A stretch of DNA of 64,000 nt. It comes from Bacteroidota bacterium. GTDB lineage: Bacteria > Bacteroidota > Ignavibacteria > Ignavibacteriales > Ignavibacteriaceae. A program made the position numbers and the translations under genes. Positions within the stretch are counted from its first letter, which is position 1. The number at the start of each line of letters is the position of its first letter. A model generated the notes under the pieces. It ran no database searches. It was not told where the DNA came from and was given only the letters and a program-made list of their open reading frames with translations. Of this stretch, positions 1-64,000 are shown piece by piece. The stretch spans positions 3,499 to 67,498 of the forward strand of contig JAKAJV010000068.1 of NCBI GenBank assembly GCA_021813585.1, read 5' to 3'.

Positions 1-82
1 CGAACCAATGTCTCATTCCAAAGCCTTCGCCGCTGTGCATCCATCCTCTGCCTTCGCAAGGGTGTTCATAATAGCCAAACAT
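1..82 (-). CDS. 5' end of a CDS that runs off the left edge; Gly/His/Met-rich N-terminus (MFGYYEHPCEGRGWMHSGEGFGMRHWF...)
   Basis: ATG at 82-80 on the minus strand, with an AAGAGG RBS (reverse complement of 89-94). The frame is open to the window edge. It carries a GWMHSG motif that recurs in the protein at 51019-52614. Confidence 0.3.
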   Translation of the reverse strand, partial: MFGYYEHPCEGRGWMHSGEGFGMRHWF

Positions 83-166
83 ATTGTGCCTCTTATTTTT
101 ATTTTGTTTCCGGTGTTAATTGTTCCTTAAAAATTAACATCATTTTCTCTACAATTTTGTTCATTG

Positions 167-847
167 TTATTCTCCTATCTTTCTTTGTGTTATTCGAAAT
201 AATTTCCTTGGTAATCCGCCTTCTTCAAATTCATCGATACTCTCTATCTTAAAGCCATTTGCCAGATGCTCGACCTTCTCTTTACTAAAGAAGTGGACGA
301 TAAATCCACCAACCTCGTACATGTCTTCGCCTCTATGGATGCCGGTTTCGTAATGTGCGTCTCCGGTATGCCTAACTGTGTAAATGTTGAGCCCGCCAGG
401 TTTCAATACACGCCTCACTTCTGAGCAGAGAAATTCTAATTCTACTGTTGTGAGCGCCATGCAGAAAAGCATATGAGAGTAGCATGCATCAAAGCTTTCA
501 TCATTGAATGGCAGTCTGTGCCTAACATCGTGCTGTTTTGTTAATATAAGTTCAGATAACCCGCTGTCTTCAGCTTTTTTCCGTATGGCGCTTAATCCGC
601 TTTCAGAGTAATCAAGAGCATGTACTTTGAAACCGTTTTGTGCAAAGAAAAGCGTATCCCTTCCTTGACCCGCTCCAAGTTCAAGTACTATTGTTTTCCT
701 TTCATCGCAGAACATCTTAGCTGCTTTCTGTGCCGGGCCGCTTGCCTCAGCGGTAAACATATCCCGCCGCTTCGTAAACGAATTTTCCCATTGAATTTGC
801 TGGTTGTTCAAAACTTCCTGCTCAACATCTGAATTATATGTTTCCAT
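167..847 (-). CDS. Class I SAM-dependent methyltransferase, TehB-like
   Basis: 226 aa ORF. Motif I is LELGAGQGRDTLFFAQNGFKVHALDYSESG, which resembles the TehB / thiopurine-MTase type GxGxGRxxxxLA-G-V-A-D pattern. Confidence 0.8.
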   Translation of the reverse strand: METYNSDVEQEVLNNQQIQWENSFTKRRDMFTAEASGPAQKAAKMFCDERKTIVLELGAGQGRDTLFFAQNGFKVHALDYSESGLSAIRKKAEDSGLSELILTKQHDVRHRLPFNDESFDACYSHMLFCMALTTVELEFLCSEVRRVLKPGGLNIYTVRHTGDAHYETGIHRGEDMYEVGGFIVHFFSKEKVEHLANGFKIESIDEFEEGGLPRKLFRITQRKIGE

Positions 848-861
848 TGGTGAACCTTTGG

Positions 862-1113
862 TTAGTTTAAGATGTCTTTTTTCATTTGCTCAAATTGTTC
901 CTTAGAGATTTCGCCTTTGGCGTAACGTTTCTTTAATATCTCAAGCGATGTTTCGTGCTCATTATTTTCGTTATGATATTTATTCGAGTCGTACCACCAA
1001 GGCGGTCTAAAGTTTCCGCGTCCAAAAATTAAGAAGACAATCAACAGCATTACAATTAACATTATTATTGGGAATATCCATATACCATTCCCCCAGAAAT
1101 ATTGTGGACCCAT
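862..1113 (-). CDS. SHOCT-domain small membrane protein
   Basis: 83 aa with an N-terminal TM helix. The C-terminal LEILKKRYAKGEISKEQFEQMKKDIL matches the SHOCT short C-terminal domain pattern. Confidence 0.7.
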   Translation of the reverse strand: MGPQYFWGNGIWIFPIIMLIVMLLIVFLIFGRGNFRPPWWYDSNKYHNENNEHETSLEILKKRYAKGEISKEQFEQMKKDILN

Positions 1114-1139
1114 AACATTATCTCCAGTTTTTAATAAAT

Positions 1140-1532
1140 TTAATCATGTTTATTCGCGTCTTCTTTGGCGCCGCTGTCTACGTTGTTATTTTCTGCTTTG
1201 TCTTTAAACTCAGCTTTTATTCTTCCGGTTGCCGCCAAATGATTTAAGAAAAATTTTGCGGCGCTTTCCGAAATCTTAAAATGCCTGGAAATATTTGTCG
1301 GGTTTATTCCATCCTCATTTTGTATGAACTCGAATACTTCATCTTCTACGCTTGCCAGCCACTCCTCAAACATCAAGCGGATTTCGGGCGTTGCATAGAA
1401 AGACATTTCGGAAGCTTTGGATACTGCTGCCATCATTGTTTTATACACTTCCATTGGATTGAAATCGTCCGAAGCCTCCATCATTTTTCGCATCATACCC
1501 ATCATAGGCATGCCGCCTTTATTGTGCATCAT
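1140..1532 (-). CDS. Hypothetical protein with a Met-rich N-terminus and a FeoC-like winged-helix C-terminus
   Basis: 130 aa. It begins MMHNKGGMPMMGMMRKMM. The C-terminal INPTNISRHFKISESAAKFFLNHLAATGRI looks like a wHTH. It is nearly abutting the upstream ArsR gene. Confidence 0.5.
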   Translation of the reverse strand: MMHNKGGMPMMGMMRKMMEASDDFNPMEVYKTMMAAVSKASEMSFYATPEIRLMFEEWLASVEDEVFEFIQNEDGINPTNISRHFKISESAAKFFLNHLAATGRIKAEFKDKAENNNVDSGAKEDANKHD

Positions 1533-1534
1533 TT

Positions 1535-1936
1535 TTATTTCTCCTTCATAGATTGATTTATAAATTTTGACATTCTTTTCATCATTACCGGGAAAGGCAT
1601 AGTCATTTTCTGTTCTTGAGAGAATATTGAACTATGCTTTTCACTCAGCTCGAGCACAAGCTGATTTGTGAGTTTCAGTAAATCTACAATTGTAGGTTCT
1701 GTAAGCTCATAAAAGACAAACGAGCCTTTCCTCTCTGTCTTTACAATTAGACTATGCTTTAACTCCTTTAGATGGTGAGAAATCAGCGGCTGAGACAGTC
1801 CGGTTTGTTCAACTATCTCAGAAACCGATTTTTCGCCTTCCGAAAGATTTAACAATATCTTTAAGCGGTTCTCATCGGCTAAAGACCTGAAGAAAACCGC
1901 TATCTGCTTATATAAAATTTCTTGAGACATTAACAT
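1535..1936 (-). CDS. ArsR/SmtB family transcriptional regulator
   Basis: LADENRLKILLNLSEGEKSVSEIVEQTGLSQPLISHHLKELKHSLIV is the canonical ArsR HTH. Confidence 0.85.
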   Translation of the reverse strand: MLMSQEILYKQIAVFFRSLADENRLKILLNLSEGEKSVSEIVEQTGLSQPLISHHLKELKHSLIVKTERKGSFVFYELTEPTIVDLLKLTNQLVLELSEKHSSIFSQEQKMTMPFPVMMKRMSKFINQSMKEK

Positions 1937-2056
1937 ATAAATGATTATTGATATGTTAATATACTAAGGATTGTCTATCGTGTCAAGTTAATTTTTGCGA
2001 AGGTGCAAAATAAAATCCTAAGAATAGCGCCTAAGCAACTAATTTTACTGAACATT

Positions 2057-2118
2057 TGGAGTATTGGATTTATGGAATATTATTGCCTGCTCCACTATTC
2101 CAAGACTCCATTATTCCG
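2057..2118. repeat. GGAGTAATGGAATAATGG-family palindromic intergenic repeat, copy a
   Basis: TGGAGTATTGGATTTATGGAATA ... CTCCACTATTCCAAGACTCCATTATTCC inverted arms. The same family occurs at 8388, 26296, 45316, 55213 and 59975. Confidence 0.75.
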
Positions 2119-2146
2119 ACATATTTTTTAAGTATTAGCTGTTCAT

Positions 2147-2428
2147 TCACTGCATCTCTTTCAACGGCGGATAGGTGTCCATCATCTTTACCGGCTTATC
2201 CGGCACGCTCAGCAGCTTGGCTTGCTGCTCAGGTGTAAGAACTGCCCGCGCTTTAGCACGCGCTTCATTTTCTATCTCGACGAGCTTCTTCTTCTGTTCT
2301 TCGCTTAAGCTCAATGTCTCCGCCTGCGCATAGATAGGGCATGGAGCGTCCAGAAAAATTGGCGTTCTCATTAATAAACGCATCCGCTCTTTCATTTCCG
2401 GTGTCATTTCTTGCTTCGTGTTACTCAT
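2147..2428 (-). CDS. Hypothetical protein, Spy/CpxP-like LTPEQ motif
   Basis: 93 aa ORF, helical and Lys/Glu-rich, with LSEEQKKKL ... LTPEQQAKL repeats. The assignment is weak. Confidence 0.4.
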   Translation of the reverse strand: MSNTKQEMTPEMKERMRLLMRTPIFLDAPCPIYAQAETLSLSEEQKKKLVEIENEARAKARAVLTPEQQAKLLSVPDKPVKMMDTYPPLKEMQ

Positions 2429-2482
2429 GGCTTTTTACCTTTCATTATTGTTGTTGTTTAACTTGATTGAATAATTATCTAA

Positions 2483-3064
2483 TCACTTTGCAGCGCTTTC
2501 AGCAGCAGTTTTTTTCATCGATTCATTAATCGAACCGTTTGCATTCCGTTGCCTTCTGAGGAATAGCCGGGTAAGCAGCAACACCAGAACGCCTGTGCCA
2601 AGCACAATTCCCGACCAGACGAATGCCCAGTGTCCGGGCTCCCACGGAAGCCCAACAGCTGTGCCCCAATATCCCAGCGCGATATATTCAAAAAATATGT
2701 ACGCACCGATTGCAAACAACAGCGTAAGCAGAACCGTATTGATAATACGGTTACGCTGCCGGCGTGCCTCATCAAGCGTACAAATACCCCGCCGCCGGAA
2801 ATAAACAACTAACGATGCCCCTAAGAATAATAGAGCCGCGCTGCGAAATACCCAAACGTATTTCCCTGTAAGTGTATTATCCACACTGACGGCTGTTGAA
2901 ACCGATGCGATTCCCAGCAGCACCATCACCAGCGGCGTAATGCAGCAAAGGCATCCTATCGCCATCGCAAGCAGCGAACTCCGAAAAATTCCTTTGCGAG
3001 CTTTTCGCTTATCATCTGCTACTGCTTTTTCTTCCGGGGCTTTTCTATTCTTATTTGTATTCAT
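2483..3064 (-). CDS. Multi-pass membrane protein with a CC-x2-P motif (MerT-like putative metal transporter)
   Basis: 193 aa with about 4 TM helices. GCLCCITPLVMVLLG in TM1 resembles the MerT CCxxP motif. Confidence 0.45.
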   Translation of the reverse strand: MNTNKNRKAPEEKAVADDKRKARKGIFRSSLLAMAIGCLCCITPLVMVLLGIASVSTAVSVDNTLTGKYVWVFRSAALLFLGASLVVYFRRRGICTLDEARRQRNRIINTVLLTLLFAIGAYIFFEYIALGYWGTAVGLPWEPGHWAFVWSGIVLGTGVLVLLLTRLFLRRQRNANGSINESMKKTAAESAAK

Positions 3065-3261
3065 TTCTAACCTTTCATCAATAATAATTTTGACTCTGAA
3101 ATTTTTACCAGCGTGGTTACATCTTGTCCACTTTGATTAATCTAATAGCAGACAAGCCTTAGCACTTTATGAAAGTAAAAAGATCAATTGAATAAAATAA
3201 TACGGTAGCGGCGCTATAATTGGAAAACATGATTATAGGACTGCGCTTAAAGAAGAAAGGT

Positions 3262-3606
3262 CTAAATCAGAAATGTACAGTTGTAAAGATATATTTGAGT
3301 TGAATTATTTGGCGGATGGAAAAGCTCCGCATCTAAAATATTTATAGAAAAGTTTTTAGTAATTATTTCGCCGATAGAAGGAGGAATAAAATATTTTTCA
3401 ACTTTTAGATTACATAAACCGTTTGAAGCCGATTTACCGTTTTCAAGATTTACTGATTTTATTATAGTGCAAAAATCCGGCGATGCAGATTTTCCCTGGC
3501 TATTTGAAAAATCGCCAAGCTCGCAGTAGTAAAAGCAAAATATGAATGGAACCAGAATAAAAAATGCTGTTACTAATTGCCGGTATTTTATCAAACGGTT
3601 AAACAT
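3262..3606 (-). CDS. Small N-terminally anchored protein of unknown function (paralog family, member A)
   Basis: 114 aa. It aligns end to end with the 114-aa ORF at 54275-54619 (KYRxL..A.F.L.P..F, LKVEK, and the C-terminal I.L.D.E.F..P....IYL....TFLI). Confidence 0.5.
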   Translation of the reverse strand: MFNRLIKYRQLVTAFFILVPFIFCFYYCELGDFSNSQGKSASPDFCTIIKSVNLENGKSASNGLCNLKVEKYFIPPSIGEIITKNFSINILDAELFHPPNNSTQIYLYNCTFLI

Positions 3607-4000
3607 TGACTAACGAATGCATCACTATGTTAAAAGTATTTCTATATATAATTGGCGACCAACATATTAAAGATTGCTTCAAAAATAAAGCTAAACGATT
3701 ATTCATGTGATAAAGATTATAGAGCTTCTCTTAAATTTCTTTTTTACATCATTAAACTTTTTTATTTATTAAAGATATAATCCATTTTTATGTTTTACAA
3801 TATTCATTTGTTTAAGCGTTGGTTCACATTGGCGACTCTTTATATGAACAAAGTCATCCTATCTTGCACAAAATGGAAAAGAAATTGAGAATTCATTAGT
3901 CCCAGAGGTTAGAAAATAATAATTAATACTATTGTCAATGATTTATTATCTCTAATTCTGATTGCAAATATCTTTGGTTTGTTATTATATCTTTGGTAAA

Positions 4001-4038
4001 ATAAAAAGCACAGATCTAATATCGGGCAAGACCTGTGC
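4001..4038 (-). terminator. Rho-independent terminator after the RND gene
   Basis: GCACAGATC (4008-4016) pairs with GACCTGTGC (4030-4038), giving a 9-bp stem with one mismatch. A T-run follows on the minus strand (reverse complement of 4001-4007). Confidence 0.6.
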
Positions 4039-4069
4039 TATGTAATAATTAGACCAACGAACTATTTTC

Positions 4070-7000
4070 TTACTGCTCAGCTAATTTTTTTTCTAAGCGG
4101 TTTCTGTGGCTTTGTTCAAGCATCAAATGGAAGACCGGTACTGCCAAAAGAGTTAAGAATGTTCCGGTAATAAGTCCGCCGATAGCAACTACTGCAAGCG
4201 GCGAAAGCCGTTCGATACCGACAGCCCATTCCAGTGCAATTGGAATCATTCCGACTGCAGCAGCGCCGGCTGTCATAAGTATCGGTCTCGTTCTTAGCTG
4301 AACTGCTTCAAGTATTGCCTCTCTTGGGGATTTACCTTGTTCCATTGCTACTTTGGCAAAATCAACAAGCAAGATTCCGTTCTTTACAATTATACCCATA
4401 AGCAAAATCAATCCCATGAATGAAGGCAGACAGCCATGTTTGTTTGCAATAAGCATCGCCCACGAAGCGCCGATAAGCGCAAGCGGAAGGCTCGCCATTA
4501 TTGCTACCGGATCGCGGAATGATTTGAATACTATTACAAGCATTAAATAAAGAAGCGCCACGCCAATGGCAAAAGATTTTAACAGAGCGGCAAATGATTC
4601 ATTGAGCTGCATTATCTCGCCGTGATCTGAGATTGAGTATCCGCGGGGCATTGTCAATCCTTTTAATGCAGCCTCGACATTTTTGCTTAACTGAGTAATA
4701 GAAATATTTCCGCGATATCCAAGTACATCTACAGTAGGCAGCAAAGCTTCATGAGTTTCTGCCGTCGGTTCATAAACAACTTTCGGACTTGCGAAAGATG
4801 AAAGCGGAATTAACGAGCCGTCCATCGTTCTGATTGGAATGGCAGCTATGTCTTCATTGTTAGATCTTTGATTTGCTTCAAGGCGAACCCAAACGGGTAT
4901 TGGGATTTCTCCTGTAACGCGAAGATTACCACCTGGAGTACCGCCTACTGCTTGTGCTACCTGTCCGGCAACATCCTGCGGAGTTAAGCCGTACAAGCGA
5001 GCCTTCGCTTCGTTTATTTGAAGATTTATTCTTCTTGATTTTCCCTGCCACGTTCTCTCAATGCCTGTTAAACCTCTGACATATTTCAACCTGTTCATTA
5101 CAGAGTCAGCTAATTGATCAAGTGTACTTGGGTCAGGTCCTGTAATCATCATATCAACTGAACTGCGGATTGACGAGAGGGGAGTTGCGCCGAACTCTGT
5201 TACATTGGAAGATATGAGCCCGGGAATCTTTCGTATTTTTTCTCTAACTTCCTCTTCAATTTGATAGATTGACTGGTTGCGATGAAAGCGGTCGATAATG
5301 CTAACCGTAATTTGACCATGCTGAAGTACGCGGTCTGCGACGAAAGACTTAACGCCGGCTTCGGCACCGTCTACTCCGGACATTGAAAGAAGCCATCCGG
5401 GCTTGAGCGAGCTTTTAACATCTTGTTCAATTTGTCCGGCAATCTTTTCAACACCTGGAGCATCCATATCGGGCTGCGCTTCATAATTAACGAGGAAAGT
5501 TCCGCTGTCCATCAGCGGCATCAGCTCGCGTCCTACAACATTCATTAGTGCTAATGAAATTACAAACAGAACTGCAAATGAAGAGAGGACTAAGCCGCGG
5601 TGTTCCAAGCCCCAGCCAACAACGCGTGCGTAGAAACGCTTCAGAGGATCAAGAACATGAGTTTCAAACGGATGCAATATTTTGTAAAGAGGATCTCTTT
5701 TACCCGGTCTTAGCAAGTAAGGCACCAGCAAAGGAATAATTGTAACAGATACTATAAGTGAAGCCATTAAAGCTACAGACAAAGTAACTGCTAATGGACG
5801 TAAAACTGTTTGAACGTACCCTCCGATAAACATAATCGGAATTAGAACAACGATTACGCTGATGGTTCCGGAAGCTGCGGCAAGAAATATTTCCTGCGTT
5901 CCTTTTGCGGCTGTAACAACGCTGCTGTCGCCAGTTACTCGAATAGTCCTCTCTATATTTTCAATTACAACTATTGCATCATCGGCAAGAAGTCCGACGG
6001 CAATAATAATAGCTGTAAGAGTTACCATATCGAACTCGTAACCGAACATATTGAGTACGGCAAAGGTAAGCAGATAAGTAAACGGAAGAGAAAGTGCCGT
6101 AATAAACGCAGCTCTTGTATCCCCAAGGAAAAGAAGTATGACAATGATGGTCATTATAACGGCGTCTCTTAAAGCGCCGAGCATGTTATCAACTGTCAGA
6201 TCGATTAAGCGACCTTGCGTGTCTGCCTGCTCGATATGCAGCATAGGGAACTGCTGTTCAATTTTAGGAAGTCGTTTGGTAATCTCTGCAATAATTTCGC
6301 GTGCATGTCCCTGCTCGCCGCGAAGCAAAGAAATTGCAATTGCGGGTTGTCCATTGCCCCGGTAAATCGATGTTATATCTGCCGCGCCCCATTTTACTTC
6401 ACCAAGGTCGCCGACCCGGACAAAATTTCCCTTGGGCAGCGGAATTAAAATTTGAGATATATCATCCGGACCTTTTGCGAGCACCTGCGTATTAAGCAAA
6501 TACCTGTTGCCGTGCTGATAAATCAATCCAGAAGGCGTAGAAATGTTTGCCTTGGATAAAGCTAAAGCAACTTGACCAACATTTAGATTGTAAGCTTCAA
6601 GTTTATTTCTATCCAGATCAACTGCAACCTGGCGCTCCTGGCTGCCGAAAACTTCTGCTTCAGCAACACCGGGAATTTGCAGCAGTTCGTCGCGCAATTG
6701 ATTTTCTGCAAGCCTTCTTATTTGAGGCAAGCTTAAATCGTATCCTTTAGATGAAGTTACTGCTAAAACCATCAGCGGTCTCGCCGCATCGGTTATTTTA
6801 AATATCAAGGGATCTTTAATTCCTTGCGGCAATATGCTGCGAACTCGCGGCAGTTCGGTTGTAACTTTGGTTGCGGCTTCATCAATATTATTTCCGTAAT
6901 GAAATTCTATTTGAACAGACGAAACCTGGTCGCGTGAAGTTGACGTTACTCTTCTTACGCCGTCTATCGCTTTCATGCGGACCTCGATAGGATGAGTAAC

Positions 7001-7186
7001 ATCGGTGGCTACATCATTAGCTGCAGCGCCGGGCCATTGCGTAATAACTGCAACGACTGGACGGTTAGTATCCGGGAAAAGGTTCATCGGCAAAGTAATG
7101 TAAGCAATGATTCCCGCCAGTACCGTAACCAAAGTAATTGCAATTATAGCATGCGGTTTGCGCAGCATTCTTTCAAAAAAATTCAT
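4070..7186 (-). CDS. Efflux RND permease, AcrB/HAE1-like
   Basis: 1038 aa with 12-TM RND architecture. The TM4 signature is GLLADDAIVVIENIER. Confidence 0.95.
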   Translation of the reverse strand: MNFFERMLRKPHAIIAITLVTVLAGIIAYITLPMNLFPDTNRPVVAVITQWPGAAANDVATDVTHPIEVRMKAIDGVRRVTSTSRDQVSSVQIEFHYGNNIDEAATKVTTELPRVRSILPQGIKDPLIFKITDAARPLMVLAVTSSKGYDLSLPQIRRLAENQLRDELLQIPGVAEAEVFGSQERQVAVDLDRNKLEAYNLNVGQVALALSKANISTPSGLIYQHGNRYLLNTQVLAKGPDDISQILIPLPKGNFVRVGDLGEVKWGAADITSIYRGNGQPAIAISLLRGEQGHAREIIAEITKRLPKIEQQFPMLHIEQADTQGRLIDLTVDNMLGALRDAVIMTIIVILLFLGDTRAAFITALSLPFTYLLTFAVLNMFGYEFDMVTLTAIIIAVGLLADDAIVVIENIERTIRVTGDSSVVTAAKGTQEIFLAAASGTISVIVVLIPIMFIGGYVQTVLRPLAVTLSVALMASLIVSVTIIPLLVPYLLRPGKRDPLYKILHPFETHVLDPLKRFYARVVGWGLEHRGLVLSSFAVLFVISLALMNVVGRELMPLMDSGTFLVNYEAQPDMDAPGVEKIAGQIEQDVKSSLKPGWLLSMSGVDGAEAGVKSFVADRVLQHGQITVSIIDRFHRNQSIYQIEEEVREKIRKIPGLISSNVTEFGATPLSSIRSSVDMMITGPDPSTLDQLADSVMNRLKYVRGLTGIERTWQGKSRRINLQINEAKARLYGLTPQDVAGQVAQAVGGTPGGNLRVTGEIPIPVWVRLEANQRSNNEDIAAIPIRTMDGSLIPLSSFASPKVVYEPTAETHEALLPTVDVLGYRGNISITQLSKNVEAALKGLTMPRGYSISDHGEIMQLNESFAALLKSFAIGVALLYLMLVIVFKSFRDPVAIMASLPLALIGASWAMLIANKHGCLPSFMGLILLMGIIVKNGILLVDFAKVAMEQGKSPREAILEAVQLRTRPILMTAGAAAVGMIPIALEWAVGIERLSPLAVVAIGGLITGTFLTLLAVPVFHLMLEQSHRNRLEKKLAEQ

Positions 7187-8316
7187 TGCAAGCCTCCTTT
7201 ATTGATGATGACGGGGTCGCCGTCTCTTAAGCTTAGCAGAACGCTTTCCTGTGCAACAATTACTTTATCTCCCGGACGAATATCGCCGGTTACAGCAACA
7301 CCATTTCTGCCGGTAAGCTGAATTGTTACCGGAACTTTTTTTATGATGTTAGTTTTACCGTTTGAAATTACCTTAAAGAGAAAGCTTGTGTTATTTGCAT
7401 CTCCGGTAAGGATTGATTCCTGCGGCACCAGAGTTCCGACAGCACTGCGCTGCAAAACTATTCTGCCGGTTATTCTTTCTCCGTTTGCAAGGTTAAAAGG
7501 AATTTGCGAAAGGTCAGCCTCTGCAGCGCCTAAATCAAATCCATTTAGTAAAGGAAATATTCTGTCAAGTTTAACATTAAGCGAATCGCCGCTGTGGAAA
7601 AGCTGAAGCTCAGCGCCTACTTTGAGCTGTCTTAAAATTTCTTGCGGAAACTCAACATGAATTCTTGCACCGCTTGTTGTTGTGATTTGATAGATAGGCT
7701 GTCCCGGCATTATAACATCACCCGGCTCATGAAAGCGGGCGGAAATAATACCGCTGACCGGCGCAGTTATTCTTCCGTATTCTTCATTTACGCTTAAAGC
7801 TTTAATTTGATTTTCAATTGAAGTAACTTCGTTTGTTGCGCCGATTGATGCAGTATGGTAAGCATCAAGAGAGGATTGGCTGCTTCCGCCGCTGTTGAAA
7901 AGATTTTGTTCTCTTACGTACTCGTCGTTCTTGCGCTTCATATCGGCTTCAGCGGCGGTTAGCCTTGCTTTAAGTCCGGCAAGATTATCCTGAATTGTGC
8001 GGGTATCTATTTGTGCAAGAAAGTTTCCTTTACTTACAGCAACTCCCTCGCGCGGACCCATACTAACAAGCGTGCCTCCAATTTGTGCAGTTAGAGTAAC
8101 ATTGCCTTGTGTAATTAAAGTTGCAAGTACGGGATAACCATCAGTTACAGAAGCTTCGTGAGCAACGGCAGTATTTAACGCCCACGGAGTAATTATTTGA
8201 GAAGGTATATGCTGAACCTGCTTTATGCGTATAATAACCAGTGAGATTAAAATTACCGCTATCACTATAGCAGCTATCCAGGTTAATCGTTTCTTTGGTT
8301 TACTTTTATTTTCCAT
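7183..8316 (-). CDS. Efflux RND periplasmic adaptor (MFP/HlyD family)
   Basis: 377 aa with an N-terminal TM helix, coiled-coil and barrel-sandwich pattern. A 4-nt overlap with the RND gene suggests translational coupling. Confidence 0.9.
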   Translation of the reverse strand: MENKSKPKKRLTWIAAIVIAVILISLVIIRIKQVQHIPSQIITPWALNTAVAHEASVTDGYPVLATLITQGNVTLTAQIGGTLVSMGPREGVAVSKGNFLAQIDTRTIQDNLAGLKARLTAAEADMKRKNDEYVREQNLFNSGGSSQSSLDAYHTASIGATNEVTSIENQIKALSVNEEYGRITAPVSGIISARFHEPGDVIMPGQPIYQITTTSGARIHVEFPQEILRQLKVGAELQLFHSGDSLNVKLDRIFPLLNGFDLGAAEADLSQIPFNLANGERITGRIVLQRSAVGTLVPQESILTGDANNTSFLFKVISNGKTNIIKKVPVTIQLTGRNGVAVTGDIRPGDKVIVAQESVLLSLRDGDPVIINKGGLQ

Positions 8317-8387
8317 ATTCTTATTCCAGATTTATTTATGTTATAAAAATTATTTTCTAATTTATCTCTTTAACAAAGCCAGTGTTT

Positions 8388-8424
8388 TGGAGTATTGGAA
8401 TAATGGAGTAATGAACTTCGACAT
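8388..8424. repeat. GGAGTAATGGAATAATGG-family repeat, copy b (left arm only)
   Basis: TTGGAGTATTGGAATAATGGAGTAATG. A degenerate partner arm (ATTCCAACATTGCATTATTCAATAATTCCAAT) lies at about 8616-8650, on the far side of the CACAGAG element. Confidence 0.6.
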
Positions 8425-8470
8425 GCTTGAGTCTTATTTGTCCGATCAACGAAGAATAATTATGTTTCAG

Positions 8471-8570
8471 CTTCTCTGTGGCTCTCTGTGAAGACTCGGT
8501 GCTCTCTGTGTAACTGAATTTTTTATTACACAGAGTTACACAGAGGAAAGCACAGAGTTTCACAGAGAAA
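8471..8570. repeat. CACAGAG-family palindromic repeat, copy A
   Basis: The left arm has 3 CTCTGTG units plus one degenerate unit. The right arm has 4 CACAGAG units at 10-12 nt spacing and ends in TTTCACAGAGAAA. Confidence 0.85.
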
Positions 8571-8664
8571 TATTTCAGAAGTATTTCTTCAGACAATAAT
8601 TTTTCATTCCAACATTGCATTATTCAATAATTCCAATTTTTATACCTCAAAAGTAATAGCAGCT

Positions 8665-10020
8665 TTAAGGCGTTGTATAGTTAGTGTAAGCCGAGGGCGG
8701 CAAACCTTGAGCTAAGCGAAGCGAATCATCCGCCTGCAACCAATGAGCCAGCGCTGCAAAATAAGAAGCGCGTGCAAAGGCAAGCTTTGCCTCGGCATCC
8801 AAATAATCTGTAACGGAAAGCCTTCCTTGATTGAATTGTTCCTTCTGAATTCGTTCTACTTCTAAAGCGGCTTTAAGCGAGCTTTCAGCCGATAAATACT
8901 GAGATTTACTTGAATTCCAATCGCCAATTGAAGAAACTAATTCTGCATTTGCCGAATTCTTCAAAACATTCCTTTGTTCTGTAATAGCTAACTGTTTTGC
9001 ATCAGCTTCTTGAACGCGCGCCACTCTTGTTAAACCAGTCCATATAGGAAAATCAACAGTAAGACCGATCTGCCAGAAAGGAGCGTCTTTACCTTTGCCG
9101 TTAAAGCCCTGGTTAACCATCCAGTTTCCTTGAATATAAGCCTTCGGCAAGAATGATTCCCAAGCAACCGATACTCCGGAATTTGCGGCTAACACTTTTT
9201 CTTCAATTGATTTTATATCCGGACGGTCATTTATTTCAAATGGAGAATTTTGGATGTCTAATGGCTGGTTAGCCGGCGGTGCAACGGAATCGGGAAAAGA
9301 TTGTTGATTCAACAAAGCTGCAAGATATGCACGAAGCTTTAAGTTTGTTCCGTTGGCATCGGCAATCTGACCTTCAATATTGCTTAGCTCCGATTGCATT
9401 CTCAAACTATCTACCGGTGCTCTTCTTCCAACTTTTATTGCAACAATAGTTATCGCAAGCTGTTTCCGAATTGCATCGGCTTGTTTATTAAGAGCACTGA
9501 GTTTTCCGGATATTGATTCTATTCCGTGGAATAGAGCAGCTGCTTGATTAAGTACAGCAAGCCGGACATTCGCGGCATCGTAGGCTGCCGCATGTTCCTG
9601 ATGGGCGAGTGAGGTTAACTGTGTTATCATTTGTCCGTTTATGTCAAGCGGAAGAGTAAGCGACAAACCATAGCCTATTTGTCTTGAGTCGTAGGGCATA
9701 GTTGCGAAATTTATAGGCGGAGAAATTGGTCTCGTTAATCTGTTATCGTTAAAATACTGAAGCTGTCCAAATGCATCTAAAGAACCGAACAATTTTCCCA
9801 AACCTTCGAACCTGTTAGCGGAATAAATTTTTGCATTTGCATTAGCGGCTTTTAATGTGGGTGCATTAGCTTCGACCTGATGAAGAAGCTTACCCAAATT
9901 AGCAGTCTGCGCCCGAACTTGTGCTAAAAATAAAGTAAGCATCAAAAGCACAACTATACTACCGGTGTACTTTATTTGTCTTAAAGGCTCATCTAGACTT
10001 TTAATATTTTGTGTTCTCAT
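8665..10020 (-). CDS. TolC-family outer membrane efflux protein
   Basis: 451 aa with a signal peptide and two-repeat alpha/beta TolC-like composition. It sits first in an operon with the MFP and RND genes. Confidence 0.9.
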   Translation of the reverse strand: MRTQNIKSLDEPLRQIKYTGSIVVLLMLTLFLAQVRAQTANLGKLLHQVEANAPTLKAANANAKIYSANRFEGLGKLFGSLDAFGQLQYFNDNRLTRPISPPINFATMPYDSRQIGYGLSLTLPLDINGQMITQLTSLAHQEHAAAYDAANVRLAVLNQAAALFHGIESISGKLSALNKQADAIRKQLAITIVAIKVGRRAPVDSLRMQSELSNIEGQIADANGTNLKLRAYLAALLNQQSFPDSVAPPANQPLDIQNSPFEINDRPDIKSIEEKVLAANSGVSVAWESFLPKAYIQGNWMVNQGFNGKGKDAPFWQIGLTVDFPIWTGLTRVARVQEADAKQLAITEQRNVLKNSANAELVSSIGDWNSSKSQYLSAESSLKAALEVERIQKEQFNQGRLSVTDYLDAEAKLAFARASYFAALAHWLQADDSLRLAQGLPPSAYTNYTTP

Positions 10021-10041
10021 TTAGTTTCCTTATTGTTTTAA

Positions 10042-10401
10042 TTAATAATTTCTATGCGTATGAATATTATTATGATAATCATGCGGCGTTATTAAATCTT
10101 CTTCTTCTTTGGATTTTACAAATCCTATTAGAATAAAAATTATACCCGATATAAAAGCGTTACAATATTTACAAGGGATGATTTCGAGCGAAGGGATAAA
10201 AGCAGAAATGATTAACCATATACCCAAAACGGCACCTATCCAACCTTCAATTGATTTCTTGACTGTAAGTGTTAAACCGGAAATTGCCGAAATGATTCCT
10301 ACAATAATTAAATTTGTAATGTTTGCTTGTATCGATTGAAATAATACTGAGGATACCAACAACCAGATCCCAAGTGTACCTATAATTTTTTTCTGTAGCA
10401 T
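10042..10401 (-). CDS. Small 4-TM membrane protein with a His-rich C-terminal tail
   Basis: 119 aa. The tail is PHDYHNNIHTHRNY. It lies 21 nt upstream of the TolC gene on the same strand. Confidence 0.5.
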   Translation of the reverse strand: MLQKKIIGTLGIWLLVSSVLFQSIQANITNLIIVGIISAISGLTLTVKKSIEGWIGAVLGIWLIISAFIPSLEIIPCKYCNAFISGIIFILIGFVKSKEEEDLITPHDYHNNIHTHRNY

Positions 10402-10651
10402 AATATCATATCCAAAATTTTAATATTTAGGTAAAAACAATTGTTATGCCGGGAATTTTAGAAGAGTTATCTTACTTAATTTCTATAACTTATAGGGCTA
10501 CAAGAATCTTGACTTGTTTGGGTGCGAAATGGCTTTACGCAGTGAGAAAAGGTAATCGAATTGTTATTACTTTCTTCTATTGAAAATAGAAGTGTTATGT
10601 CATATTTTTGTTTGAATAGAATTAGGAGAGAACTTTTATATAGGAGCCGAG

Positions 10652-10882
10652 ATGTTAAAGAATATCACTTTAAGTGCTGAAGAAAAACTTATACGGAAAG
10701 CGAGGGAAAAAGCCAATAGAGAACGGACTACTCTTAATGAAAATTTCCGAAGATGGCTAAAGCAGTATGTAAATACTAAGAATGTTTCAACGGACTATGA
10801 CAATTTAATGAATACATTTAGTTATGCATCTCCCGGGAACTCTTTTACAAGAGAAGAAATGAATGAGCGATATATTGCATAA
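10652..10882 (+). CDS. Ribbon-helix-helix (CopG/VapB-like) antitoxin-type protein
   Basis: 76 aa. ITLSAEEKLIRKAREKANRERTTLNENFRRWLKQY fits the RHH pattern. It is immediately upstream of the YefM/YoeB pair. Confidence 0.5.
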   Translation: MLKNITLSAEEKLIRKAREKANRERTTLNENFRRWLKQYVNTKNVSTDYDNLMNTFSYASPGNSFTREEMNERYIA

Positions 10883-10884
10883 AT

Positions 10885-11133
10885 TTGGAAAGGAGATTTT
10901 ATATGGAAGCAACATTCAAAATAAAAAGTGAAAAATTCGATTATTCTTTCGTAGAAAAGATCAAATCCTTATTTGATTCTGAAAAAATACTTAAGGTTAC
11001 TGTCTCAGATGAGATGGATGAAACAGAGTATTTGTTATCATCAGAAAAAAATGCTTTAATGATTGCAGAGTCACTACAACAATTTCTTCGTAATGAAACA
11101 GTTACAATTTCTGAAAAGGAATTGTTGAAGTGA
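10885..11133 (+). CDS. YefM/Phd-like antitoxin (divergent N-terminus); the likely start is the ATG at 10903
   Basis: The C-terminal DETEYLLSSEKNALMIAESLQQ resembles the YefM ETAYLLRSPANARRL segment. It overlaps the yoeB start by 4 nt. Confidence 0.65.
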   Translation: MERRFYMEATFKIKSEKFDYSFVEKIKSLFDSEKILKVTVSDEMDETEYLLSSEKNALMIAESLQQFLRNETVTISEKELLK

Positions 11134-11390
11134 TCAAGTTTTCAAAACGAGCTTGGAATGATTATGAATATTGGCAGCACACTGATAAAAGAAAACTAGA
11201 GAGAATCAATGACTTAATTAAAGACTGCATTCGAAATCCTTTCAATGGAATTGGAAAACCTGAAGCATTAAAAGGAAATTTGGCTGGTTTGTGGTCACGA
11301 CGAATTGATGAAGAACATCGTTTATTATTCCGTTATGAAAAGGGTGAATTAGAAATTATAAGCTGTAGGTTTCATTACGAAGAAAAATGA
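11130..11390 (+). CDS. yoeB: Txe/YoeB family toxin
   Basis: AWNDYEYWQHTDKRKLERINDLIKD...GKPEALKGNLAGLWSRRIDEEHRLLF...CRFHY aligns along its full length with E. coli YoeB. Confidence 0.9.
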   Translation: MIKFSKRAWNDYEYWQHTDKRKLERINDLIKDCIRNPFNGIGKPEALKGNLAGLWSRRIDEEHRLLFRYEKGELEIISCRFHYEEK

Positions 11391-11429
11391 TTAATCTCAT
11401 TATGGACGAACGATAAATATTTTTTCTTT

Positions 11430-12851
11430 TCATTTCCTAAATTTTTCCGCATCAATATTATGCTTGCATAACAGATTCTGTATTTGGCGTCGGTCGTAGC
11501 CGCTTATTTCCGAAGCGCGAGTTACATTGCCTTGCGTGGAATTTAATAACTTAATTAAAAACTTGTTTTCAAGTTCATCAAGAATGCTGTCTGTTCTTTT
11601 CCTTTTTTCTTCCTGAAGTTCATCCTTGGTAAGAGGAATATATTCTTCATCCGATGCAGCTTCTTCTTTGTATGCCGCTAAAACTTCTTCCGGTAAATTC
11701 TCCGGTGTAATTCTTCCATCCAAAGAAAAAATAATTGACTGCTGCATTACATTCTCAAGCTCGCGGATGTTACCGGACCAATTATAGCTTTGCAAAATCT
11801 TTCTCGCTTTTTCTACAACGACTAAGTTTTCATTCTTATTTAAGTTGGAATATTTTTTTAAGAAGTGTTCTATAAGTAAGGGAATGTCTTCCTTTCTTTC
11901 TCTTAAAGGAGGGATGCGCAAATAAACAACACGAAGGCGGTAATATAGGTCCTGTCTAAAATTCCCTTTATCAACTTCATTCTTCAAATTTTTATTTGTC
12001 GCAGCTACTATTCTTGCGTTGGTAGTTATAAACTGAGTCCCACCAACGCGGGTAAATTTTTGATTTTCTAAAACATGAAGAAGCTTAACTTGTAAATCAA
12101 GCGGCAGCTCGCCAATTTCATCAAGAAATAAAGTGCCTCCGCTGGCAAGTTCAAATTTTCCTTTCTTCATGTTTACCGCGCCGGTAAAAGCGCCGCGCTC
12201 ATGTCCGAAGAGTTCACTCTCAAGCAAGTCGTGCGGAATAGCGCCGCAGTTAATTTCGATAAATGAATTATCAGCCCGGCTGCTTAGATAGTGCACTGCA
12301 CGAGCAAACAGCATTTTACCGGTTCCGGATTCGCCCTCAATTAAAATTGTTGCCGGCGTTTGAGCAACCTGACCCATCAATTCCATCAGCGATTTCATTT
12401 GCGGATTGATAGTAATTATTTCATTAAATCCTTCGTACTTCTTTATTTTTTCTTTAAGGGATAAATTCTCTTCCAACAACTTTCCGAACTGAAGTGATTT
12501 TTCAATCACTGCTTCTAGCTCGTCTATTTTTATTGGCTTTGAAATATAATCGTGTGCGCCCATCTTCATTGCTTCAACTGCGTTCTCTACGCTGCCGAAT
12601 GCAGTCATAATTATTACCGGAATAGTTTTATAATTTTCTTTTGCCCAGCGAAGCAGTTCAAGCCCGTTCATTTCCGGCATGTTAAAATCTGTAAGAATTA
12701 AATGAACGCGGTTGTTATTTATAAGTTCTACTGCTTGTTTTCCGTTTTGTGCTAGTAAAATGTTAAAGTTTGTTTTTAAGCTTAAACTTATAACCCGTCT
12801 TTCCTTATCTTCGTCGTCAACGATTATTATAGTTGTTTTTTGGTTTTCCAT
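11430..12851 (-). CDS. Sigma54-dependent response regulator (NtrC family: REC + AAA+ + Fis-type HTH)
   Basis: 473 aa. It has the Walker A GESGTGK, the GAFTGA sigma54-contact motif, and a C-terminal HTH ([21 protein letters not shown]). Confidence 0.95.
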
Positions 12852-12852
12852 A

Positions 12853-14973
12853 TCATTCCATTTTGTTAATAGGAAAAGAAATAATAAACTGAGTTGATTC
12901 AGTTTTAGAATTAACAGTAATTGTTCCGCCCATACTTGTTACAATATTGTGAACAATAGAAAGTCCAAGTCCGGTGCCTTCTTCCTTTGTCGTAAAGAAG
13001 GGATTAAATATTTCGTTCAACTTTTCTTCCGGTATGCCGATTCCGTTGTCTTCTATTTTAATTAAAATTTTGTTTCCTAATTCTTCCGTAGAAAATTGCA
13101 GCAGTCCATTCGGGCAGCTAAAACTGTCATCTTTCTTGCACCGCTCTATAATTGCATCAATGCTGTTTAATCCAAGATTCAACAAAGCCTGGTATAGAAG
13201 ATTAGAATCGGTATTTAGCATAGTCTTCTTTTCGCAGTCGCATTGAATTTTTATATTACCGGTATTTTTGGCTTCGACTGCGGTTATTGCTTTTGCGAAC
13301 AAAGTTCCTACTTCAACTAATTCATACTTAATTTCAAGCGTTCTGGATAACTTTAGAAAATCTTTTAATAAATTATCAAGGTGGTTAACTTCGTTTACAA
13401 TATAGTCAAGCAATTCTGAGATTTCATCTACACTTAATTTTCCCTTTTTAATATTTTGTGCCGAAACTGAAATTGTGTTTAACGGATTTTTAATCTCGTG
13501 AGCAATGCCAGCGGTCATTTGACCAATGGCTGCAAGCTTTTCTAATTTGAATTGTTCTTCTTTTTGCTTCTGCAGTTCTTCAAATATTTTGTTTCTGTGG
13601 AAAGCGATAACCACTTCGTTAGCCAATATTGTAAGCCTTTCCAACTCATCCTCGGTAAATTTATTATCATATCTTTTTTTAGAAAGAAAAAGTACAGCCA
13701 AAATTTCATCATGGAAAGCCAAGGGCAGAATTACTTCGATTCTTCTAGTTTTTAATAATCTTAAAAAGGGTGAATTAGGCTTACCGGCATCAAGCTCATA
13801 AATCTCAACAGCCCGTTTGGCTGAAAGGAAAAAATCTGAATAGTTCTTTATTAGCTCTGATGGAATAGCATCTGGAGGGTTAGCCGTGCAGTTATAATTA
13901 CCGGCGTTATCTTTTAGATAGCATGTTACATCTTCTATCAAAAAATTTTTTCTGATGAAGTTTTTTACTTTTGGCAATAACACATGAGGCTCAAGATAAT
14001 TTTGCAATTCAATATTAAACATCGAAAAATTGTGGCGGTACTTTCCTATGTCTCTTAAAAATAATTTGTCAAGCAGGCGTTGAAGCCTTGTTTCCAGAGG
14101 CTTAATCAGAGAAACTAATATTAGGATTACAAATGCCGAAGTTAAGAACGAGTTAATTCCGAAAATATTGTTTAGTTGGCGGCTGACATTTTCAACAACT
14201 ATAAAATAAACCGCGAGAATAATCGTGTAAATAATCGAATAGACAATACCACTTCGCAGAATCCTTTTTGTTGCAAAGGTTTTATAATAAACAAGTAAGA
14301 AGAGGAAAAAAATATTTATCGACAGCACGAATATCGTGTTAAGAAAGTAAATTGAAAATTCGGGAGCGAGGTAAATGCGAAAGATGTTAATCAACAGAAA
14401 ATATGCAATAATTACAGTGAAGCCGGTTAATAAAAATAAAGTTTGATTTTTCTGTTTAATCGTTCGCAGCTTATGAATTTTGGTTATTAAAACAGCGGCG
14501 CCCCAAACCAGATAGGCGGCTGTAATAATTAACTGAATGACAAATAAAGATTCAGTAGTAAATCTTAGCTTGTAGAAGTATCCCGCTTGTTCATTTTGCA
14601 GTTGAATTATGTCAATTTTAAAATGCGGGAACGACGATGCTAAAAGAATTACCGGGACAGAAAATAAGGCGATGTAGAAATAAGCTTTACCGGCAATATC
14701 AGAGGTTTGAACTGGAAAGTTGAATGCAATTGCTACAAAAAAAGCAGGCAGCAGAAAAATTATTCTGTATAGTACTTGAGCGCCGAATAATGCATCGGAA
14801 AAATTAGAAGTAGTAAGGATTAAAATATCGGCGAGATTCCATAAAACAAACACCATCACAAAAGCCGCAAACCAGCGGTTTACCTTTGACTTAGGATTAT
14901 CCAGAAGTATTATAAAAGCTATACTGAAATTTATTGTAAAGGCTAATATTGACGGTAAAGAATAAACGTTCAT
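12853..14973 (-). CDS. Sensor histidine kinase with a multi-pass N-terminal membrane domain
   Basis: 706 aa with about 7 N-terminal TM helices. The H-box is AHEIKNPL, with DNGIGI and [12 protein letters not shown]-lid motifs. It is adjacent to the response regulator gene. Confidence 0.9.
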
Positions 14974-15030
14974 AAACTAATCAAGGCAGTCGTTCAAAAA
15001 AAAATAAATTTTTAAAATTTAATATGTTTT

Positions 15031-15127
15031 AGTCTCAGTGGTCCTCTGTGTTTCCTCTGTGCAACTCTGTGTAACTTTCTTTTAGTTACACAGAGAGCCA
15101 CAGAGAGCCACTGAGTTTCACAGAGAA
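15031..15127. repeat. CACAGAG-family palindromic repeat, copy B
   Basis: The four left-arm units are CTCAGTG, CTCTGTG, CTCTGTG and CTCTGTG. The four right-arm units are CACAGAG, CACAGAG, CACTGAG and CACAGAG, at 10 nt spacing. The element ends 3 nt from the stop of the FmdE gene. Confidence 0.85.
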
Positions 15128-15130
15128 ATT

Positions 15131-15733
15131 TTATTTGGCAGCGCAGTCAATGCAAACGTGCTTGCCGCCTTTAATTCTGCCGTAGCTTTCAACTGTCATT
15201 TCGCCGCAGTCATCGCAGACAAAGCCGTTAAAGTTATCACTGTGAGGTTCAAGCTTGTAATCGAAAACTTTGGAGATGTTCAACAACTTTTCGTTTGGCA
15301 CTGCCATTACGTTTACGATTAAAGGATCCACAACTCTTGCCGGAACATTACACGCCGGAATTCCTTTCTCTCTATATTCTTTGAAGAAAGTCGATTGCTT
15401 ATTTTGCAGCATCGCTTCGGCTTTTGGAGTAACGCGAACTGCTTTACCGGATGCTTTATCAACAAGCGTAACCGCCCATTTGCCTTTGTGTGTTTTTTTG
15501 ATGTTACCTTTGCCGAATGTTGTTCCCATAATTACTTGAAGCCCGTCGGCATAGCAAGTAGCGCAGTGGTCTTCGCCTAAATCTACGAAAGCAATTATTT
15601 GTCCGTCTTTGGCTCGTTCTACGCCGAGCGCATTCATTGCGGCTGCGCCGACCTTTAAGCCCATCGGCATTGCGGGGCATTTGTGTCCATGAAATTTTTG
15701 TCCGAACTCTAACCAATCTTGAGGATTTATCAT
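15131..15733 (-). CDS. FmdE-family protein with a C-terminal zinc ribbon
   Basis: 200 aa. FHGHKCPAMPMGLKVG is the FmdE signature, and CDDCGE...CIDC forms the Zn ribbon. Confidence 0.85.
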   Translation of the reverse strand: MINPQDWLEFGQKFHGHKCPAMPMGLKVGAAAMNALGVERAKDGQIIAFVDLGEDHCATCYADGLQVIMGTTFGKGNIKKTHKGKWAVTLVDKASGKAVRVTPKAEAMLQNKQSTFFKEYREKGIPACNVPARVVDPLIVNVMAVPNEKLLNISKVFDYKLEPHSDNFNGFVCDDCGEMTVESYGRIKGGKHVCIDCAAK

Positions 15734-15753
15734 TTTGTTTCTCCTAATTTGTC

Positions 15754-15773
15754 ATTCCCGCGAAAGCGGGAAT
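15754..15773. repeat. REP-like hairpin ATTCCCGC-GAAA-GCGGGAAT
   Basis: Perfect 8-bp stem with a tetraloop, located between the porin stop and the FmdE start. Confidence 0.6.
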
Positions 15774-15790
15774 CTATTTTGAATATGTTT

Positions 15791-16822
15791 TTAATTAAAG
15801 AAATACTGAATTTGTAAAGTTGTCAGCGCATTAGTTCTATTTGATGCAAACTGAAATTTATTATCTAAAGAAATTTTTATATCGTTTCCTTTTACGAGAT
15901 ATGAATACCCAATGACATACCAGGGATTATCAACCGTTGTGGGATTTAAGTCAATCAATTGTTCAACCGAAAGTGTAATTAGATTTTTTGAAGCGAACAA
16001 ATAATCAGCCAGAGCATAACATCCGTAAGCTTTTTGATTACCAAGATGCGCCTCGATGTATTCAGATTGCAATTCAAAATCCCCGAGATTAAATTTTTCT
16101 TCAAAGCCGAAACGGAAATCATTCCCGGTAAAAGAATAATTGTCTCCAAAGATTTTACTGAATTGTAAATCATGCGCGTCACGATAAGAAAGGTTGTAAC
16201 CTAATTCTAATTTAGATTCTGAATTGTTAAACAAGAATAAATTTCCCCGGTTTACGTAAAGAAAATTCCTTTTGTTAGAAACGGTGTTAGCGCCGTTCCC
16301 GTTAAAGAAGCCGAAGCTGATTGAAAATCCCTTCGGGAAAGAACCGATTTTGCTATCGGCTAATTTTAATTCAACGCCGATGTCTCTTGCCATAGTTTCT
16401 GCCCCAGGAACAAGCGCATTAACTACGTCCGCTCTTTCATCAAGCGGTATTAAATAGTCGGGCTGTTTTCTCTGCAAGCTAAAATCCGGTACAAATTGTC
16501 CGGCAGTAACTTCAAAATTATTTATCTTATAACTGACAAGAACATCTTGAAGCAAAAATTGAAATTTAACTTGCTGAAGAAAATTTGCTTGTAGTTTGTA
16601 ACTCCAATTGCCTTCATCTGCGGGCAGTAAACTATCAACCCAAAACTTCGCTCTTCTGACTGAGAAATTTGTTTGATTGAGATAATTATCGGAAAAGCGA
16701 TACTGCAAATAGCCATTCCAATTGATTTTTTGCTGAGCGATAGCAGTTGTACCTAATGCAAGCAAGAATACAAAAGTAAAAATGAGTTTTACTCTGTGAT
16801 TCTCCGTGCGTACTCTGTGCAA
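15791..16822 (-). CDS. Porin, OprO/OprP-like (anion-selective porin family)
   Basis: Beta-barrel composition ending in ...LQIQYFFN. The signal peptide is KLIFTFVFLLALGTTAIAQQ. The long ORF reaches 16900, but its first 26 codons translate the CACAGAG repeat, so the TTG at 16822 is the more plausible start. Confidence 0.6.
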   Translation of the reverse strand: MHRVRTENHRVKLIFTFVFLLALGTTAIAQQKINWNGYLQYRFSDNYLNQTNFSVRRAKFWVDSLLPADEGNWSYKLQANFLQQVKFQFLLQDVLVSYKINNFEVTAGQFVPDFSLQRKQPDYLIPLDERADVVNALVPGAETMARDIGVELKLADSKIGSFPKGFSISFGFFNGNGANTVSNKRNFLYVNRGNLFLFNNSESKLELGYNLSYRDAHDLQFSKIFGDNYSFTGNDFRFGFEEKFNLGDFELQSEYIEAHLGNQKAYGCYALADYLFASKNLITLSVEQLIDLNPTTVDNPWYVIGYSYLVKGNDIKISLDNKFQFASNRTNALTTLQIQYFFN

Positions 16823-16884
16823 CTCTGTGTAACCTTTTTTGTAACACAGAGTACCACAGAGGTGGCACAGAGTTCCACAGAGAG
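16791..16884. repeat. CACAGAG-family palindromic repeat, copy C
   Basis: ACTCTGTG...CTCTGTGTAAC / GTAACACAGAGTACCACAGAGGTGGCACAGAGTTCCACAGAGAGAAAA. It overlaps the 5' end of the porin ORF. Confidence 0.85.
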
Positions 16885-16916
16885 AAAATTTAGAATCCAT
16901 AATTACCGCCTTGCTT

Positions 16917-17690
16917 TCAAACTAATTTGATTAAGATTTGTGCAGCAAGCGCCCACATGATTAGACCAAGTCCTGCTTTTATCATTTTCGGTTTTACTTT
17001 AAGACTGAATCTTGCGCCAAGGTTTCCGCCGACAAGAACCGCAATTCCGACTATCGCAATTAATGGATAATCGAGTCGTTGATTAGCTGCATGTCCTAAA
17101 ATTCCAGCAAGAGCTGAAAAAGATATAATTAAATGCGAAGAACCGGCTGCAGATTTTGTGGGATATTTTAGAACGTAAGTCATAAAAGGAACAACCAATA
17201 CACCGCCGCCAACACCAAGCAAACCGGAGATAATGCCGACAGCAAAACTAAAAATTACAATCAGCACATACATTCCAAAAGTACGGTGCGGCATTGGCTC
17301 ATCATCCGTGTCATTTCCTTTTTGCCAATATGTAAGAATCATTCTTGCGCCAAGGATTATTAGAAACGACACAAACAACCATAATAATATATTGGCATTC
17401 ACATACTTAGCGTAAAAGCCGCCAGCAAAAGCGCCAACTACAATACCCGGCACAAACATGAAAGATGCTTTCATGTCAATCATCTTATTCTTATAAAAGA
17501 TATAACCGGCGGATAGTGAGGTAATTAAATTTAGAACTAAAGAGGTTGAAGTAGAAATTAACACCGCGTAGCCAAGCAGAATTAACAGCGGAGAGTACAC
17601 CGACCCTCCGCCTTGACCAAACATCGAGAATATGAAAGCCAGAACAAAAGAAAATATTACTGCCATTAAAAGAGCACTGCTGAAATCCAT
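16917..17690 (-). CDS. TauE/SafE (DUF81) family anion permease
   Basis: 257 aa with about 8 TM helices. It shows the internal duplication with GQGGGS and GVGGGV motifs that is typical of DUF81. Confidence 0.9.
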   Translation of the reverse strand: MDFSSALLMAVIFSFVLAFIFSMFGQGGGSVYSPLLILLGYAVLISTSTSLVLNLITSLSAGYIFYKNKMIDMKASFMFVPGIVVGAFAGGFYAKYVNANILLWLFVSFLIILGARMILTYWQKGNDTDDEPMPHRTFGMYVLIVIFSFAVGIISGLLGVGGGVLVVPFMTYVLKYPTKSAAGSSHLIISFSALAGILGHAANQRLDYPLIAIVGIAVLVGGNLGARFSLKVKPKMIKAGLGLIMWALAAQILIKLV

Positions 17691-17699
17691 TTTCTTCTC

Positions 17700-18377
17700 C
17701 TATTTATCGCTTCTGGAAATAAGCGAGTTTGGCAAATGAATTATTGTTTCTTCTGCTTCTCTTTCAGAGCAAGAGATGCAAACCTTCTTTCCGTCTTTTA
17801 GACGCAAGTATCTTTCAAAAGTATATTCGCCGCATACTTCACACTTTGCTTTGTTGAAAGAACTTTTAACCGGAGTATATTTGAAATTTTCAAGAACAGT
17901 TACAGTAAAGAGTTCTTCATTTGTTGCATTAAGAACGATATCGATAATATCTTTCCTTACATCTTCCGGAATTTCGGATGGTTCAATTCCTTGTTTGCGG
18001 TATTTGAAAAATTCGTGCGGTGCAAGCTTATCCTGGAATTCATTTTTCAGAAATATTCTTACGGCATCTTTTTTACCCGGATACCAAAAGATTGCCGCGA
18101 CCTTTCCGTAGTTCAATCTTTCAATCATTCCTTTGCCAAATGTAGCGCCGGTCGCAGACATAATGCCGTCTTGCATACAGCCTTGCGGATGACCGACACC
18201 CATTTCCGAAAACACGTGCATCTGGTGGTCTAAGCTTTTGCTAACACCAAGTTTTTCTAATGCTAAAGTTCCCATTCTATAACCGATTGGCATAAAGGGG
18301 CACCTGTGCCCGTGAAATTCAAAAGTCCAGTCAGGTAAATTAAATTTTGTTGGGTGAGATTTTTCAATGTTCGACAT
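17700..18377 (-). CDS. FmdE-family protein with a C-terminal zinc ribbon (paralog of 15131-15733)
   Basis: 225 aa with FHGHRCPFMPIGYRMG, and CEVCGE...CISC forming the Zn ribbon. Confidence 0.85.
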   Translation of the reverse strand: MSNIEKSHPTKFNLPDWTFEFHGHRCPFMPIGYRMGTLALEKLGVSKSLDHQMHVFSEMGVGHPQGCMQDGIMSATGATFGKGMIERLNYGKVAAIFWYPGKKDAVRIFLKNEFQDKLAPHEFFKYRKQGIEPSEIPEDVRKDIIDIVLNATNEELFTVTVLENFKYTPVKSSFNKAKCEVCGEYTFERYLRLKDGKKVCISCSEREAEETIIHLPNSLISRSDK

Positions 18378-18402
18378 TGTTTTTGTTCCTTTCTATATTT
18401 AT

Positions 18403-18423
18403 AAGTAAATAATTACTTACATA
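18403..18423. promoter_or_regulatory. Candidate TetR operator (palindromic), site 1
   Basis: AAGTAAATAATTACTTACATA lies between the TetR stop and the FmdE start. It contains the near-perfect palindrome TAAGTAAAT/AATTACTTA. It matches the site at 19053-19073 at 17 of 21 positions. Confidence 0.5.
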
Positions 18424-18438
18424 ATTAATTAAAATTTT

Positions 18439-19029
18439 TTATTTTTTTAATATCCTTAAAATTAAAGTAAACATTCTCTTACAGAAGTTATTCATGTTCA
18501 AGCCGCTTTTATTCAGTACCAATTCTATATTGAATGTTATAGGTATGCCCATATAGATAACGGCGATATCTTCGGCATTGACATTCTTATCCCAGACTCC
18601 TTCAGCTACTCCGTCTTTAACAATCTTAGCAATAAGCTGCTTTTGCTCGGATAGAATCTGACTCAATTTATCCTTTAACTCCTTGTCGCCAAGATGTGCT
18701 GCCTCAGAAAACAGAAGTATAGTTATACCTCTATTTTCTTTAAGATAATTAACATGGCGGCACAAAAAATTAAACAGCTTTTCTTCAGCCTTTACCGGGC
18801 TTAAAGCAATGCTGCGCAGTTGACCTACCAGACCATTAGCGACATCATCCATTATTCCTTTTATAATATCACGCTTTGTGGGAAAGTGACGGAATATTGC
18901 GCCTTCGGTTAAGCCAATTCTCTTTGCAAGATTTCTTGTAGAAACATTGTTCAGCCCTTCATCAGCGATTATTTCAAGTACAGCTTTCTTAATCTGTTCC
19001 TGTCTTATATCTGTTGTTTCTCTTGACAT
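18439..19029 (-). CDS. TetR/AcrR family transcriptional regulator
   Basis: 196 aa. The N-terminal HTH is STRNLAKRIGLTEGAIFRHFPTKRDI. Confidence 0.9.
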   Translation of the reverse strand: MSRETTDIRQEQIKKAVLEIIADEGLNNVSTRNLAKRIGLTEGAIFRHFPTKRDIIKGIMDDVANGLVGQLRSIALSPVKAEEKLFNFLCRHVNYLKENRGITILLFSEAAHLGDKELKDKLSQILSEQKQLIAKIVKDGVAEGVWDKNVNAEDIAVIYMGIPITFNIELVLNKSGLNMNNFCKRMFTLILRILKK

Positions 19030-19052
19030 TTTTTCTTCTCAAAAAAATAAAT

Positions 19053-19073
19053 ATGTAAACAGTTACTTACAAA
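19053..19073. promoter_or_regulatory. Candidate TetR operator, site 2 (autoregulatory)
   Basis: ATGTAAACAGTTACTTACAAA lies 24 nt upstream of the TetR start. It shares GTAAA-N3-TTACTTACA with site 1. Confidence 0.45.
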
Positions 19074-19137
19074 AATATAGAAGAAAAATTAAAAGTCAAG
19101 TGGCTTACCTGATAATTTTTGTAGCAAGTATGAAAAC

Positions 19138-19263
19138 ATAGCGCGGCAAGCCGCAATTCAAAATTAAAAATGAAAAATTAAAAATGAATACACTTAAAAT
19201 ATCTTGACACAAAAAATCCCAAAGGGATCACAATGTGACAAAAATTTAACTGGCAATACTATA
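19138..19263 (+). mobile_element. ATA-flanked short interspersed element (GCGCGGCAAGCCGCAATT...GGCAATACT), copy 1, about 120 bp plus flanking ATA
   Basis: Nearly identical to the copies at 50744-50848 and 58881-58978. It carries an extra internal segment, TCCCAAAGGGATCACAATGTGAC. ATA is present on both sides. Confidence 0.7.
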
Positions 19264-19302
19264 GGACAAACCGCATAAAAATTTAATGTAGTAATTAGGT
19301 TG

Positions 19303-19331
19303 TTGACATGGAAATTATTGCATCATATAAT
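19303..19331 (+). promoter_or_regulatory. Perfect sigma70-consensus promoter, TTGACA-N17-TATAAT
   Basis: TTGACA at 19303-19308, a 17-nt spacer, and TATAAT at 19326-19331. A GAGGGG RBS and the ATG at 19360 follow. Confidence 0.6.
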
Positions 19332-19359
19332 TGCGATGAACGATTGAGGGGATTATAAA

Positions 19360-19635
19360 ATGGCATTTTCTAAGAAAGAAGAGTTTACGAAGGAAGATAT
19401 ATGGCTGGCAGATATTGCCAAGGCATTGGCTCATCCGGCTTGGATCTTAAATCAGAAACTTTACTCGCCCTTCGGGCTCTTTCCGATTCTGATTTATCAG
19501 CTATTATCTTTACTTTTTCTTCTTGTATCATTACCGTTATTTCTCGTTTCCCCTCTACATTTTTTCTTTTTTATATACTCTTTCGCAAAATTAAAAAAGC
19601 AGTCAATAAAATATATAGTAGTAATAGATCGCTAA
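19360..19635 (+). pseudogene. N-terminal remnant of an ArsR-family gene fused to unrelated hydrophobic sequence
   Basis: The first ~30 aa (MAFSKKEEFTKEDIWLADIAKALAHPA) resemble the start of Bacteroidota-type ArsR regulators (...AKALAHPARIAIL). The HTH that should follow is absent in all frames. The rest of the ORF is a pyrimidine-rich tract. Confidence 0.35.
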
Positions 19636-19699
19636 TCGATTCCATCCCCAGTGCGGAGTTCGAATGGGTTAGCTAAAAGAGAATTTCAGCAAACCCTAA

Positions 19700-20455
19700 T
19701 TATTTGGCAGTCATTCCTCCGTCTACAACCATTACGGCGCCGATTGTTGAACCGGCTTCACCGGAAGCGAGGTAAGCTGACATGGCTGCAATTTCTTCCG
19801 GAGCTACAAGTCTACCGTGGGGCTGCCTGTTAAGCATATTTTTTCTTGCGGCCTCTGGATCGGCATAGCTTTTAGTTATTCGCTCAATCCAAGGTGTGTC
19901 CACAGTTCCGGGCGCAATACAATTTATTCTAATGCCGTCACCGACATGATCGATCGCGGCTGCGCGCGTAAGCGATAGAATTCCTCCCTTAGCGGCGCTG
20001 TATGCTGCTCTTTCAGGTAATCCAACCAGGGCAGCGATAGAGGTAATATTTATAATGCACCCTCCGTTGTTTCTTTTCATTAACGGAATAGCATGCTTCA
20101 TACACAGGAAAGTACCTTTTAAATTTACGTTGATAACTCGATCCCAGGTTTCTTCATCTGTATCCGGTACAGATGCAGCGGCACCAATGCCAGCGTTGTT
20201 TACAAGGATATCTATCTTACCGAAACTGTCGAAGGAAAAATTCATAAGTGCTTGTACCTGTCTTGAACTGGTGATGTTAACCGTAAATGGGAAAGCATTA
20301 TCTCCCAGCTCTTTAGATTTATTAGATGCGTTTACTTCATCTATATCCGCAACAACAACCTTTGCACCTTCTTCAATAAAGCGCTTTGATATTGCCAGTC
20401 CTATGCCCGATGCACCGCCGGTTACTATCGCTATTTTGTCTTTTAATCTTTTCAT
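19700..20455 (-). CDS. SDR family oxidoreductase
   Basis: 251 aa with the TGGASGIG cofactor motif and a YSAAK catalytic Y-x3-K. Confidence 0.9.
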   Translation of the reverse strand: MKRLKDKIAIVTGGASGIGLAISKRFIEEGAKVVVADIDEVNASNKSKELGDNAFPFTVNITSSRQVQALMNFSFDSFGKIDILVNNAGIGAAASVPDTDEETWDRVINVNLKGTFLCMKHAIPLMKRNNGGCIINITSIAALVGLPERAAYSAAKGGILSLTRAAAIDHVGDGIRINCIAPGTVDTPWIERITKSYADPEAARKNMLNRQPHGRLVAPEEIAAMSAYLASGEAGSTIGAVMVVDGGMTAK

Positions 20456-21294
20456 ATTTCCACCACCTGGTTTATTATTTCGCCGATACCTTTAATCCAG
20501 CAGGAAACAATATCCCCGTTTTTTAGGAAGACCGGCGGCTTTCTGGTAAATCCCACACCGCTCGGCGTTCCGGTGGCTATTATATCGCCCGGCTCAAAAG
20601 TAAATGAATAAGAAAGCTTTGAGATAAGTTCAGCCACTCCGAAGATCATATTCTTCGTATTATCATGCTGCAGCAGAACTCCGTTTACTTCGCAGCCCAG
20701 CTCAAGATTTTGCGGATCGGAAATTTCATCCGCAGTAACAATAACAGGCCCGGTGGGGCAAAACGTATCTAGAGATTTTCCTCTTACCCATTGCCCGTCA
20801 GTAAATTGGAGATCGCGGGCAGAGATATCGTTTAATATTGTATAACCGAAAACATAATTCAATGCTTCATCTGCCGGAACGCTTTTGGCTTTTTCCCCGA
20901 TTATCACTCCTAGCTCAACTTCATAGTCTACTTCTTTTGTTATTACCGCAGGAATCACTATCGGATCAGTAGGACCGGAAATTGAATTACGGAACTTAGC
21001 AAATACAAGCGGGCTTTTAGGCAGTTCCATTTTCGATTCGCTTGCATGGTCTAAATAGTTCAAACCAATAGCGACAATTTTTGAAGGATTAGGTAGCGGT
21101 GCTGCTAAAAAATCCTTTTCAAGCTTTTTGCCGCGATCGGAGTTTTCTAAAGATAGATTTATTTTAGACCAAGTTTTTTTCCCTTCCGAAATTAAATCGA
21201 GCATGCTGCCGGAAAATCCCAGTTCGCTTAGACCGATTAAACCTTTTTTAGTAACCCCGGCAAGCGAGTTGTCTTTCAATGTTGCAAGTCTCAT
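20452..21294 (-). CDS. Fumarylacetoacetate hydrolase (FAH) family protein
   Basis: 280 aa with the DYEVELGVIIG and NDISARDLQ motifs. Confidence 0.85.
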   Translation of the reverse strand: MRLATLKDNSLAGVTKKGLIGLSELGFSGSMLDLISEGKKTWSKINLSLENSDRGKKLEKDFLAAPLPNPSKIVAIGLNYLDHASESKMELPKSPLVFAKFRNSISGPTDPIVIPAVITKEVDYEVELGVIIGEKAKSVPADEALNYVFGYTILNDISARDLQFTDGQWVRGKSLDTFCPTGPVIVTADEISDPQNLELGCEVNGVLLQHDNTKNMIFGVAELISKLSYSFTFEPGDIIATGTPSGVGFTRKPPVFLKNGDIVSCWIKGIGEIINQVVEI

Positions 21295-22388
21295 CTATTC
21301 TCCTTTATATTTTCAAGTATAAAATTCAAATTTACTTTTGTAAAAACTTCCTTTCCGTTTGCATCAATTATATTTATTCCGTCATCAGTAGCTTCAATTG
21401 ATTGAACTTTGGAGAAGCTGTTCGGAATATGTGCAAAACCGAATAAATATCTGACATGGAAAGTCCCTCCGTTTAATTCAATGAAAGTTTTAATGCCGTT
21501 TTCATTCAGGAAGTTTTTGTCTATCGATGCCTTATGTCCTAAATGAAAGAACGATGCAGTCTCTTCAATCCCGATTACGTTTCTATGTCTTCCTGAAAAA
21601 GGAGGGTAGAAACGCCCGCCGTTGCTAAACCAAAGGACGGTATTCCTTAGAACTCCCGGCGGCTTAAGTGCGAAGAATACCCATCCGGCATTTTTTGAAA
21701 CTGCAGTTGACCACGCAAACGGCTGGGTTACATCAGAGACGAGCATGAGCAGATCCTCATGGTTAGTCATTGAAGGGAAAACCGTTAAATCAATAATCTC
21801 ACCGTTCGATAATTTGACTTCACCAAGATTATCAAACTTCTGCGGATACATCAATAACGATCTTCCCGATTCATCATTCGATTCGATAGGCGAAGGAGGT
21901 GTTCCTCCGTAAATCCATTTTGAAAAACCAAGCAACAGCAGCTCCTCCGCTTTTAGCATCAAGTGGTGGCCGACAGGTATTTTACCTTTGCCTCCTTCAA
22001 AAATATGATCTTCATAAATGACTGATTGATCTTCAATAATTGAAATTATCTTTTTTACTTTTGCTCCCATAATTTTTTTAGAAAGCTCGAGCTCAATTTT
22101 GCCGTTGGTTAAATTTAATAAGCTCCAAACATCGTTTGCAGATGCGCCGTGCGGTCTCGGTTCATCCTGCAAAAAGTCACTGTCGCCGAAAGGCGCGCAG
22201 AAAAAATCGTTTCTTAACCATCTCAGCATCGGCGGAATTGAACTGTCGTGTTTTTCATTATCCCATGGCGCAATACTTAAAGGAGAAATCTCTCTGCCGT
22301 TTATAGTAAAGACAACCGGTTCTAGGAAACCGCATCGATCGGTAACTCCTACTTTAACTTTATTGTTCCGTATAATCCAGCTTTTCAT
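21291..22388 (-). CDS. Hypothetical protein (possibly a mutarotase-like beta-sandwich)
   Basis: 365 aa ORF whose ends overlap both neighbouring genes by 4 nt, consistent with translational coupling. No motif was recognised with confidence. Confidence 0.5.
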   Translation of the reverse strand: MKSWIIRNNKVKVGVTDRCGFLEPVVFTINGREISPLSIAPWDNEKHDSSIPPMLRWLRNDFFCAPFGDSDFLQDEPRPHGASANDVWSLLNLTNGKIELELSKKIMGAKVKKIISIIEDQSVIYEDHIFEGGKGKIPVGHHLMLKAEELLLLGFSKWIYGGTPPSPIESNDESGRSLLMYPQKFDNLGEVKLSNGEIIDLTVFPSMTNHEDLLMLVSDVTQPFAWSTAVSKNAGWVFFALKPPGVLRNTVLWFSNGGRFYPPFSGRHRNVIGIEETASFFHLGHKASIDKNFLNENGIKTFIELNGGTFHVRYLFGFAHIPNSFSKVQSIEATDDGINIIDANGKEVFTKVNLNFILENIKENR

Positions 22389-23278
22389 ACCCTGAAAATT
22401 TTTCCGTTTTCTTTTCCCAGCTTTTTATCTTCAATTAGTTCTTCAACCTGAACTTCAAGCATAGCGTAGCCTCTGAATTCCAGTTGCCGGTTTAATTTTT
22501 GGCAGACGTCTTTCCACAGCACGTGAAACTCCACATTATTAGCCGAAGATATTACAGCCTCCTCAACTTCATTTAAGAAATGTATTGAATTTCTAATTGC
22601 TTCCTTCGCTTGTCCTTTTTCCAGCGGAGGATGATGGGCGGCTAAAATTCTTTTAATAGAGCCATCTTCAATAAAGTCTTCAATTCTGTTTAAAGTATTT
22701 CTAAATCCTCTAGCAGTTTGAAATCCGTGAAAGAACGGAGCCGCAATCGCTAGAAGAACATCACCCATAAAGAGCGTGTGTGAATTTTTTTCAAGAAATC
22801 CTACCTCTTCCAATTTATGTCCGGGGAGAGCCAGAGTAGTTAATTCAATTTCCGGCGATGGCCTGAAAGTTATTCCCTCAGATATAACAGCGTCAACGTG
22901 AACCGCCCCATCCATGAGTCCCGTAATTTCATCTCTCTGCTGTGGACTGTCCGGTAAATGCTCGCCTGGAATGCAAAACTCCCGGTAATGTAATTCAAGG
23001 TCCTCTATCCATGGCAGTGCGCCTGCAGCAAAAAATTGAGCACCGGTCATTTCCTTTACAGACTTGTTGCAGCCAATGTGGTCTGCATGCGCATGGGTTA
23101 TTAAAACATTTTTTACCGGTTTAACCTCGTTGCAGAGATCAAGCACCGGTGCTTTCATCGCTTTTATTCCGGTATCAATAAGGATGCTGTAATCTTTGCC
23201 TTTTATTGCATAAACATAAAGCGGTACTCCCGGCATAAGGTCGACTTTAGTGAAATGTATAAAACTATCAAGCTTCAT
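22385..23278 (-). CDS. MBL-fold metallo-hydrolase (candidate lactonase)
   Basis: 297 aa with the HAHADHIG motif. The context is a sugar-acid pathway. Confidence 0.8.
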
Positions 23279-24513
23279 TTTCTAGCCTCCATTTCTCTTT
23301 TAGGATCGGCAAAATTTCTTTCCGGCATAATGCAATACCAGTCAGGTCGGTTCGGGTCCCGGTCATAAGAATATCCTCCTAACTCTTTGTAAAGCTCGGA
23401 ATATTGCTTTAACTTTTCATAATCGAGTTCTACTCCAAGCCCCGGGCTTTCGGGAAGCTTTATTTTTCCGTCCCCGTATTTCATCTTACCGCCTTTAATA
23501 ATGTCATCTGTTAAGTGATGGTAATGCGCATCTGCCGCAAACCCGATGTTTGGCAAAGAGGCGCCGAGGTGAAGCATAGTAGCCAACTGGATGCCGAGTT
23601 CGCCCGAAGAATGAACGCTGGCACCCCACTGAAAAGTTTCGAGGACCTGTCCGGCCTTATACGCCTGGCGCAATCCTCCCCAGAAAGTTGTATCCAGTAA
23701 AATAACATCTATTGCTTCGGTTCTGATGCATGATGCCATCTGCTCAAAATTAATTACGACGGTGTTGGTCGCAGTCGGAATCTTAACAAAGTTTCTAACC
23801 CGTCTCATTCCTTCCAGTCCGAATGTCGGATCTTCAAAATAGTCGTTGTTTAAATTTTCGATTGCCTTACCCACCCTAATTGATTCTTCGACGCTCCAGG
23901 CGCTGTTGGGATCTAGCCTGAAACTTGAGTTCGGAAATGCTGACGAGAGTGCTTTATAAACTTCTATATCGTGATCTGGAGGGAATACGCCGCCTTTCAG
24001 TTTATGAGTTTTGAATCCGAATTTTTTTGATAAATCCATTGCATGTAAAACCATTTCGTCCGGAGTTATTTCTCCGCCCAAGCCGGTCTTTTCATTGGGA
24101 TATCTGTAGAAGAGATAGCTGGCAAAAGGAATTTCATTTCGTAGCGCGCCGCCAAGTAAATCGCATGCACGTATACCGAGAAATTTTCCTGCAAGGTCTA
24201 TGCATGCAAACTCTATTGCCGCATGGACCTGTGCACGGTTGTTATAAAGAGAGGCGACCGGATTCATTATCTTCCACCTCAGTTGTTCAAGCTGCAGCGG
24301 GTCGTGTCCTACCAGGTAAGGCTTTAATCCTTTAATTGTTTCTTCGGCAGAGGTTCCGCCTCCGCCCATTTCTCCTATACCAACCAGTCCGTTGTCGGCA
24401 ATTAACTCAACTATTGTTCTTACAAACCTTCCCCAATGTGTACCGTTTGCGTGTCTTAGCGGTGCTTCTAGCGGAACAGTTACAGTAGTTGCCCTAACAT
24501 CAACAATTTTCAT
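23275..24513 (-). CDS. Enolase-superfamily acid-sugar dehydratase, glucarate-dehydratase-like
   Basis: 412 aa. [10 protein letters not shown]...[15 protein letters not shown]...FEDP...PTATN aligns with the E. coli GudD segment FKLKGGV...LDPNGAWSL...AEDP...PTATN. Confidence 0.85.
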
Positions 24514-25316
24514 TTTGTCTCCTTTCCTGTTTTTGGCGCTCCTCCAATCGGAAGAAGAAGACCTCCGTCAACTGAATAAACTGCACCGGTTACAAATGAG
24601 GATTTATCCGATGCAAGGAATGCAACAACCTCCGCAACTTCATCCGCTGAGGCTATTCTTCCAAGCGGATGCATATTCTTAATATTATCCTTTACTTCAT
24701 CTGGATTTGGATCAAGCGATACGGCCCATTCAAGCATCGGCGTGTTTACGCTGCCGGGAGCGACGCAATTAATGCGGATACCGTATTCCGCAAAATCGAG
24801 AGCCATGCTTCTTGTCAATCCGATTAGAGCATGTTTGGAAGTTGTGTAAGCGGCTACATTCTTTTGAGTAGCGAATGCCTGAACAGAAGTCATGTTAACA
24901 ACTTTGCCGCGTGTCTTTTTCAAATACGGAATTGCGTACCGGCATGTAAGGTAGACGCTTTTTAAATTGACATTAATTACTTCATCCCATTCGTCTTCGC
25001 TAGTAGTTTCAACGCTGCCGTATCTTTGAATGCCTGCATTGTTCGAAAGAATATCCATACCTCCAAATCTTTTATTTATCTCCTCAATTGCATTCTTTAC
25101 CTCGCCGGAATTTGATACATCGGTATAAATGAAGTATGCTTGCTTGCCGGCAGTTCTAATTTCTTTTACTGTTTCTTCCGCTTTTTCTTTGTCCCGGTCT
25201 AAAATAGCTACTGTGGCGCCCCGCCTGGCAAAAAGTTTCGCTACAGCCTTTCCTATACCCATAGCTCCGCCAGTAACAACTGCAACTTTATTCTTGAATT
25301 CAAGATCGTCCGGCAT
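24510..25316 (-). CDS. SDR family oxidoreductase
   Basis: 268 aa with the TGGAMGIG and YTTSK motifs. Confidence 0.9.
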
Positions 25317-25423
25317 ACTATCCTCCTAATTCAAATAATATTGGGAAAGTAAAATATTTGTTTCTACAATAAAATATTTGAAAAATCTTCTTGACAATTT
25401 CAAACATGATACTTAAGTTGAAT

Positions 25424-25451
25424 ATGTAGATATGTTTGAACATATGGACAT
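25424..25451. promoter_or_regulatory. Candidate GntR/HutC operator palindrome in the divergent promoter region
   Basis: ATGTAGATATGTTT / GAACATATGGACAT, with 11 of 14 positions complementary between the arms. It lies 47 nt upstream of the GntR start. Confidence 0.35.
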
Positions 25452-25497
25452 ACTTAATATAGTAAAATTATATTCAAATAAGCAAGAGGAATATTAA

Positions 25498-26235
25498 ATG
25501 GTCTTGAAGATCAATCATCAAAGTGCAATTCCGCTGCATGCGCAGGTTGAAGAGCAACTGCGGGAAATGATTAGTCTTCCTGAATATAATGACGGCAAAT
25601 TTTTTCCAAATGAAGTTGAGATTGCAAAAAAGCTGGGGATATCTAGAAACACCGTAAGGCACGCGTTAAATAAATTAGTCTATGAGGGTTTACTTGTCAG
25701 GAAAAAAGGCGTAGGAACAAAAGTCGCTAACAAAACAGTAACAACCAGGCTGGACAGCTGGCACAGCTTTACCCAGGAGATGAATGAGAAAGGAATTCCA
25801 TTTAAAAACTACGAAATAGATGTAGAGTGGGTTGAAGCTGATTCACTTATTGCGAAATTCTTTTCGATAGCGGAAAAAAAATTAGTACTAAAGATGGAAA
25901 GGCTGCGTGGTTTGGAAAAAGGGCCGATCGTTTACTTTACATCCTATTTTCACCCTAGAGTAGGATTGACAGGCAAGGAAGATTTTTCCCAGCCGCTTTA
26001 TAAAATACTTGAAGAAAATTATTCAACAATTCCGGTAGTATCCAAAGAAGAAATAAATGCGAGGGTTGCCGATGAACGGCTCTCTAAAAAATTAAATATT
26101 AAAAAAGGTGATCCTGTTTTGGTTAGGAAACGCTTTGTGTTCGATCCCGGTGGAAGACCTGTTGAATATAATATCGGTTATTATAAAGCCGACAGTTTTA
26201 CTTATTCCATCGAGATACAGCGAGGGAAAGAGTAA
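25498..26235 (+). CDS. GntR family (HutC subfamily, UTRA domain) transcriptional regulator
   Basis: 245 aa with GISRNTVRHALNKLVYEGLLVRKKGVGTKV and a C-terminal effector domain of UTRA length. Confidence 0.9.
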   Translation: MVLKINHQSAIPLHAQVEEQLREMISLPEYNDGKFFPNEVEIAKKLGISRNTVRHALNKLVYEGLLVRKKGVGTKVANKTVTTRLDSWHSFTQEMNEKGIPFKNYEIDVEWVEADSLIAKFFSIAEKKLVLKMERLRGLEKGPIVYFTSYFHPRVGLTGKEDFSQPLYKILEENYSTIPVVSKEEINARVADERLSKKLNIKKGDPVLVRKRFVFDPGGRPVEYNIGYYKADSFTYSIEIQRGKE

Positions 26236-26295
26236 ATGTATAGCAGAATAGTGATACTCTACCTCTTCCAAAGAAAGTAAAAAAGACGTTATTAA

Positions 26296-26378
26296 GGAGT
26301 GGAGTAATGAAATAATGGAATAATGATAAAAGGATTTAGAGTTGGTATTCCATTATTCCAGCACTCCACTACTCCGTT
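26296..26378. repeat. GGAGTAATGGAATAATGG-family palindromic repeat, copy c
   Basis: GGAGTGGAGTAATGAAATAATGGAATAATG ... ATTCCATTATTCCAGCACTCCACTACTCC. Confidence 0.8.
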
Positions 26379-26447
26379 TTGATTGTTATTCAAAATGAGT
26401 TGAAAACATTTTGTTCCGTACTTTATTCTAAATAATAACTTAATTGT

Positions 26448-27785
26448 ATGTGGGAAAAGATTAAAGTTGCCTCGGGAATAATTTTAGCTGCTATTGTTGC
26501 GGGCTTTCTTTTTATGCCTTCTTCAAAAAAGCCTGACGACGGTAAGATTCATCTGCAGTATTGGTACGTCTCCGGAGATAAAGAACAAATTCCATATCAT
26601 GTACGCGAATTCAATTCAAGCCAGGACAGCATAGTTGTAGACTGCACTCCGCTCCCTTGGAACGAGCACGAAAAGAAAATTTTAACGGCTATACTAAGCG
26701 GCAATCCTCCCGATGTTGTGAACCTTGTTTCCCCCGTAGCCAAGTGGGCGTCCAGGTTTGCGCTGGTCCCGCTTGACAGCTTGATGAAAGAAGATTCTTT
26801 CGATTCAACAATTTTTTTCCCATCGCTGTGGGATGAGATGAGATGGAGAAACAGAATTTACGCCGTTCCTCTTTATTCCAACTCGTACGCATTCTTCTAT
26901 AATAAAAGTTTATTTAAAGAAGCCGGTCTAGACCCCAACAAGCCGCCGGTTACTTGGGATCAGGTACTGGAATATTCTTTAAAATTAACTAAGAGGGATG
27001 TAAATGGAAGAATAACCCAGATAGGCTTTATTCCAAACTACGGAAATCTATCAACTGCAATGCTTATGGCGTGGGAATTAGGTGCCAGGTTTTTAACAAA
27101 CGACGGAACGAAGGTGGACCTGGTTAATCCGGCAATGGTAAAGGCTTTAACCTGGGTAACAAACTTTTACAACGTTTATAATTTTAACGATGTTTCGTCT
27201 TTTAAGGCAGGTTTCGGATTCGCCGACCAGCAAGGATTCATTTCTCAAAAAGTTGCTATGATGGTACTGGATAATACCTTTCCCGACCAGATAAAAATTT
27301 ATAATCCCAAATTAAAGTACGGCGTTTCAGTTATTCCTTCATTCAAAGGTTATCCTACTGCTTCATCCTCAGGCAGCTGGTGGCTGGCAATTCCACGAGG
27401 TGCAAAGCATATAAAAGCTGCCTGGCAATTTATGAAGTTTGCCGTGAGGAAGCAGGTACAGCTTAAGGAAGCTGAGATGGAGAAAGTAATTTTATATCCC
27501 GCAAATAAGTATGCTGCAGAAGATTCTTCCTTTATTGGTAATGATTATACTAAAGTAATTTTCAACAAGGAAATGGAATACTCCCATTCTCCGACAATTG
27601 TTCCTTTGGCTCATGACGTCTTTTGGCGTGAGTTTATGGGCGCAAGCGATAGAGCCATAAATAAAATTCAAACACCTGAAGCTGCCTTGATGCAGGCTCA
27701 GTCGGTAATCCAGCAGCAGCTTAACCAGGCAATTGATTACGATAACTACGTACAGAGCAGAATGTCTTTGGAGGAACCCAAATAA
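26448..27785 (+). CDS. ABC transporter substrate-binding protein (carbohydrate, family 1), membrane-anchored
   Basis: 445 aa with an N-terminal TM anchor and typical sugar-SBP length and composition. Two CUT1-type permease genes follow. Confidence 0.85.
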   Translation: MWEKIKVASGIILAAIVAGFLFMPSSKKPDDGKIHLQYWYVSGDKEQIPYHVREFNSSQDSIVVDCTPLPWNEHEKKILTAILSGNPPDVVNLVSPVAKWASRFALVPLDSLMKEDSFDSTIFFPSLWDEMRWRNRIYAVPLYSNSYAFFYNKSLFKEAGLDPNKPPVTWDQVLEYSLKLTKRDVNGRITQIGFIPNYGNLSTAMLMAWELGARFLTNDGTKVDLVNPAMVKALTWVTNFYNVYNFNDVSSFKAGFGFADQQGFISQKVAMMVLDNTFPDQIKIYNPKLKYGVSVIPSFKGYPTASSSGSWWLAIPRGAKHIKAAWQFMKFAVRKQVQLKEAEMEKVILYPANKYAAEDSSFIGNDYTKVIFNKEMEYSHSPTIVPLAHDVFWREFMGASDRAINKIQTPEAALMQAQSVIQQQLNQAIDYDNYVQSRMSLEEPK

Positions 27786-28708
27786 TGGCTGCAAGGAACA
27801 GACAAATAACCAAAAATCCTTTGCAGAGGAAACAAGCATTGCTGGGATACATATTTGTTTCTCCCTGGTTAACCGGCTTTTTAATTTTCGGCTTGTACCC
27901 CATTGTCATGTCGCTTTACTACAGCCTTTGCCATTACGATGTTTTAAGGATTCCGGAGTTTATAGGTTTGAGGAATTATAAAGAGCTTTTGTTTAAGGAT
28001 GATAAGTTCTGGATATCGATTTGGAATACTCTTTTTTATACGGCATTAAGAGTACCGTTAAGTATTATCGGTTCGTTATTGCTGGCTGTTTTGGTAAATA
28101 ATGCAGTTAAGGGAATTAAATTTTTCAGGACCGTTTACTTCGTACCTTCAATAATTACAGGAGTTGTGCTTTCTGTTTTATGGCTGTGGATGTTGAATCC
28201 GCAATACGGATTAATAAACACGCTGCTCGCATTTCTCGGAATTAAGGGTCCGCTATGGCTGATAAATCCCGATTGGTCAAAGCCTTCACTGGTGTTGATG
28301 AGTTTGTGGTCAATCGGGGGCGGAAGGATGCTTGTTTTCCTTGCAGCGTTGCAGGGCATTCCGGATCATCTTTACGAAGTAGTTGAACTGGACGGCGGCG
28401 GCTGGTGGAGTAAATTCCGTTTTGTTACCGTGCCTATGCTATCGCCGGTATTATTCCTGTGGAGCGTTCTGGAGGTTATCTTTTCTTTCCAGGTTTTTGT
28501 GGAAGCTTATGTAATGACGCAGGGAGGTCCGCTTAATTCAACTTTATTTTATAACCTTTACCTTTACAACAAAGCCTTCGATGACTTTGAAATGGGTTAC
28601 GCTTCGGCAATGGCGTGGATTCTACTGATATTAACTCTAATAATTACGATGATTCAATTCAAGTTGAGCAAAAGGTGGGTTTACTACGAAGGAGGGAGGA
28701 TTAATTGA
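27785..28708 (+). CDS. Carbohydrate ABC transporter permease (MalF-like)
   Basis: 307 aa with 6 TM helices and an EAA-loop region. Confidence 0.9.
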   Translation: MAARNRQITKNPLQRKQALLGYIFVSPWLTGFLIFGLYPIVMSLYYSLCHYDVLRIPEFIGLRNYKELLFKDDKFWISIWNTLFYTALRVPLSIIGSLLLAVLVNNAVKGIKFFRTVYFVPSIITGVVLSVLWLWMLNPQYGLINTLLAFLGIKGPLWLINPDWSKPSLVLMSLWSIGGGRMLVFLAALQGIPDHLYEVVELDGGGWWSKFRFVTVPMLSPVLFLWSVLEVIFSFQVFVEAYVMTQGGPLNSTLFYNLYLYNKAFDDFEMGYASAMAWILLILTLIITMIQFKLSKRWVYYEGGRIN

Positions 28709-29550
28709 GCAAAAGCTACCGCGCGAAAAAAATTTACATGAAAGTTTCGGTCTACTTTTTACTGGCTGTATTCGCTGCTTTCTTTATAATCCCTTTCTTA
28801 TGGATTGTCTCTACATCGCTCAAAGGTGAGTCCCAGGTGTTTGCAATGCCTCCCCGGTGGATCCCTGAAGTGCTGCGTTGGGATAATTATGCAAAAGTAT
28901 TCGACAGAATGCCGTTCCTTGTCTATTTAAAAAATTCGGTTTTCATTTCTGCCGTTTCAATTATCGGAGTTGTTCTGTCCAGCTCGATAGTTGCCTACGC
29001 ATTCAGCAATTTAAGATGGCCCGGAAGGGATGCGCTCTTTATTTTTGTTCTGGCTACCATGATGCTTCCGATGCAGGTTACCATGATACCGCTGTTTGTT
29101 TTGTTTAAGGATTTGCACTGGTTGAATACTTTCAAGCCTCTTACAGTGCCTGCGTTTTTCGGCGGAGGGGCATTCAATATTTTCCTTCTCAGGCAATTCT
29201 TTTTAACAATACCTAAAGACCTGTTGGATTCTGCCAGGATTGACGGCTGCTCAGAATTTAAAATTTACTGGAAGATTGTACTTCCGCTGGCTAAACCTGC
29301 GCTTGCTACTGTTGCTATTCTAACATTTATGTTTACCTGGAACGATTTTCTGGGCCCCCTTATTTATTTGTCGGATAAGATGAAAGGCACTCTTGCATTG
29401 GGTGTCGGTATGTTCGTCGGCCAGCATCTTACCGAATGGTCGCTGCTGATGGCTGCATCCGTAATGATGATGATTCCGATGATTCTAATCTTCTTCTTGT
29501 TCCAGAAATATTTTATACAGGGCTTTACCATGAGCGGACTGAAGGAATGA
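28705..29550 (+). CDS. Carbohydrate ABC transporter permease (MalG-like)
   Basis: 281 aa. The EAA loop is DSARIDGCSEFKIYWKIVLPLAKPAL. Confidence 0.9.
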   Translation: MSKSYRAKKIYMKVSVYFLLAVFAAFFIIPFLWIVSTSLKGESQVFAMPPRWIPEVLRWDNYAKVFDRMPFLVYLKNSVFISAVSIIGVVLSSSIVAYAFSNLRWPGRDALFIFVLATMMLPMQVTMIPLFVLFKDLHWLNTFKPLTVPAFFGGGAFNIFLLRQFFLTIPKDLLDSARIDGCSEFKIYWKIVLPLAKPALATVAILTFMFTWNDFLGPLIYLSDKMKGTLALGVGMFVGQHLTEWSLLMAASVMMMIPMILIFFLFQKYFIQGFTMSGLKE

Positions 29551-32500
29551 TTGTAATGAATCTTGTTAAAAATATTTTTTACTCCTACGGATTAGTAATG
29601 AAATACACGAAAGTTTTATTTGCGGTTTCGTTTTGGCTCTTCATACTTGCACTATTTAATCCTGTTATGTACGCCGGAGTAACGGGTAAAATTCACGGTA
29701 AAGTAATTGATAAGAAGACGCACGAGCCTTTACCGGGTGTGAACATAATTATTGAAGGAACCTTGATGGGAGCGGCAACTGATTTTAACGGAGAATATTT
29801 TATCCTCCAGGTACCACCCGGCAATTATACTCTTAAAGCCTCGATGGTAGGTTATCAGGCGGTTATTGTTAAAGACGTCCGCGTAATTGTCGATCATACT
29901 ACTTCAATTAACTTCGAACTGGAAGAGCAGTCAATTCAACTGAAGAAAGAAGTAGTTGTAACTGCCAAAAGGCCGATCATCCAAAAGGACGTTACTTCGA
30001 GCACGCAATTTATTGAAGCAAGGCAGCTAACCGAATTACCCATAACTGATACTAAACAGGGACTCATGGTTCAAGCCGGAGTATTTCTTGATCCGATCCC
30101 TGTTGTAGGCGGGCTGGGCTCGGCAGGGAGAGGTGAAGTAAGGTTCTCGGTGCGCGGCGGCAGCCAGGACCAAGTTAAATGGTATGTTGACGGTGTTAGA
30201 ATGTCTACATTAGTTGCAGGGCGTGCAGACTGGGGAACAAAATTCGATAATATAAATTTAAATGCCGTTCAGGAAATTCAAATGATGACCGGCGGATTTA
30301 ATGCAGAGTACGGTGAAGCCGAGTCCGGCATTATTAACGTTGTTACGAAGGAAGGAGCCGATCAATTCCACGGCTCTGCGGAATATATTTACGGCGTTCC
30401 CGGTCAGCATCATTTTGGAAATTATTTGTACGACCGTTATACCGAAAAAGAATTTTTGGACCACACATTGCCTAATGGACAGATAGACCCGAATTGGTTG
30501 ACGCCTTATAGGCAGAGCCAAATTTATGATTATAGGAAAATTCCGGATAATACGGTTAACCTAAGCTTGAGCGGTCCTCTGTTCAAATTGAACGGCAACG
30601 CGGTAAGGTTCTTTTTGTCCGGCCAGATTGAAAGCCTGGCCTACGACCTTCCGCATCCGAGAGATACTAAGAATAACGACAATATGCTTTTCAATTTCGC
30701 TTATCAAAATAAAAGCTCAAAATTAAAATTGGAAGGTATATATAACCATTATGCATACAGCACGCTGCAGGAAAACGGAGAGTTTACAAATCAGGCTAAA
30801 TACTACCGAGGCTGGGGATCGCTTCTCGATCTTTATACATATAACCTAAGCGCCAACTGGACTGACGTAATAACACAAAAATTATTTTACGAGCTAAAGC
30901 TTAGTTATTTTTTTGACGACTTTCATGAAGGGCCGAGCCCGTATACCATACTTGGGCAGAGTCTGCATCCCACTCTCTTCGGATTTGAGAGATATAACGG
31001 ATACGAGAATGAGCCATTCGATCAGTACGCGCCCGTAATTAAAAATCATATCGGTACCGGCGATGTATCCTTAGTTGGTGATGTAAACTGGCAGCTTGAC
31101 GATAACAATCTTGCTAAAGCCGGTTTTGAGTTTAGGTACGATACCTATGCCGAATATGAAAATACCCGTTACCCGTCTTTTACTACGGATCCGAGATATT
31201 GGATTAACCGAGGATTGGACCAGACGTATCATCCGCTGCAATTTTCAGGTTATCTCCAGGATAAGATGGAATTTGAGAGCATGATACTTAATGTGGGAGT
31301 AAGGCTGGATTATTTCGATCCGAATAGGAATTGGTTCGTGCCGACAAACCTATTTAATCTTGCCATCGATCCTTTATACAATCAGGCAAAGGATCCCGAC
31401 CTTGATCAGGTAGATTCGGCCGGGCATGTAAAATATTCCTTCCAAAATGTTTTAAATAAGCCGATGGCTCCCGCAAAATCTTACTTGATGATCAGTCCAC
31501 GTTTCGGCGTATCCTTCCCGATTACTGAGAACACTCTGCTGCATTTTAACTATGGTCACTTCTATCAACTGCCGCCGCTAGATGAAATGTTTGAGTTCTT
31601 ATATTTCAGGCCTGTTAATTTAGTGCAGGCAATTATGCAGGAAGACCAGCTGGCGCAACAGCAGGGCAGAGCGCCCAGGCATATCCCATCCAACGACGGT
31701 AATCCGGAAAGAGTTACTGCATACACAGTAGAGCCGTTGAAGCCGCAGAAGACCGTTATGTTTGAAGTGGGTGTTAAGCATAACTTTAATGATATTGCAG
31801 TGCTTGATATTACTGCATATTATAAGGATTCCTTTAATCAGACTTCGGAGCGCGTAGGCCTGTTCGACAGGTTTATTTACGGGTACAATCCGTTTACCAA
31901 CCAGGTCTCGCCAAACCAGTCGTTCACAAGTTACCTGCCCGGCGACTACGGGGATTCAAGAGGTATTGAAGTTACGCTGCGTACACTTTTCAGTAAGCTG
32001 TTTACTGTAGATCTGAACTACAGTTTCTCCAGAGCAACTTCAGGCAGAGCCAGTCCTAGAACAGTTACTTTCGATCAGTATGGGAATATAACCTACCAGT
32101 GGGATACCGACGTTAATAAACGTATACCGGTGGAAGAAAGTTTTAGCCGTCCGCAAATGCTTAGAGCTAATCTTTATGTCCGTTTCCCGGATGAGCTGGG
32201 TGAAAAGTTTCCACTCAATTTATTGAAAGGAACCAGTGCAAGCTTCCTTTACAGCTATATAAGCGGACAGGCATTTACATATTTAACGCCGACCGATCCG
32301 CCGGATACTTATGATAATTATAGGTATCCGCCTTATCAATCCGTAGATTTCCGATTCGATAAGAACATAGTAATTGCCGGCATCCATAATTTCGATTTTT
32401 ACGTACGAATAACAAATTTGTTTAACGCTAAAAATGTTCAGTCGATAGGTGATGTTGTCTTTGACGCAAATGCAATTAAAAAATACGTGGATAGCGGGCA

Positions 32501-32594
32501 GGTTTCAACAGTGGATGCCGGCGGCTACGATATAAGCTGGCAGACCTATTATGAAACTAGAAGATTTTATTTGGGAGTGAAGTACAGTTTCTAA
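29547..32594 (+). CDS. TonB-dependent receptor with an N-terminal carboxypeptidase-regulatory-like domain
   Basis: GKIHGKVIDKKTHEPLPGVNIIIEGT...GNYTLKASMVGY is the CarbopepD_reg pattern, followed by plug and barrel, with a terminal ...GVKYSF. The ATG at 29547 overlaps the upstream stop (ATGA). The ORF extension back to 29436 is probably not translated. Confidence 0.85.
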   Translation: MIVMNLVKNIFYSYGLVMKYTKVLFAVSFWLFILALFNPVMYAGVTGKIHGKVIDKKTHEPLPGVNIIIEGTLMGAATDFNGEYFILQVPPGNYTLKASMVGYQAVIVKDVRVIVDHTTSINFELEEQSIQLKKEVVVTAKRPIIQKDVTSSTQFIEARQLTELPITDTKQGLMVQAGVFLDPIPVVGGLGSAGRGEVRFSVRGGSQDQVKWYVDGVRMSTLVAGRADWGTKFDNINLNAVQEIQMMTGGFNAEYGEAESGIINVVTKEGADQFHGSAEYIYGVPGQHHFGNYLYDRYTEKEFLDHTLPNGQIDPNWLTPYRQSQIYDYRKIPDNTVNLSLSGPLFKLNGNAVRFFLSGQIESLAYDLPHPRDTKNNDNMLFNFAYQNKSSKLKLEGIYNHYAYSTLQENGEFTNQAKYYRGWGSLLDLYTYNLSANWTDVITQKLFYELKLSYFFDDFHEGPSPYTILGQSLHPTLFGFERYNGYENEPFDQYAPVIKNHIGTGDVSLVGDVNWQLDDNNLAKAGFEFRYDTYAEYENTRYPSFTTDPRYWINRGLDQTYHPLQFSGYLQDKMEFESMILNVGVRLDYFDPNRNWFVPTNLFNLAIDPLYNQAKDPDLDQVDSAGHVKYSFQNVLNKPMAPAKSYLMISPRFGVSFPITENTLLHFNYGHFYQLPPLDEMFEFLYFRPVNLVQAIMQEDQLAQQQGRAPRHIPSNDGNPERVTAYTVEPLKPQKTVMFEVGVKHNFNDIAVLDITAYYKDSFNQTSERVGLFDRFIYGYNPFTNQVSPNQSFTSYLPGDYGDSRGIEVTLRTLFSKLFTVDLNYSFSRATSGRASPRTVTFDQYGNITYQWDTDVNKRIPVEESFSRPQMLRANLYVRFPDELGEKFPLNLLKGTSASFLYSYISGQAFTYLTPTDPPDTYDNYRYPPYQSVDFRFDKNIVIAGIHNFDFYVRITNLFNAKNVQSIGDVVFDANAIKKYVDSGQVSTVDAGGYDISWQTYYETRRFYLGVKYSF

Positions 32595-32616
32595 ATGAAT
32601 AAAAGAGATTTTAAAA

Positions 32617-34446
32617 ATGAAAAAATGGTTTAATCTAATTTTAAGAATATTACCCGTTTTAGTTGTAAGCCGGCTGTGCTTTCCTCAGGCGAGGAATGCG
32701 GAGTTCCTGCTTCACGACCGGGGTAATTTGTGGGAGACTATGAAGGACGACGGCACAATCGGAGCTCCCGATCCTACAAACAGATTTCAGTTTTATCCCA
32801 GCATGGACTGGCCCGGCGGACCTCATGTTCTTAATAAAGATGACCAGCGGTCTTACATGCTTGGGGCGGGGATATGGATGGGCGGAAAGAAAAGCGATGG
32901 CAGCATTTTCTTTACGGAGAACGGACCTTTCTCATACGTCGATAGAGGAACGTTCGATAAAATTCAGGAAGTTAATAACTTTGACGGTTCTCAGGGCTAT
33001 AATCCAAATGAAGCGGAACAAAAAATTACCGCTCACTTTGTAACTACCGAAAATATTTCCGTGCAGAGAGTAAGCCGCGCGTGGAGTTTCCCGGGGCTTA
33101 ATAATTTTATTATCATTGAGTACACGATTACCAATGAAAATTCTTATTCCGTATCCGATTTTTATGCGGGCTTTGTCTATTTAATCCGGCCAAGCTACCA
33201 GGATTTTGTAGTACATAACGGCTGGGGCGATGATTTTAACCGCACCGATGACTATGTAGCTTACGATTCTACCAGGCACCTGTTATACTCTTGGGACGAC
33301 ACTCCGAACTTCAGTCTTCCAAGCGATGTAGGTAATTATTATGCGCCTGCAAACGAGCTTAGAACTCCCGGTTACGCCGGCTTCTCAATCCTTTATGCCG
33401 ATCCGGCTTCAGATGGAAGACCGCAGCCGTCAAATGTTTTCTGGGCTCAGATTCTAAACAACGAACAGTATTTGTCTGTAGTAAGTTCTACGCCGGATAA
33501 AATGTACGCTATATTAACCGGTGCAGATAAATCCCTGCAGGCTAAGCCGGGCGACCATTTGTCTCCCTTAATGTTAATGTCCGACGGTCCTTATAATCTT
33601 AAGCCCGGCGCTTCAATAAAAATTGTTGTTGCCGAAGGAGTAAATGGAATCCCGCTTTCTGTTGCGCTGCAAGGTCTGGCGGCTCAAAAATATTTACCTG
33701 CGGGATTGGATTCGCTTAAAAGTACAATCGATCTTTCAGGGAAGGTTTACGGGAACAATTATCATCTCTCGGCAGTGCCGCCGCCTTCACCCTATCTTCA
33801 AGTAATTGCACAGCCCAGCACAAAATCAATCGCTTTAACATGGCCGCCGGTTGAACAAAACTACGTAAATCCGTTAACGGGTAAAAATAACTTTGCAGGA
33901 TATAATATCTACAAGAGCGATCATTCCTTTATCGGACCGTACACTTTGATAAGGACCATTAAGCCGGGCAGGAGCTTTGATGTGGCCACATATTTTGACG
34001 ATCTTAATAACAAGTGGGTCTACGAGGATAAAAACATCAGCATTGGCGCGGGATATTTTTATGCAGTCACCTCATTCGACAGTTCCGGAAATGAAAGCTG
34101 GCTGACCAATAGGAACGAAACCGCTGTACAGGCTGCAAGATATGCAGCGGCAAATGCCCTTAATATTAAAGTCTTCCCGAACCCGTTTAAGATAGTTTCG
34201 GGATTTCCAACAAGCGGCTCTGAAAACAATATTGTCTGGACGAATCTTCCGGCGCAATGCACGATAAGGATTTATACAAGCAGCGGCGAGAGAGTTAGAA
34301 CTTTAACTCACGACGATCCTAATTCAGGCGAAGAGACGTGGGACCAGTTAACCGATGCAAGGCAGCGTACTGCACCCGGTATTTATTTCTGGACGGTTGA
34401 ATCGAATGTAGGCAGCGCCAAAGGCACCTTGATAATTATTAAGTAA
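32617..34446 (+). CDS. Secreted hypothetical protein with a T9SS C-terminal sorting domain
   Basis: 609 aa with a signal peptide. The C-terminus is KVFPNPFKI...GIYFWTVES...GTLIIIK. It directly follows the TBDR gene. Confidence 0.7.
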   Translation: MKKWFNLILRILPVLVVSRLCFPQARNAEFLLHDRGNLWETMKDDGTIGAPDPTNRFQFYPSMDWPGGPHVLNKDDQRSYMLGAGIWMGGKKSDGSIFFTENGPFSYVDRGTFDKIQEVNNFDGSQGYNPNEAEQKITAHFVTTENISVQRVSRAWSFPGLNNFIIIEYTITNENSYSVSDFYAGFVYLIRPSYQDFVVHNGWGDDFNRTDDYVAYDSTRHLLYSWDDTPNFSLPSDVGNYYAPANELRTPGYAGFSILYADPASDGRPQPSNVFWAQILNNEQYLSVVSSTPDKMYAILTGADKSLQAKPGDHLSPLMLMSDGPYNLKPGASIKIVVAEGVNGIPLSVALQGLAAQKYLPAGLDSLKSTIDLSGKVYGNNYHLSAVPPPSPYLQVIAQPSTKSIALTWPPVEQNYVNPLTGKNNFAGYNIYKSDHSFIGPYTLIRTIKPGRSFDVATYFDDLNNKWVYEDKNISIGAGYFYAVTSFDSSGNESWLTNRNETAVQAARYAAANALNIKVFPNPFKIVSGFPTSGSENNIVWTNLPAQCTIRIYTSSGERVRTLTHDDPNSGEETWDQLTDARQRTAPGIYFWTVESNVGSAKGTLIIIK

Positions 34447-34456
34447 AGGTTTTTAA

Positions 34457-35407
34457 ATGAAGAAAAGCATCCTTACAGTTGTACTGGTTTCTTTATTTGT
34501 CTTTAATCCGGAATTATCTGCACAGTTAAATTACGGATTCACTTTTTCCAAAGCCGGATCGGCCGGGCTGCAGTTCCTGAAGATTGGAGTAGGTGCCAGG
34601 GAGACCGGCATGGGCGAGGCTGTTTCCGGGACTATTAAAGATGCAGATGCAGTATTCTGGAATGTTGCCGGTTTAGCTTACGTTGAAAACAAGCAAGTGA
34701 ATGTCTCGTATGATCAATGGCTTGTTGAAAGCCGGCATAGCGCAGCAGTTGCTGCATTTCCTTTTAATTCTTTTGTAGTAGCAGTAAGTGCAGTTTCATT
34801 ATCTATAAAAGATTTTGAAGAAACAACGGCGCAGCAGCCGGACGGGACGGGAAGAATGGTAAGCGCCGGAGACATACTTGTCGGTCTTGCGGTAGCCAGG
34901 AGGTTTACGGATAAGCTTTCAATAGGTCTCCAGTTAAAATATGTAAGCGAGAAGCTGGATAACTATTCGATAGGGAATGTACTGTTTGACGTAGGTACAA
35001 TTTATAATACAGGCTTTCACGATCTTCACCTGGGATTTTCACTTCAGCATTTCGGGCCGGATATGAAGATCGTAGATCAAGTTTACAGAACTCCGCTGCT
35101 GTTCAGGCTCAGCGCGGGCGATAATATAATTCGCACGGAAGATTTTAACCTGCTTACCGAAGTGGATTTAATCCATCCAACGGATAATAACGAATGGGTA
35201 AACTGCGGAGTGGAAGGAAGGTTTTTAAAAATAGTAGCTCTAAGAGCCGGATACAGGTTCAGCAGGGATATAGGCAATGTTTCCTTCGGGATCGGTGTTG
35301 TTCCTCCGGCGCTCGGGTTCTTAAATGCTAAGGTAGATTATTCCTTTGTTCCATACGGAAATATTTTCGGAGATATACACAGGATTTCGCTTGGACTGTC
35401 GTTTTAA
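34457..35407 (+). CDS. PorV/PorQ-family outer membrane beta-barrel
   Basis: 316 aa. GARETGMGEAVSG...DADAVFWNVAGLA is the PorV-family N-terminal signature. Confidence 0.75.
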   Translation: MKKSILTVVLVSLFVFNPELSAQLNYGFTFSKAGSAGLQFLKIGVGARETGMGEAVSGTIKDADAVFWNVAGLAYVENKQVNVSYDQWLVESRHSAAVAAFPFNSFVVAVSAVSLSIKDFEETTAQQPDGTGRMVSAGDILVGLAVARRFTDKLSIGLQLKYVSEKLDNYSIGNVLFDVGTIYNTGFHDLHLGFSLQHFGPDMKIVDQVYRTPLLFRLSAGDNIIRTEDFNLLTEVDLIHPTDNNEWVNCGVEGRFLKIVALRAGYRFSRDIGNVSFGIGVVPPALGFLNAKVDYSFVPYGNIFGDIHRISLGLSF

Positions 35408-38237
35408 AAAATATTTTGTATTACTGTTAATAAGCTTTATGTGCAGTGCTTTGCTTTCAGAGACGAATGCGCAGTTTGATAGGAACTGGAAAGTGTTTCT
35501 GATTCCTTTTTCTCATACTGATGTTGGTTATACAACTTCGGTTGATAATGCTTTAAAAATACATGAGGCTAACCTGGATACCGTTTTGAATTATATCTGG
35601 AGAACTAAAGGCGACAGCACTGGCGAACAGTTCAAATGGACGGTAGAGATTACGTGGCCTCTTGAATATTATTTAAATGACCGTAATACAAATATTATAG
35701 ATTCATTGATGAATAATGTACGTGAAGGAAATATTGAAATAGGAGCTATGAATTTTAGCCTGCAGTCTGACCTTTGCGGAAGCGAAGAACTGGTAAGAGC
35801 GCTTTATTTTGCGCAGGAGTTAAGGGATAAATTCGGGATAAAAATTAATACCGCAATGATAGATGATACTCCGGGTTTCACCTGGTCGCTGGCGCAAATA
35901 TTAAATAAGAGTTCCATCCCGTACTTCTCAGTTGCAATGAATTCCGGGTTGAGCAATTTTTATTCGACGACCAACCTTCCTTATTTATTTTATTGGCAGG
36001 CGGAAAACGGCGATAAGACACTCATCTGGCGCTGCATGGATACGCAATGGGCTTATCTTGAAGGATACATTTCTGATCAAGTTTACAGCAGCTATTCATC
36101 CATGCAGGGTAAAATTACAGCGCTGCTTTTAAGTCTGCAGAAAAGCGGCTACCCTTACGACGCTGTTTATATAAATTGTGCAACTGGCGATAACGGCAGC
36201 CCGATCTTTTCAATTGTGGACAATGTAAAAGCCTGGAACCGGAACCACAGCGACGCAAAATTAATTATTGCTACGCCTTCAGAGTTTTTCAATTACGTCT
36301 CTAAAAAATATTCTGTGCAGATTCCGGTATATAAAGGCGACGGACCAAACTGGTGGACGTGGTTCTTTGCACCTTCGTCGCCGGTCGGCTTTTCAATAGC
36401 GCGTGGAGCTCAAAACTTATTGCCCGATGCAGAGAAGTATTCTGCATTAGCCGATATAACAAGCATCGGATATTTTTATCCGGCAGGGGAATTAAGAAAT
36501 GCTTACGTTAATAATCTCTTATTTGAAGACCATAACCTTGGCGCTTTGAACGCTTCGGGCAATGCGGATTTCTGGACAGATAAAATCGGCTGGGTAACAT
36601 CTGCTTACGATACTTCCGGACAGGTAATTGATAAATCGATTAATGCAATTGGCAAGGCAATAAAAACCGGGCAATATTATTCCATAGCAGTATTTAATTC
36701 CTTGGCCTGGCCTAGATCGGAATTTGTGGAAGTCCCGCTAGCTTCAATCAATCAATACGCAGCAGGCGGATTTAAGATAGTTGATGCTTCAACTAATCTA
36801 AATGCCTACAGCCAGCTGCTGGCGGATTCAACTTTAGTATTTCAAGCGGACAGTATCCCGTCATTCGGTTATAAAGTTTTTAATATTGTGCCGGATATAA
36901 AAAATAATTTATTTGGTAAGGAGATGAGCGGAAGCTTTATAGAGAACGGCTTTTATAGGGTATCTGTTGATCTAAATAAGGGAGGGATTTTGAGCATATT
37001 TGATAAGGAACTGGGCAAAGAAATAACAAAGAGCGACGGTGCGTTTAACCAGTATGCTTTAAACAGCTTCTCTTTCCCCAGTAATTTGCAGGTTGTAGAA
37101 AGTGACAGTGGAGCTGTAATGGAAAGAATTGTGTTGAGGGGAAATGCCGCAGGTACAAACTGGTACCGGACGGAAATTATTTTACCCATACACTACAAAC
37201 AGATTCTCTTCAGAAACAGTTTTGATAAGCCGGCGGTTACATCGCTACAATCCGTCAGCTACCAGTTTAACTTCGGAATGAGTTCGCCCGGGTTATATTA
37301 CGAAATTCCTTTCGGAAATGTTAAGATTTATGATGATGAGCTGAGCGGATTTAAAACCGATAACTACGCAGCGCAAAAATTTATCGACGTTTCTTCAGGC
37401 GATAAATCGTATAACGCAAATTTAAGTATTGGTAACGCGTCCGTTATTGCAAATGCTTCCGGCAGCTTTAACGGCATGCTGAGGATGCTGATTACATACA
37501 ACGATAATAACACCGCATACCGTGCGGGCAGCGGCCTTATGGAAATGGATTATGCATTGAATACGTATACCGGGGGATTTAATGCGGATAGCTCGACGGT
37601 TTCATCGTACGGTTTCAATAATCCGTTAAGGTATGAAATTTTACAGCCGGAACAGGAAGGCTCTCTGCAGGGAAATTTATTTTCTATGTTGAGCATAGAA
37701 AATTCCGACCTGCTGGTTTCAACATTTAAAAAAGCGGAAGACGGTAACGGTTATATTATCAGGCTGTACAATCCGCAGGATAAAAGCATCAACGAAAATT
37801 TGCATTTCGGGAAAAGTATAGCCTCTGCATATGAATGTACTCCGCTTGAAGAGAATATAAATATGATTGCCACCGGGGATAGCACTCTACTCGTAAGCAT
37901 GAATCCTTACGATATTAAAACACTGAGGATATTGTTTAATAATATAAGCTACGTAAATAGTGCTGATGCGCCAGTCGGATTTGCTTTATACAAGAATTAT
38001 CCGAACCCGTTTAACCCTGCAACCGTAATCAGCTATCAGCTGCCGGGCTACAGCCGTGTATCCTTGAAAGTATACGATATTCTCGGCAGGGAAATAAAAA
38101 CTCTGGTAAATGATTTTCAAAATAAAGGAATACATAAAATTAATTTTGACGGTTCCAGGCTTGCCAGCGGAGTATATATTTATAAGCTAACGGCGGGGAA
38201 CTATACTGCTGCCGGTAAAATGATTTTGATGAAATAG
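35391..38237 (+). CDS. GH38-like alpha-mannosidase with a T9SS C-terminal sorting domain
   Basis: FLIPFSHTDVGYT is a GH38 N-domain metal-site-like motif. The C-terminus is YKNYPNPFNPATVISY...GVYIYKLTAGNY...MILMK. The TTG at 35391 yields a proper signal peptide. The ORF table starts at 35346. Confidence 0.65.
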   Translation: MDCRFKKYFVLLLISFMCSALLSETNAQFDRNWKVFLIPFSHTDVGYTTSVDNALKIHEANLDTVLNYIWRTKGDSTGEQFKWTVEITWPLEYYLNDRNTNIIDSLMNNVREGNIEIGAMNFSLQSDLCGSEELVRALYFAQELRDKFGIKINTAMIDDTPGFTWSLAQILNKSSIPYFSVAMNSGLSNFYSTTNLPYLFYWQAENGDKTLIWRCMDTQWAYLEGYISDQVYSSYSSMQGKITALLLSLQKSGYPYDAVYINCATGDNGSPIFSIVDNVKAWNRNHSDAKLIIATPSEFFNYVSKKYSVQIPVYKGDGPNWWTWFFAPSSPVGFSIARGAQNLLPDAEKYSALADITSIGYFYPAGELRNAYVNNLLFEDHNLGALNASGNADFWTDKIGWVTSAYDTSGQVIDKSINAIGKAIKTGQYYSIAVFNSLAWPRSEFVEVPLASINQYAAGGFKIVDASTNLNAYSQLLADSTLVFQADSIPSFGYKVFNIVPDIKNNLFGKEMSGSFIENGFYRVSVDLNKGGILSIFDKELGKEITKSDGAFNQYALNSFSFPSNLQVVESDSGAVMERIVLRGNAAGTNWYRTEIILPIHYKQILFRNSFDKPAVTSLQSVSYQFNFGMSSPGLYYEIPFGNVKIYDDELSGFKTDNYAAQKFIDVSSGDKSYNANLSIGNASVIANASGSFNGMLRMLITYNDNNTAYRAGSGLMEMDYALNTYTGGFNADSSTVSSYGFNNPLRYEILQPEQEGSLQGNLFSMLSIENSDLLVSTFKKAEDGNGYIIRLYNPQDKSINENLHFGKSIASAYECTPLEENINMIATGDSTLLVSMNPYDIKTLRILFNNISYVNSADAPVGFALYKNYPNPFNPATVISYQLPGYSRVSLKVYDILGREIKTLVNDFQNKGIHKINFDGSRLASGVYIYKLTAGNYTAAGKMILMK

Positions 38238-38239
38238 CC

Positions 38240-38315
38240 TCACCCTGCCCTCTCCCAAAGGGAGAGGGTTCTAACCTCCTCTCTGTCACTGGGAGAGAGG
38301 TTGGGAGTGGGGGCT
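38240..38315. repeat. REP-like double hairpin (CCCTCTCCC-AAA-GGGAGAGGG plus CCTCTCT...AGAGAGG), likely a terminator
   Basis: Perfect 9-bp stem at 38248-38268 and a second 7-bp stem at 38278-38300, immediately after the GH38 stop codon. Confidence 0.6.
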
Positions 38316-38433
38316 TTAGATCACATATGCTCATGCGACAAATATTGTAATAGTAAGTAGTTTTTATAGCGAAACAGTTTCCCGAATTGTAATTGAATTG
38401 AAATTAAAACCAAGAAAGTATTGAAAAGTCTTT

Positions 38434-41400
38434 ATGGAAAATAAGCAAAGGATAAATTCCCGAATGTTCGCCGGATTTTTATTTTTTATCTTAACAGTCC
38501 TTCAGGTGCATGGGCAGACTAAATTGCTTGAAAAGGAATTCCTTTTGTCTTCAAACGGAGTAATCCCAACCTGGCTTGTTGCAGGTCCTTTTGAGCAGCC
38601 AACCTTCGGGTTCGGCAATCCGAGCGATGCGGATAAGATAGGCGAGAAGACTATTGCACCGTACGAAGGCAAGGTTGAGAACGGCGCAATGACGGCAGAC
38701 GACAAAGTTAGTTGGTCCCCATTATCCGTTGATAAGAAGAATTTCATCGATTTTAATAATTCAATCGGCTGGTATTTGCCGGGCAGGAGAGTTGAGAAAA
38801 TTTGGGAAGCTAAGGCAGGCTATGCATGCACATATATTATTTCCGGCAGGGAACAGAATGCTGTTTTGCTTTTCGGCAGCAATTCTTCGGCAAAGATATT
38901 TTTAAATCATAAACAGGTTTATTCCTATGAGCAGAATAGGAATGCGGTACCCGATAACGATACCGTGCATATTTCGCTTAACAAGGGGAAAAATATTCTT
39001 CTTGTTAAAGTAGGTAACTCAAACAGCAATTTAACATTTGGATTCTTCGGCGAGCTGTTGTGGCAGTGGGGATTTTATGCAAGGATTTTAAATTCAGACT
39101 ATAAGCGGTTAAATGACTGCAGTATTGAAGTACCTGTTAAAGATACTCCAGGATCGTTCGACATTACCTCGACGTTTTTCTTTAAAAAGGAAAGCGGAAG
39201 TCTGAAACAAAGATTTGATTTAATAATTAATTCAAGATCCTCTTCGGCCGTAAACGGCAATTTGAAGATTACAGCAGGCAGCAAAGATTATGAATTCAAT
39301 ATAAGTAATGTTGTCTTCGGCAGAAGCAGGCACGAAATTTTTCTGCCGGAATTATCATCGGATATGACAGCAGAATGTACATTAAGCCTAAACGGGAAGG
39401 AATTAAAAAAAGAAATTAAGTTGCTGCATCAAAAGCACTATGCGGTACATCTTGTAATGCTATCCCATACGGATATCGGATATACAAATCCACAGCCTAT
39501 TGTAAAGGAGCTGCACTGCGAAACAATCGACAGCGTTTTGTCGCTTTGTAAAATTTATCCCGACTTCAAATGGACTATTGAAACAGTCTGGCAAATGGAC
39601 CAGTATGAACATTCGCGTCCGAAAAAAATGTTCATGGCTTTAATCAATTATATAAAGGAAGGCCGCATATCGGTTTCACCGATATATTCCAATCCGTTTA
39701 CAGGCAGGATAAGCGAAGAGGAAATGATTCAATCGCTTGCACTGGCGGAGAGATATAAAAAAGAATTCGGCATAAAATTCAATGCCGCGGTATACGATGA
39801 CGTCCCCGGACAATCATGGTTTGTGCCGGAAGTTCTACACAATATAGGCGTAAAATTTCTAGCCGACGGAGTTAATGAAGTTTATAACGATTATAAGCTG
39901 CAGAAAAATTTACCTAAGGCTTTTAACTGGGAAGGACCGGACGGCAGTAAAATAACTGCATACCTGGACGAAGCCTATAATGAAGGGAGATCATATGGTT
40001 TGGAAAAAGGTAATAAAGCGATTGAAGACCGCCTATGGAACCGAATAAATAAATTGCGGGACTGGGGATATCCTTACGATATGATTCTCTTGATTTCCGC
40101 ATACATGGATAACGTGGGTGTTCCGACCGATCAATATCTTGCAGCTAAGAAATGGGACAAGGAGTATGAGTATCCCAAAATAGTTATTAGCAACCTGGAT
40201 GACTTTGCCGGACAATTTGTATCGAAGTATGAAAAGTCTCTTCCGGTTTTGAAAGGGGATATGACTTCACCATGGGATATTGTTTCGCAAGGTGAGTTTG
40301 AAAGAAATAAAAAAAACAGGTGGATTCAGCATCAGATGCCTTCATCTCAAAAGTTACTGACAATTGACTGGCTGATAAATAGAAGAGAAATGCCGTTTGC
40401 AAATGAAGCCGGGCAGGCTTATAAATCGCTGCTTGAATTTGACGGGCACGGCAGCGGACTTGAATACGGGTACGGCTCTCCGCAGGAAAACAAAATTACA
40501 ATGGAGTTCAGAGGTCATGATGTTGACGATGCATTTTTCAAAACTGAAGAACTGCTAGAAAAATCTATTTATAGAATTACCAAACCGGAAGAAAGCTTTG
40601 AAGGAGAAGGTATTTTTGTTTTTAATCCGCTTTCATGGAAAAGGGATGCGCCCGTAAAAATTGAATTCCCCGAAAACCAAACGCAGCATTATAAGATTAT
40701 TGACCTGGCAACAGGAAAGGAAGTGCCGTCTTACAGAGAAGGCTATAAATTGTTTTTCATCGCAAGGGATGTTCCGTCGTTAGGCTTTAAGAAATTTAGA
40801 TTGATACCTATTATTAAGGCAGAGGCTAACCGTACCGATAACCTTAAATATGCCGACGATTTTATTGAAAATAATTTTTATAAGATTTCTTTCGATGCGA
40901 AGACCGGAAGCATAAACAGCATAATAGATAAAAAGAAAGGACGTGAAATAATCACTGTAAACGACGAGCTGCCGTTTAATAAACCGCTGGTAGAGATTTT
41001 CCAGGACAAACAGAATTTTAAACCCATAACGTTAAACGCATCTGCCTCAGTGATTGATGAGAGTCCGTTAAGAATCATTTTGAGGATAAACTGGCACGAC
41101 AGTCTTTTTCAATCTACCGACGTTACACTTTGGAACAATTTAGATCGAATAGACCTATCATACAAATTGAACTTGGAAGCGTTGAAGTATCCTTCAAAGT
41201 TTGAAGAGTACGGCGTTGCATTCCCGTTTTCGGTTAACGATCATAATAATGTAATAGAGATACTGGGCGGATTTGCCGATCCGTTAAAGGATATGCTTCC
41301 CGGGGTTGATAGAAACGCTTTCTCGATAAGAAGAAGCGTAGTGCAGTATAATCAGTCGCATACGGTATACTGGGCGGCAGTTGATAATAGAGTAATTAGA

Positions 41401-41901
41401 TTTAGGAAGATTACGGCCGACACCTCGGGAGTTTTGATCTCAAATGTTGTGAATAACTTTCCGAAAGATTGGAACAGGAATGAAGTAAATAAAGGCACTC
41501 TGCTTCTGCGTTTTAGTTTTACAGATCAAGCAGGGACTTTCAATCCCGAGTTTACTTCAAAGTTCGGATGGGATGTTAATACTTCTTTATTAGTCAGACG
41601 GAGTTGGTACCGTTCCAATCCGTCAAGCGGCAGCTACATTGCAATAGATAACGGCAACATTCAACTGCTGGATATGATCCCGCATCCATCCGCCGGCTCT
41701 GTTCTGCTAAGGCTAAAGAATGTGAATAATTTAAAAAAAGAAAAAGCGGATGTGTCGTCTTCATTATTTAAGGGAGGGGAGGCTTTTGTAAGCGATTATT
41801 TCGGCCATGAGCATAATGCGGTAAACGGCTCTGCCGATAATTTCAAAATCGAATTAAATCCTAATGAAGTTTTAACGGTAACAGTTAAATTAAAAAAATA
41901 A
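38434..41901 (+). CDS. GH38-like alpha-mannosidase with an N-terminal extension of about 340 aa; no T9SS domain
   Basis: 1155 aa with a signal peptide. HLVMLSHTDIGYT is paralogous to the motif in 35391-38237. Confidence 0.65.
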   Translation: MENKQRINSRMFAGFLFFILTVLQVHGQTKLLEKEFLLSSNGVIPTWLVAGPFEQPTFGFGNPSDADKIGEKTIAPYEGKVENGAMTADDKVSWSPLSVDKKNFIDFNNSIGWYLPGRRVEKIWEAKAGYACTYIISGREQNAVLLFGSNSSAKIFLNHKQVYSYEQNRNAVPDNDTVHISLNKGKNILLVKVGNSNSNLTFGFFGELLWQWGFYARILNSDYKRLNDCSIEVPVKDTPGSFDITSTFFFKKESGSLKQRFDLIINSRSSSAVNGNLKITAGSKDYEFNISNVVFGRSRHEIFLPELSSDMTAECTLSLNGKELKKEIKLLHQKHYAVHLVMLSHTDIGYTNPQPIVKELHCETIDSVLSLCKIYPDFKWTIETVWQMDQYEHSRPKKMFMALINYIKEGRISVSPIYSNPFTGRISEEEMIQSLALAERYKKEFGIKFNAAVYDDVPGQSWFVPEVLHNIGVKFLADGVNEVYNDYKLQKNLPKAFNWEGPDGSKITAYLDEAYNEGRSYGLEKGNKAIEDRLWNRINKLRDWGYPYDMILLISAYMDNVGVPTDQYLAAKKWDKEYEYPKIVISNLDDFAGQFVSKYEKSLPVLKGDMTSPWDIVSQGEFERNKKNRWIQHQMPSSQKLLTIDWLINRREMPFANEAGQAYKSLLEFDGHGSGLEYGYGSPQENKITMEFRGHDVDDAFFKTEELLEKSIYRITKPEESFEGEGIFVFNPLSWKRDAPVKIEFPENQTQHYKIIDLATGKEVPSYREGYKLFFIARDVPSLGFKKFRLIPIIKAEANRTDNLKYADDFIENNFYKISFDAKTGSINSIIDKKKGREIITVNDELPFNKPLVEIFQDKQNFKPITLNASASVIDESPLRIILRINWHDSLFQSTDVTLWNNLDRIDLSYKLNLEALKYPSKFEEYGVAFPFSVNDHNNVIEILGGFADPLKDMLPGVDRNAFSIRRSVVQYNQSHTVYWAAVDNRVIRFRKITADTSGVLISNVVNNFPKDWNRNEVNKGTLLLRFSFTDQAGTFNPEFTSKFGWDVNTSLLVRRSWYRSNPSSGSYIAIDNGNIQLLDMIPHPSAGSVLLRLKNVNNLKKEKADVSSSLFKGGEAFVSDYFGHEHNAVNGSADNFKIELNPNEVLTVTVKLKK

Positions 41902-41991
41902 TTAGAAGGAAGGAGGTAAGAAATTTTTTGATGGTAATTAATAAATGGTGCTATAATTAATTAACTATAAACAAAAGAAGGAAGGTTAGAT

Positions 41992-43125
41992 ATGAACCAC
42001 AAACTTAACAGAAAAGCAAAATTCATGTTGGCGTTTCTGGTTTCAATTGCACTCGCTGGATGCTTTAAGATATTGACTGTTTCTCAGGTATCCTCTGCAA
42101 CGGCGGGCTCTAAAATAACCTCAACCGTAACAGTAACGGTTGAAGGTACAAGCGATGCTACGCCTCATTACGGCATCGTAGGCCTATTAGTGCCTAACGA
42201 TTGGACAATTGATTCGGTATACTTCAGCGGGCCTTATTCCGACTATTGCACTTATCTGCCGCCGACTGTTCCCGACAGTGAAAGAGCCGGCCAGGTAAAT
42301 TATTGGACAGACTCGCTGGAATCCAGGTATCCCAGCGGTACGAATATGAAATGGATGGTTTATCAATCATATACTTCTCACCTGGCTAGGACGGACACTG
42401 TTAACGTTACACTCACAGTTAAAATGACCGTAGGACAGACGCAGGGCAATTACAATCTCGGATATTTTGTTACCGATGCTGCATTGGATTTCACCGATCC
42501 CTCATATTATTCGGTCAGCTTAAATAATCCAATTAGCGTAACGGCTGTTGTTCCCGTGGAACTGACATCTTTTACGGCGCAATCATCAAATAATTCAGTG
42601 GAGTTAAAATGGTCGACTGCTACGGAAACAAACAATAAAGGCTTTGAAGTTGAAAGAAGCACAGACAAAGTTAATTTCAGCAGGATAGGATTCATTCCCG
42701 GTAATGGTTCAACTACTGAGATTCATCAGTATGCATTTACCGATAACACGGTATCTTCAGGTACCTATTACTACCGTCTTAAACAGCTGGACTACGACGG
42801 GAGCTACAAATATTCGAGCGTTACGGAGGTTAAATTCTCGCTGCCGGTTCAATACAGTATTTCCCAAAACTATCCGAACCCGTTTAATCCTTCAACGAGT
42901 ATAAACTTTGCTTTACCTGCAGAATCGAACGTTGTTATCGATCTGTACAATGTTCTAGGTGCTAGGGTAATGACTATTGCAAGCGGTGATTATCCGGCAG
43001 GAGCGCATCAGGTTTCTTTGAACGCTGCGAACCTTGCATCCGGTACTTACATTTATTCAATTAGTGTATCCGGAAAAGACGGAAGTAAATTTGTTTCTAG
43101 TAAAAAGATGATTTTGATGAAATAA
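41992..43125 (+). CDS. Lipobox-containing protein with a T9SS C-terminal sorting domain (putative surface glycan-binding protein)
   Basis: 377 aa with the lipobox LAGC. The C-terminus is QNYPNPFNPSTSINF...GTYIYSISV...MILMK. Confidence 0.7.
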   Translation: MNHKLNRKAKFMLAFLVSIALAGCFKILTVSQVSSATAGSKITSTVTVTVEGTSDATPHYGIVGLLVPNDWTIDSVYFSGPYSDYCTYLPPTVPDSERAGQVNYWTDSLESRYPSGTNMKWMVYQSYTSHLARTDTVNVTLTVKMTVGQTQGNYNLGYFVTDAALDFTDPSYYSVSLNNPISVTAVVPVELTSFTAQSSNNSVELKWSTATETNNKGFEVERSTDKVNFSRIGFIPGNGSTTEIHQYAFTDNTVSSGTYYYRLKQLDYDGSYKYSSVTEVKFSLPVQYSISQNYPNPFNPSTSINFALPAESNVVIDLYNVLGARVMTIASGDYPAGAHQVSLNAANLASGTYIYSISVSGKDGSKFVSSKKMILMK

Positions 43126-43133
43126 AATTTAGC

Positions 43134-43160
43134 AGCTGCCTGTTGAATAAGCAGGCAGCT
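43134..43160 (+). terminator. Stem-loop terminator candidate
   Basis: AGCTGCCTG (43134-43142) pairs perfectly with CAGGCAGCT (43152-43160), 8 nt after the stop codon. The T-tract is weak. Confidence 0.5.
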
Positions 43161-43170
43161 TATAATTATG

Positions 43171-43212
43171 TTCAAGTTCAAGATCAAGATTAAGTTCAAG
43201 AGTAAGAGTAAG
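43171..43212 (+). repeat. Seven tandem hexamers (NNNAAG)7
   Basis: TTCAAG TTCAAG ATCAAG ATTAAG TTCAAG AGTAAG AGTAAG. Confidence 0.8.
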
Positions 43213-43292
43213 TTTTTATGGGAATTTTAAAAATAGGACAGAACAAACCGGATAGAATTTTAGATATTAAATTCTTCAATAGGAGTAAAGTT

Positions 43293-44138
43293 ATGGATAA
43301 GAAATTTAAAATGATATTAGCGGCTATTGTATATTTGATACTGCCGGTTTTTATAAGCGGGTGTCTTATTGAAAGCGTCGATCAACCTGCAACCGTAAAC
43401 CAGGGCGATACATTTCAATCTACAATTACCATATCGGATAAGACAGCCGATTCAAATCCGCACCAGGGAGCTGTTGATGTACTGGTACCGGATGACTGGA
43501 CATTCCAGTCCGGAACCTACACTTTTACCGGCGGCAGCGGCAGCATGATGATAGATACTTCAACAATTCCGGTATACGGCAACGTCGATTCGGCTATCCC
43601 TCCGCCGGCAAACATGAAGTGGTTAAAACTGCTTTCGGATAAAGCATATCCTAATCCTGCTAATGTGGTTTACGAAGTCGTGTTAAAATTAAATGTAGGT
43701 CAGAAGACGGGGACTTTCCCGATCGGTTACCTAACCACTAAAAATTCGCAGGACCTGCTGGTTTTTAATCCGCATGATTATGATAACGATTCAGCCTGGA
43801 CGGATACATCAATGAACCATATGGTAACGGTTAACAAGGTTCTAGGTATTGAAGAATGGAATAACGGGATACCCGATAAATTTATCCTTTCGCAAAATTA
43901 TCCAAATCCGTTCAACCCTGAAACAGAAATTAATTACGGTTTGAAGCAAAGCTCTCCCGTCAGTCTTAATGTTTATTCTGTTTCGGGTACACTGGTTAAA
44001 AGATTGGTAGATGAGGTAAAGAATGCCGGATACTATTCCGTAAAATTTTCCGGATTGGATTTACCAAGCGGAGTTTATTTTTATAAATTAACCACAAATC
44101 AATTCTCTGCTGTTCGTAAGATGGTTTTGCTAAAATAA
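43293..44138 (+). CDS. Lipobox-containing protein with a T9SS C-terminal sorting domain, paralog of 41992-43125
   Basis: The ATG at 43293 has an AGGAG RBS. The lipobox is ISGC. The shared motifs are LVP.DWT and VGQ..G....GY. The C-terminus is QNYPNPFNPETEINY...GVYFYKLT...MVLLK. Confidence 0.7.
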   Translation: MDKKFKMILAAIVYLILPVFISGCLIESVDQPATVNQGDTFQSTITISDKTADSNPHQGAVDVLVPDDWTFQSGTYTFTGGSGSMMIDTSTIPVYGNVDSAIPPPANMKWLKLLSDKAYPNPANVVYEVVLKLNVGQKTGTFPIGYLTTKNSQDLLVFNPHDYDNDSAWTDTSMNHMVTVNKVLGIEEWNNGIPDKFILSQNYPNPFNPETEINYGLKQSSPVSLNVYSVSGTLVKRLVDEVKNAGYYSVKFSGLDLPSGVYFYKLTTNQFSAVRKMVLLK

Positions 44139-44194
44139 ACCTCATGCAGCTTGATATAAGTAAGTTTAAAATTTAGAACTAAGGAAATTATTTA

Positions 44195-45274
44195 TTGAAA
44201 GTTTCTAAAGTAAAAGACTTGGGTCCCCAGTTTGTGAATAATAAACACAAGATGGTGGGGCAGGACGGCGCGTATTCTATCCCCTTGGGAAGCAGCAAGG
44301 CGCTTTGGTTTTTCGGAGACACATTAATCGGTACCAGGACAATCGGCGAAAGCCTCTGGTACTGGTTCGGTGAGCCTGTTGGTCCCGGCGATATGTCAGG
44401 TAAAAAAGGCATCGATAAAATGATAAATAATACCGCTCTTATTTTAAAGGATGCTTCAGGCAAGAACGGCCTGAATAATTTCGATTATATCCTGGGCGCA
44501 GACGGAAAACTAAAACCGTTAGTACCGCTAGATAACGATGAATCGCCGGATGAAATAAGGAATTGGTGTCTCCACGGAATAAAGCTGAAGAATAAAATCT
44601 ATCTTTATTTTATAAAAGTAAAGATGATTGAGGGCGCCGTACTTCCGGTTAATTTCGAGGTCCTAGGCTCCGGTTTGGCAGTAGGTTCGGAAAGGGACTG
44701 GGAGTTTTCAAAAATATATTTTAATAATTCTCAGATGTTGTGGAAAGCCGATGAACCTAAGTTCGCATCCGCGGTTTATTTTGACGAAAAGGATGAATGG
44801 ATTTATTTATACGGTGTAGTGCCTTCTTCTGATAACATACAGCAGTGTTACGCTGCAAGAGTCCGCCCCGGTAATATTGAGGATGCATCATCTTATGAAT
44901 ACCTATCTTCATCAAAGCCTGAGTGGAGTGTGGATATTAAACAAGCAGTGCCGGTTTTCACTAATGTCCCGAATGAATTATCCGTATCATACAACAAATA
45001 TCTTGAAAAATATCTAGCTGTTCATTCGTTCGATTTGACGGGGAAGATTGTTGCAAGGACTTCGGAACATCCATGGGGGCCGTGGAGCGGGCCGCATGAA
45101 TTGTTCCATGTAAAGGCAAAGCGGGAAAAGGAACTTCCATATCCAGTTTTAATTTATGCGGGCAAAGAACACCCGGAATTAGCCGGAGAAAACGGCAAAA
45201 TCATTTTTGTAACATACATAGAGTTCGAGGAGTACTTCCCGCACCTGCTGGAAATTCATATAGATAAGGTTTGA
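44195..45274 (+). CDS. DUF4185-like protein (beta-propeller glycosidase-like), cytoplasmic
   Basis: 359 aa with no signal peptide. DGAYSIPLGSSKALWFFGDTLIG resembles the DUF4185 N-terminal signature. Confidence 0.55.
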   Translation: MKVSKVKDLGPQFVNNKHKMVGQDGAYSIPLGSSKALWFFGDTLIGTRTIGESLWYWFGEPVGPGDMSGKKGIDKMINNTALILKDASGKNGLNNFDYILGADGKLKPLVPLDNDESPDEIRNWCLHGIKLKNKIYLYFIKVKMIEGAVLPVNFEVLGSGLAVGSERDWEFSKIYFNNSQMLWKADEPKFASAVYFDEKDEWIYLYGVVPSSDNIQQCYAARVRPGNIEDASSYEYLSSSKPEWSVDIKQAVPVFTNVPNELSVSYNKYLEKYLAVHSFDLTGKIVARTSEHPWGPWSGPHELFHVKAKREKELPYPVLIYAGKEHPELAGENGKIIFVTYIEFEEYFPHLLEIHIDKV

Positions 45275-45315
45275 GAAGAAATTGTGAGTAAGTCATGCTG
45301 TCCAGAAATAACTTT

Positions 45316-45383
45316 TGGAATAACGGAATGTTGGAGTAATGGAATAGAAGAGCATATTATTCCACTACTCCATCATTCCAAAT
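45316..45383. repeat. GGAGTAATGGAATAATGG-family palindromic repeat, copy d
   Basis: TTGGAATAACGGAATGTTGGAGTAATGGAATA ... TATTCCACTACTCCATCATTCCAA. Confidence 0.8.
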
Positions 45384-45419
45384 GCGCTTTAATAAAAATT
45401 GTTAAACATAGGAGTGTTG

Positions 45420-47498
45420 ATGATTCCAACTGTTGATGATCTTAAGAGCGATGTAATGGTTCATAGATTCGGAGATTTGTATAATCCGCCGGGCTTAACA
45501 AATTTTTGGGGCGCTGTTCAAGCAGATATAGATATTACCGGCATAAGAAGTGTAAACTTTCCGCCTTTCGGCTGCTCAGATACCATAACCTGCGGGCTGT
45601 ATTTTAACGATAAATATTTTCCTTCTACCGGAACTCCTGTAAAAATTATCTGGTATGCTGATAAAATAATGAGAGAGGCTGTCTATTCCGGTATAAAGTT
45701 TAGTTCGGTTACACTAATTTCAATGAAGAAAAAATCAGTTTTGGTCCGGCTGCAGCTTGAAAACATAAGCGGATACAAGCAGGACTTTGAATTAAGGCTA
45801 GGTCTTGCAGCCAACGTAACCAAAGCAGTTAAAGCCTGGAATGAGCCTTTCCCGCCGGTTGAAACAGACAATAGGATTGAGATAGATACCCAAAGGAATG
45901 CACTCCTTTTCAGCTCGCAGCACAGCACTGCCTTTTCACTTCAGGGGGCTATGCCCAAAGCCGGAAAAGCCGACAAGAATAATCTCTATTTTAAAATTGA
46001 ATTAAATGCCGGGGAACAGAAGGCGATTACTTTTGTTGATTCGATTGGAGATAACTTGAATGAAGTGCAAAGTGAATTTGACATGCTGATAAACAATGCC
46101 GATAAATTTATTAAAGATACGAATGATGAGTGGAACGAAGAATTAAGGTCCGCTTTTACACCGGGTAATTCAAGGTTTTCCGGTTTTATGCCGGAGCTTG
46201 AAACTGCAGATGAAGAAGTGTTGAAGATTTATAATTTAGGAATACTCGGGCTGATTTATTTCAAGAGGGATAATCCTTATTCAGTTTTTGGTAGAGCATA
46301 CGATACATTGATGCCTCGTTACTGGCAATCGGTAACGTTCATCTGGGATTATGCGCTCAGCTCAGTTGCGCATGCATTGCTCGATCCTGCCGTAATGAGG
46401 AAATATCTTGAGCTGTGGATGTCGATGGATATACATAAGCATTTCGGCATCGAATATCTTACAGGCAGCCCGGTCGGGCCCTGGTACTCGGTTAATGACT
46501 TTGCTCTAACATGGATTTCGAGAAATTATTTAAAGTGGACAGGAGACACGGCCTGGCTTAAAAAAGAACTGGACGACAGGCAGGGAAATAAAAAGACTGT
46601 GTTTGATTTCTTAATTAAGTATTCAAGAAACTGGAAGCAGTTCAAAACAATAAACGGATTGGCAGATTACGGCGGAATAAATAACCTGCTGGAATGCGTA
46701 AGCACCTATATCCATGAAGTGGCCAGCTTAAATGCCGGAAATATTTTTAATCTGCGCACCGCAGCAGAATTGCTCGAAGGCGGCGGAGACTCGATTAGAG
46801 CAAATGAATTTTATAACGAAGCCCGCCTTATGTTAAAAGAAGTAAACAAATTATACGCAGATGGAAAAGGTTTCTGGAATGCAAGATTTCCGGACGGTGA
46901 ACTTGTTGAGGTAAGACACTGCTATGATTTTATTACTATACTAAATACTATTGCAGCCGATCTTTCCAATAAGCAAAAAGAAGAAATGACAGAATTTTTC
47001 GTAAGGGAACTCCAGACCAAAACCTGGATGAGGGCGCTTTCGCCCGGAGACAATAATGTTATGTTTAGTGTAAGACCGGATCATCAATGGAACGGAGCTT
47101 ACCCTGCATGGCCTGCGCAAGCTGTTACTGGATTGTACAAAATAGGCAGAGGCGATATAGCTTTTAAATGGCTAAAGGGCTTGGCGAAGAGTGCGAATCA
47201 AGGTCCATTTGGGCAGGCGCATTTTGTTGAAGATGTAATTGAGCCCGAATCAGGCGGCGCAAGAAAAGCCTCGCCGGAAGGTCCTTTCATCTGCGATTGG
47301 ACGGTATCGTCGAGCGGAAGCTGGACGAATATAATTATTGAATCAATCTTCGGCGTCGAAGCTTCGGTTTATAAAGGTATATCTGCCAATCCTCAGTTCG
47401 GTTTATTCGATGCGGGCGCCGAATTAAAAAATCTTTCCTACCAAGGAAAGTTGTATAGCGTGAATAAAAATGGCTTGACCGAAATTAATGGAAAGTGA
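45420..47498 (+). CDS. Hypothetical protein, possibly an (alpha/alpha)6-barrel glycoside hydrolase
   Basis: About 692 aa from the ATG at 45420, which has an AGGAG RBS. There is no signal peptide. The helical, W/Y-rich C-terminal half and the glycan-locus context are suggestive, but no family motif was recognised. Confidence 0.45.
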   Translation: MIPTVDDLKSDVMVHRFGDLYNPPGLTNFWGAVQADIDITGIRSVNFPPFGCSDTITCGLYFNDKYFPSTGTPVKIIWYADKIMREAVYSGIKFSSVTLISMKKKSVLVRLQLENISGYKQDFELRLGLAANVTKAVKAWNEPFPPVETDNRIEIDTQRNALLFSSQHSTAFSLQGAMPKAGKADKNNLYFKIELNAGEQKAITFVDSIGDNLNEVQSEFDMLINNADKFIKDTNDEWNEELRSAFTPGNSRFSGFMPELETADEEVLKIYNLGILGLIYFKRDNPYSVFGRAYDTLMPRYWQSVTFIWDYALSSVAHALLDPAVMRKYLELWMSMDIHKHFGIEYLTGSPVGPWYSVNDFALTWISRNYLKWTGDTAWLKKELDDRQGNKKTVFDFLIKYSRNWKQFKTINGLADYGGINNLLECVSTYIHEVASLNAGNIFNLRTAAELLEGGGDSIRANEFYNEARLMLKEVNKLYADGKGFWNARFPDGELVEVRHCYDFITILNTIAADLSNKQKEEMTEFFVRELQTKTWMRALSPGDNNVMFSVRPDHQWNGAYPAWPAQAVTGLYKIGRGDIAFKWLKGLAKSANQGPFGQAHFVEDVIEPESGGARKASPEGPFICDWTVSSSGSWTNIIIESIFGVEASVYKGISANPQFGLFDAGAELKNLSYQGKLYSVNKNGLTEINGK

Positions 47499-48666
47499 TA
47501 ATCGATTTAATAATTTATTGCGGCAGTTAGACCTTTCGTCCGACAGCAGCGTGAGACAAAAGCTTGTAGACAATTTTATTGAGGCTATAAAAAATGACTA
47601 TCCTGTTTATGAAAGTGAAACGGATGTTGTACTGCTTTATAAAGGTAATGCTGATAGGGTAGTAATTATAGGCGATATGACCGAATGGGCGCGCACCGCA
47701 GAGTTAAATAAAATTGACGGCACAGATCTGCATTATATCCATTTTAAATTGGAGCCTGATGCCTGCCTGGAATATTGGTATTTAGTCGATGATAATCAAA
47801 ACCCTGTAGTTGATCCTCTTAATCCTAACATAATTTATAACGGGCTGGGAGATATATCCGAGCTTGCAATGCCCGGATATTCGAGGCATTCCTACTTCGA
47901 TAATTTTTGCCGGGGCCAAAGAGGCGGATATGATTCTCTTATCGAACTGGAAGTGCCGCCGGGTAAGCTGCCGTATACTCACCAGGTTCACGTTTATCTG
48001 CCGCCGGATTATAACGGTTCCGGTAAAAATTATCCGGCAATTTATTTTCAGGATGGTCGGGATTATATAGAATTTGCCGTCGTGCCTTATCTGCTTAATA
48101 GAATGATTGATGAGGGAAAAATAAAGCCGGTTATCGCAGTTTTTGTTACTCCTCCCAATCTTCATCTGCCGGAAGTTCCGAATAGGATGACAGAATACGG
48201 TTTGAATGATGATTATGCCCATTTCTTTGTTAACGAGCTTACAAATTTTATCGAGAGACAATTTAGGATTGTTAGAGAGTCCGGCTCAAGGCTAGTAATA
48301 GGAGATTCGTACGGCGGATTAATTTCAACTTATATTGGCTTTAAGCATCCGGAAATTTTCGGGAACGTCTACAGCCAGTCAGGCTATCATTGCTTTCAAA
48401 AAGACAGGATGATAAGGTTATTCAAAGAAGGCTTAAGGAGACAGGTTAAACTTTTTATTGATTGCGGGACGTACGAACATGAGGTCGGGAGTACATTTCT
48501 GCCTGAAGGCGAGCGTGATTTTATAAATGCCAACAGAAGACTAAGAGAAGCTCTCTCGGAAAAGAAATATGATTTTGTTTACCGGGAGTACCACGAAGGC
48601 CATACCTGGGGAAATTGGCGGCGGCATCTTATAGACGCCTTGGTTTATTTTTGGGGAAAGAAATAA
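47488..48666 (+). CDS. Esterase, enterochelin-esterase / CE1-like alpha/beta hydrolase
   Basis: 392 aa with an N-terminal Ig-like domain, the nucleophile elbow GDSYGG, and a C-terminal HEGHTWGNW. Confidence 0.75.
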   Translation: MESDNRFNNLLRQLDLSSDSSVRQKLVDNFIEAIKNDYPVYESETDVVLLYKGNADRVVIIGDMTEWARTAELNKIDGTDLHYIHFKLEPDACLEYWYLVDDNQNPVVDPLNPNIIYNGLGDISELAMPGYSRHSYFDNFCRGQRGGYDSLIELEVPPGKLPYTHQVHVYLPPDYNGSGKNYPAIYFQDGRDYIEFAVVPYLLNRMIDEGKIKPVIAVFVTPPNLHLPEVPNRMTEYGLNDDYAHFFVNELTNFIERQFRIVRESGSRLVIGDSYGGLISTYIGFKHPEIFGNVYSQSGYHCFQKDRMIRLFKEGLRRQVKLFIDCGTYEHEVGSTFLPEGERDFINANRRLREALSEKKYDFVYREYHEGHTWGNWRRHLIDALVYFWGKK

Positions 48667-48698
48667 TTGCATGAAGCATAAATTAAATAGGAGTATTA

Positions 48699-50555
48699 AT
48701 GAGCAGTTTTAATGATAACATAATTAACAATCCGTTTATATCCCATTTGCCTGAATCGATGAAGGATTTTCCGAGAGGACTCTTCGACAGCTTCCCGGTT
48801 TTTACGCCGTCCGAAGGCAGTATTGAAAAAGGCTATGATAGATTAGCAGAGATGATTGAGCAAAATATCCCGGCGGGATTAAGGGTATTGATAATCGACG
48901 GATACCAGGGAATAGAATGGAATAAATTAATTGATGAATTAATTTTAAGTTTGAATAAGCTGAAGATTCAACCGGAATTTATAGATGTATCCGGCTGTTA
49001 TGTTCCGCCAGAAGTATTAAGGAAAAGGGCCGAGCCGTTTTTAGGTGGAGACGATCCTCTGTTTGGAACTCATTATCCTTTCGGTGCGGAAGTTTTTTTC
49101 GATGTTGAAAAGATTGCTCAATTGAGAATTGAATTATCGGTAAGGAGGGGACAAAAGTCCGGCGGCCTTACTATAATATACGGTACAGGCTCTTCTTTGG
49201 TTGAGCAGTGCGATGAGTTGTGGTATATTGATGTACCGAAGGATTATATACAGATGCTGGCTCGTGAAGAAAAGATTACAAACGTAGGCGAAAAAGAAAT
49301 TCTTTCATTCGGCGATTTTTATAAGCGCTCATACTTTTTTGACTGGCCGGCATTAAACCGGTTAAAGCAGCAGATCCTTCCGAAGGTAGATGTATTTATT
49401 GATTGTACAAATCTGCAGGAGCCTGCATTTATTGACGGAGAAGATTTTAGGAAGGCGGTTTACGAAATTTCAGAATCGCCTTTCCGTGTAAGACCCTGGT
49501 TTTTCCCTGGGCCATGGGGAGGGAAGTTTATGCAAGGCCATATGGGGCTCGATCCCGAACAGCCTAACTTCGCCTGGTCGTTCGAACTAATCGTACCTGA
49601 AAACGGAATTATACTTGAGAAAAACGAGAACATCCTCGAATTTTCGTTCGACTGCCTGATGTATCTTCAAAATGAAAGAGTGCTGGGCAGGAATGCTGCA
49701 AGACAATTTAAGTATGAATGGCCCATAAGGCTTGATTACCTTGACACGATAGACGGCGGAAACCTGTCAACTCAGGTTCATCCAAAGCCGAATTATATTA
49801 GAAATAATTTCGGGGAGACATATACGCAGGATGAAACTTATTATATAGTGGCATCCAAACCTGGTTCAAGAGTTTACCTCGGCTTAACCGATTGGTGCGA
49901 TCCGGATGAGTTTAAACACGCGCTGGAAGACTCGATTAACAAAGGCGAAGAACTGGACATCGATAGGTTTGTAAACAGCGAGCCCAGCAAGCCTCACGAT
50001 TTATTCTTAATTCCGAACGGGACTGTGCATTGCAGCGGCAAAGGGAACCTTGTACTAGAAATTAGCGCAACTCCGTACATCTTTACGTTTAAGATATATG
50101 ATTACTTGAGAAGGGACCTGGAAGGAAAGCTCCGCCCGCTGAACATTGAAAGGGCATTTGAGAATATTAGATTCGAAAGAAGGGAAAAATGGGTAAAGGA
50201 AAATCTGGTAGCAAAGCCTAAATTAATTAAAGATGGAGGCGCCTGGAAAGAGTATGAACTCTATAACTCGCCTTTTACTTTCTACAATATTCATCGCATT
50301 GAGTTCGATTCTGCATTTGAGTATGAAACAGACGGTAGAGCTTTGGCTGTTAATCTTGTCGAAGGTGAATGGGTTGAAATTACAGCTTCAAATAAAAAGT
50401 GTGTAAAGTTATCCTATATGGAATCGATGGTAATACCGGCGGCGGCAAAAAAAATAATAGTTGAGAATAAAGGTGCCAGACCGTGCAGGATGGTGCTTGT
50501 TTATATAAAGCCGCAAATAGGAGCTAAGCTGCCGATTAATAAGCCGGAGGAATAA
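48699..50555 (+). CDS. Type I mannose-6-phosphate isomerase (cupin) with an extra N-terminal domain of about 260 aa
   Basis: PWGGKF, LSTQVHP, ETYYIV and HCSGKGNLVLEISATPYIFTFKIYDYLR match ManA-type motifs (WGG, SxQVHP, ExWYI, H...E.Q.NSD.TYR.YDY.R). Confidence 0.75.
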   Translation: MSSFNDNIINNPFISHLPESMKDFPRGLFDSFPVFTPSEGSIEKGYDRLAEMIEQNIPAGLRVLIIDGYQGIEWNKLIDELILSLNKLKIQPEFIDVSGCYVPPEVLRKRAEPFLGGDDPLFGTHYPFGAEVFFDVEKIAQLRIELSVRRGQKSGGLTIIYGTGSSLVEQCDELWYIDVPKDYIQMLAREEKITNVGEKEILSFGDFYKRSYFFDWPALNRLKQQILPKVDVFIDCTNLQEPAFIDGEDFRKAVYEISESPFRVRPWFFPGPWGGKFMQGHMGLDPEQPNFAWSFELIVPENGIILEKNENILEFSFDCLMYLQNERVLGRNAARQFKYEWPIRLDYLDTIDGGNLSTQVHPKPNYIRNNFGETYTQDETYYIVASKPGSRVYLGLTDWCDPDEFKHALEDSINKGEELDIDRFVNSEPSKPHDLFLIPNGTVHCSGKGNLVLEISATPYIFTFKIYDYLRRDLEGKLRPLNIERAFENIRFERREKWVKENLVAKPKLIKDGGAWKEYELYNSPFTFYNIHRIEFDSAFEYETDGRALAVNLVEGEWVEITASNKKCVKLSYMESMVIPAAAKKIIVENKGARPCRMVLVYIKPQIGAKLPINKPEE

Positions 50556-50694
50556 TTTTAACTGTGTTTTAAAAACCGCACGGAATTGAGTTGAATGATC
50601 AGCAGTTAAAGGCCTGCTAATTTAAGATGTGAATATAAGATAGTTCCGCAGGGTATTGGCTGGCAAAAACCCTCGCCTTTAGTAAATTAGATAA

Positions 50695-50952
50695 ATGGAG
50701 AATTACCGAAAATCATCACATACAGTATACGATATAATATATCATAGCGCGGCAAGTCGCAATTCAAAATTAAAAATGAAAAATTAAAAATTGAAAACAC
50801 TTAAAATATCTTTACACAAAAAACAAAAACTTAAACGGCAATACTATATAGTCTGGATAACAAAATATCACAAAAAAGTACTAAATGGAATAATAGCAGA
50901 AATAATCAAAATTAAGGGAACAGGTAAAAACGAACGTACAGTAATTAATTAA
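50695..50952 (+). pseudogene. tnpA: IS200/IS605-family tnpA (Y1 transposase) 5' remnant, interrupted by a 102-nt insertion and truncated
   Basis: MENYRKSSHTVYDIIYH | insert | IVWITKYHKKVLNGIIAEII... compares with IS608 TnpA YKSNHNVVYSCKYHIVWCPKYRRKVL. The frame is the same on both sides of the insert. The HUH and catalytic Tyr regions are absent. Confidence 0.7.
50744..50848 (+). mobile_element. ATA-flanked short interspersed element, copy 2 (99 bp plus a duplicated ATA) inserted in the tnpA remnant
   Basis: GCGCGGCAAGTCGCAATTCAAAATT...ACGGCAATACT flanked by ATA on each side. Removing the element plus one ATA (102 nt) restores the codons ata tat cat ata gtc tgg (IYHIVW). Confidence 0.75.
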
Positions 50953-51018
50953 TTTAGCCTGCCCGTTGATAAAACGAGACAGGCTTTATTTAATATATCT
51001 TTAATATGCCGGGAATTT

Positions 51019-52614
51019 TTATTTCAACAATTCCATTTTCATTACTTTGCTGTTTTCACCAGCATCTAATTTATTCGAATGGATCGCTATGTGGTAAAAA
51101 TAAATTCCGGAAGAAAGATTAGATGCATTGAATTGAACGCTGTGAGCGCCCGCGCTCATTGGCTGATTTATTAATGTCGTTATCTTTTGTCCCAATAAAT
51201 TATAAATGGATAAATTGACATTTGAATTTTCATTTATTGTAAATTCAATTGTAGTACTTGGATTGAAAGGATTAGGATAATTTTGTTTAACGCTAAAATT
51301 CTCGGGCAATAAATTTTTATCCTTTGCAATGCCGGTTGTTGCTTTATCTGCCGTAAGAATAACATAACTGCTAAGCAGGCTTTGAGAAAAAGTAACAGTA
51401 TTATTTGAAGTATTAATAACAGAATTTGAAACTGTTACCCAAGAATTATTCTGATTGTTCCAGTATTTTACCTTAAGATTATTCACGTTAACATTAAAGC
51501 CGGCTGTTTGCATGTTATTAAAGTGAAGCTGAAAATTTGTTTGAGAATTAAAACTCATCTGTCCGCCCATTTTACCGGACTGCATCATGTTGTTTGTTCC
51601 ATCGGGATTGAAGACTCCAATTTCGTAGCCTGCGAATGCGCTTTGTCCGGACACGTCCGGAAAATCTTGCGGGAAGGCTGCCAATATTTGGCAGTACAAA
51701 GAATCTGGCATCATGCCGCCGCCCATCATTCCGCTTTGGTGCCAACCGGGATTAACAGACATCCAGCTAGTTGAATCAAAGGGGTCGTTGAATTTTTGTG
51801 CTTGCATCATTCCGCTGTGAATCCAACCGCCGCCGAGATGGTTCCCTACTTGAGATGGATCCATCCACGTGGTTCCGTTTAATTGATAAACAATAACCAT
51901 TTTCATAAAACCGGTTGAAAGCATTCCGCCTTTAATTGAAATGGCTTGCCCATTTGCAGGCAGTGAAGCATTAGAACTAGACTGATACCAAGGCGGGCCG
52001 AAATTCAAAAAGTAATCCGGGACGCCATCGCTATTTACATCGAGGTAGTAATGATAGTACATAAAAGTAGTATCAATCATTACCTTGCCGGTTAGAGAAA
52101 CGGAATGAAGCGAATCGTGATTGAAGCCAAAGGAGTAATTCATCATGTTGTTATTCATTCCGCCCATCATAGAATGTGTTCCCATATTATTCCAAAAAGA
52201 ATCGAGGCCCGAGCGCCAGAAACTGCCGTTTATAGAATCGACAACAATCATAGGAATGGAGAACATCCCGTCATAAAGCCCGCCGGAAATAGTTACATTA
52301 TCTCCAACTTTTGGCCTTAATGTAGAAATGGAATCTGGTTTATACCAAACCGGACCAAGGTTCAACATATAATCAGGAGTATTATCGTTGTTAATATCCA
52401 GATAATACATCCCATTCATCATTGAAGAATCGGCAATAATCTTACCGGAAACGGAAATTGGTTTGAGAGAATCGGGGTTAAAATTGCCGCTGTGCATCCA
52501 GCCCTGGCTAAAGCCAAGCGTAGAGGCAAATAAAATTATAGTAAATAAAAATTTTAATTTCCCCGCTGCGCGGTGTTTTCCCGATAAATCGGGACAAGCT
52601 ATAAAATTAAACAT
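51019..52614 (-). CDS. Met/Gly/His-rich secreted protein with a T9SS C-terminal sorting domain (putative extracellular metal-binding protein)
   Basis: 531 aa. It has two internal modules of about 115 aa (YYLD.N.D..PDY.LN.GP.WY). The linkers are HSMMGGMNNNMMNY, GWIHSGMMQAQ, GWHQSGMMGGGMMPD and NNMMQSGKMGGQMSF. The C-terminus is QNYPNPFNPSTTIEF...GIYFYHI. Confidence 0.65.
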   Translation of the reverse strand: MFNFIACPDLSGKHRAAGKLKFLFTIILFASTLGFSQGWMHSGNFNPDSLKPISVSGKIIADSSMMNGMYYLDINNDNTPDYMLNLGPVWYKPDSISTLRPKVGDNVTISGGLYDGMFSIPMIVVDSINGSFWRSGLDSFWNNMGTHSMMGGMNNNMMNYSFGFNHDSLHSVSLTGKVMIDTTFMYYHYYLDVNSDGVPDYFLNFGPPWYQSSSNASLPANGQAISIKGGMLSTGFMKMVIVYQLNGTTWMDPSQVGNHLGGGWIHSGMMQAQKFNDPFDSTSWMSVNPGWHQSGMMGGGMMPDSLYCQILAAFPQDFPDVSGQSAFAGYEIGVFNPDGTNNMMQSGKMGGQMSFNSQTNFQLHFNNMQTAGFNVNVNNLKVKYWNNQNNSWVTVSNSVINTSNNTVTFSQSLLSSYVILTADKATTGIAKDKNLLPENFSVKQNYPNPFNPSTTIEFTINENSNVNLSIYNLLGQKITTLINQPMSAGAHSVQFNASNLSSGIYFYHIAIHSNKLDAGENSKVMKMELLK

Positions 52615-52691
52615 ATTAATATCCTTTAAAAGATTTGAAAAATATTTTTACTGTTTACATATTTAAGAAAAAACCGAGGGTAAAAATATTC

Positions 52692-53108
52692 TCAAATACG
52701 AAGGACGGTGGATGTATCCTCTTTAAATGAATTACTATGTTCGATTGAAAAAATAAGTATGGTGAAATTGTTTAGCTTAAAATCAGATTGAAATATTAAA
52801 GTAGGCTGTGGGTGATAGAAATCGGTAAATTTTATACTTGCCGGAAGTGATAACGGTTTATCATCCATGTCTTTGGAAACCTGGCAGCCGCAGTCATCAG
52901 ATTTGTCGGAGTTTTGCTCTTTATGTTTAGCACAGCAGCAGCAATCTTCATCGCCGCAATTTTTACAGCAAGAAGCAGTATGTTGGTGTAAATATTTCTT
53001 ATTAAGCGGTTTGTGAACGCTATGCTGAGACCCAAAGGCTAAAAAAGCCGAGGTGAATGTTAATAAAATGGCTTTTAGTATAAAATTATATTTTGTTAGA
53101 GTAAACAA
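52692..53108 (-). CDS. Small N-terminally anchored Cys-cluster protein (distant member C of the 114-aa family)
   Basis: 138 aa with an N-terminal TM helix or signal sequence. The cluster is HQHTASCCKNCGDEDCCCCAKHKEQNSDKSDDCGCQ. The C-terminal LIFSIEHSNSF... resembles LINLDVEHFNSP and INILDAELFHPP in the other two members. Confidence 0.5.
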   Translation of the reverse strand: MFTLTKYNFILKAILLTFTSAFLAFGSQHSVHKPLNKKYLHQHTASCCKNCGDEDCCCCAKHKEQNSDKSDDCGCQVSKDMDDKPLSLPASIKFTDFYHPQPTLIFQSDFKLNNFTILIFSIEHSNSFKEDTSTVLRI

Positions 53109-53554
53109 TTGGACTTATCACATTAATTGATACTAACCAAGCATTTTTAATGCCAGTAATATTCCAAGAATAAATGTCTTCTATCCGATATAAAAAAGAA
53201 AAGAGATTATTTATTGCTTGTATTTATCATTTGCCATTAATAGGAAATACGTTGCAAAAATGAAAATAACGAATGCTGCATTTCACTTGACAAACCCCTA
53301 CACACCCGCAATATAAATACTCGGCCCAGAGTTATTGAGGGGAAGGATGCAAGAAGTATTTATTGGACAATAATCGAAAATAATTGGATAACATTTTTAA
53401 GCCACGCTGCATATCTCGGCAAGGAACTGGAGGAAGCTGAGTCTTCGCTTAAGTATAGATTTAGGTATGTGCTAGATGGAGTGTAAAGCTGGTATTCATA
53501 GGTTGAAAAAAGTTTTTCAATAAAGTATATTAGCATCCACTATAGTTATCTGAA

Positions 53555-53809
53555 ATGAAAAATATTGACAAATTAATCGAACAATTCAGTGCTAGGAAAC
53601 GCAATATACGATTTCGTGAAATTGAGAAGGTACTTTTACAAGTTGGTTTTGTTGAAAGAAAGTCAAAAAAAAGTACGAGCCATTTTGTTTTCAGTCATCC
53701 AAGACTTATTTATAATATAACACTTGTTTCACACGGTAAAAGTGATTATATCCCGACATATCAAGTAAACGATGTAATAAGAGCTTTAAAGGAGCTTAAA
53801 AATTTATGA
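53555..53809 (+). CDS. hicA: HicA family toxin
   Basis: 84 aa. FREIEKVLLQVGFVERKSKKSTSHFVFSHP fits the YcfA/HicA pattern. Confidence 0.8.
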   Translation: MKNIDKLIEQFSARKRNIRFREIEKVLLQVGFVERKSKKSTSHFVFSHPRLIYNITLVSHGKSDYIPTYQVNDVIRALKELKNL

Positions 53810-54105
53810 CAAAAAAAAGGAATTATCAGTATTATTTCAACTTGGATTATCCGATTCACATTGAAAGAATGGAAGATGGGATTTATTGTGCTTCTATTTA
53901 TCAACTTAATGGGTGTAAAGGATATGGCAAAACTGCACAAGAGGCAATTGAAGAGCTTCAGGGTGTTAAAGAAGCTCTAATAGAACTTATGCTTGAACAG
54001 GATAAACAGATCCCCGAGCCGCTTGTCCAGCTTGAAATTCCAGTTTCGAAATTTTCTAAAATTCCTAATCGCGACAAGCTCAAACAGTTTATTAAAACAC
54101 CATAA
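53806..54105 (+). CDS. hicB: HicB family antitoxin
   Basis: 99 aa. YCASIYQLNGCKGYGKTAQEAIEELQGVKEALIE fits the HicB/UPF0150 pattern. It overlaps hicA by 4 nt. Confidence 0.8.
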   Translation: MTKKRNYQYYFNLDYPIHIERMEDGIYCASIYQLNGCKGYGKTAQEAIEELQGVKEALIELMLEQDKQIPEPLVQLEIPVSKFSKIPNRDKLKQFIKTP

Positions 54106-54274
54106 AAAAATGTATTCAAGAATAAGAAAAGAAATGTTTTCATTCAAAAGAAAAATAGGCAAGAGATTTACCCAAAGGTTAGAAGATAGTGTGAATATTG
54201 CTTATACCTTCTTTATTTTAGACAGAAACTTTTATAAGGCTCTGGCATCAGATTAGTTGTAAATAATTTTTAAG

Positions 54275-54619
54275 ATGATTAAACTTTTATCAAAATACCG
54301 TTCTCTGATTGCAGCTATTTTTGTTTTAGCACCGCTGCTGTTCTGGTTCGCATATTCTGAAATCGGACAGTACACGGTAGAAAAGCAGCATCCGCCTGTA
54401 CAGGATTATTGTCTGGTCGTAAGAGTAATAAAAACAGAAATTAGCAAGACTGCTGCAAACAGTTTGTTCAAATTGAAAGTAGAAAAATCAGTTTGTATGC
54501 ATTGTATTGAAGAAACAAGCTTACACAACATTGCATTAATTAATTTAGATGTAGAACATTTTAATTCACCGCAAACAATTACCCCCATCTATCTTTTCGA
54601 TAGAACATTTCTAATTTAG
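54275..54619 (+). CDS. Small N-terminally anchored protein of unknown function (paralog family, member B)
   Basis: 114 aa and collinear with 3262-3606. It lies upstream of the DUF302, Nramp and P1B-ATPase genes. Confidence 0.5.
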   Translation: MIKLLSKYRSLIAAIFVLAPLLFWFAYSEIGQYTVEKQHPPVQDYCLVVRVIKTEISKTAANSLFKLKVEKSVCMHCIEETSLHNIALINLDVEHFNSPQTITPIYLFDRTFLI

Positions 54620-54750
54620 CCCTTTCTTTTTCATAAGACGCTTCGGCATTTTCTCTGTTTTCGACTTATACTTTTTGGAAGGTGCGAGCTTTCTGAATAA
54701 GATAAATTAAAATTAATATGAAGTTAAAACCATTTTAAGGAAAAGTAACA

Positions 54751-55146
54751 ATGCAACAAACAAATTATGGATTCTCAAAAGTAGTTAATCTCGGTTACAA
54801 TGAAGCAATTGAAAAAGTAACCGAAGAACTAAAGAAAGAAGGTTTCGGCGTCCTTACCGAAATTGATGTTAAAGAAACATTAAAGAAAAAGCTTGATGTT
54901 GACTTTAAGCCGTATAAAATACTCGGCGCTTGCAATTCTCCTTTTGCATACAAAGCACTTCAATCGGAAGAGCAAATTGGATTGATGCTGCCTTGTAATG
55001 TAATTGTGTATGTGAATGATGAAAACCAAACTGTTGTTGCTGCGATAGACCCAATTGCTTCTATGCAGGCAGTAAAGAATGAATCGCTTGGTGAAGTTGC
55101 GGTAACAATACAAAGCAAGTTGAAGAACGTCATCGGTAATCTTTAA
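54751..55146 (+). CDS. DUF302 domain protein
   Basis: 131 aa. GFGVLTEIDVKETLKKKLDVDFKPYKILGACNSP is the DUF302 signature. Confidence 0.8.
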   Translation: MQQTNYGFSKVVNLGYNEAIEKVTEELKKEGFGVLTEIDVKETLKKKLDVDFKPYKILGACNSPFAYKALQSEEQIGLMLPCNVIVYVNDENQTVVAAIDPIASMQAVKNESLGEVAVTIQSKLKNVIGNL

Positions 55147-55212
55147 TATTTTAGTTAACTTAATTTACTCGTATTAAGTAACTCCCGGAAAATCTGTCTA
55201 CGCCAGGCAGAT

Positions 55213-55340
55213 CGGAATAGTGGAGTAATGGAGTTATGGAATTGACTGATTTATTCCTCCAAGGAGTCCTTCGTACATTATTCCTCTGAAGGAGTCCTTC
55301 ATACAATCATCCATTACTCCTCCGAAGGAGTTCTTCAGGC
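55213..55340. repeat. GGAGTAATGGAATAATGG-family repeat, copy e, expanded with three tandem units of about 28 bp
   Basis: GGAATAGTGGAGTAATGGAGTTATGGAAT is followed by three units of ATTATTCCTC-C/T-NAAGGAGTCCTTC..ACA. Each unit contains a CTCC/GGAG hairpin. Confidence 0.75.
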
Positions 55341-55468
55341 AAAGAATCGGTTTTTGCGTAGGTAATAGCTACCCAAATTAGGTATCGAAATTACCGACAA
55401 ACAGTGATTGACGTTTACCTATATGCAGAATATATTGAAGCATTAAAAAAGATTTTAAAGACATAATA

Positions 55469-56710
55469 ATGAGAGACGATAGAGTAAAGGAAATAGCTGT
55501 ACAGTCAGAATTAAACTCGATTGAAAAGAGAATAAAGTTTGCGCCGAAGATTTGGGAAGTGCTCAAGATTTGGGGACCAGCCTGGCTTGTAATGATTGCC
55601 GATGTGGATGCTGCGAGTGTTATTACGGCTGCCGAGTCCGGCGCAGTTTACGGTACAAAACTTATTTGGTTTTTGCTGCTGTTAGCTGTTCCTTTATTTG
55701 TTATTCAGGAAGTAGCCGGCAGAGTGGGCGCAGTAACAAACAAAGGATTAGGCGAACTTATCAGAGAAAACTTCAGCAAGAAGGCTGCAATATTTGCTGC
55801 AGTGCCAATGGCTCTTGTAGATATAATCAGCTATGTGGTTGAATACACCGGCGCTGCTATCGGATTCCAGATGATAGGAATTTCTCCGGGTGTATCTGTG
55901 CCCTTTATTTTTATTGCCCACGTCCTTTTGGTTTACAAACGAAAATATGCAGAGGCGGAAAAGCCATTACTGTTTATTTCAATTTTGTTTGCAGCTTCGT
56001 GGGCTGTGTCAGCTTATTTAACTGCACGGAAAGGGATTCATGTAACGCCGTTTTATTTTTCAAGCTCACCCGATTTTATATTTTTGCTTGCCGCAAATGT
56101 CGGTGCGGTTATTATGCCGTTCATGCTTTTTTACCAGGCTTCCGCAACTGCAGAAAAAGGAATAAAGGCAAAAAATCTTCGGGCAGTAAGAATTGAGACG
56201 GCAATCGGCGCGGTAGTTTCAGAGTTGATAATGGTTGCCATTGCCATCGCTACAATTGGAGTGAATAAAGACTCTTTGAACTTTACCCGCCCCGGAGTTT
56301 TATCGCATGGCTTGTCTTCTGTAGCCGGAACATCTGCACCAATTATTTTTGGAATAGGTTTAATCGCTTCTTCTTTTATTGCGCTCATTGTAATTTCGCT
56401 TGGAAGCTGCTGGGGCGTTACCGAAGCATTGGGCTGGGGGCGGAAGAACTGGTTTAAGGTGTATCTTGTAGAATCAATTCCGGCTTTGGTGATAACAATG
56501 GTAACACTAAATCTTGTAAACCTTGCGCTTAATCTTATGGTGCTTCAAATTGCTGTTCTTATTGGCCCTGCTATTACTTTAGCTCTGATCGCATCTAATA
56601 AGAAATTGATGGGACAATTTTATCTGAAAGGATTCAATAAGTTCATTTACTGGGCATTCTTTGTTCTAATATTAGGCACAGGCATAATAAGTGTCTATTT
56701 GGTAATTTAA
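55469..56710 (+). CDS. Nramp-family divalent metal transporter, non-canonical binding-site motifs
   Basis: 413 aa with 11 TM helices. GPAWLVMIADVDAASVITAAESGAVYG aligns to the MntH segment [27 protein letters not shown]. The TM6 segment is GAVIMPFMLF, compared with ATVMPHNLY in MntH. Confidence 0.8.
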   Translation: MRDDRVKEIAVQSELNSIEKRIKFAPKIWEVLKIWGPAWLVMIADVDAASVITAAESGAVYGTKLIWFLLLLAVPLFVIQEVAGRVGAVTNKGLGELIRENFSKKAAIFAAVPMALVDIISYVVEYTGAAIGFQMIGISPGVSVPFIFIAHVLLVYKRKYAEAEKPLLFISILFAASWAVSAYLTARKGIHVTPFYFSSSPDFIFLLAANVGAVIMPFMLFYQASATAEKGIKAKNLRAVRIETAIGAVVSELIMVAIAIATIGVNKDSLNFTRPGVLSHGLSSVAGTSAPIIFGIGLIASSFIALIVISLGSCWGVTEALGWGRKNWFKVYLVESIPALVITMVTLNLVNLALNLMVLQIAVLIGPAITLALIASNKKLMGQFYLKGFNKFIYWAFFVLILGTGIISVYLVI

Positions 56711-56734
56711 TCAATCTAAAATTTCGGAAGGCTA

Positions 56735-58876
56735 ATGAAAAAATATCAGCTAAAAAATATTGACTGCGCTTCTTGTGCGGCTAAGATTGAAGAGGGAGTT
56801 GCAAAGTTAGAGCAGGTTAAGTTTGTCTCCGTGAATTTTGCAAACTCAACTCTGCAGATTGATACGCCGGATATTGAAGAAGTTAAGCAGAAGATAAAAG
56901 AGATTGAGCCGGAGGTTGAAGTAGTGGAATGCCCATCCCCATCCCTTCCCAAAGGGAAGGGAGTGGAAGGGCGTGTGCCTTCAGAGCCGGAGAGTCTATG
57001 GAAAGAAAACAAAACCGAGTTGATAAAAATCTTTATAACGCTGCTGCTGCTGGCTGCCGGGCTAATCTTTGAGGAACAAATTCATAACACTCCTTACCAC
57101 ATTGCTGAATATTTGGTTTTTCTTCCGGCATATTTAATCAGCGGCTGGGGTGTATTAAGAGGCGCTGTAAGAAGTATAACTAAAGGAAAAGTTTTCAACG
57201 AACATTTTCTAATGACGATTGCAACTGCAGGCGCAATAGCAATTGATGCAATGCCGGAAGCTGTTGCCGTGATGTTGTTTTATGTTGTTGGAGAGTTGTT
57301 CCAGGATATTGCAGTTAACCGCTCGCGCAAATCAGTTAAAGCATTATTGGAAATAAGACCGGACTATGCGAACTTGAAAATCAATGGTGATATTAAAAGA
57401 GTTTCGCCAACTGAAGTCCATCCGGGACAAATAATTGTTGTGAAGCCGGGAGAGAAAATTCCTCTTGATGGAATAATTAAAGAAGGAAATTCCTTTGTTG
57501 ATACTTCTGCACTTACCGGTGAATTTGTTCCGAGAGCGGTGAAAGAAAATGAAACTGTTTTAGCCGGTATGATAAATGGAACGTCCCGACCCGGTCGGGA
57601 CAAAAGCGGACTGCTGACAATTGAAGTGACAAAAGAATTCGGCGAATCTTCAATCTCGAAAATTTTAGAATTAGTTGAGAATGCCAGCAGCAAGAAAGCC
57701 GAGACAGAAAAGTTTATCACGACATTTGCTCGGTACTATACGCCAGTTGTTGTGTTGGGTGCATTACTGCTTGCAGTTATTCCGCCTCTGTTATTAACTG
57801 GACAAACATTTACAGAATGGATATACAGAGCACTGGTGGTACTAGTAATTTCTTGTCCATGCGCTTTGGTAATAAGCATCCCGCTTGGTTACTTCGGCGG
57901 AATCGGCGGCGCTTCGCGCAGAGGAATTTTAGTAAAAGGTTCCAACTATTTAGACGCGCTTACAAAAATAAAAACAGTTGTTTTTGATAAAACCGGAACT
58001 CTGACTAAAGGCGAATTCAAAGTTGCAGAAATAGTTTCAGCTAATGGTTTCAAAAAAGAAGATATACTTAAATATGCAGCTTATGCGGAAGCAAACTCAA
58101 ATCATCCGATAGCAAAATCAATTTTGGAAGCTTACAACAAAAAGATTGAACAAAACGAAATAAGTGAAGTAAATGAAATTTCCGGGCACGGAATTCATGC
58201 AAAGGCAGGTGGCGATGAAATATTGGTTGGTAATGACAAGCTGCTTCACCAAGAAAATATTGAACACGACAAATGTAATATTGCAGGAACTGTAGTTCAC
58301 GTAGCAGTAAATAAAAAATATGCGGGCTACATTGTTATATCCGATTCACTAAAAGATGAAGCCGCCGAAAGCATTACAGAGCTTAACAAACTAAAAGTAA
58401 ATACCGTTATGCTTACAGGCGATAATAAAAGCGCTGCTGAAGTTTATGCAAAGAAACTCGGTATAAAAGAATTTTACTCTGAATTGTTGCCGGAAAATAA
58501 AGTTGAGCATATTGAAAAATTATTAAGCACTTCGCACGATGGAAAAGTTGCATTCGTTGGCGATGGAATAAACGATGCACCAGTAATTGCCCGGGCAGAT
58601 GTTGGAATAGCGATGGGCGCACTTGGTTCTGATGCAGCAGTTGAAACGGCAGACATTGTACTGATGACGGATTCGCCAATGCAAGTTGTAAAATCAATGG
58701 AAGTTGCAAGACGAACAAGAAAAATTGTTTGGCAAAACATCGGCTTTGCAATGGGAGTAAAACTTTTCTTCATTCTTCTCGGTGCTTTTGGAATAGCTAC
58801 AATGTGGGAAGCAGTCTTCGGCGATATGGGTGTGGCGATAATTGCGATACTCAATGCTATGAGGGTGATGAAATAA
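56735..58876 (+). CDS. Heavy-metal translocating P1B-type ATPase (CPC type, Zn/Cd/Pb-like) with an N-terminal HMA domain
   Basis: 713 aa. It has the HMA motif CASCAAKIE, the TM6 motif SCPCALVISIP, DKTGTLT and GDGINDAP. Confidence 0.95.
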   Translation: MKKYQLKNIDCASCAAKIEEGVAKLEQVKFVSVNFANSTLQIDTPDIEEVKQKIKEIEPEVEVVECPSPSLPKGKGVEGRVPSEPESLWKENKTELIKIFITLLLLAAGLIFEEQIHNTPYHIAEYLVFLPAYLISGWGVLRGAVRSITKGKVFNEHFLMTIATAGAIAIDAMPEAVAVMLFYVVGELFQDIAVNRSRKSVKALLEIRPDYANLKINGDIKRVSPTEVHPGQIIVVKPGEKIPLDGIIKEGNSFVDTSALTGEFVPRAVKENETVLAGMINGTSRPGRDKSGLLTIEVTKEFGESSISKILELVENASSKKAETEKFITTFARYYTPVVVLGALLLAVIPPLLLTGQTFTEWIYRALVVLVISCPCALVISIPLGYFGGIGGASRRGILVKGSNYLDALTKIKTVVFDKTGTLTKGEFKVAEIVSANGFKKEDILKYAAYAEANSNHPIAKSILEAYNKKIEQNEISEVNEISGHGIHAKAGGDEILVGNDKLLHQENIEHDKCNIAGTVVHVAVNKKYAGYIVISDSLKDEAAESITELNKLKVNTVMLTGDNKSAAEVYAKKLGIKEFYSELLPENKVEHIEKLLSTSHDGKVAFVGDGINDAPVIARADVGIAMGALGSDAAVETADIVLMTDSPMQVVKSMEVARRTRKIVWQNIGFAMGVKLFFILLGAFGIATMWEAVFGDMGVAIIAILNAMRVMK

Positions 58877-58880
58877 TTTC

Positions 58881-58978
58881 ATAGCGCGGCAAGCCGCAAT
58901 TAAGAATTAAAAATGAAAAATTGAAGACACTAAAAATATCTTGACACAAAAAACAAAAAATTTACTGGCAATACTATA
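58881..58978 (+). mobile_element. ATA-flanked short interspersed element, copy 3 (92 bp plus flanking ATA)
   Basis: GCGCGGCAAGCCGCAATTAAGAATT...CTGGCAATACT flanked by ATA on each side. It starts 5 nt after the ATPase stop codon. Confidence 0.7.
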
Positions 58979-59087
58979 AGCCGGAATCAGGTGGAGTTTT
59001 TCTCGAATTCTTTTTAGAAGAGAGAATTTATTTCTATAACTATTATATTCCGGCCCTAACGCCAACAGAACAAGATAAATGGATTCA

Positions 59088-59531
59088 TTAATTTTCAGCT
59101 AAGTTAGTCATTAAGGCTTTTAATGTACTAAATAATGAGACTGCATTATTGTACAATTCATCATTAGACTTAACCGCTTTAAGCATGATGCTCATATCCA
59201 TTGTAGAAATAATTGTTTTGCCGTTATGCTCATAAACTGCTAATTTACACGGCATGAAAATCGAAAAGCCTGGGAAATCCGTAAGCATTAGAGAAGCAGT
59301 TTTTGCCTGGCAAATTTCGTAAATGTAAACTTTCCTTTTTATAGGGAAGCCTTTGCTTTCAACAATTTCATGATAGTTGTATGTTTTAAGTAATGCAAAC
59401 TTATAATTATCGCATTGCATTTGCACTTTATCGGCAACCCCAGCGACCGATCGATTTGAGATTATTTTGTAGGTAAACATGTCGATCATTTTTTGAGCGG
59501 GGAAAAGAGCTGTTATTAATTTTCTAAGCAT
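59088..59531 (-). CDS. DUF302 domain protein
   Basis: 147 aa with YIYEICQAKTASLML...MPCKLAVYEHNGKTIIS, a DUF302 pattern. Confidence 0.7.
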   Translation of the reverse strand: MLRKLITALFPAQKMIDMFTYKIISNRSVAGVADKVQMQCDNYKFALLKTYNYHEIVESKGFPIKRKVYIYEICQAKTASLMLTDFPGFSIFMPCKLAVYEHNGKTIISTMDMSIMLKAVKSNDELYNNAVSLFSTLKALMTNLAEN

Positions 59532-59543
59532 ATCTTTTTCTCT

Positions 59544-59909
59544 TTAAAATGTTATTGTTTTATCAGATTCGATTGTCCATTGAGTAAGTTCTGCCATAGT
59601 GCTGATTTGTGCGCCTTCAATTAGCGGAAGGTTTTTTATTCCTCTTGCATCGGCGCAAGTGCCGCATATTTTAACCTTGCCATTACGATTAAGAACGCTC
59701 TTAATCATTCTTTCAATATTGTAATAGCCGCTCGGTGTATTTTGATTTGGTAACGCACAGAATGCAGCATCTGCCATTAAGAAAATTCTAACTTCATTTT
59801 CTTCACCGCTTGCAATTGAGTCCTTTTGAATCTGCATTGCAAGGCGAAGTGCATTGTAAGCTTTCTCTGTTCCGTATGGTGCGTCGTTAATTATAAAAAG
59901 ATATTTCAT
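59544..59909 (-). CDS. DsrE/DsrF-like family protein
   Basis: 121 aa. MKYLFIINDAPYGTEKAYNALRLA is a typical DsrE-fold N-terminus, and a conserved Cys is present (CGTCADARG). Confidence 0.75.
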   Translation of the reverse strand: MKYLFIINDAPYGTEKAYNALRLAMQIQKDSIASGEENEVRIFLMADAAFCALPNQNTPSGYYNIERMIKSVLNRNGKVKICGTCADARGIKNLPLIEGAQISTMAELTQWTIESDKTITF

Positions 59910-59974
59910 TAGTGTTCTCCAAATTTTTTATGAATGATTATTATTTACTCATCTTATGCAAACTCTACTCTTTG

Positions 59975-60066
59975 TCCGAAGAACTCCTGCGGAGGAGTAT
60001 TGGAATAATGGAATATTGGAGTTGGTACAGATATTCCATTACTCCATCATTCCATTATTCCTTGGA
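59975..60066. repeat. GGAGTAATGGAATAATGG-family palindromic repeat, copy f
   Basis: An ACTCCT-GCGG-AGGAGT hairpin is followed by ATTGGAATAATGGAATATTGGAGT ... ATTCCATTACTCCATCATTCCATTATTCC. Confidence 0.8.
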
Positions 60067-60088
60067 TTGCCTAGCATGAGTTATTGCA

Positions 60089-60661
60089 TTATAATTTTTT
60101 AGTTCCCACAATTCCATAATGATAAGGCGGCAATTGAATGACTCCACTATCAAGTTTAAATCCGGCTCGCTTAAGCCATTCAATGCATTGTTCCGGCTTT
60201 GGTCTAATATCAAGAGAAGGACCGCGCGGAGTCGCTTCGGAATATATCCAATGAATTATTCCAACTTTGCCTTCACGTTTTAAGATTCGATAAGCTTCTT
60301 TCAATAATGAAACCGGGTCTTCTGCATGAAGAATGTTGAAGAGCATGGCGTAATCAATCGATTCATCTTTAAGCTTCGTTCCTTCTTTTACAAAATCAAC
60401 TTGATGAATTTTAATATTAGAAATTTTCTCCTTACTAATTTTTTCTTTTAGAATAGAAATCATCTCAGGTTCAATATCAAAGGCGTGCAATTTCCCTTTG
60501 ATTATTTTTGCAGCCGGTATAGTGAATGTTCCGTAACCCGAACCAAATTCAGCAGCATTATTAATTTTATCATCTAATTGAAGCTGCGAAAGAATGTATT
60601 GAGGATTGAAAAAAGTTTCCCAGTAATTTTCTTCCGGCATTCCGCTGTCGCGAATTTTCAT
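60089..60661 (-). CDS. Class I SAM-dependent methyltransferase
   Basis: 190 aa. Motif I is AEFGSGYGTFTIPAA, and the post-I acidic residue is in HAFDIE. Confidence 0.8.
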   Translation of the reverse strand: MKIRDSGMPEENYWETFFNPQYILSQLQLDDKINNAAEFGSGYGTFTIPAAKIIKGKLHAFDIEPEMISILKEKISKEKISNIKIHQVDFVKEGTKLKDESIDYAMLFNILHAEDPVSLLKEAYRILKREGKVGIIHWIYSEATPRGPSLDIRPKPEQCIEWLKRAGFKLDSGVIQLPPYHYGIVGTKKL

Positions 60662-60662
60662 G

Positions 60663-60953
60663 TTAAATTATTCTTCCCATATATTCAATTGAATCACTCA
60701 GCGATAAAATGGAATCACATACTTTGGGATTGATTAAACTGTATACAACATCATTTCCACTTTGTCTTTTATTAACAAAAGATTGTTCACACAATAATTC
60801 CAGATGTCTTGCTACGGCTCCTTCGTCTAGGCTTAACAGATTGGCGATCGTAACGGCGTTAACTTCATTTTCATATATCGAACATAAAATCTCTATGTTA
60901 ATCGAATCGGAAAAAAGTCCGGCTATAAGTTCGTTTGATTTAGAATTCATCAT
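60663..60953 (-). CDS. Small ArsR-like winged-helix protein
   Basis: 96 aa. VNAVTIANLLSLDEGAVARHLELLCEQSFVNKRQSGNDVVYSL fits a wHTH. Confidence 0.55.
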   Translation of the reverse strand: MMNSKSNELIAGLFSDSINIEILCSIYENEVNAVTIANLLSLDEGAVARHLELLCEQSFVNKRQSGNDVVYSLINPKVCDSILSLSDSIEYMGRII

Positions 60954-60973
60954 ATTCTCACCTAAGCTGATGG

Positions 60974-61636
60974 TTAATTAGTTTCAACTTTTAAACCGGC
61001 GAAGCGCCAGGAGTTAACGTCATCTTGCATAATTGTTGTCTTAAAACCCTTGCCGGTTAAAATCATTGCCGCTTCGGGAGCCATTACGCAGTACTTACCG
61101 CGGCAGTAGGCAATAATCTCTTTGCCGGCAGGCAGGCTTTTTATTTTACTTTTCAATTCAGACATCGGAATGGAAACTGCGCCTGGCAGATGACCGTTTA
61201 GATATTCTTCTTTTGGTCTAACATCAATAATTGTAATATCACTCTTTTTAATTTTTGACTGCAATTCTTTCATGGAGATAGGCTCAATTACGCTTCTTTC
61301 CTCTAAGAACGATTTTACCGCTTCTCTTAACTCTGCTGCACTTTGCTCAGCTAGTGTTTGCAAACTTTTCCAGTATTTTATTACTTCATCCGAAGCAAGA
61401 AAATAAATAACCCGGATTCCTTCCTTTCTGCTCTGAACAATCCTGGCGTTCTTTAGTATTTGAAGGTGCCGGGAAGTGTTGGCAAAATTCATGCTTGTTT
61501 CTTTGGATAATGAGTCAACATCCTTTTCGCCTTGAGAAAGAAGATCCAATATTTCAAGCCTTTTGGGGCTTGCGAAAGCAGCGGCAATGTTGGCGAGCTG
61601 CTGAAAAGTAATATCCTTAAATTCTCTGCCGGTCAT
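60974..61636 (-). CDS. ArsR-family regulator fused to a rhodanese domain
   Basis: 220 aa. The ArsR HTH is ASPKRLEILDLLSQGEKDVDSLSKETSMNFANTSRHLQILKNARIV. The rhodanese part is IIDVRPKEEYLNGHLPGAVSIP...AYCRGKYCVMAPEA, which includes an active-site-loop Cys. Confidence 0.85.
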   Translation of the reverse strand: MTGREFKDITFQQLANIAAAFASPKRLEILDLLSQGEKDVDSLSKETSMNFANTSRHLQILKNARIVQSRKEGIRVIYFLASDEVIKYWKSLQTLAEQSAAELREAVKSFLEERSVIEPISMKELQSKIKKSDITIIDVRPKEEYLNGHLPGAVSIPMSELKSKIKSLPAGKEIIAYCRGKYCVMAPEAAMILTGKGFKTTIMQDDVNSWRFAGLKVETN

Positions 61637-61654
61637 AATATGTTCTTAAAAACT

Positions 61655-61674
61655 ATTCAATTGATTAATTGAAT
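61655..61674. promoter_or_regulatory. Candidate ArsR operator palindrome
   Basis: ATTCAATT-GATT-AATTGAAT, with perfect 8-bp arms, 19 nt upstream of the ArsR-rhodanese start. Confidence 0.45.
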
Positions 61675-61774
61675 AATAAGAATTTATTTGGGGAAAAACA
61701 AGCGGCGACAGTTTTCTAAAAAGTTATCATATAGGTCGAAAGGCTTTGCTTATGCCGAATTAGTTCTTCAATAA

Positions 61775-62194
61775 TTAATTGAACACTTTTAGCTTGTCCA
61801 CCAATGCTAAAAGTTTCTGAACGTAACCATCAACCAACTTGCTTTCTTCCGTAGTGAGGCTGCCGTAGCGGGAAAGGTTTTTTGCGGTGCTGTCTACCAA
61901 TATACTCCAGAGGTAAACTGCTTGCGATTGCAATACACGGCTTTCGAAAGTTATTTGCGGCTTTAATGAGAGCGCAGTGAACATTTCTTTGTTGACTGCT
62001 TGTATCTCTTTAATTATCTCATGTATTTTTTCTTTGGTTTTGTTATCGTAGGATGTTTCAACGACATGAGTAACGCTATGGTTTGAACTTCCATTCAGTA
62101 TTGCTTCGACTTCGTTTAATCCTTCTTCAATAAACTTGGCTGTTACAGATAAACTTCTGCGGTGATTTTCGGGAAGTAATTTTTCGTTATTCAT
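61775..62194 (-). CDS. Hypothetical helical protein
   Basis: 139 aa ORF with no recognisable motif. Confidence 0.5.
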   Translation of the reverse strand: MNNEKLLPENHRRSLSVTAKFIEEGLNEVEAILNGSSNHSVTHVVETSYDNKTKEKIHEIIKEIQAVNKEMFTALSLKPQITFESRVLQSQAVYLWSILVDSTAKNLSRYGSLTTEESKLVDGYVQKLLALVDKLKVFN

Positions 62195-62220
62195 ATTTTA
62201 GTCTACGACAAAATCTTTTT

Positions 62221-62265
62221 GTTACACAGAGAACCACAGAGTACTCACAGAGTTCCACAAAGAAA
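62221..62265. repeat. CACAGAG-family repeat, copy D (right arm only)
   Basis: GTTACACAGAGAACCACAGAGTACTCACAGAGTTCCACAAAGAAA. No CTCTGTG partner arm is present. Confidence 0.75.
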
Positions 62266-62280
62266 TCCAAATTTGTTAAA

Positions 62281-62583
62281 TTAATTATTTGCATAATCTT
62301 TGCTCTCTATCTTCTTGATACTGCTTACGGCTGCTTTAACAAGAAACAGATCATTGCTTGCTTTAGTTAATTCGATTAAGTAAGGCAAGGCTTCTTTGGC
62401 TTTTAATTCGCCCAATGTTTCTGCTGCTCTCAACGGTGTTGAAGGCTCAGGATGCTTTAATGCACGAATCAATTTTTGTATAAATGATTCTTGTTCAAGA
62501 GCCGACTGATCCGTTACGCAGTGAGGGCACTTAACTGTATCTTTACTTATTTCGCTCCAACAGTTTGAACAGTAGTAAATCAT
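62281..62583 (-). CDS. Zinc-ribbon plus HEAT-repeat small protein
   Basis: 100 aa. The zinc ribbon is CSNCWSE...CPHC. The HEAT-like repeat is PLRAAETLGELKAKEALPYLIEL. Confidence 0.6.
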   Translation of the reverse strand: MIYYCSNCWSEISKDTVKCPHCVTDQSALEQESFIQKLIRALKHPEPSTPLRAAETLGELKAKEALPYLIELTKASNDLFLVKAAVSSIKKIESKDYANN

Positions 62584-62586
62584 TGT

Positions 62587-62657
62587 AATTAAAAATTAAA
62601 AATTCAAAATTAAAAATTAAAAAATGAAAACCGGTATTATGGTCATTACTATTATAG
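62587..62657 (+). repeat. Degenerate partial copy of the ATA-flanked element (lacks the GCGCGGCAAGCCGC head)
   Basis: AATTCAAAATTAAAAATTAAAAAATGAAAA ... CATTACTATTATAG resembles the core and tail of copies 1-3. Confidence 0.35.
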
Positions 62658-62659
62658 AT

Positions 62660-63373
62660 TTACTTATGCAATAAAACTTTTTTCAAATCATCTTTAACGT
62701 TTTGTGGAAGCGGACTTTTCATTAAGTCAGATATTGTTTTTTTAACATCGTAATCAATTCTTTTAAGATGAATTTCTCCGTCTTCATAGACTGCGGAGCA
62801 GGCTTGACCGCCGTCTCGAGCCAGACCAACGCTGCCGGGATTAACAACCATTCCGTAATCCAATTTCTTTTTATACTGAACATGCGTATGGCCAACGAGA
62901 ATATATTCGGCAATAATGCCTTCCAATTCTCCGGCAATTTCATTTTGATTTAGATATTTGAACATATCGCCTTGCGGAGAAGCATGAGCCATATAGAATG
63001 AGGCATCCTCATAACCATCCCGAAGGCTTTCGGGATTATCAAGCTGAAACGAAACGGTAGTCGGCATATTTCTTAAAAAATGAATATCACTTGCATCGAG
63101 CAAAGTCTTGTGCCATTCGCGAGTTGCAATAGAATATTCGCGGAACGTACCAATGCAATTGCAATCAACATCGTAGCCAAGGGCGTTATCGTGATTGCCG
63201 CGAACAAAATAATCGGCATTTTCTCTAATGAATTTCACACATTCTTTTGGGTTCGGTCCGTAGTCAACAACATCACCGAGAAAGATAAGGTTATTGCAAT
63301 CACGGTCTTTATCAAGAACAGCTTGCAGTGCAGGCAAGTTTGCATGAATGTCTGAGACAATTAGTATTTTCAT
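62660..63373 (-). CDS. Metallophosphoesterase family protein
   Basis: 237 aa with the SDIHAN, GDVVDYGP, GNHD and GHTH motifs. Confidence 0.9.
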   Translation of the reverse strand: MKILIVSDIHANLPALQAVLDKDRDCNNLIFLGDVVDYGPNPKECVKFIRENADYFVRGNHDNALGYDVDCNCIGTFREYSIATREWHKTLLDASDIHFLRNMPTTVSFQLDNPESLRDGYEDASFYMAHASPQGDMFKYLNQNEIAGELEGIIAEYILVGHTHVQYKKKLDYGMVVNPGSVGLARDGGQACSAVYEDGEIHLKRIDYDVKKTISDLMKSPLPQNVKDDLKKVLLHK

Positions 63374-63401
63374 AAAATAAATTTTCCCCTTTAGCAGGAG
63401 T

Positions 63402-63450
63402 ATAAAAAAACTCCTACTTGATTAATCTAAAAATTAATTAAGTAGGAGTT
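63402..63450 (-). terminator. Terminator-like stem-loop with a U-tract in the 5' leader of the metallophosphoesterase gene
   Basis: On the minus strand the sequence is AACTCCTACTT-N20-AAGTAGGAGTT followed by TTTTTAT, with perfect 11-bp arms. An alternative AGGAGT/ACTCCT pairing (63396-63415) shares the 3' arm. Confidence 0.45.
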
Positions 63451-63454
63451 ATTA

Positions 63455-63493
63455 ATCCCGACCTGTTTGCCGACAGGCATGTTTAATCGGGAT
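63455..63493. repeat. REP-like nested hairpin ATCCCGA...TCGGGAT
   Basis: ATCCCGA (63455-63461) pairs with TCGGGAT (63487-63493), and there is an inner CCTGT/ACAGG stem. Confidence 0.45.
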
Positions 63494-63569
63494 AAAAAGC
63501 GAACTCCATCGCTGGGTGAAAAAATATTACACGTAGAGATTAAATGCAAATGGTTTAGATAACAAATAA

Positions 63570-64000
63570 ACTAAAGATATTTTGGCAAATAACAAACACG
63601 CTTTGACGCAGCACATAATGATTATTACCGGCGCAAACACAGGAGGCAAATCTACTTTTATGAGGAGTATCGGAATTGCTCAATTGATGATGCAAGCGGG
63701 AATGTTTGCACCTGCGGAATCCTTCGAGGCTGAAGTTCATGAAAGTATAATTACACATTTTAAAGGGAAGAGGATGCAACGATGTTTAGCGGAAAATTAG
63801 ATGAAGAGCTAAGCAGGATGGGTGAAATAGTTGATAGACTAGAGCCCAACTCAATCGTACTGTTTAACGAATCTTTCGCGGCAACAAACGAGAGAGAAGA
63901 TTCTGAGATTGCGGGTCAGATAACAAATGCATTAGTTGAAAGCGGCATCAAAGTAATTTTTGTAACTCACCAATATGAATTTGCACAAGGTCTTTACGAA
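63570..64000 (+). pseudogene. MutS-family ATPase (domain V) remnant: 5'-truncated and frameshifted; continues off the right edge
   Basis: DILANNKHALTQHIMIITGANTGGKSTFMRSIG carries the Walker A motif, but an in-frame stop at 63567-63569 leaves no N-terminal domains. The frame changes near 63761-63766, after which DATMFSGKLDEELSRM...LFNESFAATNE...VTHQYEF continues. Confidence 0.6.

Follow-up and report, generated by a model that had tools for sequence, protein, structure and literature searches.

What do the five co-directional genes at positions 15131-19029 do for the cell, and which regulator governs them? The window, meaning the whole stretch of 64 kb of DNA analysed here, carries on its minus strand a TetR gene, an FmdE gene with a Zn-ribbon, a TauE gene, a Porin_O_P gene, and a second FmdE gene with a Zn-ribbon; next on the same strand come genes for a histidine kinase and for a response regulator that acts with sigma54. 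The original prediction proposed a module for oxyanion or metal trafficking linked to this two-component system. All five reading frames are found where they had been placed, and Pfam profiles bear out the families of all five, with the 257-aa and 369-aa proteins assigned to TauE and Porin_O_P, respectively.

18439-19029, minus strand: TetR-family repressor, 196 aa (Pfam TetR_N E 7.8e-11, TetR_C_4 E 1.9e-7)
17700-18377, minus strand: FmdE1, 225 aa, FmdE plus zf-dskA_traR ribbon (Pfam FmdE E 7e-31)
16917-17690, minus strand: TauE/SafE (TSUP family) inner-membrane transporter, 257 aa (Pfam PF01925 E 6.3e-46)
16787-16887, minus strand: REP-like palindromic repeat CTCTGTG...CACAGAG within the operon (fold -52.1 kcal/mol, z -7.5)
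15791-16900, minus strand: outer-membrane porin, Porin_O_P, frame of 369 aa (Pfam E 2.8e-10, 40.5 bits, cut-off 20.9)
15131-15733, minus strand: FmdE2, 200 aa, FmdE plus ribbon (Pfam FmdE E 1.1e-25)
15033-15126, minus strand: another REP-like hairpin, in the space that separates the end of fmdE2 from the kinase gene (fold -46.1 kcal/mol, z -7.2)

Layout and conservation of the cassette

The intergenic gaps fmdE1/tauE, tauE/porin, and porin/fmdE2 measure 9, 16, and 57 bp. The repeat at 16787-16887 overlaps the annotated 5' end of the porin gene, and the first ~38 codons of the porin frame are read-through of this dispersed CACAGAG palindrome, copies of which are also found at 8530-8574, 15014-15132, and 62216-62263. 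Porin orthologs without the repeat are 327-341 aa long, with a signal peptide that ends in FA before QQ. Judged from the sequence, the 369-aa frame is over-extended at its 5' end, and the true product is probably ~330-343 aa long, with a signal peptide ending in ...LALGTTAIA before QQ. The kinase and sigma54 activator said to follow the cassette directly are present beyond it, but the kinase does not abut fmdE2: the 157-bp gap between them contains a second copy of the repeat, and the hairpin formed there may be an operon boundary or an mRNA-stability element.

FmdE1 relatives are encoded by 315 genomes, from which the best 80 species-level loci were taken as the neighbourhood sample; gene order was counted in the 58 loci having enough downstream sequence. 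The adjacency of FmdE, TauE, and porin, whose conservation in relatives had been proposed as a test of the module, is kept: of the 58 loci, 49 have TauE downstream of FmdE1, 38 have the porin, 33 have FmdE2, and 31 have the full set of three. The same gene order is found in Ignavibacteria, Bacteroidales, Kapaibacteria, Calditrichia, and Chlorobi-like genomes. The FmdE-TauE pair is kept in Proteobacteria and Archaea, and an FmdE-TauE(-CDF) core is carried on proteobacterial and haloarchaeal plasmids (Citrobacter/Klebsiella, Sulfuricella, Halorubrum). In unrelated DNA taken as a control, 269 kb in all, the same probes gave no matches. This adjacency, far beyond chance, recurs in dozens of species, and the four structural genes are a conserved unit, as the claim of a conserved functional module had it. 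Within this unit, TauE and the porin come in classes 27-33% identical to one another that are freely reshuffled, whereas FmdE1 stays 73-93% identical; this speaks against a docking complex in which FmdE and TauE are closely co-adapted.

Regulation by TetR and the place of the sigma54 system

The C-terminal domain of the TetR is YsiA/FadR-like, and its ligand domain holds the conserved residues C90, C183, and H112 (38 orthologs). Its putative binding sites, together with a promoter-like element, are the following.

19072-19099, minus strand: promoter-like TTGACT-N16-TATTTT, just upstream of O1
19052-19069, minus strand: candidate TetR operator O1, TAAGTAACTGTTTACATA on the coding strand, one mismatch to TAAGTAA-N4-TTACTTA
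18402-18419, minus strand: candidate TetR operator O2, perfect TAAGTAA-N4-TTACTTA, 24 bp before the fmdE1 start codon

O1 and O2 are the only two matches to this palindrome in the window, both at the expected places. Among the relatives, the palindrome lies 6-22 bp upstream of tetR in 29 loci and 10-29 bp upstream of the first cassette gene, be it FmdE (26 loci) or a NifX-like gene (8 loci). The footprinting of these candidate operators across species points to the TetR as the conserved regulator of the cassette. The palindrome also precedes OEP in 3-4 loci, where relatives have an OEP-MFP-RND pump operon. In other genomes, this pump operon is found directly behind the same TetR, as TetR-FmdE-OEP-MFP-RND (loci L003 and L045) or, with operators, as TetR-OEP-MFP-RND (L017, L052, L059, and L076). 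The likeness of the TetR domain to the acyl-CoA-binding FadR/YsiA, along with an AcrB-like co-regulated RND pump, hints that the ligand is organic and not a bare ion.

In Bacteroidales, the regulator before the cassette is an ArsR instead of the TetR. The ArsRs preceding FmdE lack the classical As(III) site, ELCVCDL, and show a CC...C pattern; the same CC-type ArsR controls ArsP operons. A trace of an arsR gene is also seen in the window.

19360-19446, plus strand: arsR remnant, first ~29 codons only (tblastn with the ArsR of L021, 83% identity, residues 1-29, E 4e-13)

The remnant is of the type found before arsM-tetR-fmdE in related loci, where an ArsR-ArsM-TetR-FmdE architecture occurs (L008, L011, and L021).

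The sigma54 system stands beside an efflux operon further downstream.

12853-14973, minus strand: 7TM-sensor histidine kinase (Pfam HisKA_7TM, GAF-like, HisKA, HATPase_c)
11430-12851, minus strand: NtrC/AtoC-type sigma54-dependent response regulator (Pfam Sigma54_activat E 1.1e-69, Response_reg E 1.2e-29)
10523-10541, minus strand: imperfect palindrome TGCGTAAAGCCATTTCGCA, which alignment A4 shows to be conserved between the window, L030, and L089; candidate UAS (enhancer) at which the sigma54 regulator would act
10437-10451, minus strand: -24/-12-like element CGGCAT-N5-TTGT, ~40 nt before the SPW gene (alignment A4)
10042-10401, minus strand: SPW-repeat membrane protein (Pfam, NCBIfam)
8665-10020, minus strand: OEP (Pfam, NCBIfam)
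7183-8316, minus strand: MFP (Pfam, NCBIfam)
4070-7186, minus strand: RND pump (Pfam, NCBIfam), TM4 motif GLLADDAIVVIEN

Orthologs of the kinase and regulator adjoin the cassette only in the window, L030, L087, L095, and L127; counted from the cassette side, the system is found beside it in 2/58 loci and is absent from 56/58. The link between cassette and sigma54 system is thus not general but confined to one Ignavibacteria lineage, and the kinase and regulator are a recent, lineage-specific addition. No -24/-12 element was found upstream of the cassette. The SPW-OEP-MFP-RND genes (4070-10401) form an AcrB-like (HAE-type) efflux operon, before which the element is conserved as GGCAT-N5-TTG(C/A/T) with a palindrome upstream (window, L030, and L089). 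In view of this conserved element, the sigma54 regulator most likely drives the neighbouring efflux operon and not the cassette. At the same position L089 has the canonical TGGCAT-N5-TTGC; the window has TTGT at -12 instead of TTGC.

Metal sites and genomic context

FmdE1 is a cytoplasmic FmdE-family protein, and FmdE2 is its paralog (37% identical). The motifs FHGHxCPxMPxG and CxxC...CxxC, already noted as common to both, are invariant in alignment A1. FmdE1 has a His2Cys2 site (H22, H24, C26, and C67) and further conserved histidines (H51, H54, H63, and H121), both from conservation over 79 sequences, as well as a C-terminal Cys4 treble-clef ribbon (C179, C182, C200, and C203). The corresponding site of FmdE2 is H15, H17, C19, and C60, accompanied by a Cys4 ribbon and an extra conserved pair, H56-C57, in the motif DHCATC (37 sequences). 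Both proteins match PDB 2GVI, FmdE1 by phmmer (E 4e-58, ~50% identity) and FmdE2 by Foldseek with an AF2 model of pLDDT 77 (E 3.6e-15), and both retain the metal site of the crystal structure and the ribbon. The ligand roles in this site, and the Zn or Ni bound there in crystals, have been described (Axelrod 2010, PMC2954224), and FmdE genes have been remarked beside metal transporters (PMC2954224).

The conserved residues of TauE are Gly/Pro motifs, a loop Lys, and H200; conservation revealed no Cys or Met, as for soft-metal coordination, and no acidic/His/Cys cation-binding cluster beyond D72 and H200. The families nearest to TSUP are NiCoT and ArsP (PMC7176098), and the anion selectivity ascribed to TauE is not established. 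The same holds for the porin: its AF2 model (pLDDT 77, 16 strands) retrieves generic trimeric porins in Foldseek, with OprP at rank 2, generic 16-strand porins match it as well as OprP does, and its conserved charges are mixed.

The neighbours of the cassette in the 80 loci include ArsR (41), Trx_3 (34), DsbD (29), ArsP (27), ArsC (21), Acr3 (20), CDF (18), and ArsM (13); the same genes gave no matches in the 269 kb of control DNA. Of the 35 loci that span 18 kb or more, 22 carry one or more ars-specific genes and 30 carry some ars, CDF, RND, or ArsR gene, while 5 have no recognisable metal gene nearby (e.g., L006, L013, L020, and L031). In the window, no intact ars gene adjoins the cassette. 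The neighbouring CDF is of the HD-HD, Zn/Cd type, with His-rich termini. The context is therefore arsenic and thiophilic-metal resistance and not molybdate or tungstate acquisition, given neighbours such as ArsR, ArsC, Acr3, ArsP, ArsM, HD-HD CDF, RND, and Trx/DsbD. Of the trafficking role first proposed, the metal or metalloid part fits the FmdE His2Cys2 site and this context, and oxyanion (Mo/W) uptake does not. With a probability of about 0.55, tetR-fmdE1-tauE-porin-fmdE2 is an accessory cassette of thiophilic metal/metalloid resistance islands, complete in itself and mobile by horizontal transfer.

Competing explanations and proposed function

The alternative that survives best, itself unlikely, is divalent-cation (Zn/Cd/Co/Ni) homeostasis. 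Here the two FmdE proteins, working with the adjacent CDF, would buffer or chaperone Zn/Cd in the cytosol, TauE would be a counter-ion supplier or NiCoT-related cation carrier, and the porin would vent or admit the cation. The HD-HD CDF lies directly before or after the cassette in many loci, and FmdE-TauE-CDF-ZIP in Halorubrum and TauE-FmdE...CDF in Sulfuricella both occur without ars genes. TetR-family Zn sensors governing a CDF are known, such as SczA. The Zn or Ni in the FmdE site (PMC2954224) and the relation of TSUP to NiCoT (PMC7176098) point the same way. However, CDF is found in 18/80 loci against 36 for ars-type genes, FmdE1 also occurs alone within pure ars operons (L073 and L075), TauE lacks a larger cation-binding cluster, and the RND pump under shared control resembles AcrB and not Czc.

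Less probable again is the detoxification of reactive sulfur or sulfite, in which, on the model of the BigR and cst operons, TauE would export sulfite, thiosulfate, or sulfonate, with ArsR-type proteins as persulfide sensors, FmdE as thiol-based accessory enzymes or carriers, and the arsenic genes as mere neighbours in sulfidic habitats. Characterised TauE/SafE relatives handle sulfite and sulfonates, and the neighbourhoods hold many thiol-redox genes (Trx_3, Trx, DsbD/CcdA, OsmC, and CMD). Citrobacter plasmids add rhodanese, thioredoxin reductase, and SufD-like genes, and an FAD-dependent oxidoreductase beside ArsR/SmtB; the CC...C pattern of the ArsRs would also suit such a role, but CC-type ArsR likewise controls ArsP operons. 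Persulfide dioxygenase, SQR, and rhodanese are not recurrent in the 80 FCB-group loci, where the recurrent partners are instead the ars-specific ArsC, Acr3, ArsM, and ArsP and the Zn/Cd-type CDF, and the FmdE site binds metals in crystals (PMC2954224).

The sigma54-governed, envelope-spanning uptake of a beneficial oxyanion (molybdate, tungstate, or selenite/sulfite type), with FmdE as acceptor, has become very improbable. The operons in which FmdE was discovered are those of Mo/W formylmethanofuran dehydrogenase (PMC2954224), a NifX/NifB-type FeMo-cofactor-binding family protein is encoded between tetR and fmdE1 in 8-9 loci and on a Citrobacter plasmid, distant Deinococcus FmdE homologs adjoin molybdopterin oxidoreductase and NarK/NasA, and TauE and Porin_O_P are nominally anion-type Pfam families. 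Yet the Mo-linked homologs form a separate, TauE-less subfamily (24-31% identity), and neither the window nor the 80 loci hold a ModA/TupA-type binding protein, a Mo-cofactor gene, or a Mo/W enzyme. TetR and ArsR are of the derepression-by-toxicant type, the neighbours are exporters, thiolate/imidazole sites would be ill-suited to oxyanions, and the sigma54 system is missing from most loci, with its promoter-like site before the RND operon. Finally, that these are independent units, chance neighbours in a gene-dense island, is hardly credible: the stable hairpins between tauE and porin and after fmdE2, the reassorting classes, and an FmdE1 able to stand alone are outweighed by the gene order repeated across five groups, the FmdE-TauE pair of Proteobacteria and Archaea, the short gaps, and one conserved operator before the first gene.

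As a resistance cassette, then, these genes likely serve to detoxify and export a thiophilic metal or metalloid, on the principle of guilt by association. Since determinants of many unrelated kinds gather in resistance islands, the neighbourhood does not fix the substrate. The TetR, with its two conserved Cys and one His in the ligand domain, would keep the operon repressed and let go of it in response to a thiol-reactive toxicant, the leading candidate being trivalent inorganic or methylated arsenic or antimony, and the alternative Zn/Cd-type cations. Cytoplasmic FmdE1 and FmdE2 dimers would capture the toxicant on their Cys/His sites, for buffering or processing; TauE would carry it, or an anionic conjugate or product, over the inner membrane, and the dedicated 16-strand porin would provide the exit from the periplasm. 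No paper linking FmdE with TauE was found in the literature. Since the cassette travels with arsenic and heavy-metal resistance genes, it probably helps to rid cells of a sulfur-loving toxic metal or metalloid, and a role in metal(loid) disposal has never been described for these protein families.

Composition and conservation of the cassette

All five ORFs of the original prediction are present on the minus strand, and each of its family assignments was matched by Pfam, as were those of the kinase and regulator that follow:

18439-19029, minus: TetR regulator (TetR_N, E 7.8e-11)
17700-18377, minus: FmdE1 (FmdE, E 7e-31, plus C4 zinc ribbon)
16917-17690, minus: TauE (TauE, E 6.3e-46, full length)
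15791-16900, minus: porin (Porin_O_P, E 2.8e-10, above the gathering score)
15131-15733, minus: FmdE2 (FmdE, E 1.1e-25, plus C4 zinc ribbon)
12853-14973, minus: histidine kinase (HisKA_7TM, HisKA, HATPase)
11430-12851, minus: NtrC-type, sigma54-dependent response regulator

Gaps within the cluster are short (61, 9, 16 and 57 bp), and the motifs FHGHxCPxMPxG and CxxC...CxxC described for the two FmdE paralogs are real and invariant in the alignment. The kinase had been placed directly after the cassette; the order holds, but the two do not abut, since fmdE2 and the kinase gene are separated by 157 bp that contain a copy of a dispersed repeat. Another copy affects the porin gene model: the initial ~38 codons of the 369-aa ORF run through the palindromic CACAGAG repeat, which gives the protein a spurious Cys-rich N-terminal extension. 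The same extension is found in 363-aa porin orthologs from other genomes, while repeat-free orthologs have 327-341 aa and an ordinary signal peptide ending FA|QQ. The copies in the 5' end of the porin ORF and in the fmdE2-kinase gap fold into hairpins of -52 and -46 kcal/mol (z about -7), and an Rfam search of window 8-20 kb matched no family, this repeat included. Three kinds of intergenic or dispersed repeat occur in the window:

8530-8574, 15014-15132, 16772-16883, 62216-62263: REP/MITE-like palindromic repeat with CTCTGTG/CACAGAG units
19152-19241, 50759-50848, 58889-58978, 62592-62681: AT-rich intergenic repeat of ~90 nt (AATTAAAAATGAAAAATTAAAAAT...ATATCTTGACACAAAAAA)
8381-8418, 26301-26330, 45317-45346, 55206-55243, 59994-60023: short octamer repeats, dispersed or tandem, with GGAGTAAT/GGAATAAT units

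The ~90-nt repeat carries a TTGACA-like hexamer and may be a promoter-bearing element, and octamer repeats are also contained in the unusually long OEP-MFP spacer (349 bp) of the neighbouring efflux operon.

Relatives of FmdE1 were found in 315 genomes in a scan of one genome per species, and the best 80 loci come from Ignavibacteria, Bacteroidales, Kapaibacteria, Calditrichia-like and Chlorobi-like MAGs and isolates. Gene order was counted in the 58 of these loci with at least 3.5 kb downstream. FmdE1 is followed by TauE in 49, by a porin in 38, by a second FmdE in 33 and by all three in 31, with none of them in nine; the adjacency of FmdE, TauE and porin on which the original prediction depended is conserved, and so is the module across species. 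FmdE1 shows 70-93% identity across loci and FmdE2 a median of 81% (minimum 38%), which by sequence comparison marks both as slow-evolving proteins. TauE falls into two deeply divergent classes and so does the porin. All four class pairings occur, so the cassette resembles a chain of exchangeable steps more than a co-adapted machine, and a co-adapted FmdE-TauE-porin complex is correspondingly weakened as a candidate.

The FmdE-TauE pair is also present far outside the FCB group, on plasmids of Citrobacter and Klebsiella among others. A Citrobacter amalonaticus plasmid has TauE-CDF adjoining FmdE, inside arsA-arsC-ACR3 and ArsP-Trx, the Sulfuricella plasmid pSCD has the order RND-Trx-CcdA-OsmC-TauE-FmdE...CDF-RND, and a Halorubrum plasmid has FmdE-TauE-CDF-ZIP. 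In one Ignavibacteria genome (L025, 7471-12500) an FmdE-TauE-CDF unit without porin or FmdE2 is tandemly duplicated, a hint that the triad is the minimal unit of function. The distant FmdE homologs of Deinococcus (24-31% identity) occur without TauE, near NarK/NasA and a molybdopterin oxidoreductase, and look like a separate subfamily tied to Mo enzymes instead of TauE; on two Deinococcus plasmids (L125, 5980-6570; L128, 4950-5546) they are translationally coupled to NarK/NasA or an MFS nitrate transporter.

Predicted repressor control and the adjacent sigma54 system

A perfect palindrome, TAAGTAA-N4-TTACTTA, lies at 18402-18419, 24 bp before fmdE1, and a one-mismatch copy at 19052-19069 precedes tetR, just downstream of a promoter-like TTGACT-N16-TATTTT site; these two are the only matches in the 64 kb window. 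This 7-4-7 candidate operator is kept in about 30 species. In 29 loci it stands 6-29 bp ahead of tetR, and in 34 it precedes the leading gene of the cassette (FmdE in 26, a NifX-like gene in 8). Several loci also have it before OEP-MFP-RND operons, and one locus (L017) holds five perfect copies. The pattern amounts to a clear phylogenetic footprint of a predicted TetR regulon consisting of tetR, the cassette and the RND pump.

TetR-family sensors of metals or electrophiles that control efflux include SczA (with czcD), ComR and NemR. Like them, the cassette regulator has, besides its N-terminal helix-turn-helix, conserved Cys and His residues in the ligand domain (C90, C183 and H112) and palindromic candidate operators before its own gene and transporter operons; however, it has no sequence-level assignment to any of the three. 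Its best profile similarity is to acyl-CoA binders of the FadR/YsiA type, far under their cut-offs. In Bacteroidales the cassette, or FmdE alone, is found directly behind an ArsR with the signature CCYSGD...KYC(I/L)N, a subtype it has in common with Trx3-DsbD-ArsP operons. An ArsR is directly upstream in nine loci.

Nine loci (L008, L010, L012, L014, L023, L032, L041, L044 and L061) encode a small NifX/NifB-family protein (Nitro_FeMo-Co, PF02579) just before fmdE1, inserted after tetR or the operator, and another lies near the FmdE-TauE pair of a Citrobacter plasmid (L121, near 18544). This insertion may link the cassette to metal-cluster-binding proteins.

The proposed link to a sigma54 two-component system is real in one narrow lineage but not general, a kinase or regulator homolog being present in 2 of the 58 loci. 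True kinase orthologs are few; where flanks exist, they come after the cassette in the window and in loci L030, L087, L095 and L127, and precede an SPW-OEP-MFP operon in the window, L030 and L089. No -24/-12 element was found upstream of tetR, fmdE1 or the kinase gene, and the alignment of related loci contains no conserved promoter upstream of the latter. A scan for a sigma54 promoter before the cassette (TGGCAC-N5-TTGC, at most two mismatches) returned 40 matches against 45 expected by chance, none of them upstream of tetR or fmdE1. The cassette is not a sigma54 operon.

On the most economical reading of the motifs, the adjacent regulator probably acts on the SPW-OEP-MFP-RND operon (10401 to 4070). 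A GGCAT-N5-TTG(C/A/T) element upstream of the SPW gene is common to the window, L030 and L089. It is canonical in L089 (TGGCAT-N5-TTGC) and reads CGGCAT-N5-TTGT in the window (10437-10451, minus), where the imperfect palindrome TGCGTAAAGCCATTTCGCA (10523-10541, minus), also common to L030 and L089, is located ~75 nt further upstream. Two other loci, L003 and L045, have the order TetR-FmdE-OEP-MFP-RND-TauE with an RND protein 86% identical, and we infer that in the present lineage the two-component system took over a pump that elsewhere stands behind the TetR operator. An HME-type (CzcCBA/CusCBA) identity of this pump was rejected, as it reached only 415 bits with the CzcA/CusA equivalog (cut-off 701) and multidrug RND models fit better. 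Its TM4 reads GLLADDAIVVIEN and not DFG-DGA-VEN, the HME-RND signature of TM4; by sequence, the pump is AcrB-like.

Three small ORFs on the other strand (10652-11390) separate the response regulator gene from the efflux operon:

11130-11390, plus: YoeB-type toxin
10885-11133, plus: putative antitoxin
10652-10882, plus: further small ORF, 77% conserved in L030

Metal-gene context and properties of the cassette proteins

To describe the context, all flanking ORFs of the 80 best loci were clustered and the recurrent clusters annotated.

Recurrent neighbours of the cassette in the 80 best loci
ArsR: 41 loci
Thioredoxin_3: 34 loci
DsbD_TM: 29 loci
Thioredoxin: 26 loci
LMWPc ArsC: 21 loci
Acr3 (SBF): 20 loci
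CDF: 18 loci
ArsP_1: 15 + 12 loci
ArsM-like methyltransferase: 13 loci
RND: 13 loci
DUF169: 12 loci
NifX-like: 9 loci

OsmC, CMD and DGC are also recurrent, and a typical locus (L011) reads ArsR-ArsM-TetR-FmdE-TauE-Porin-FmdE-CDF-ArsR-ArsC-Trx3-Acr3-ArsP. Among the 35 loci of at least 18 kb, 22 contain at least one ars-specific gene, 17 two or more and 30 some ars, CDF, RND or ArsR gene, leaving five with no metal genes nearby; the same probes gave no match in 269 kb of unrelated DNA. The neighbouring CDF carries an HxxxD motif in each of TM2 and TM5 and is His-rich at its ends, as is usual for the Zn/Cd/Co type.

In the window the cassette is a stand-alone copy and does not appear to be part of a canonical ars operon. 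A truncated arsR remnant (19360-19446, plus), divergent from tetR, matches residues 1-29 of the arsM-linked ArsR (83% identity, E 4e-13) and implies that an ars island once present here was rearranged or has decayed. A small cluster of metal-related type (167-3064, minus) is located downstream of the RND pump:

2483-3064, minus: weak MerT-like membrane protein
1535-1936, minus: ArsR/SmtB regulator, distant from the cassette
167-847, minus: TehB/ArsM-like methyltransferase
within 167-3064, minus: LTXXQ-like, FeoC-like and SHOCT proteins

Three loci have enough flank to reveal genes downstream of fmdE2 in stand-alone TetR cassettes. A radical-SAM protein of ~425 aa and a CMAS-type SAM methyltransferase of 374 aa are encoded in L018 (7733-10288) and L031 (13317-15843), and the methyltransferase only in L008 (13362-14486). 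The two enzymes might form an alkylation or arsenolipid-type pathway.

FmdE1 and FmdE2 score 107.5 and 90.7 bits against PF02663 (cut-off 22.9). Their His2Cys2 sites, H22/H24/C26/C67 and H15/H17/C19/C60, are 96-100% conserved, and the C-terminal Cys4 set, a treble-clef Zn ribbon, is invariant in the paralogs. FmdE1 is ~50% identical to Thermoplasma Ta1109 (PDB 2GVI; phmmer E 4e-58), which the predicted model of FmdE2 also matches (Foldseek E 3.6e-15). In this family, FHGHxC and a distal Cys bind Zn or Ni tetrahedrally, the distal Cys of 2GVI carries an unidentified ligand, and most FmdE genes adjoin metal transporters (Axelrod et al., PMC2954224). Methanogen FmdE/FwdE and the structures 2GVI, 3D00 and 2GLZ share with the cassette proteins the Pfam family, FHGHxC, the distal Cys and the ribbon. 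In contrast to all of these, the cassette FmdEs have additional conserved residues at the site, namely H51, H54, H63 and H121 in FmdE1 and H56-C57, forming HCxxC, in FmdE2; unlike methanogen FmdE/FwdE, they are paired with TauE, CDF and porin. The Foldseek search with FmdE2 retrieved three uncharacterised structural-genomics entries only and no characterised relative in the PDB, so no enzyme or chaperone analogy can be drawn. Neither FmdE is a formylmethanofuran dehydrogenase subunit, since genes for fmd/fwd catalytic subunits are absent from the window and the 80 related loci. NCBIfam matched neither FmdE nor the porin, and its TauE matches were weak and uninformative.

TauE covers positions 2-236 of the 237 in PF01925 (TSUP, TC 2.A.102). 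Its conserved features are only Gly/Pro motifs, loop lysines, D72 and H200, without soft-metal ligands. Within the TOG superfamily, TSUP groups with NiCoT and ArsP, and it is the closest family to ArsP (PMC7176098). A PDB sequence search found nothing for TauE or the porin. The latter aligns to positions 8-277 of the 370 in PF07396 (40.5 bits against 20.9), and its AF2 model (pLDDT 77) is a 16-strand barrel with a long low-confidence loop at residues 99-134, taken as the constriction loop L3. The Pseudomonas phosphate and polyphosphate porins OprP and OprO resemble it in family and predicted strand number, and are among its top Foldseek matches. However, OprP (rank 2) is 16% identical, phmmer matched no PDB porin, and pst/pho genes are absent from the window and from the recurrent neighbours. 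OmpT, OmpC and OmpF score the same as OprP, and the conserved charges are mixed (11 basic, 7 acidic, both kinds in L3), with no verifiable arginine ladder, so the porin is not demonstrably OprP-like in anion selectivity.

Proposed function and alternative readings

The arrangement of a repressor, a cytosolic carrier and an exporter resembles ArsR-ArsD-ArsAB, ArsP or SczA-CzcD. As in ars operons, a cytoplasmic Cys-rich protein and an inner-membrane exporter are under repressor control, in the same islands. However, no cassette protein is homologous to ArsD, ArsA, ArsB or Acr3, and the cassette has a TetR as its main regulator, a dedicated outer-membrane porin and two FmdE paralogs.

The conservation of the cassette, its TetR footprint and its metal-gene context point to detoxification as the most likely mechanism, whose substrate, transport direction and biochemistry we infer. 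A thiol-reactive toxicant would release TetR (or ArsR), FmdE1 and FmdE2 would capture or process it in the cytoplasm, and TauE and the porin would pass it, or an anionic product, out through both membranes. The links to arsM, arsP and ArsR make trivalent or methylated As/Sb the foremost candidate, and those to CDF and ZIP make Zn/Cd the alternative. In a bolder reading, FmdE and TSUP, often with CDF, would be an ancient metal(loid)-detoxification pair of Bacteria and Archaea. FmdE would then be a metallochaperone or processing enzyme of a new kind, cytosolic and of Cys/His type, perhaps acting on trivalent or methylated arsenic produced by the neighbouring ArsM. The FmdE-linked TSUP would be an unrecognised metal(loid) exporter, and diderms would have added a dedicated porin to create an envelope-spanning exit. 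We give this bolder reading roughly three chances in ten. Against detoxification speak the lack of soft-metal ligands in TauE, the free reassortment of the membrane parts and the five long loci without metal genes. The FadR-like TetR and the co-regulated multidrug-type pump also count against it, since both hint that the ligand is organic, for instance an organoarsenical.

Export of reactive sulfur or sulfite would have a parallel in BigR/cst operons, which combine a persulfide-sensing repressor with a TauE-type sulfite exporter. In both systems a thiol-based repressor, of the ArsR family or another, is found with a TauE/SafE permease, and the neighbouring genes include thiol-redox functions. 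However, BigR/cst operons contain no FmdE, porin or CDF, and persulfide dioxygenase, rhodanese and SQR are not conserved around the cassette, where ars genes dominate. Homeostasis of Zn/Cd is a further rival, which the links to CDF and ZIP would also suit. Uptake of Mo/W oxyanions, as first proposed, would suit the FmdE family and a PF07396 porin, but in contrast to the methanogen genes the cassette has no fmd/fwd or other Mo/W enzyme genes nearby. Chance adjacency is the remaining rival, against which the recurrence of the gene order in many species speaks. The observation behind the original prediction is confirmed, and its interpretation is supported in part.

Among the searchable papers, none joins FmdE with TauE, and the only one with FmdE and arsenic is an unrelated metagenome survey. 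TauE, FmdE and porins are unmentioned in two ars-operon surveys, and the Desulfovibrio sigma54 regulome lists TSUP operons without naming FmdE. The cassette would therefore be a metal(loid)-resistance operon built from families without an assigned role in such systems.

To our knowledge, FmdE outside methanogens and most TSUP/TauE permeases and Porin_O_P porins have no assigned function, and these three poorly understood families now share a common, testable context. The cassette is conserved, is predicted to be under repressor control and resides in islands for arsenic and heavy-metal resistance in anaerobic Bacteroidota and Ignavibacteriota. Clinical Enterobacteriaceae, a sulfur oxidiser and a haloarchaeon have plasmids that carry an FmdE-TauE(-CDF) core. 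The cultivable carriers Microbacter margulisiae, Melioribacter, Sulfuricella denitrificans and Citrobacter freundii, together with a defined predicted operator, make FmdE function directly testable. If the reading of FmdE and TSUP as an ancient detoxification pair is true, it would provide the first function for a non-methanogen FmdE and the first metal(loid) substrate for the TSUP family. As a resistance determinant, the cassette would be a new component of arsenic and metal biogeochemistry in anoxic sediments, digesters and guts, and a new co-selected cargo on multidrug-resistance plasmids.
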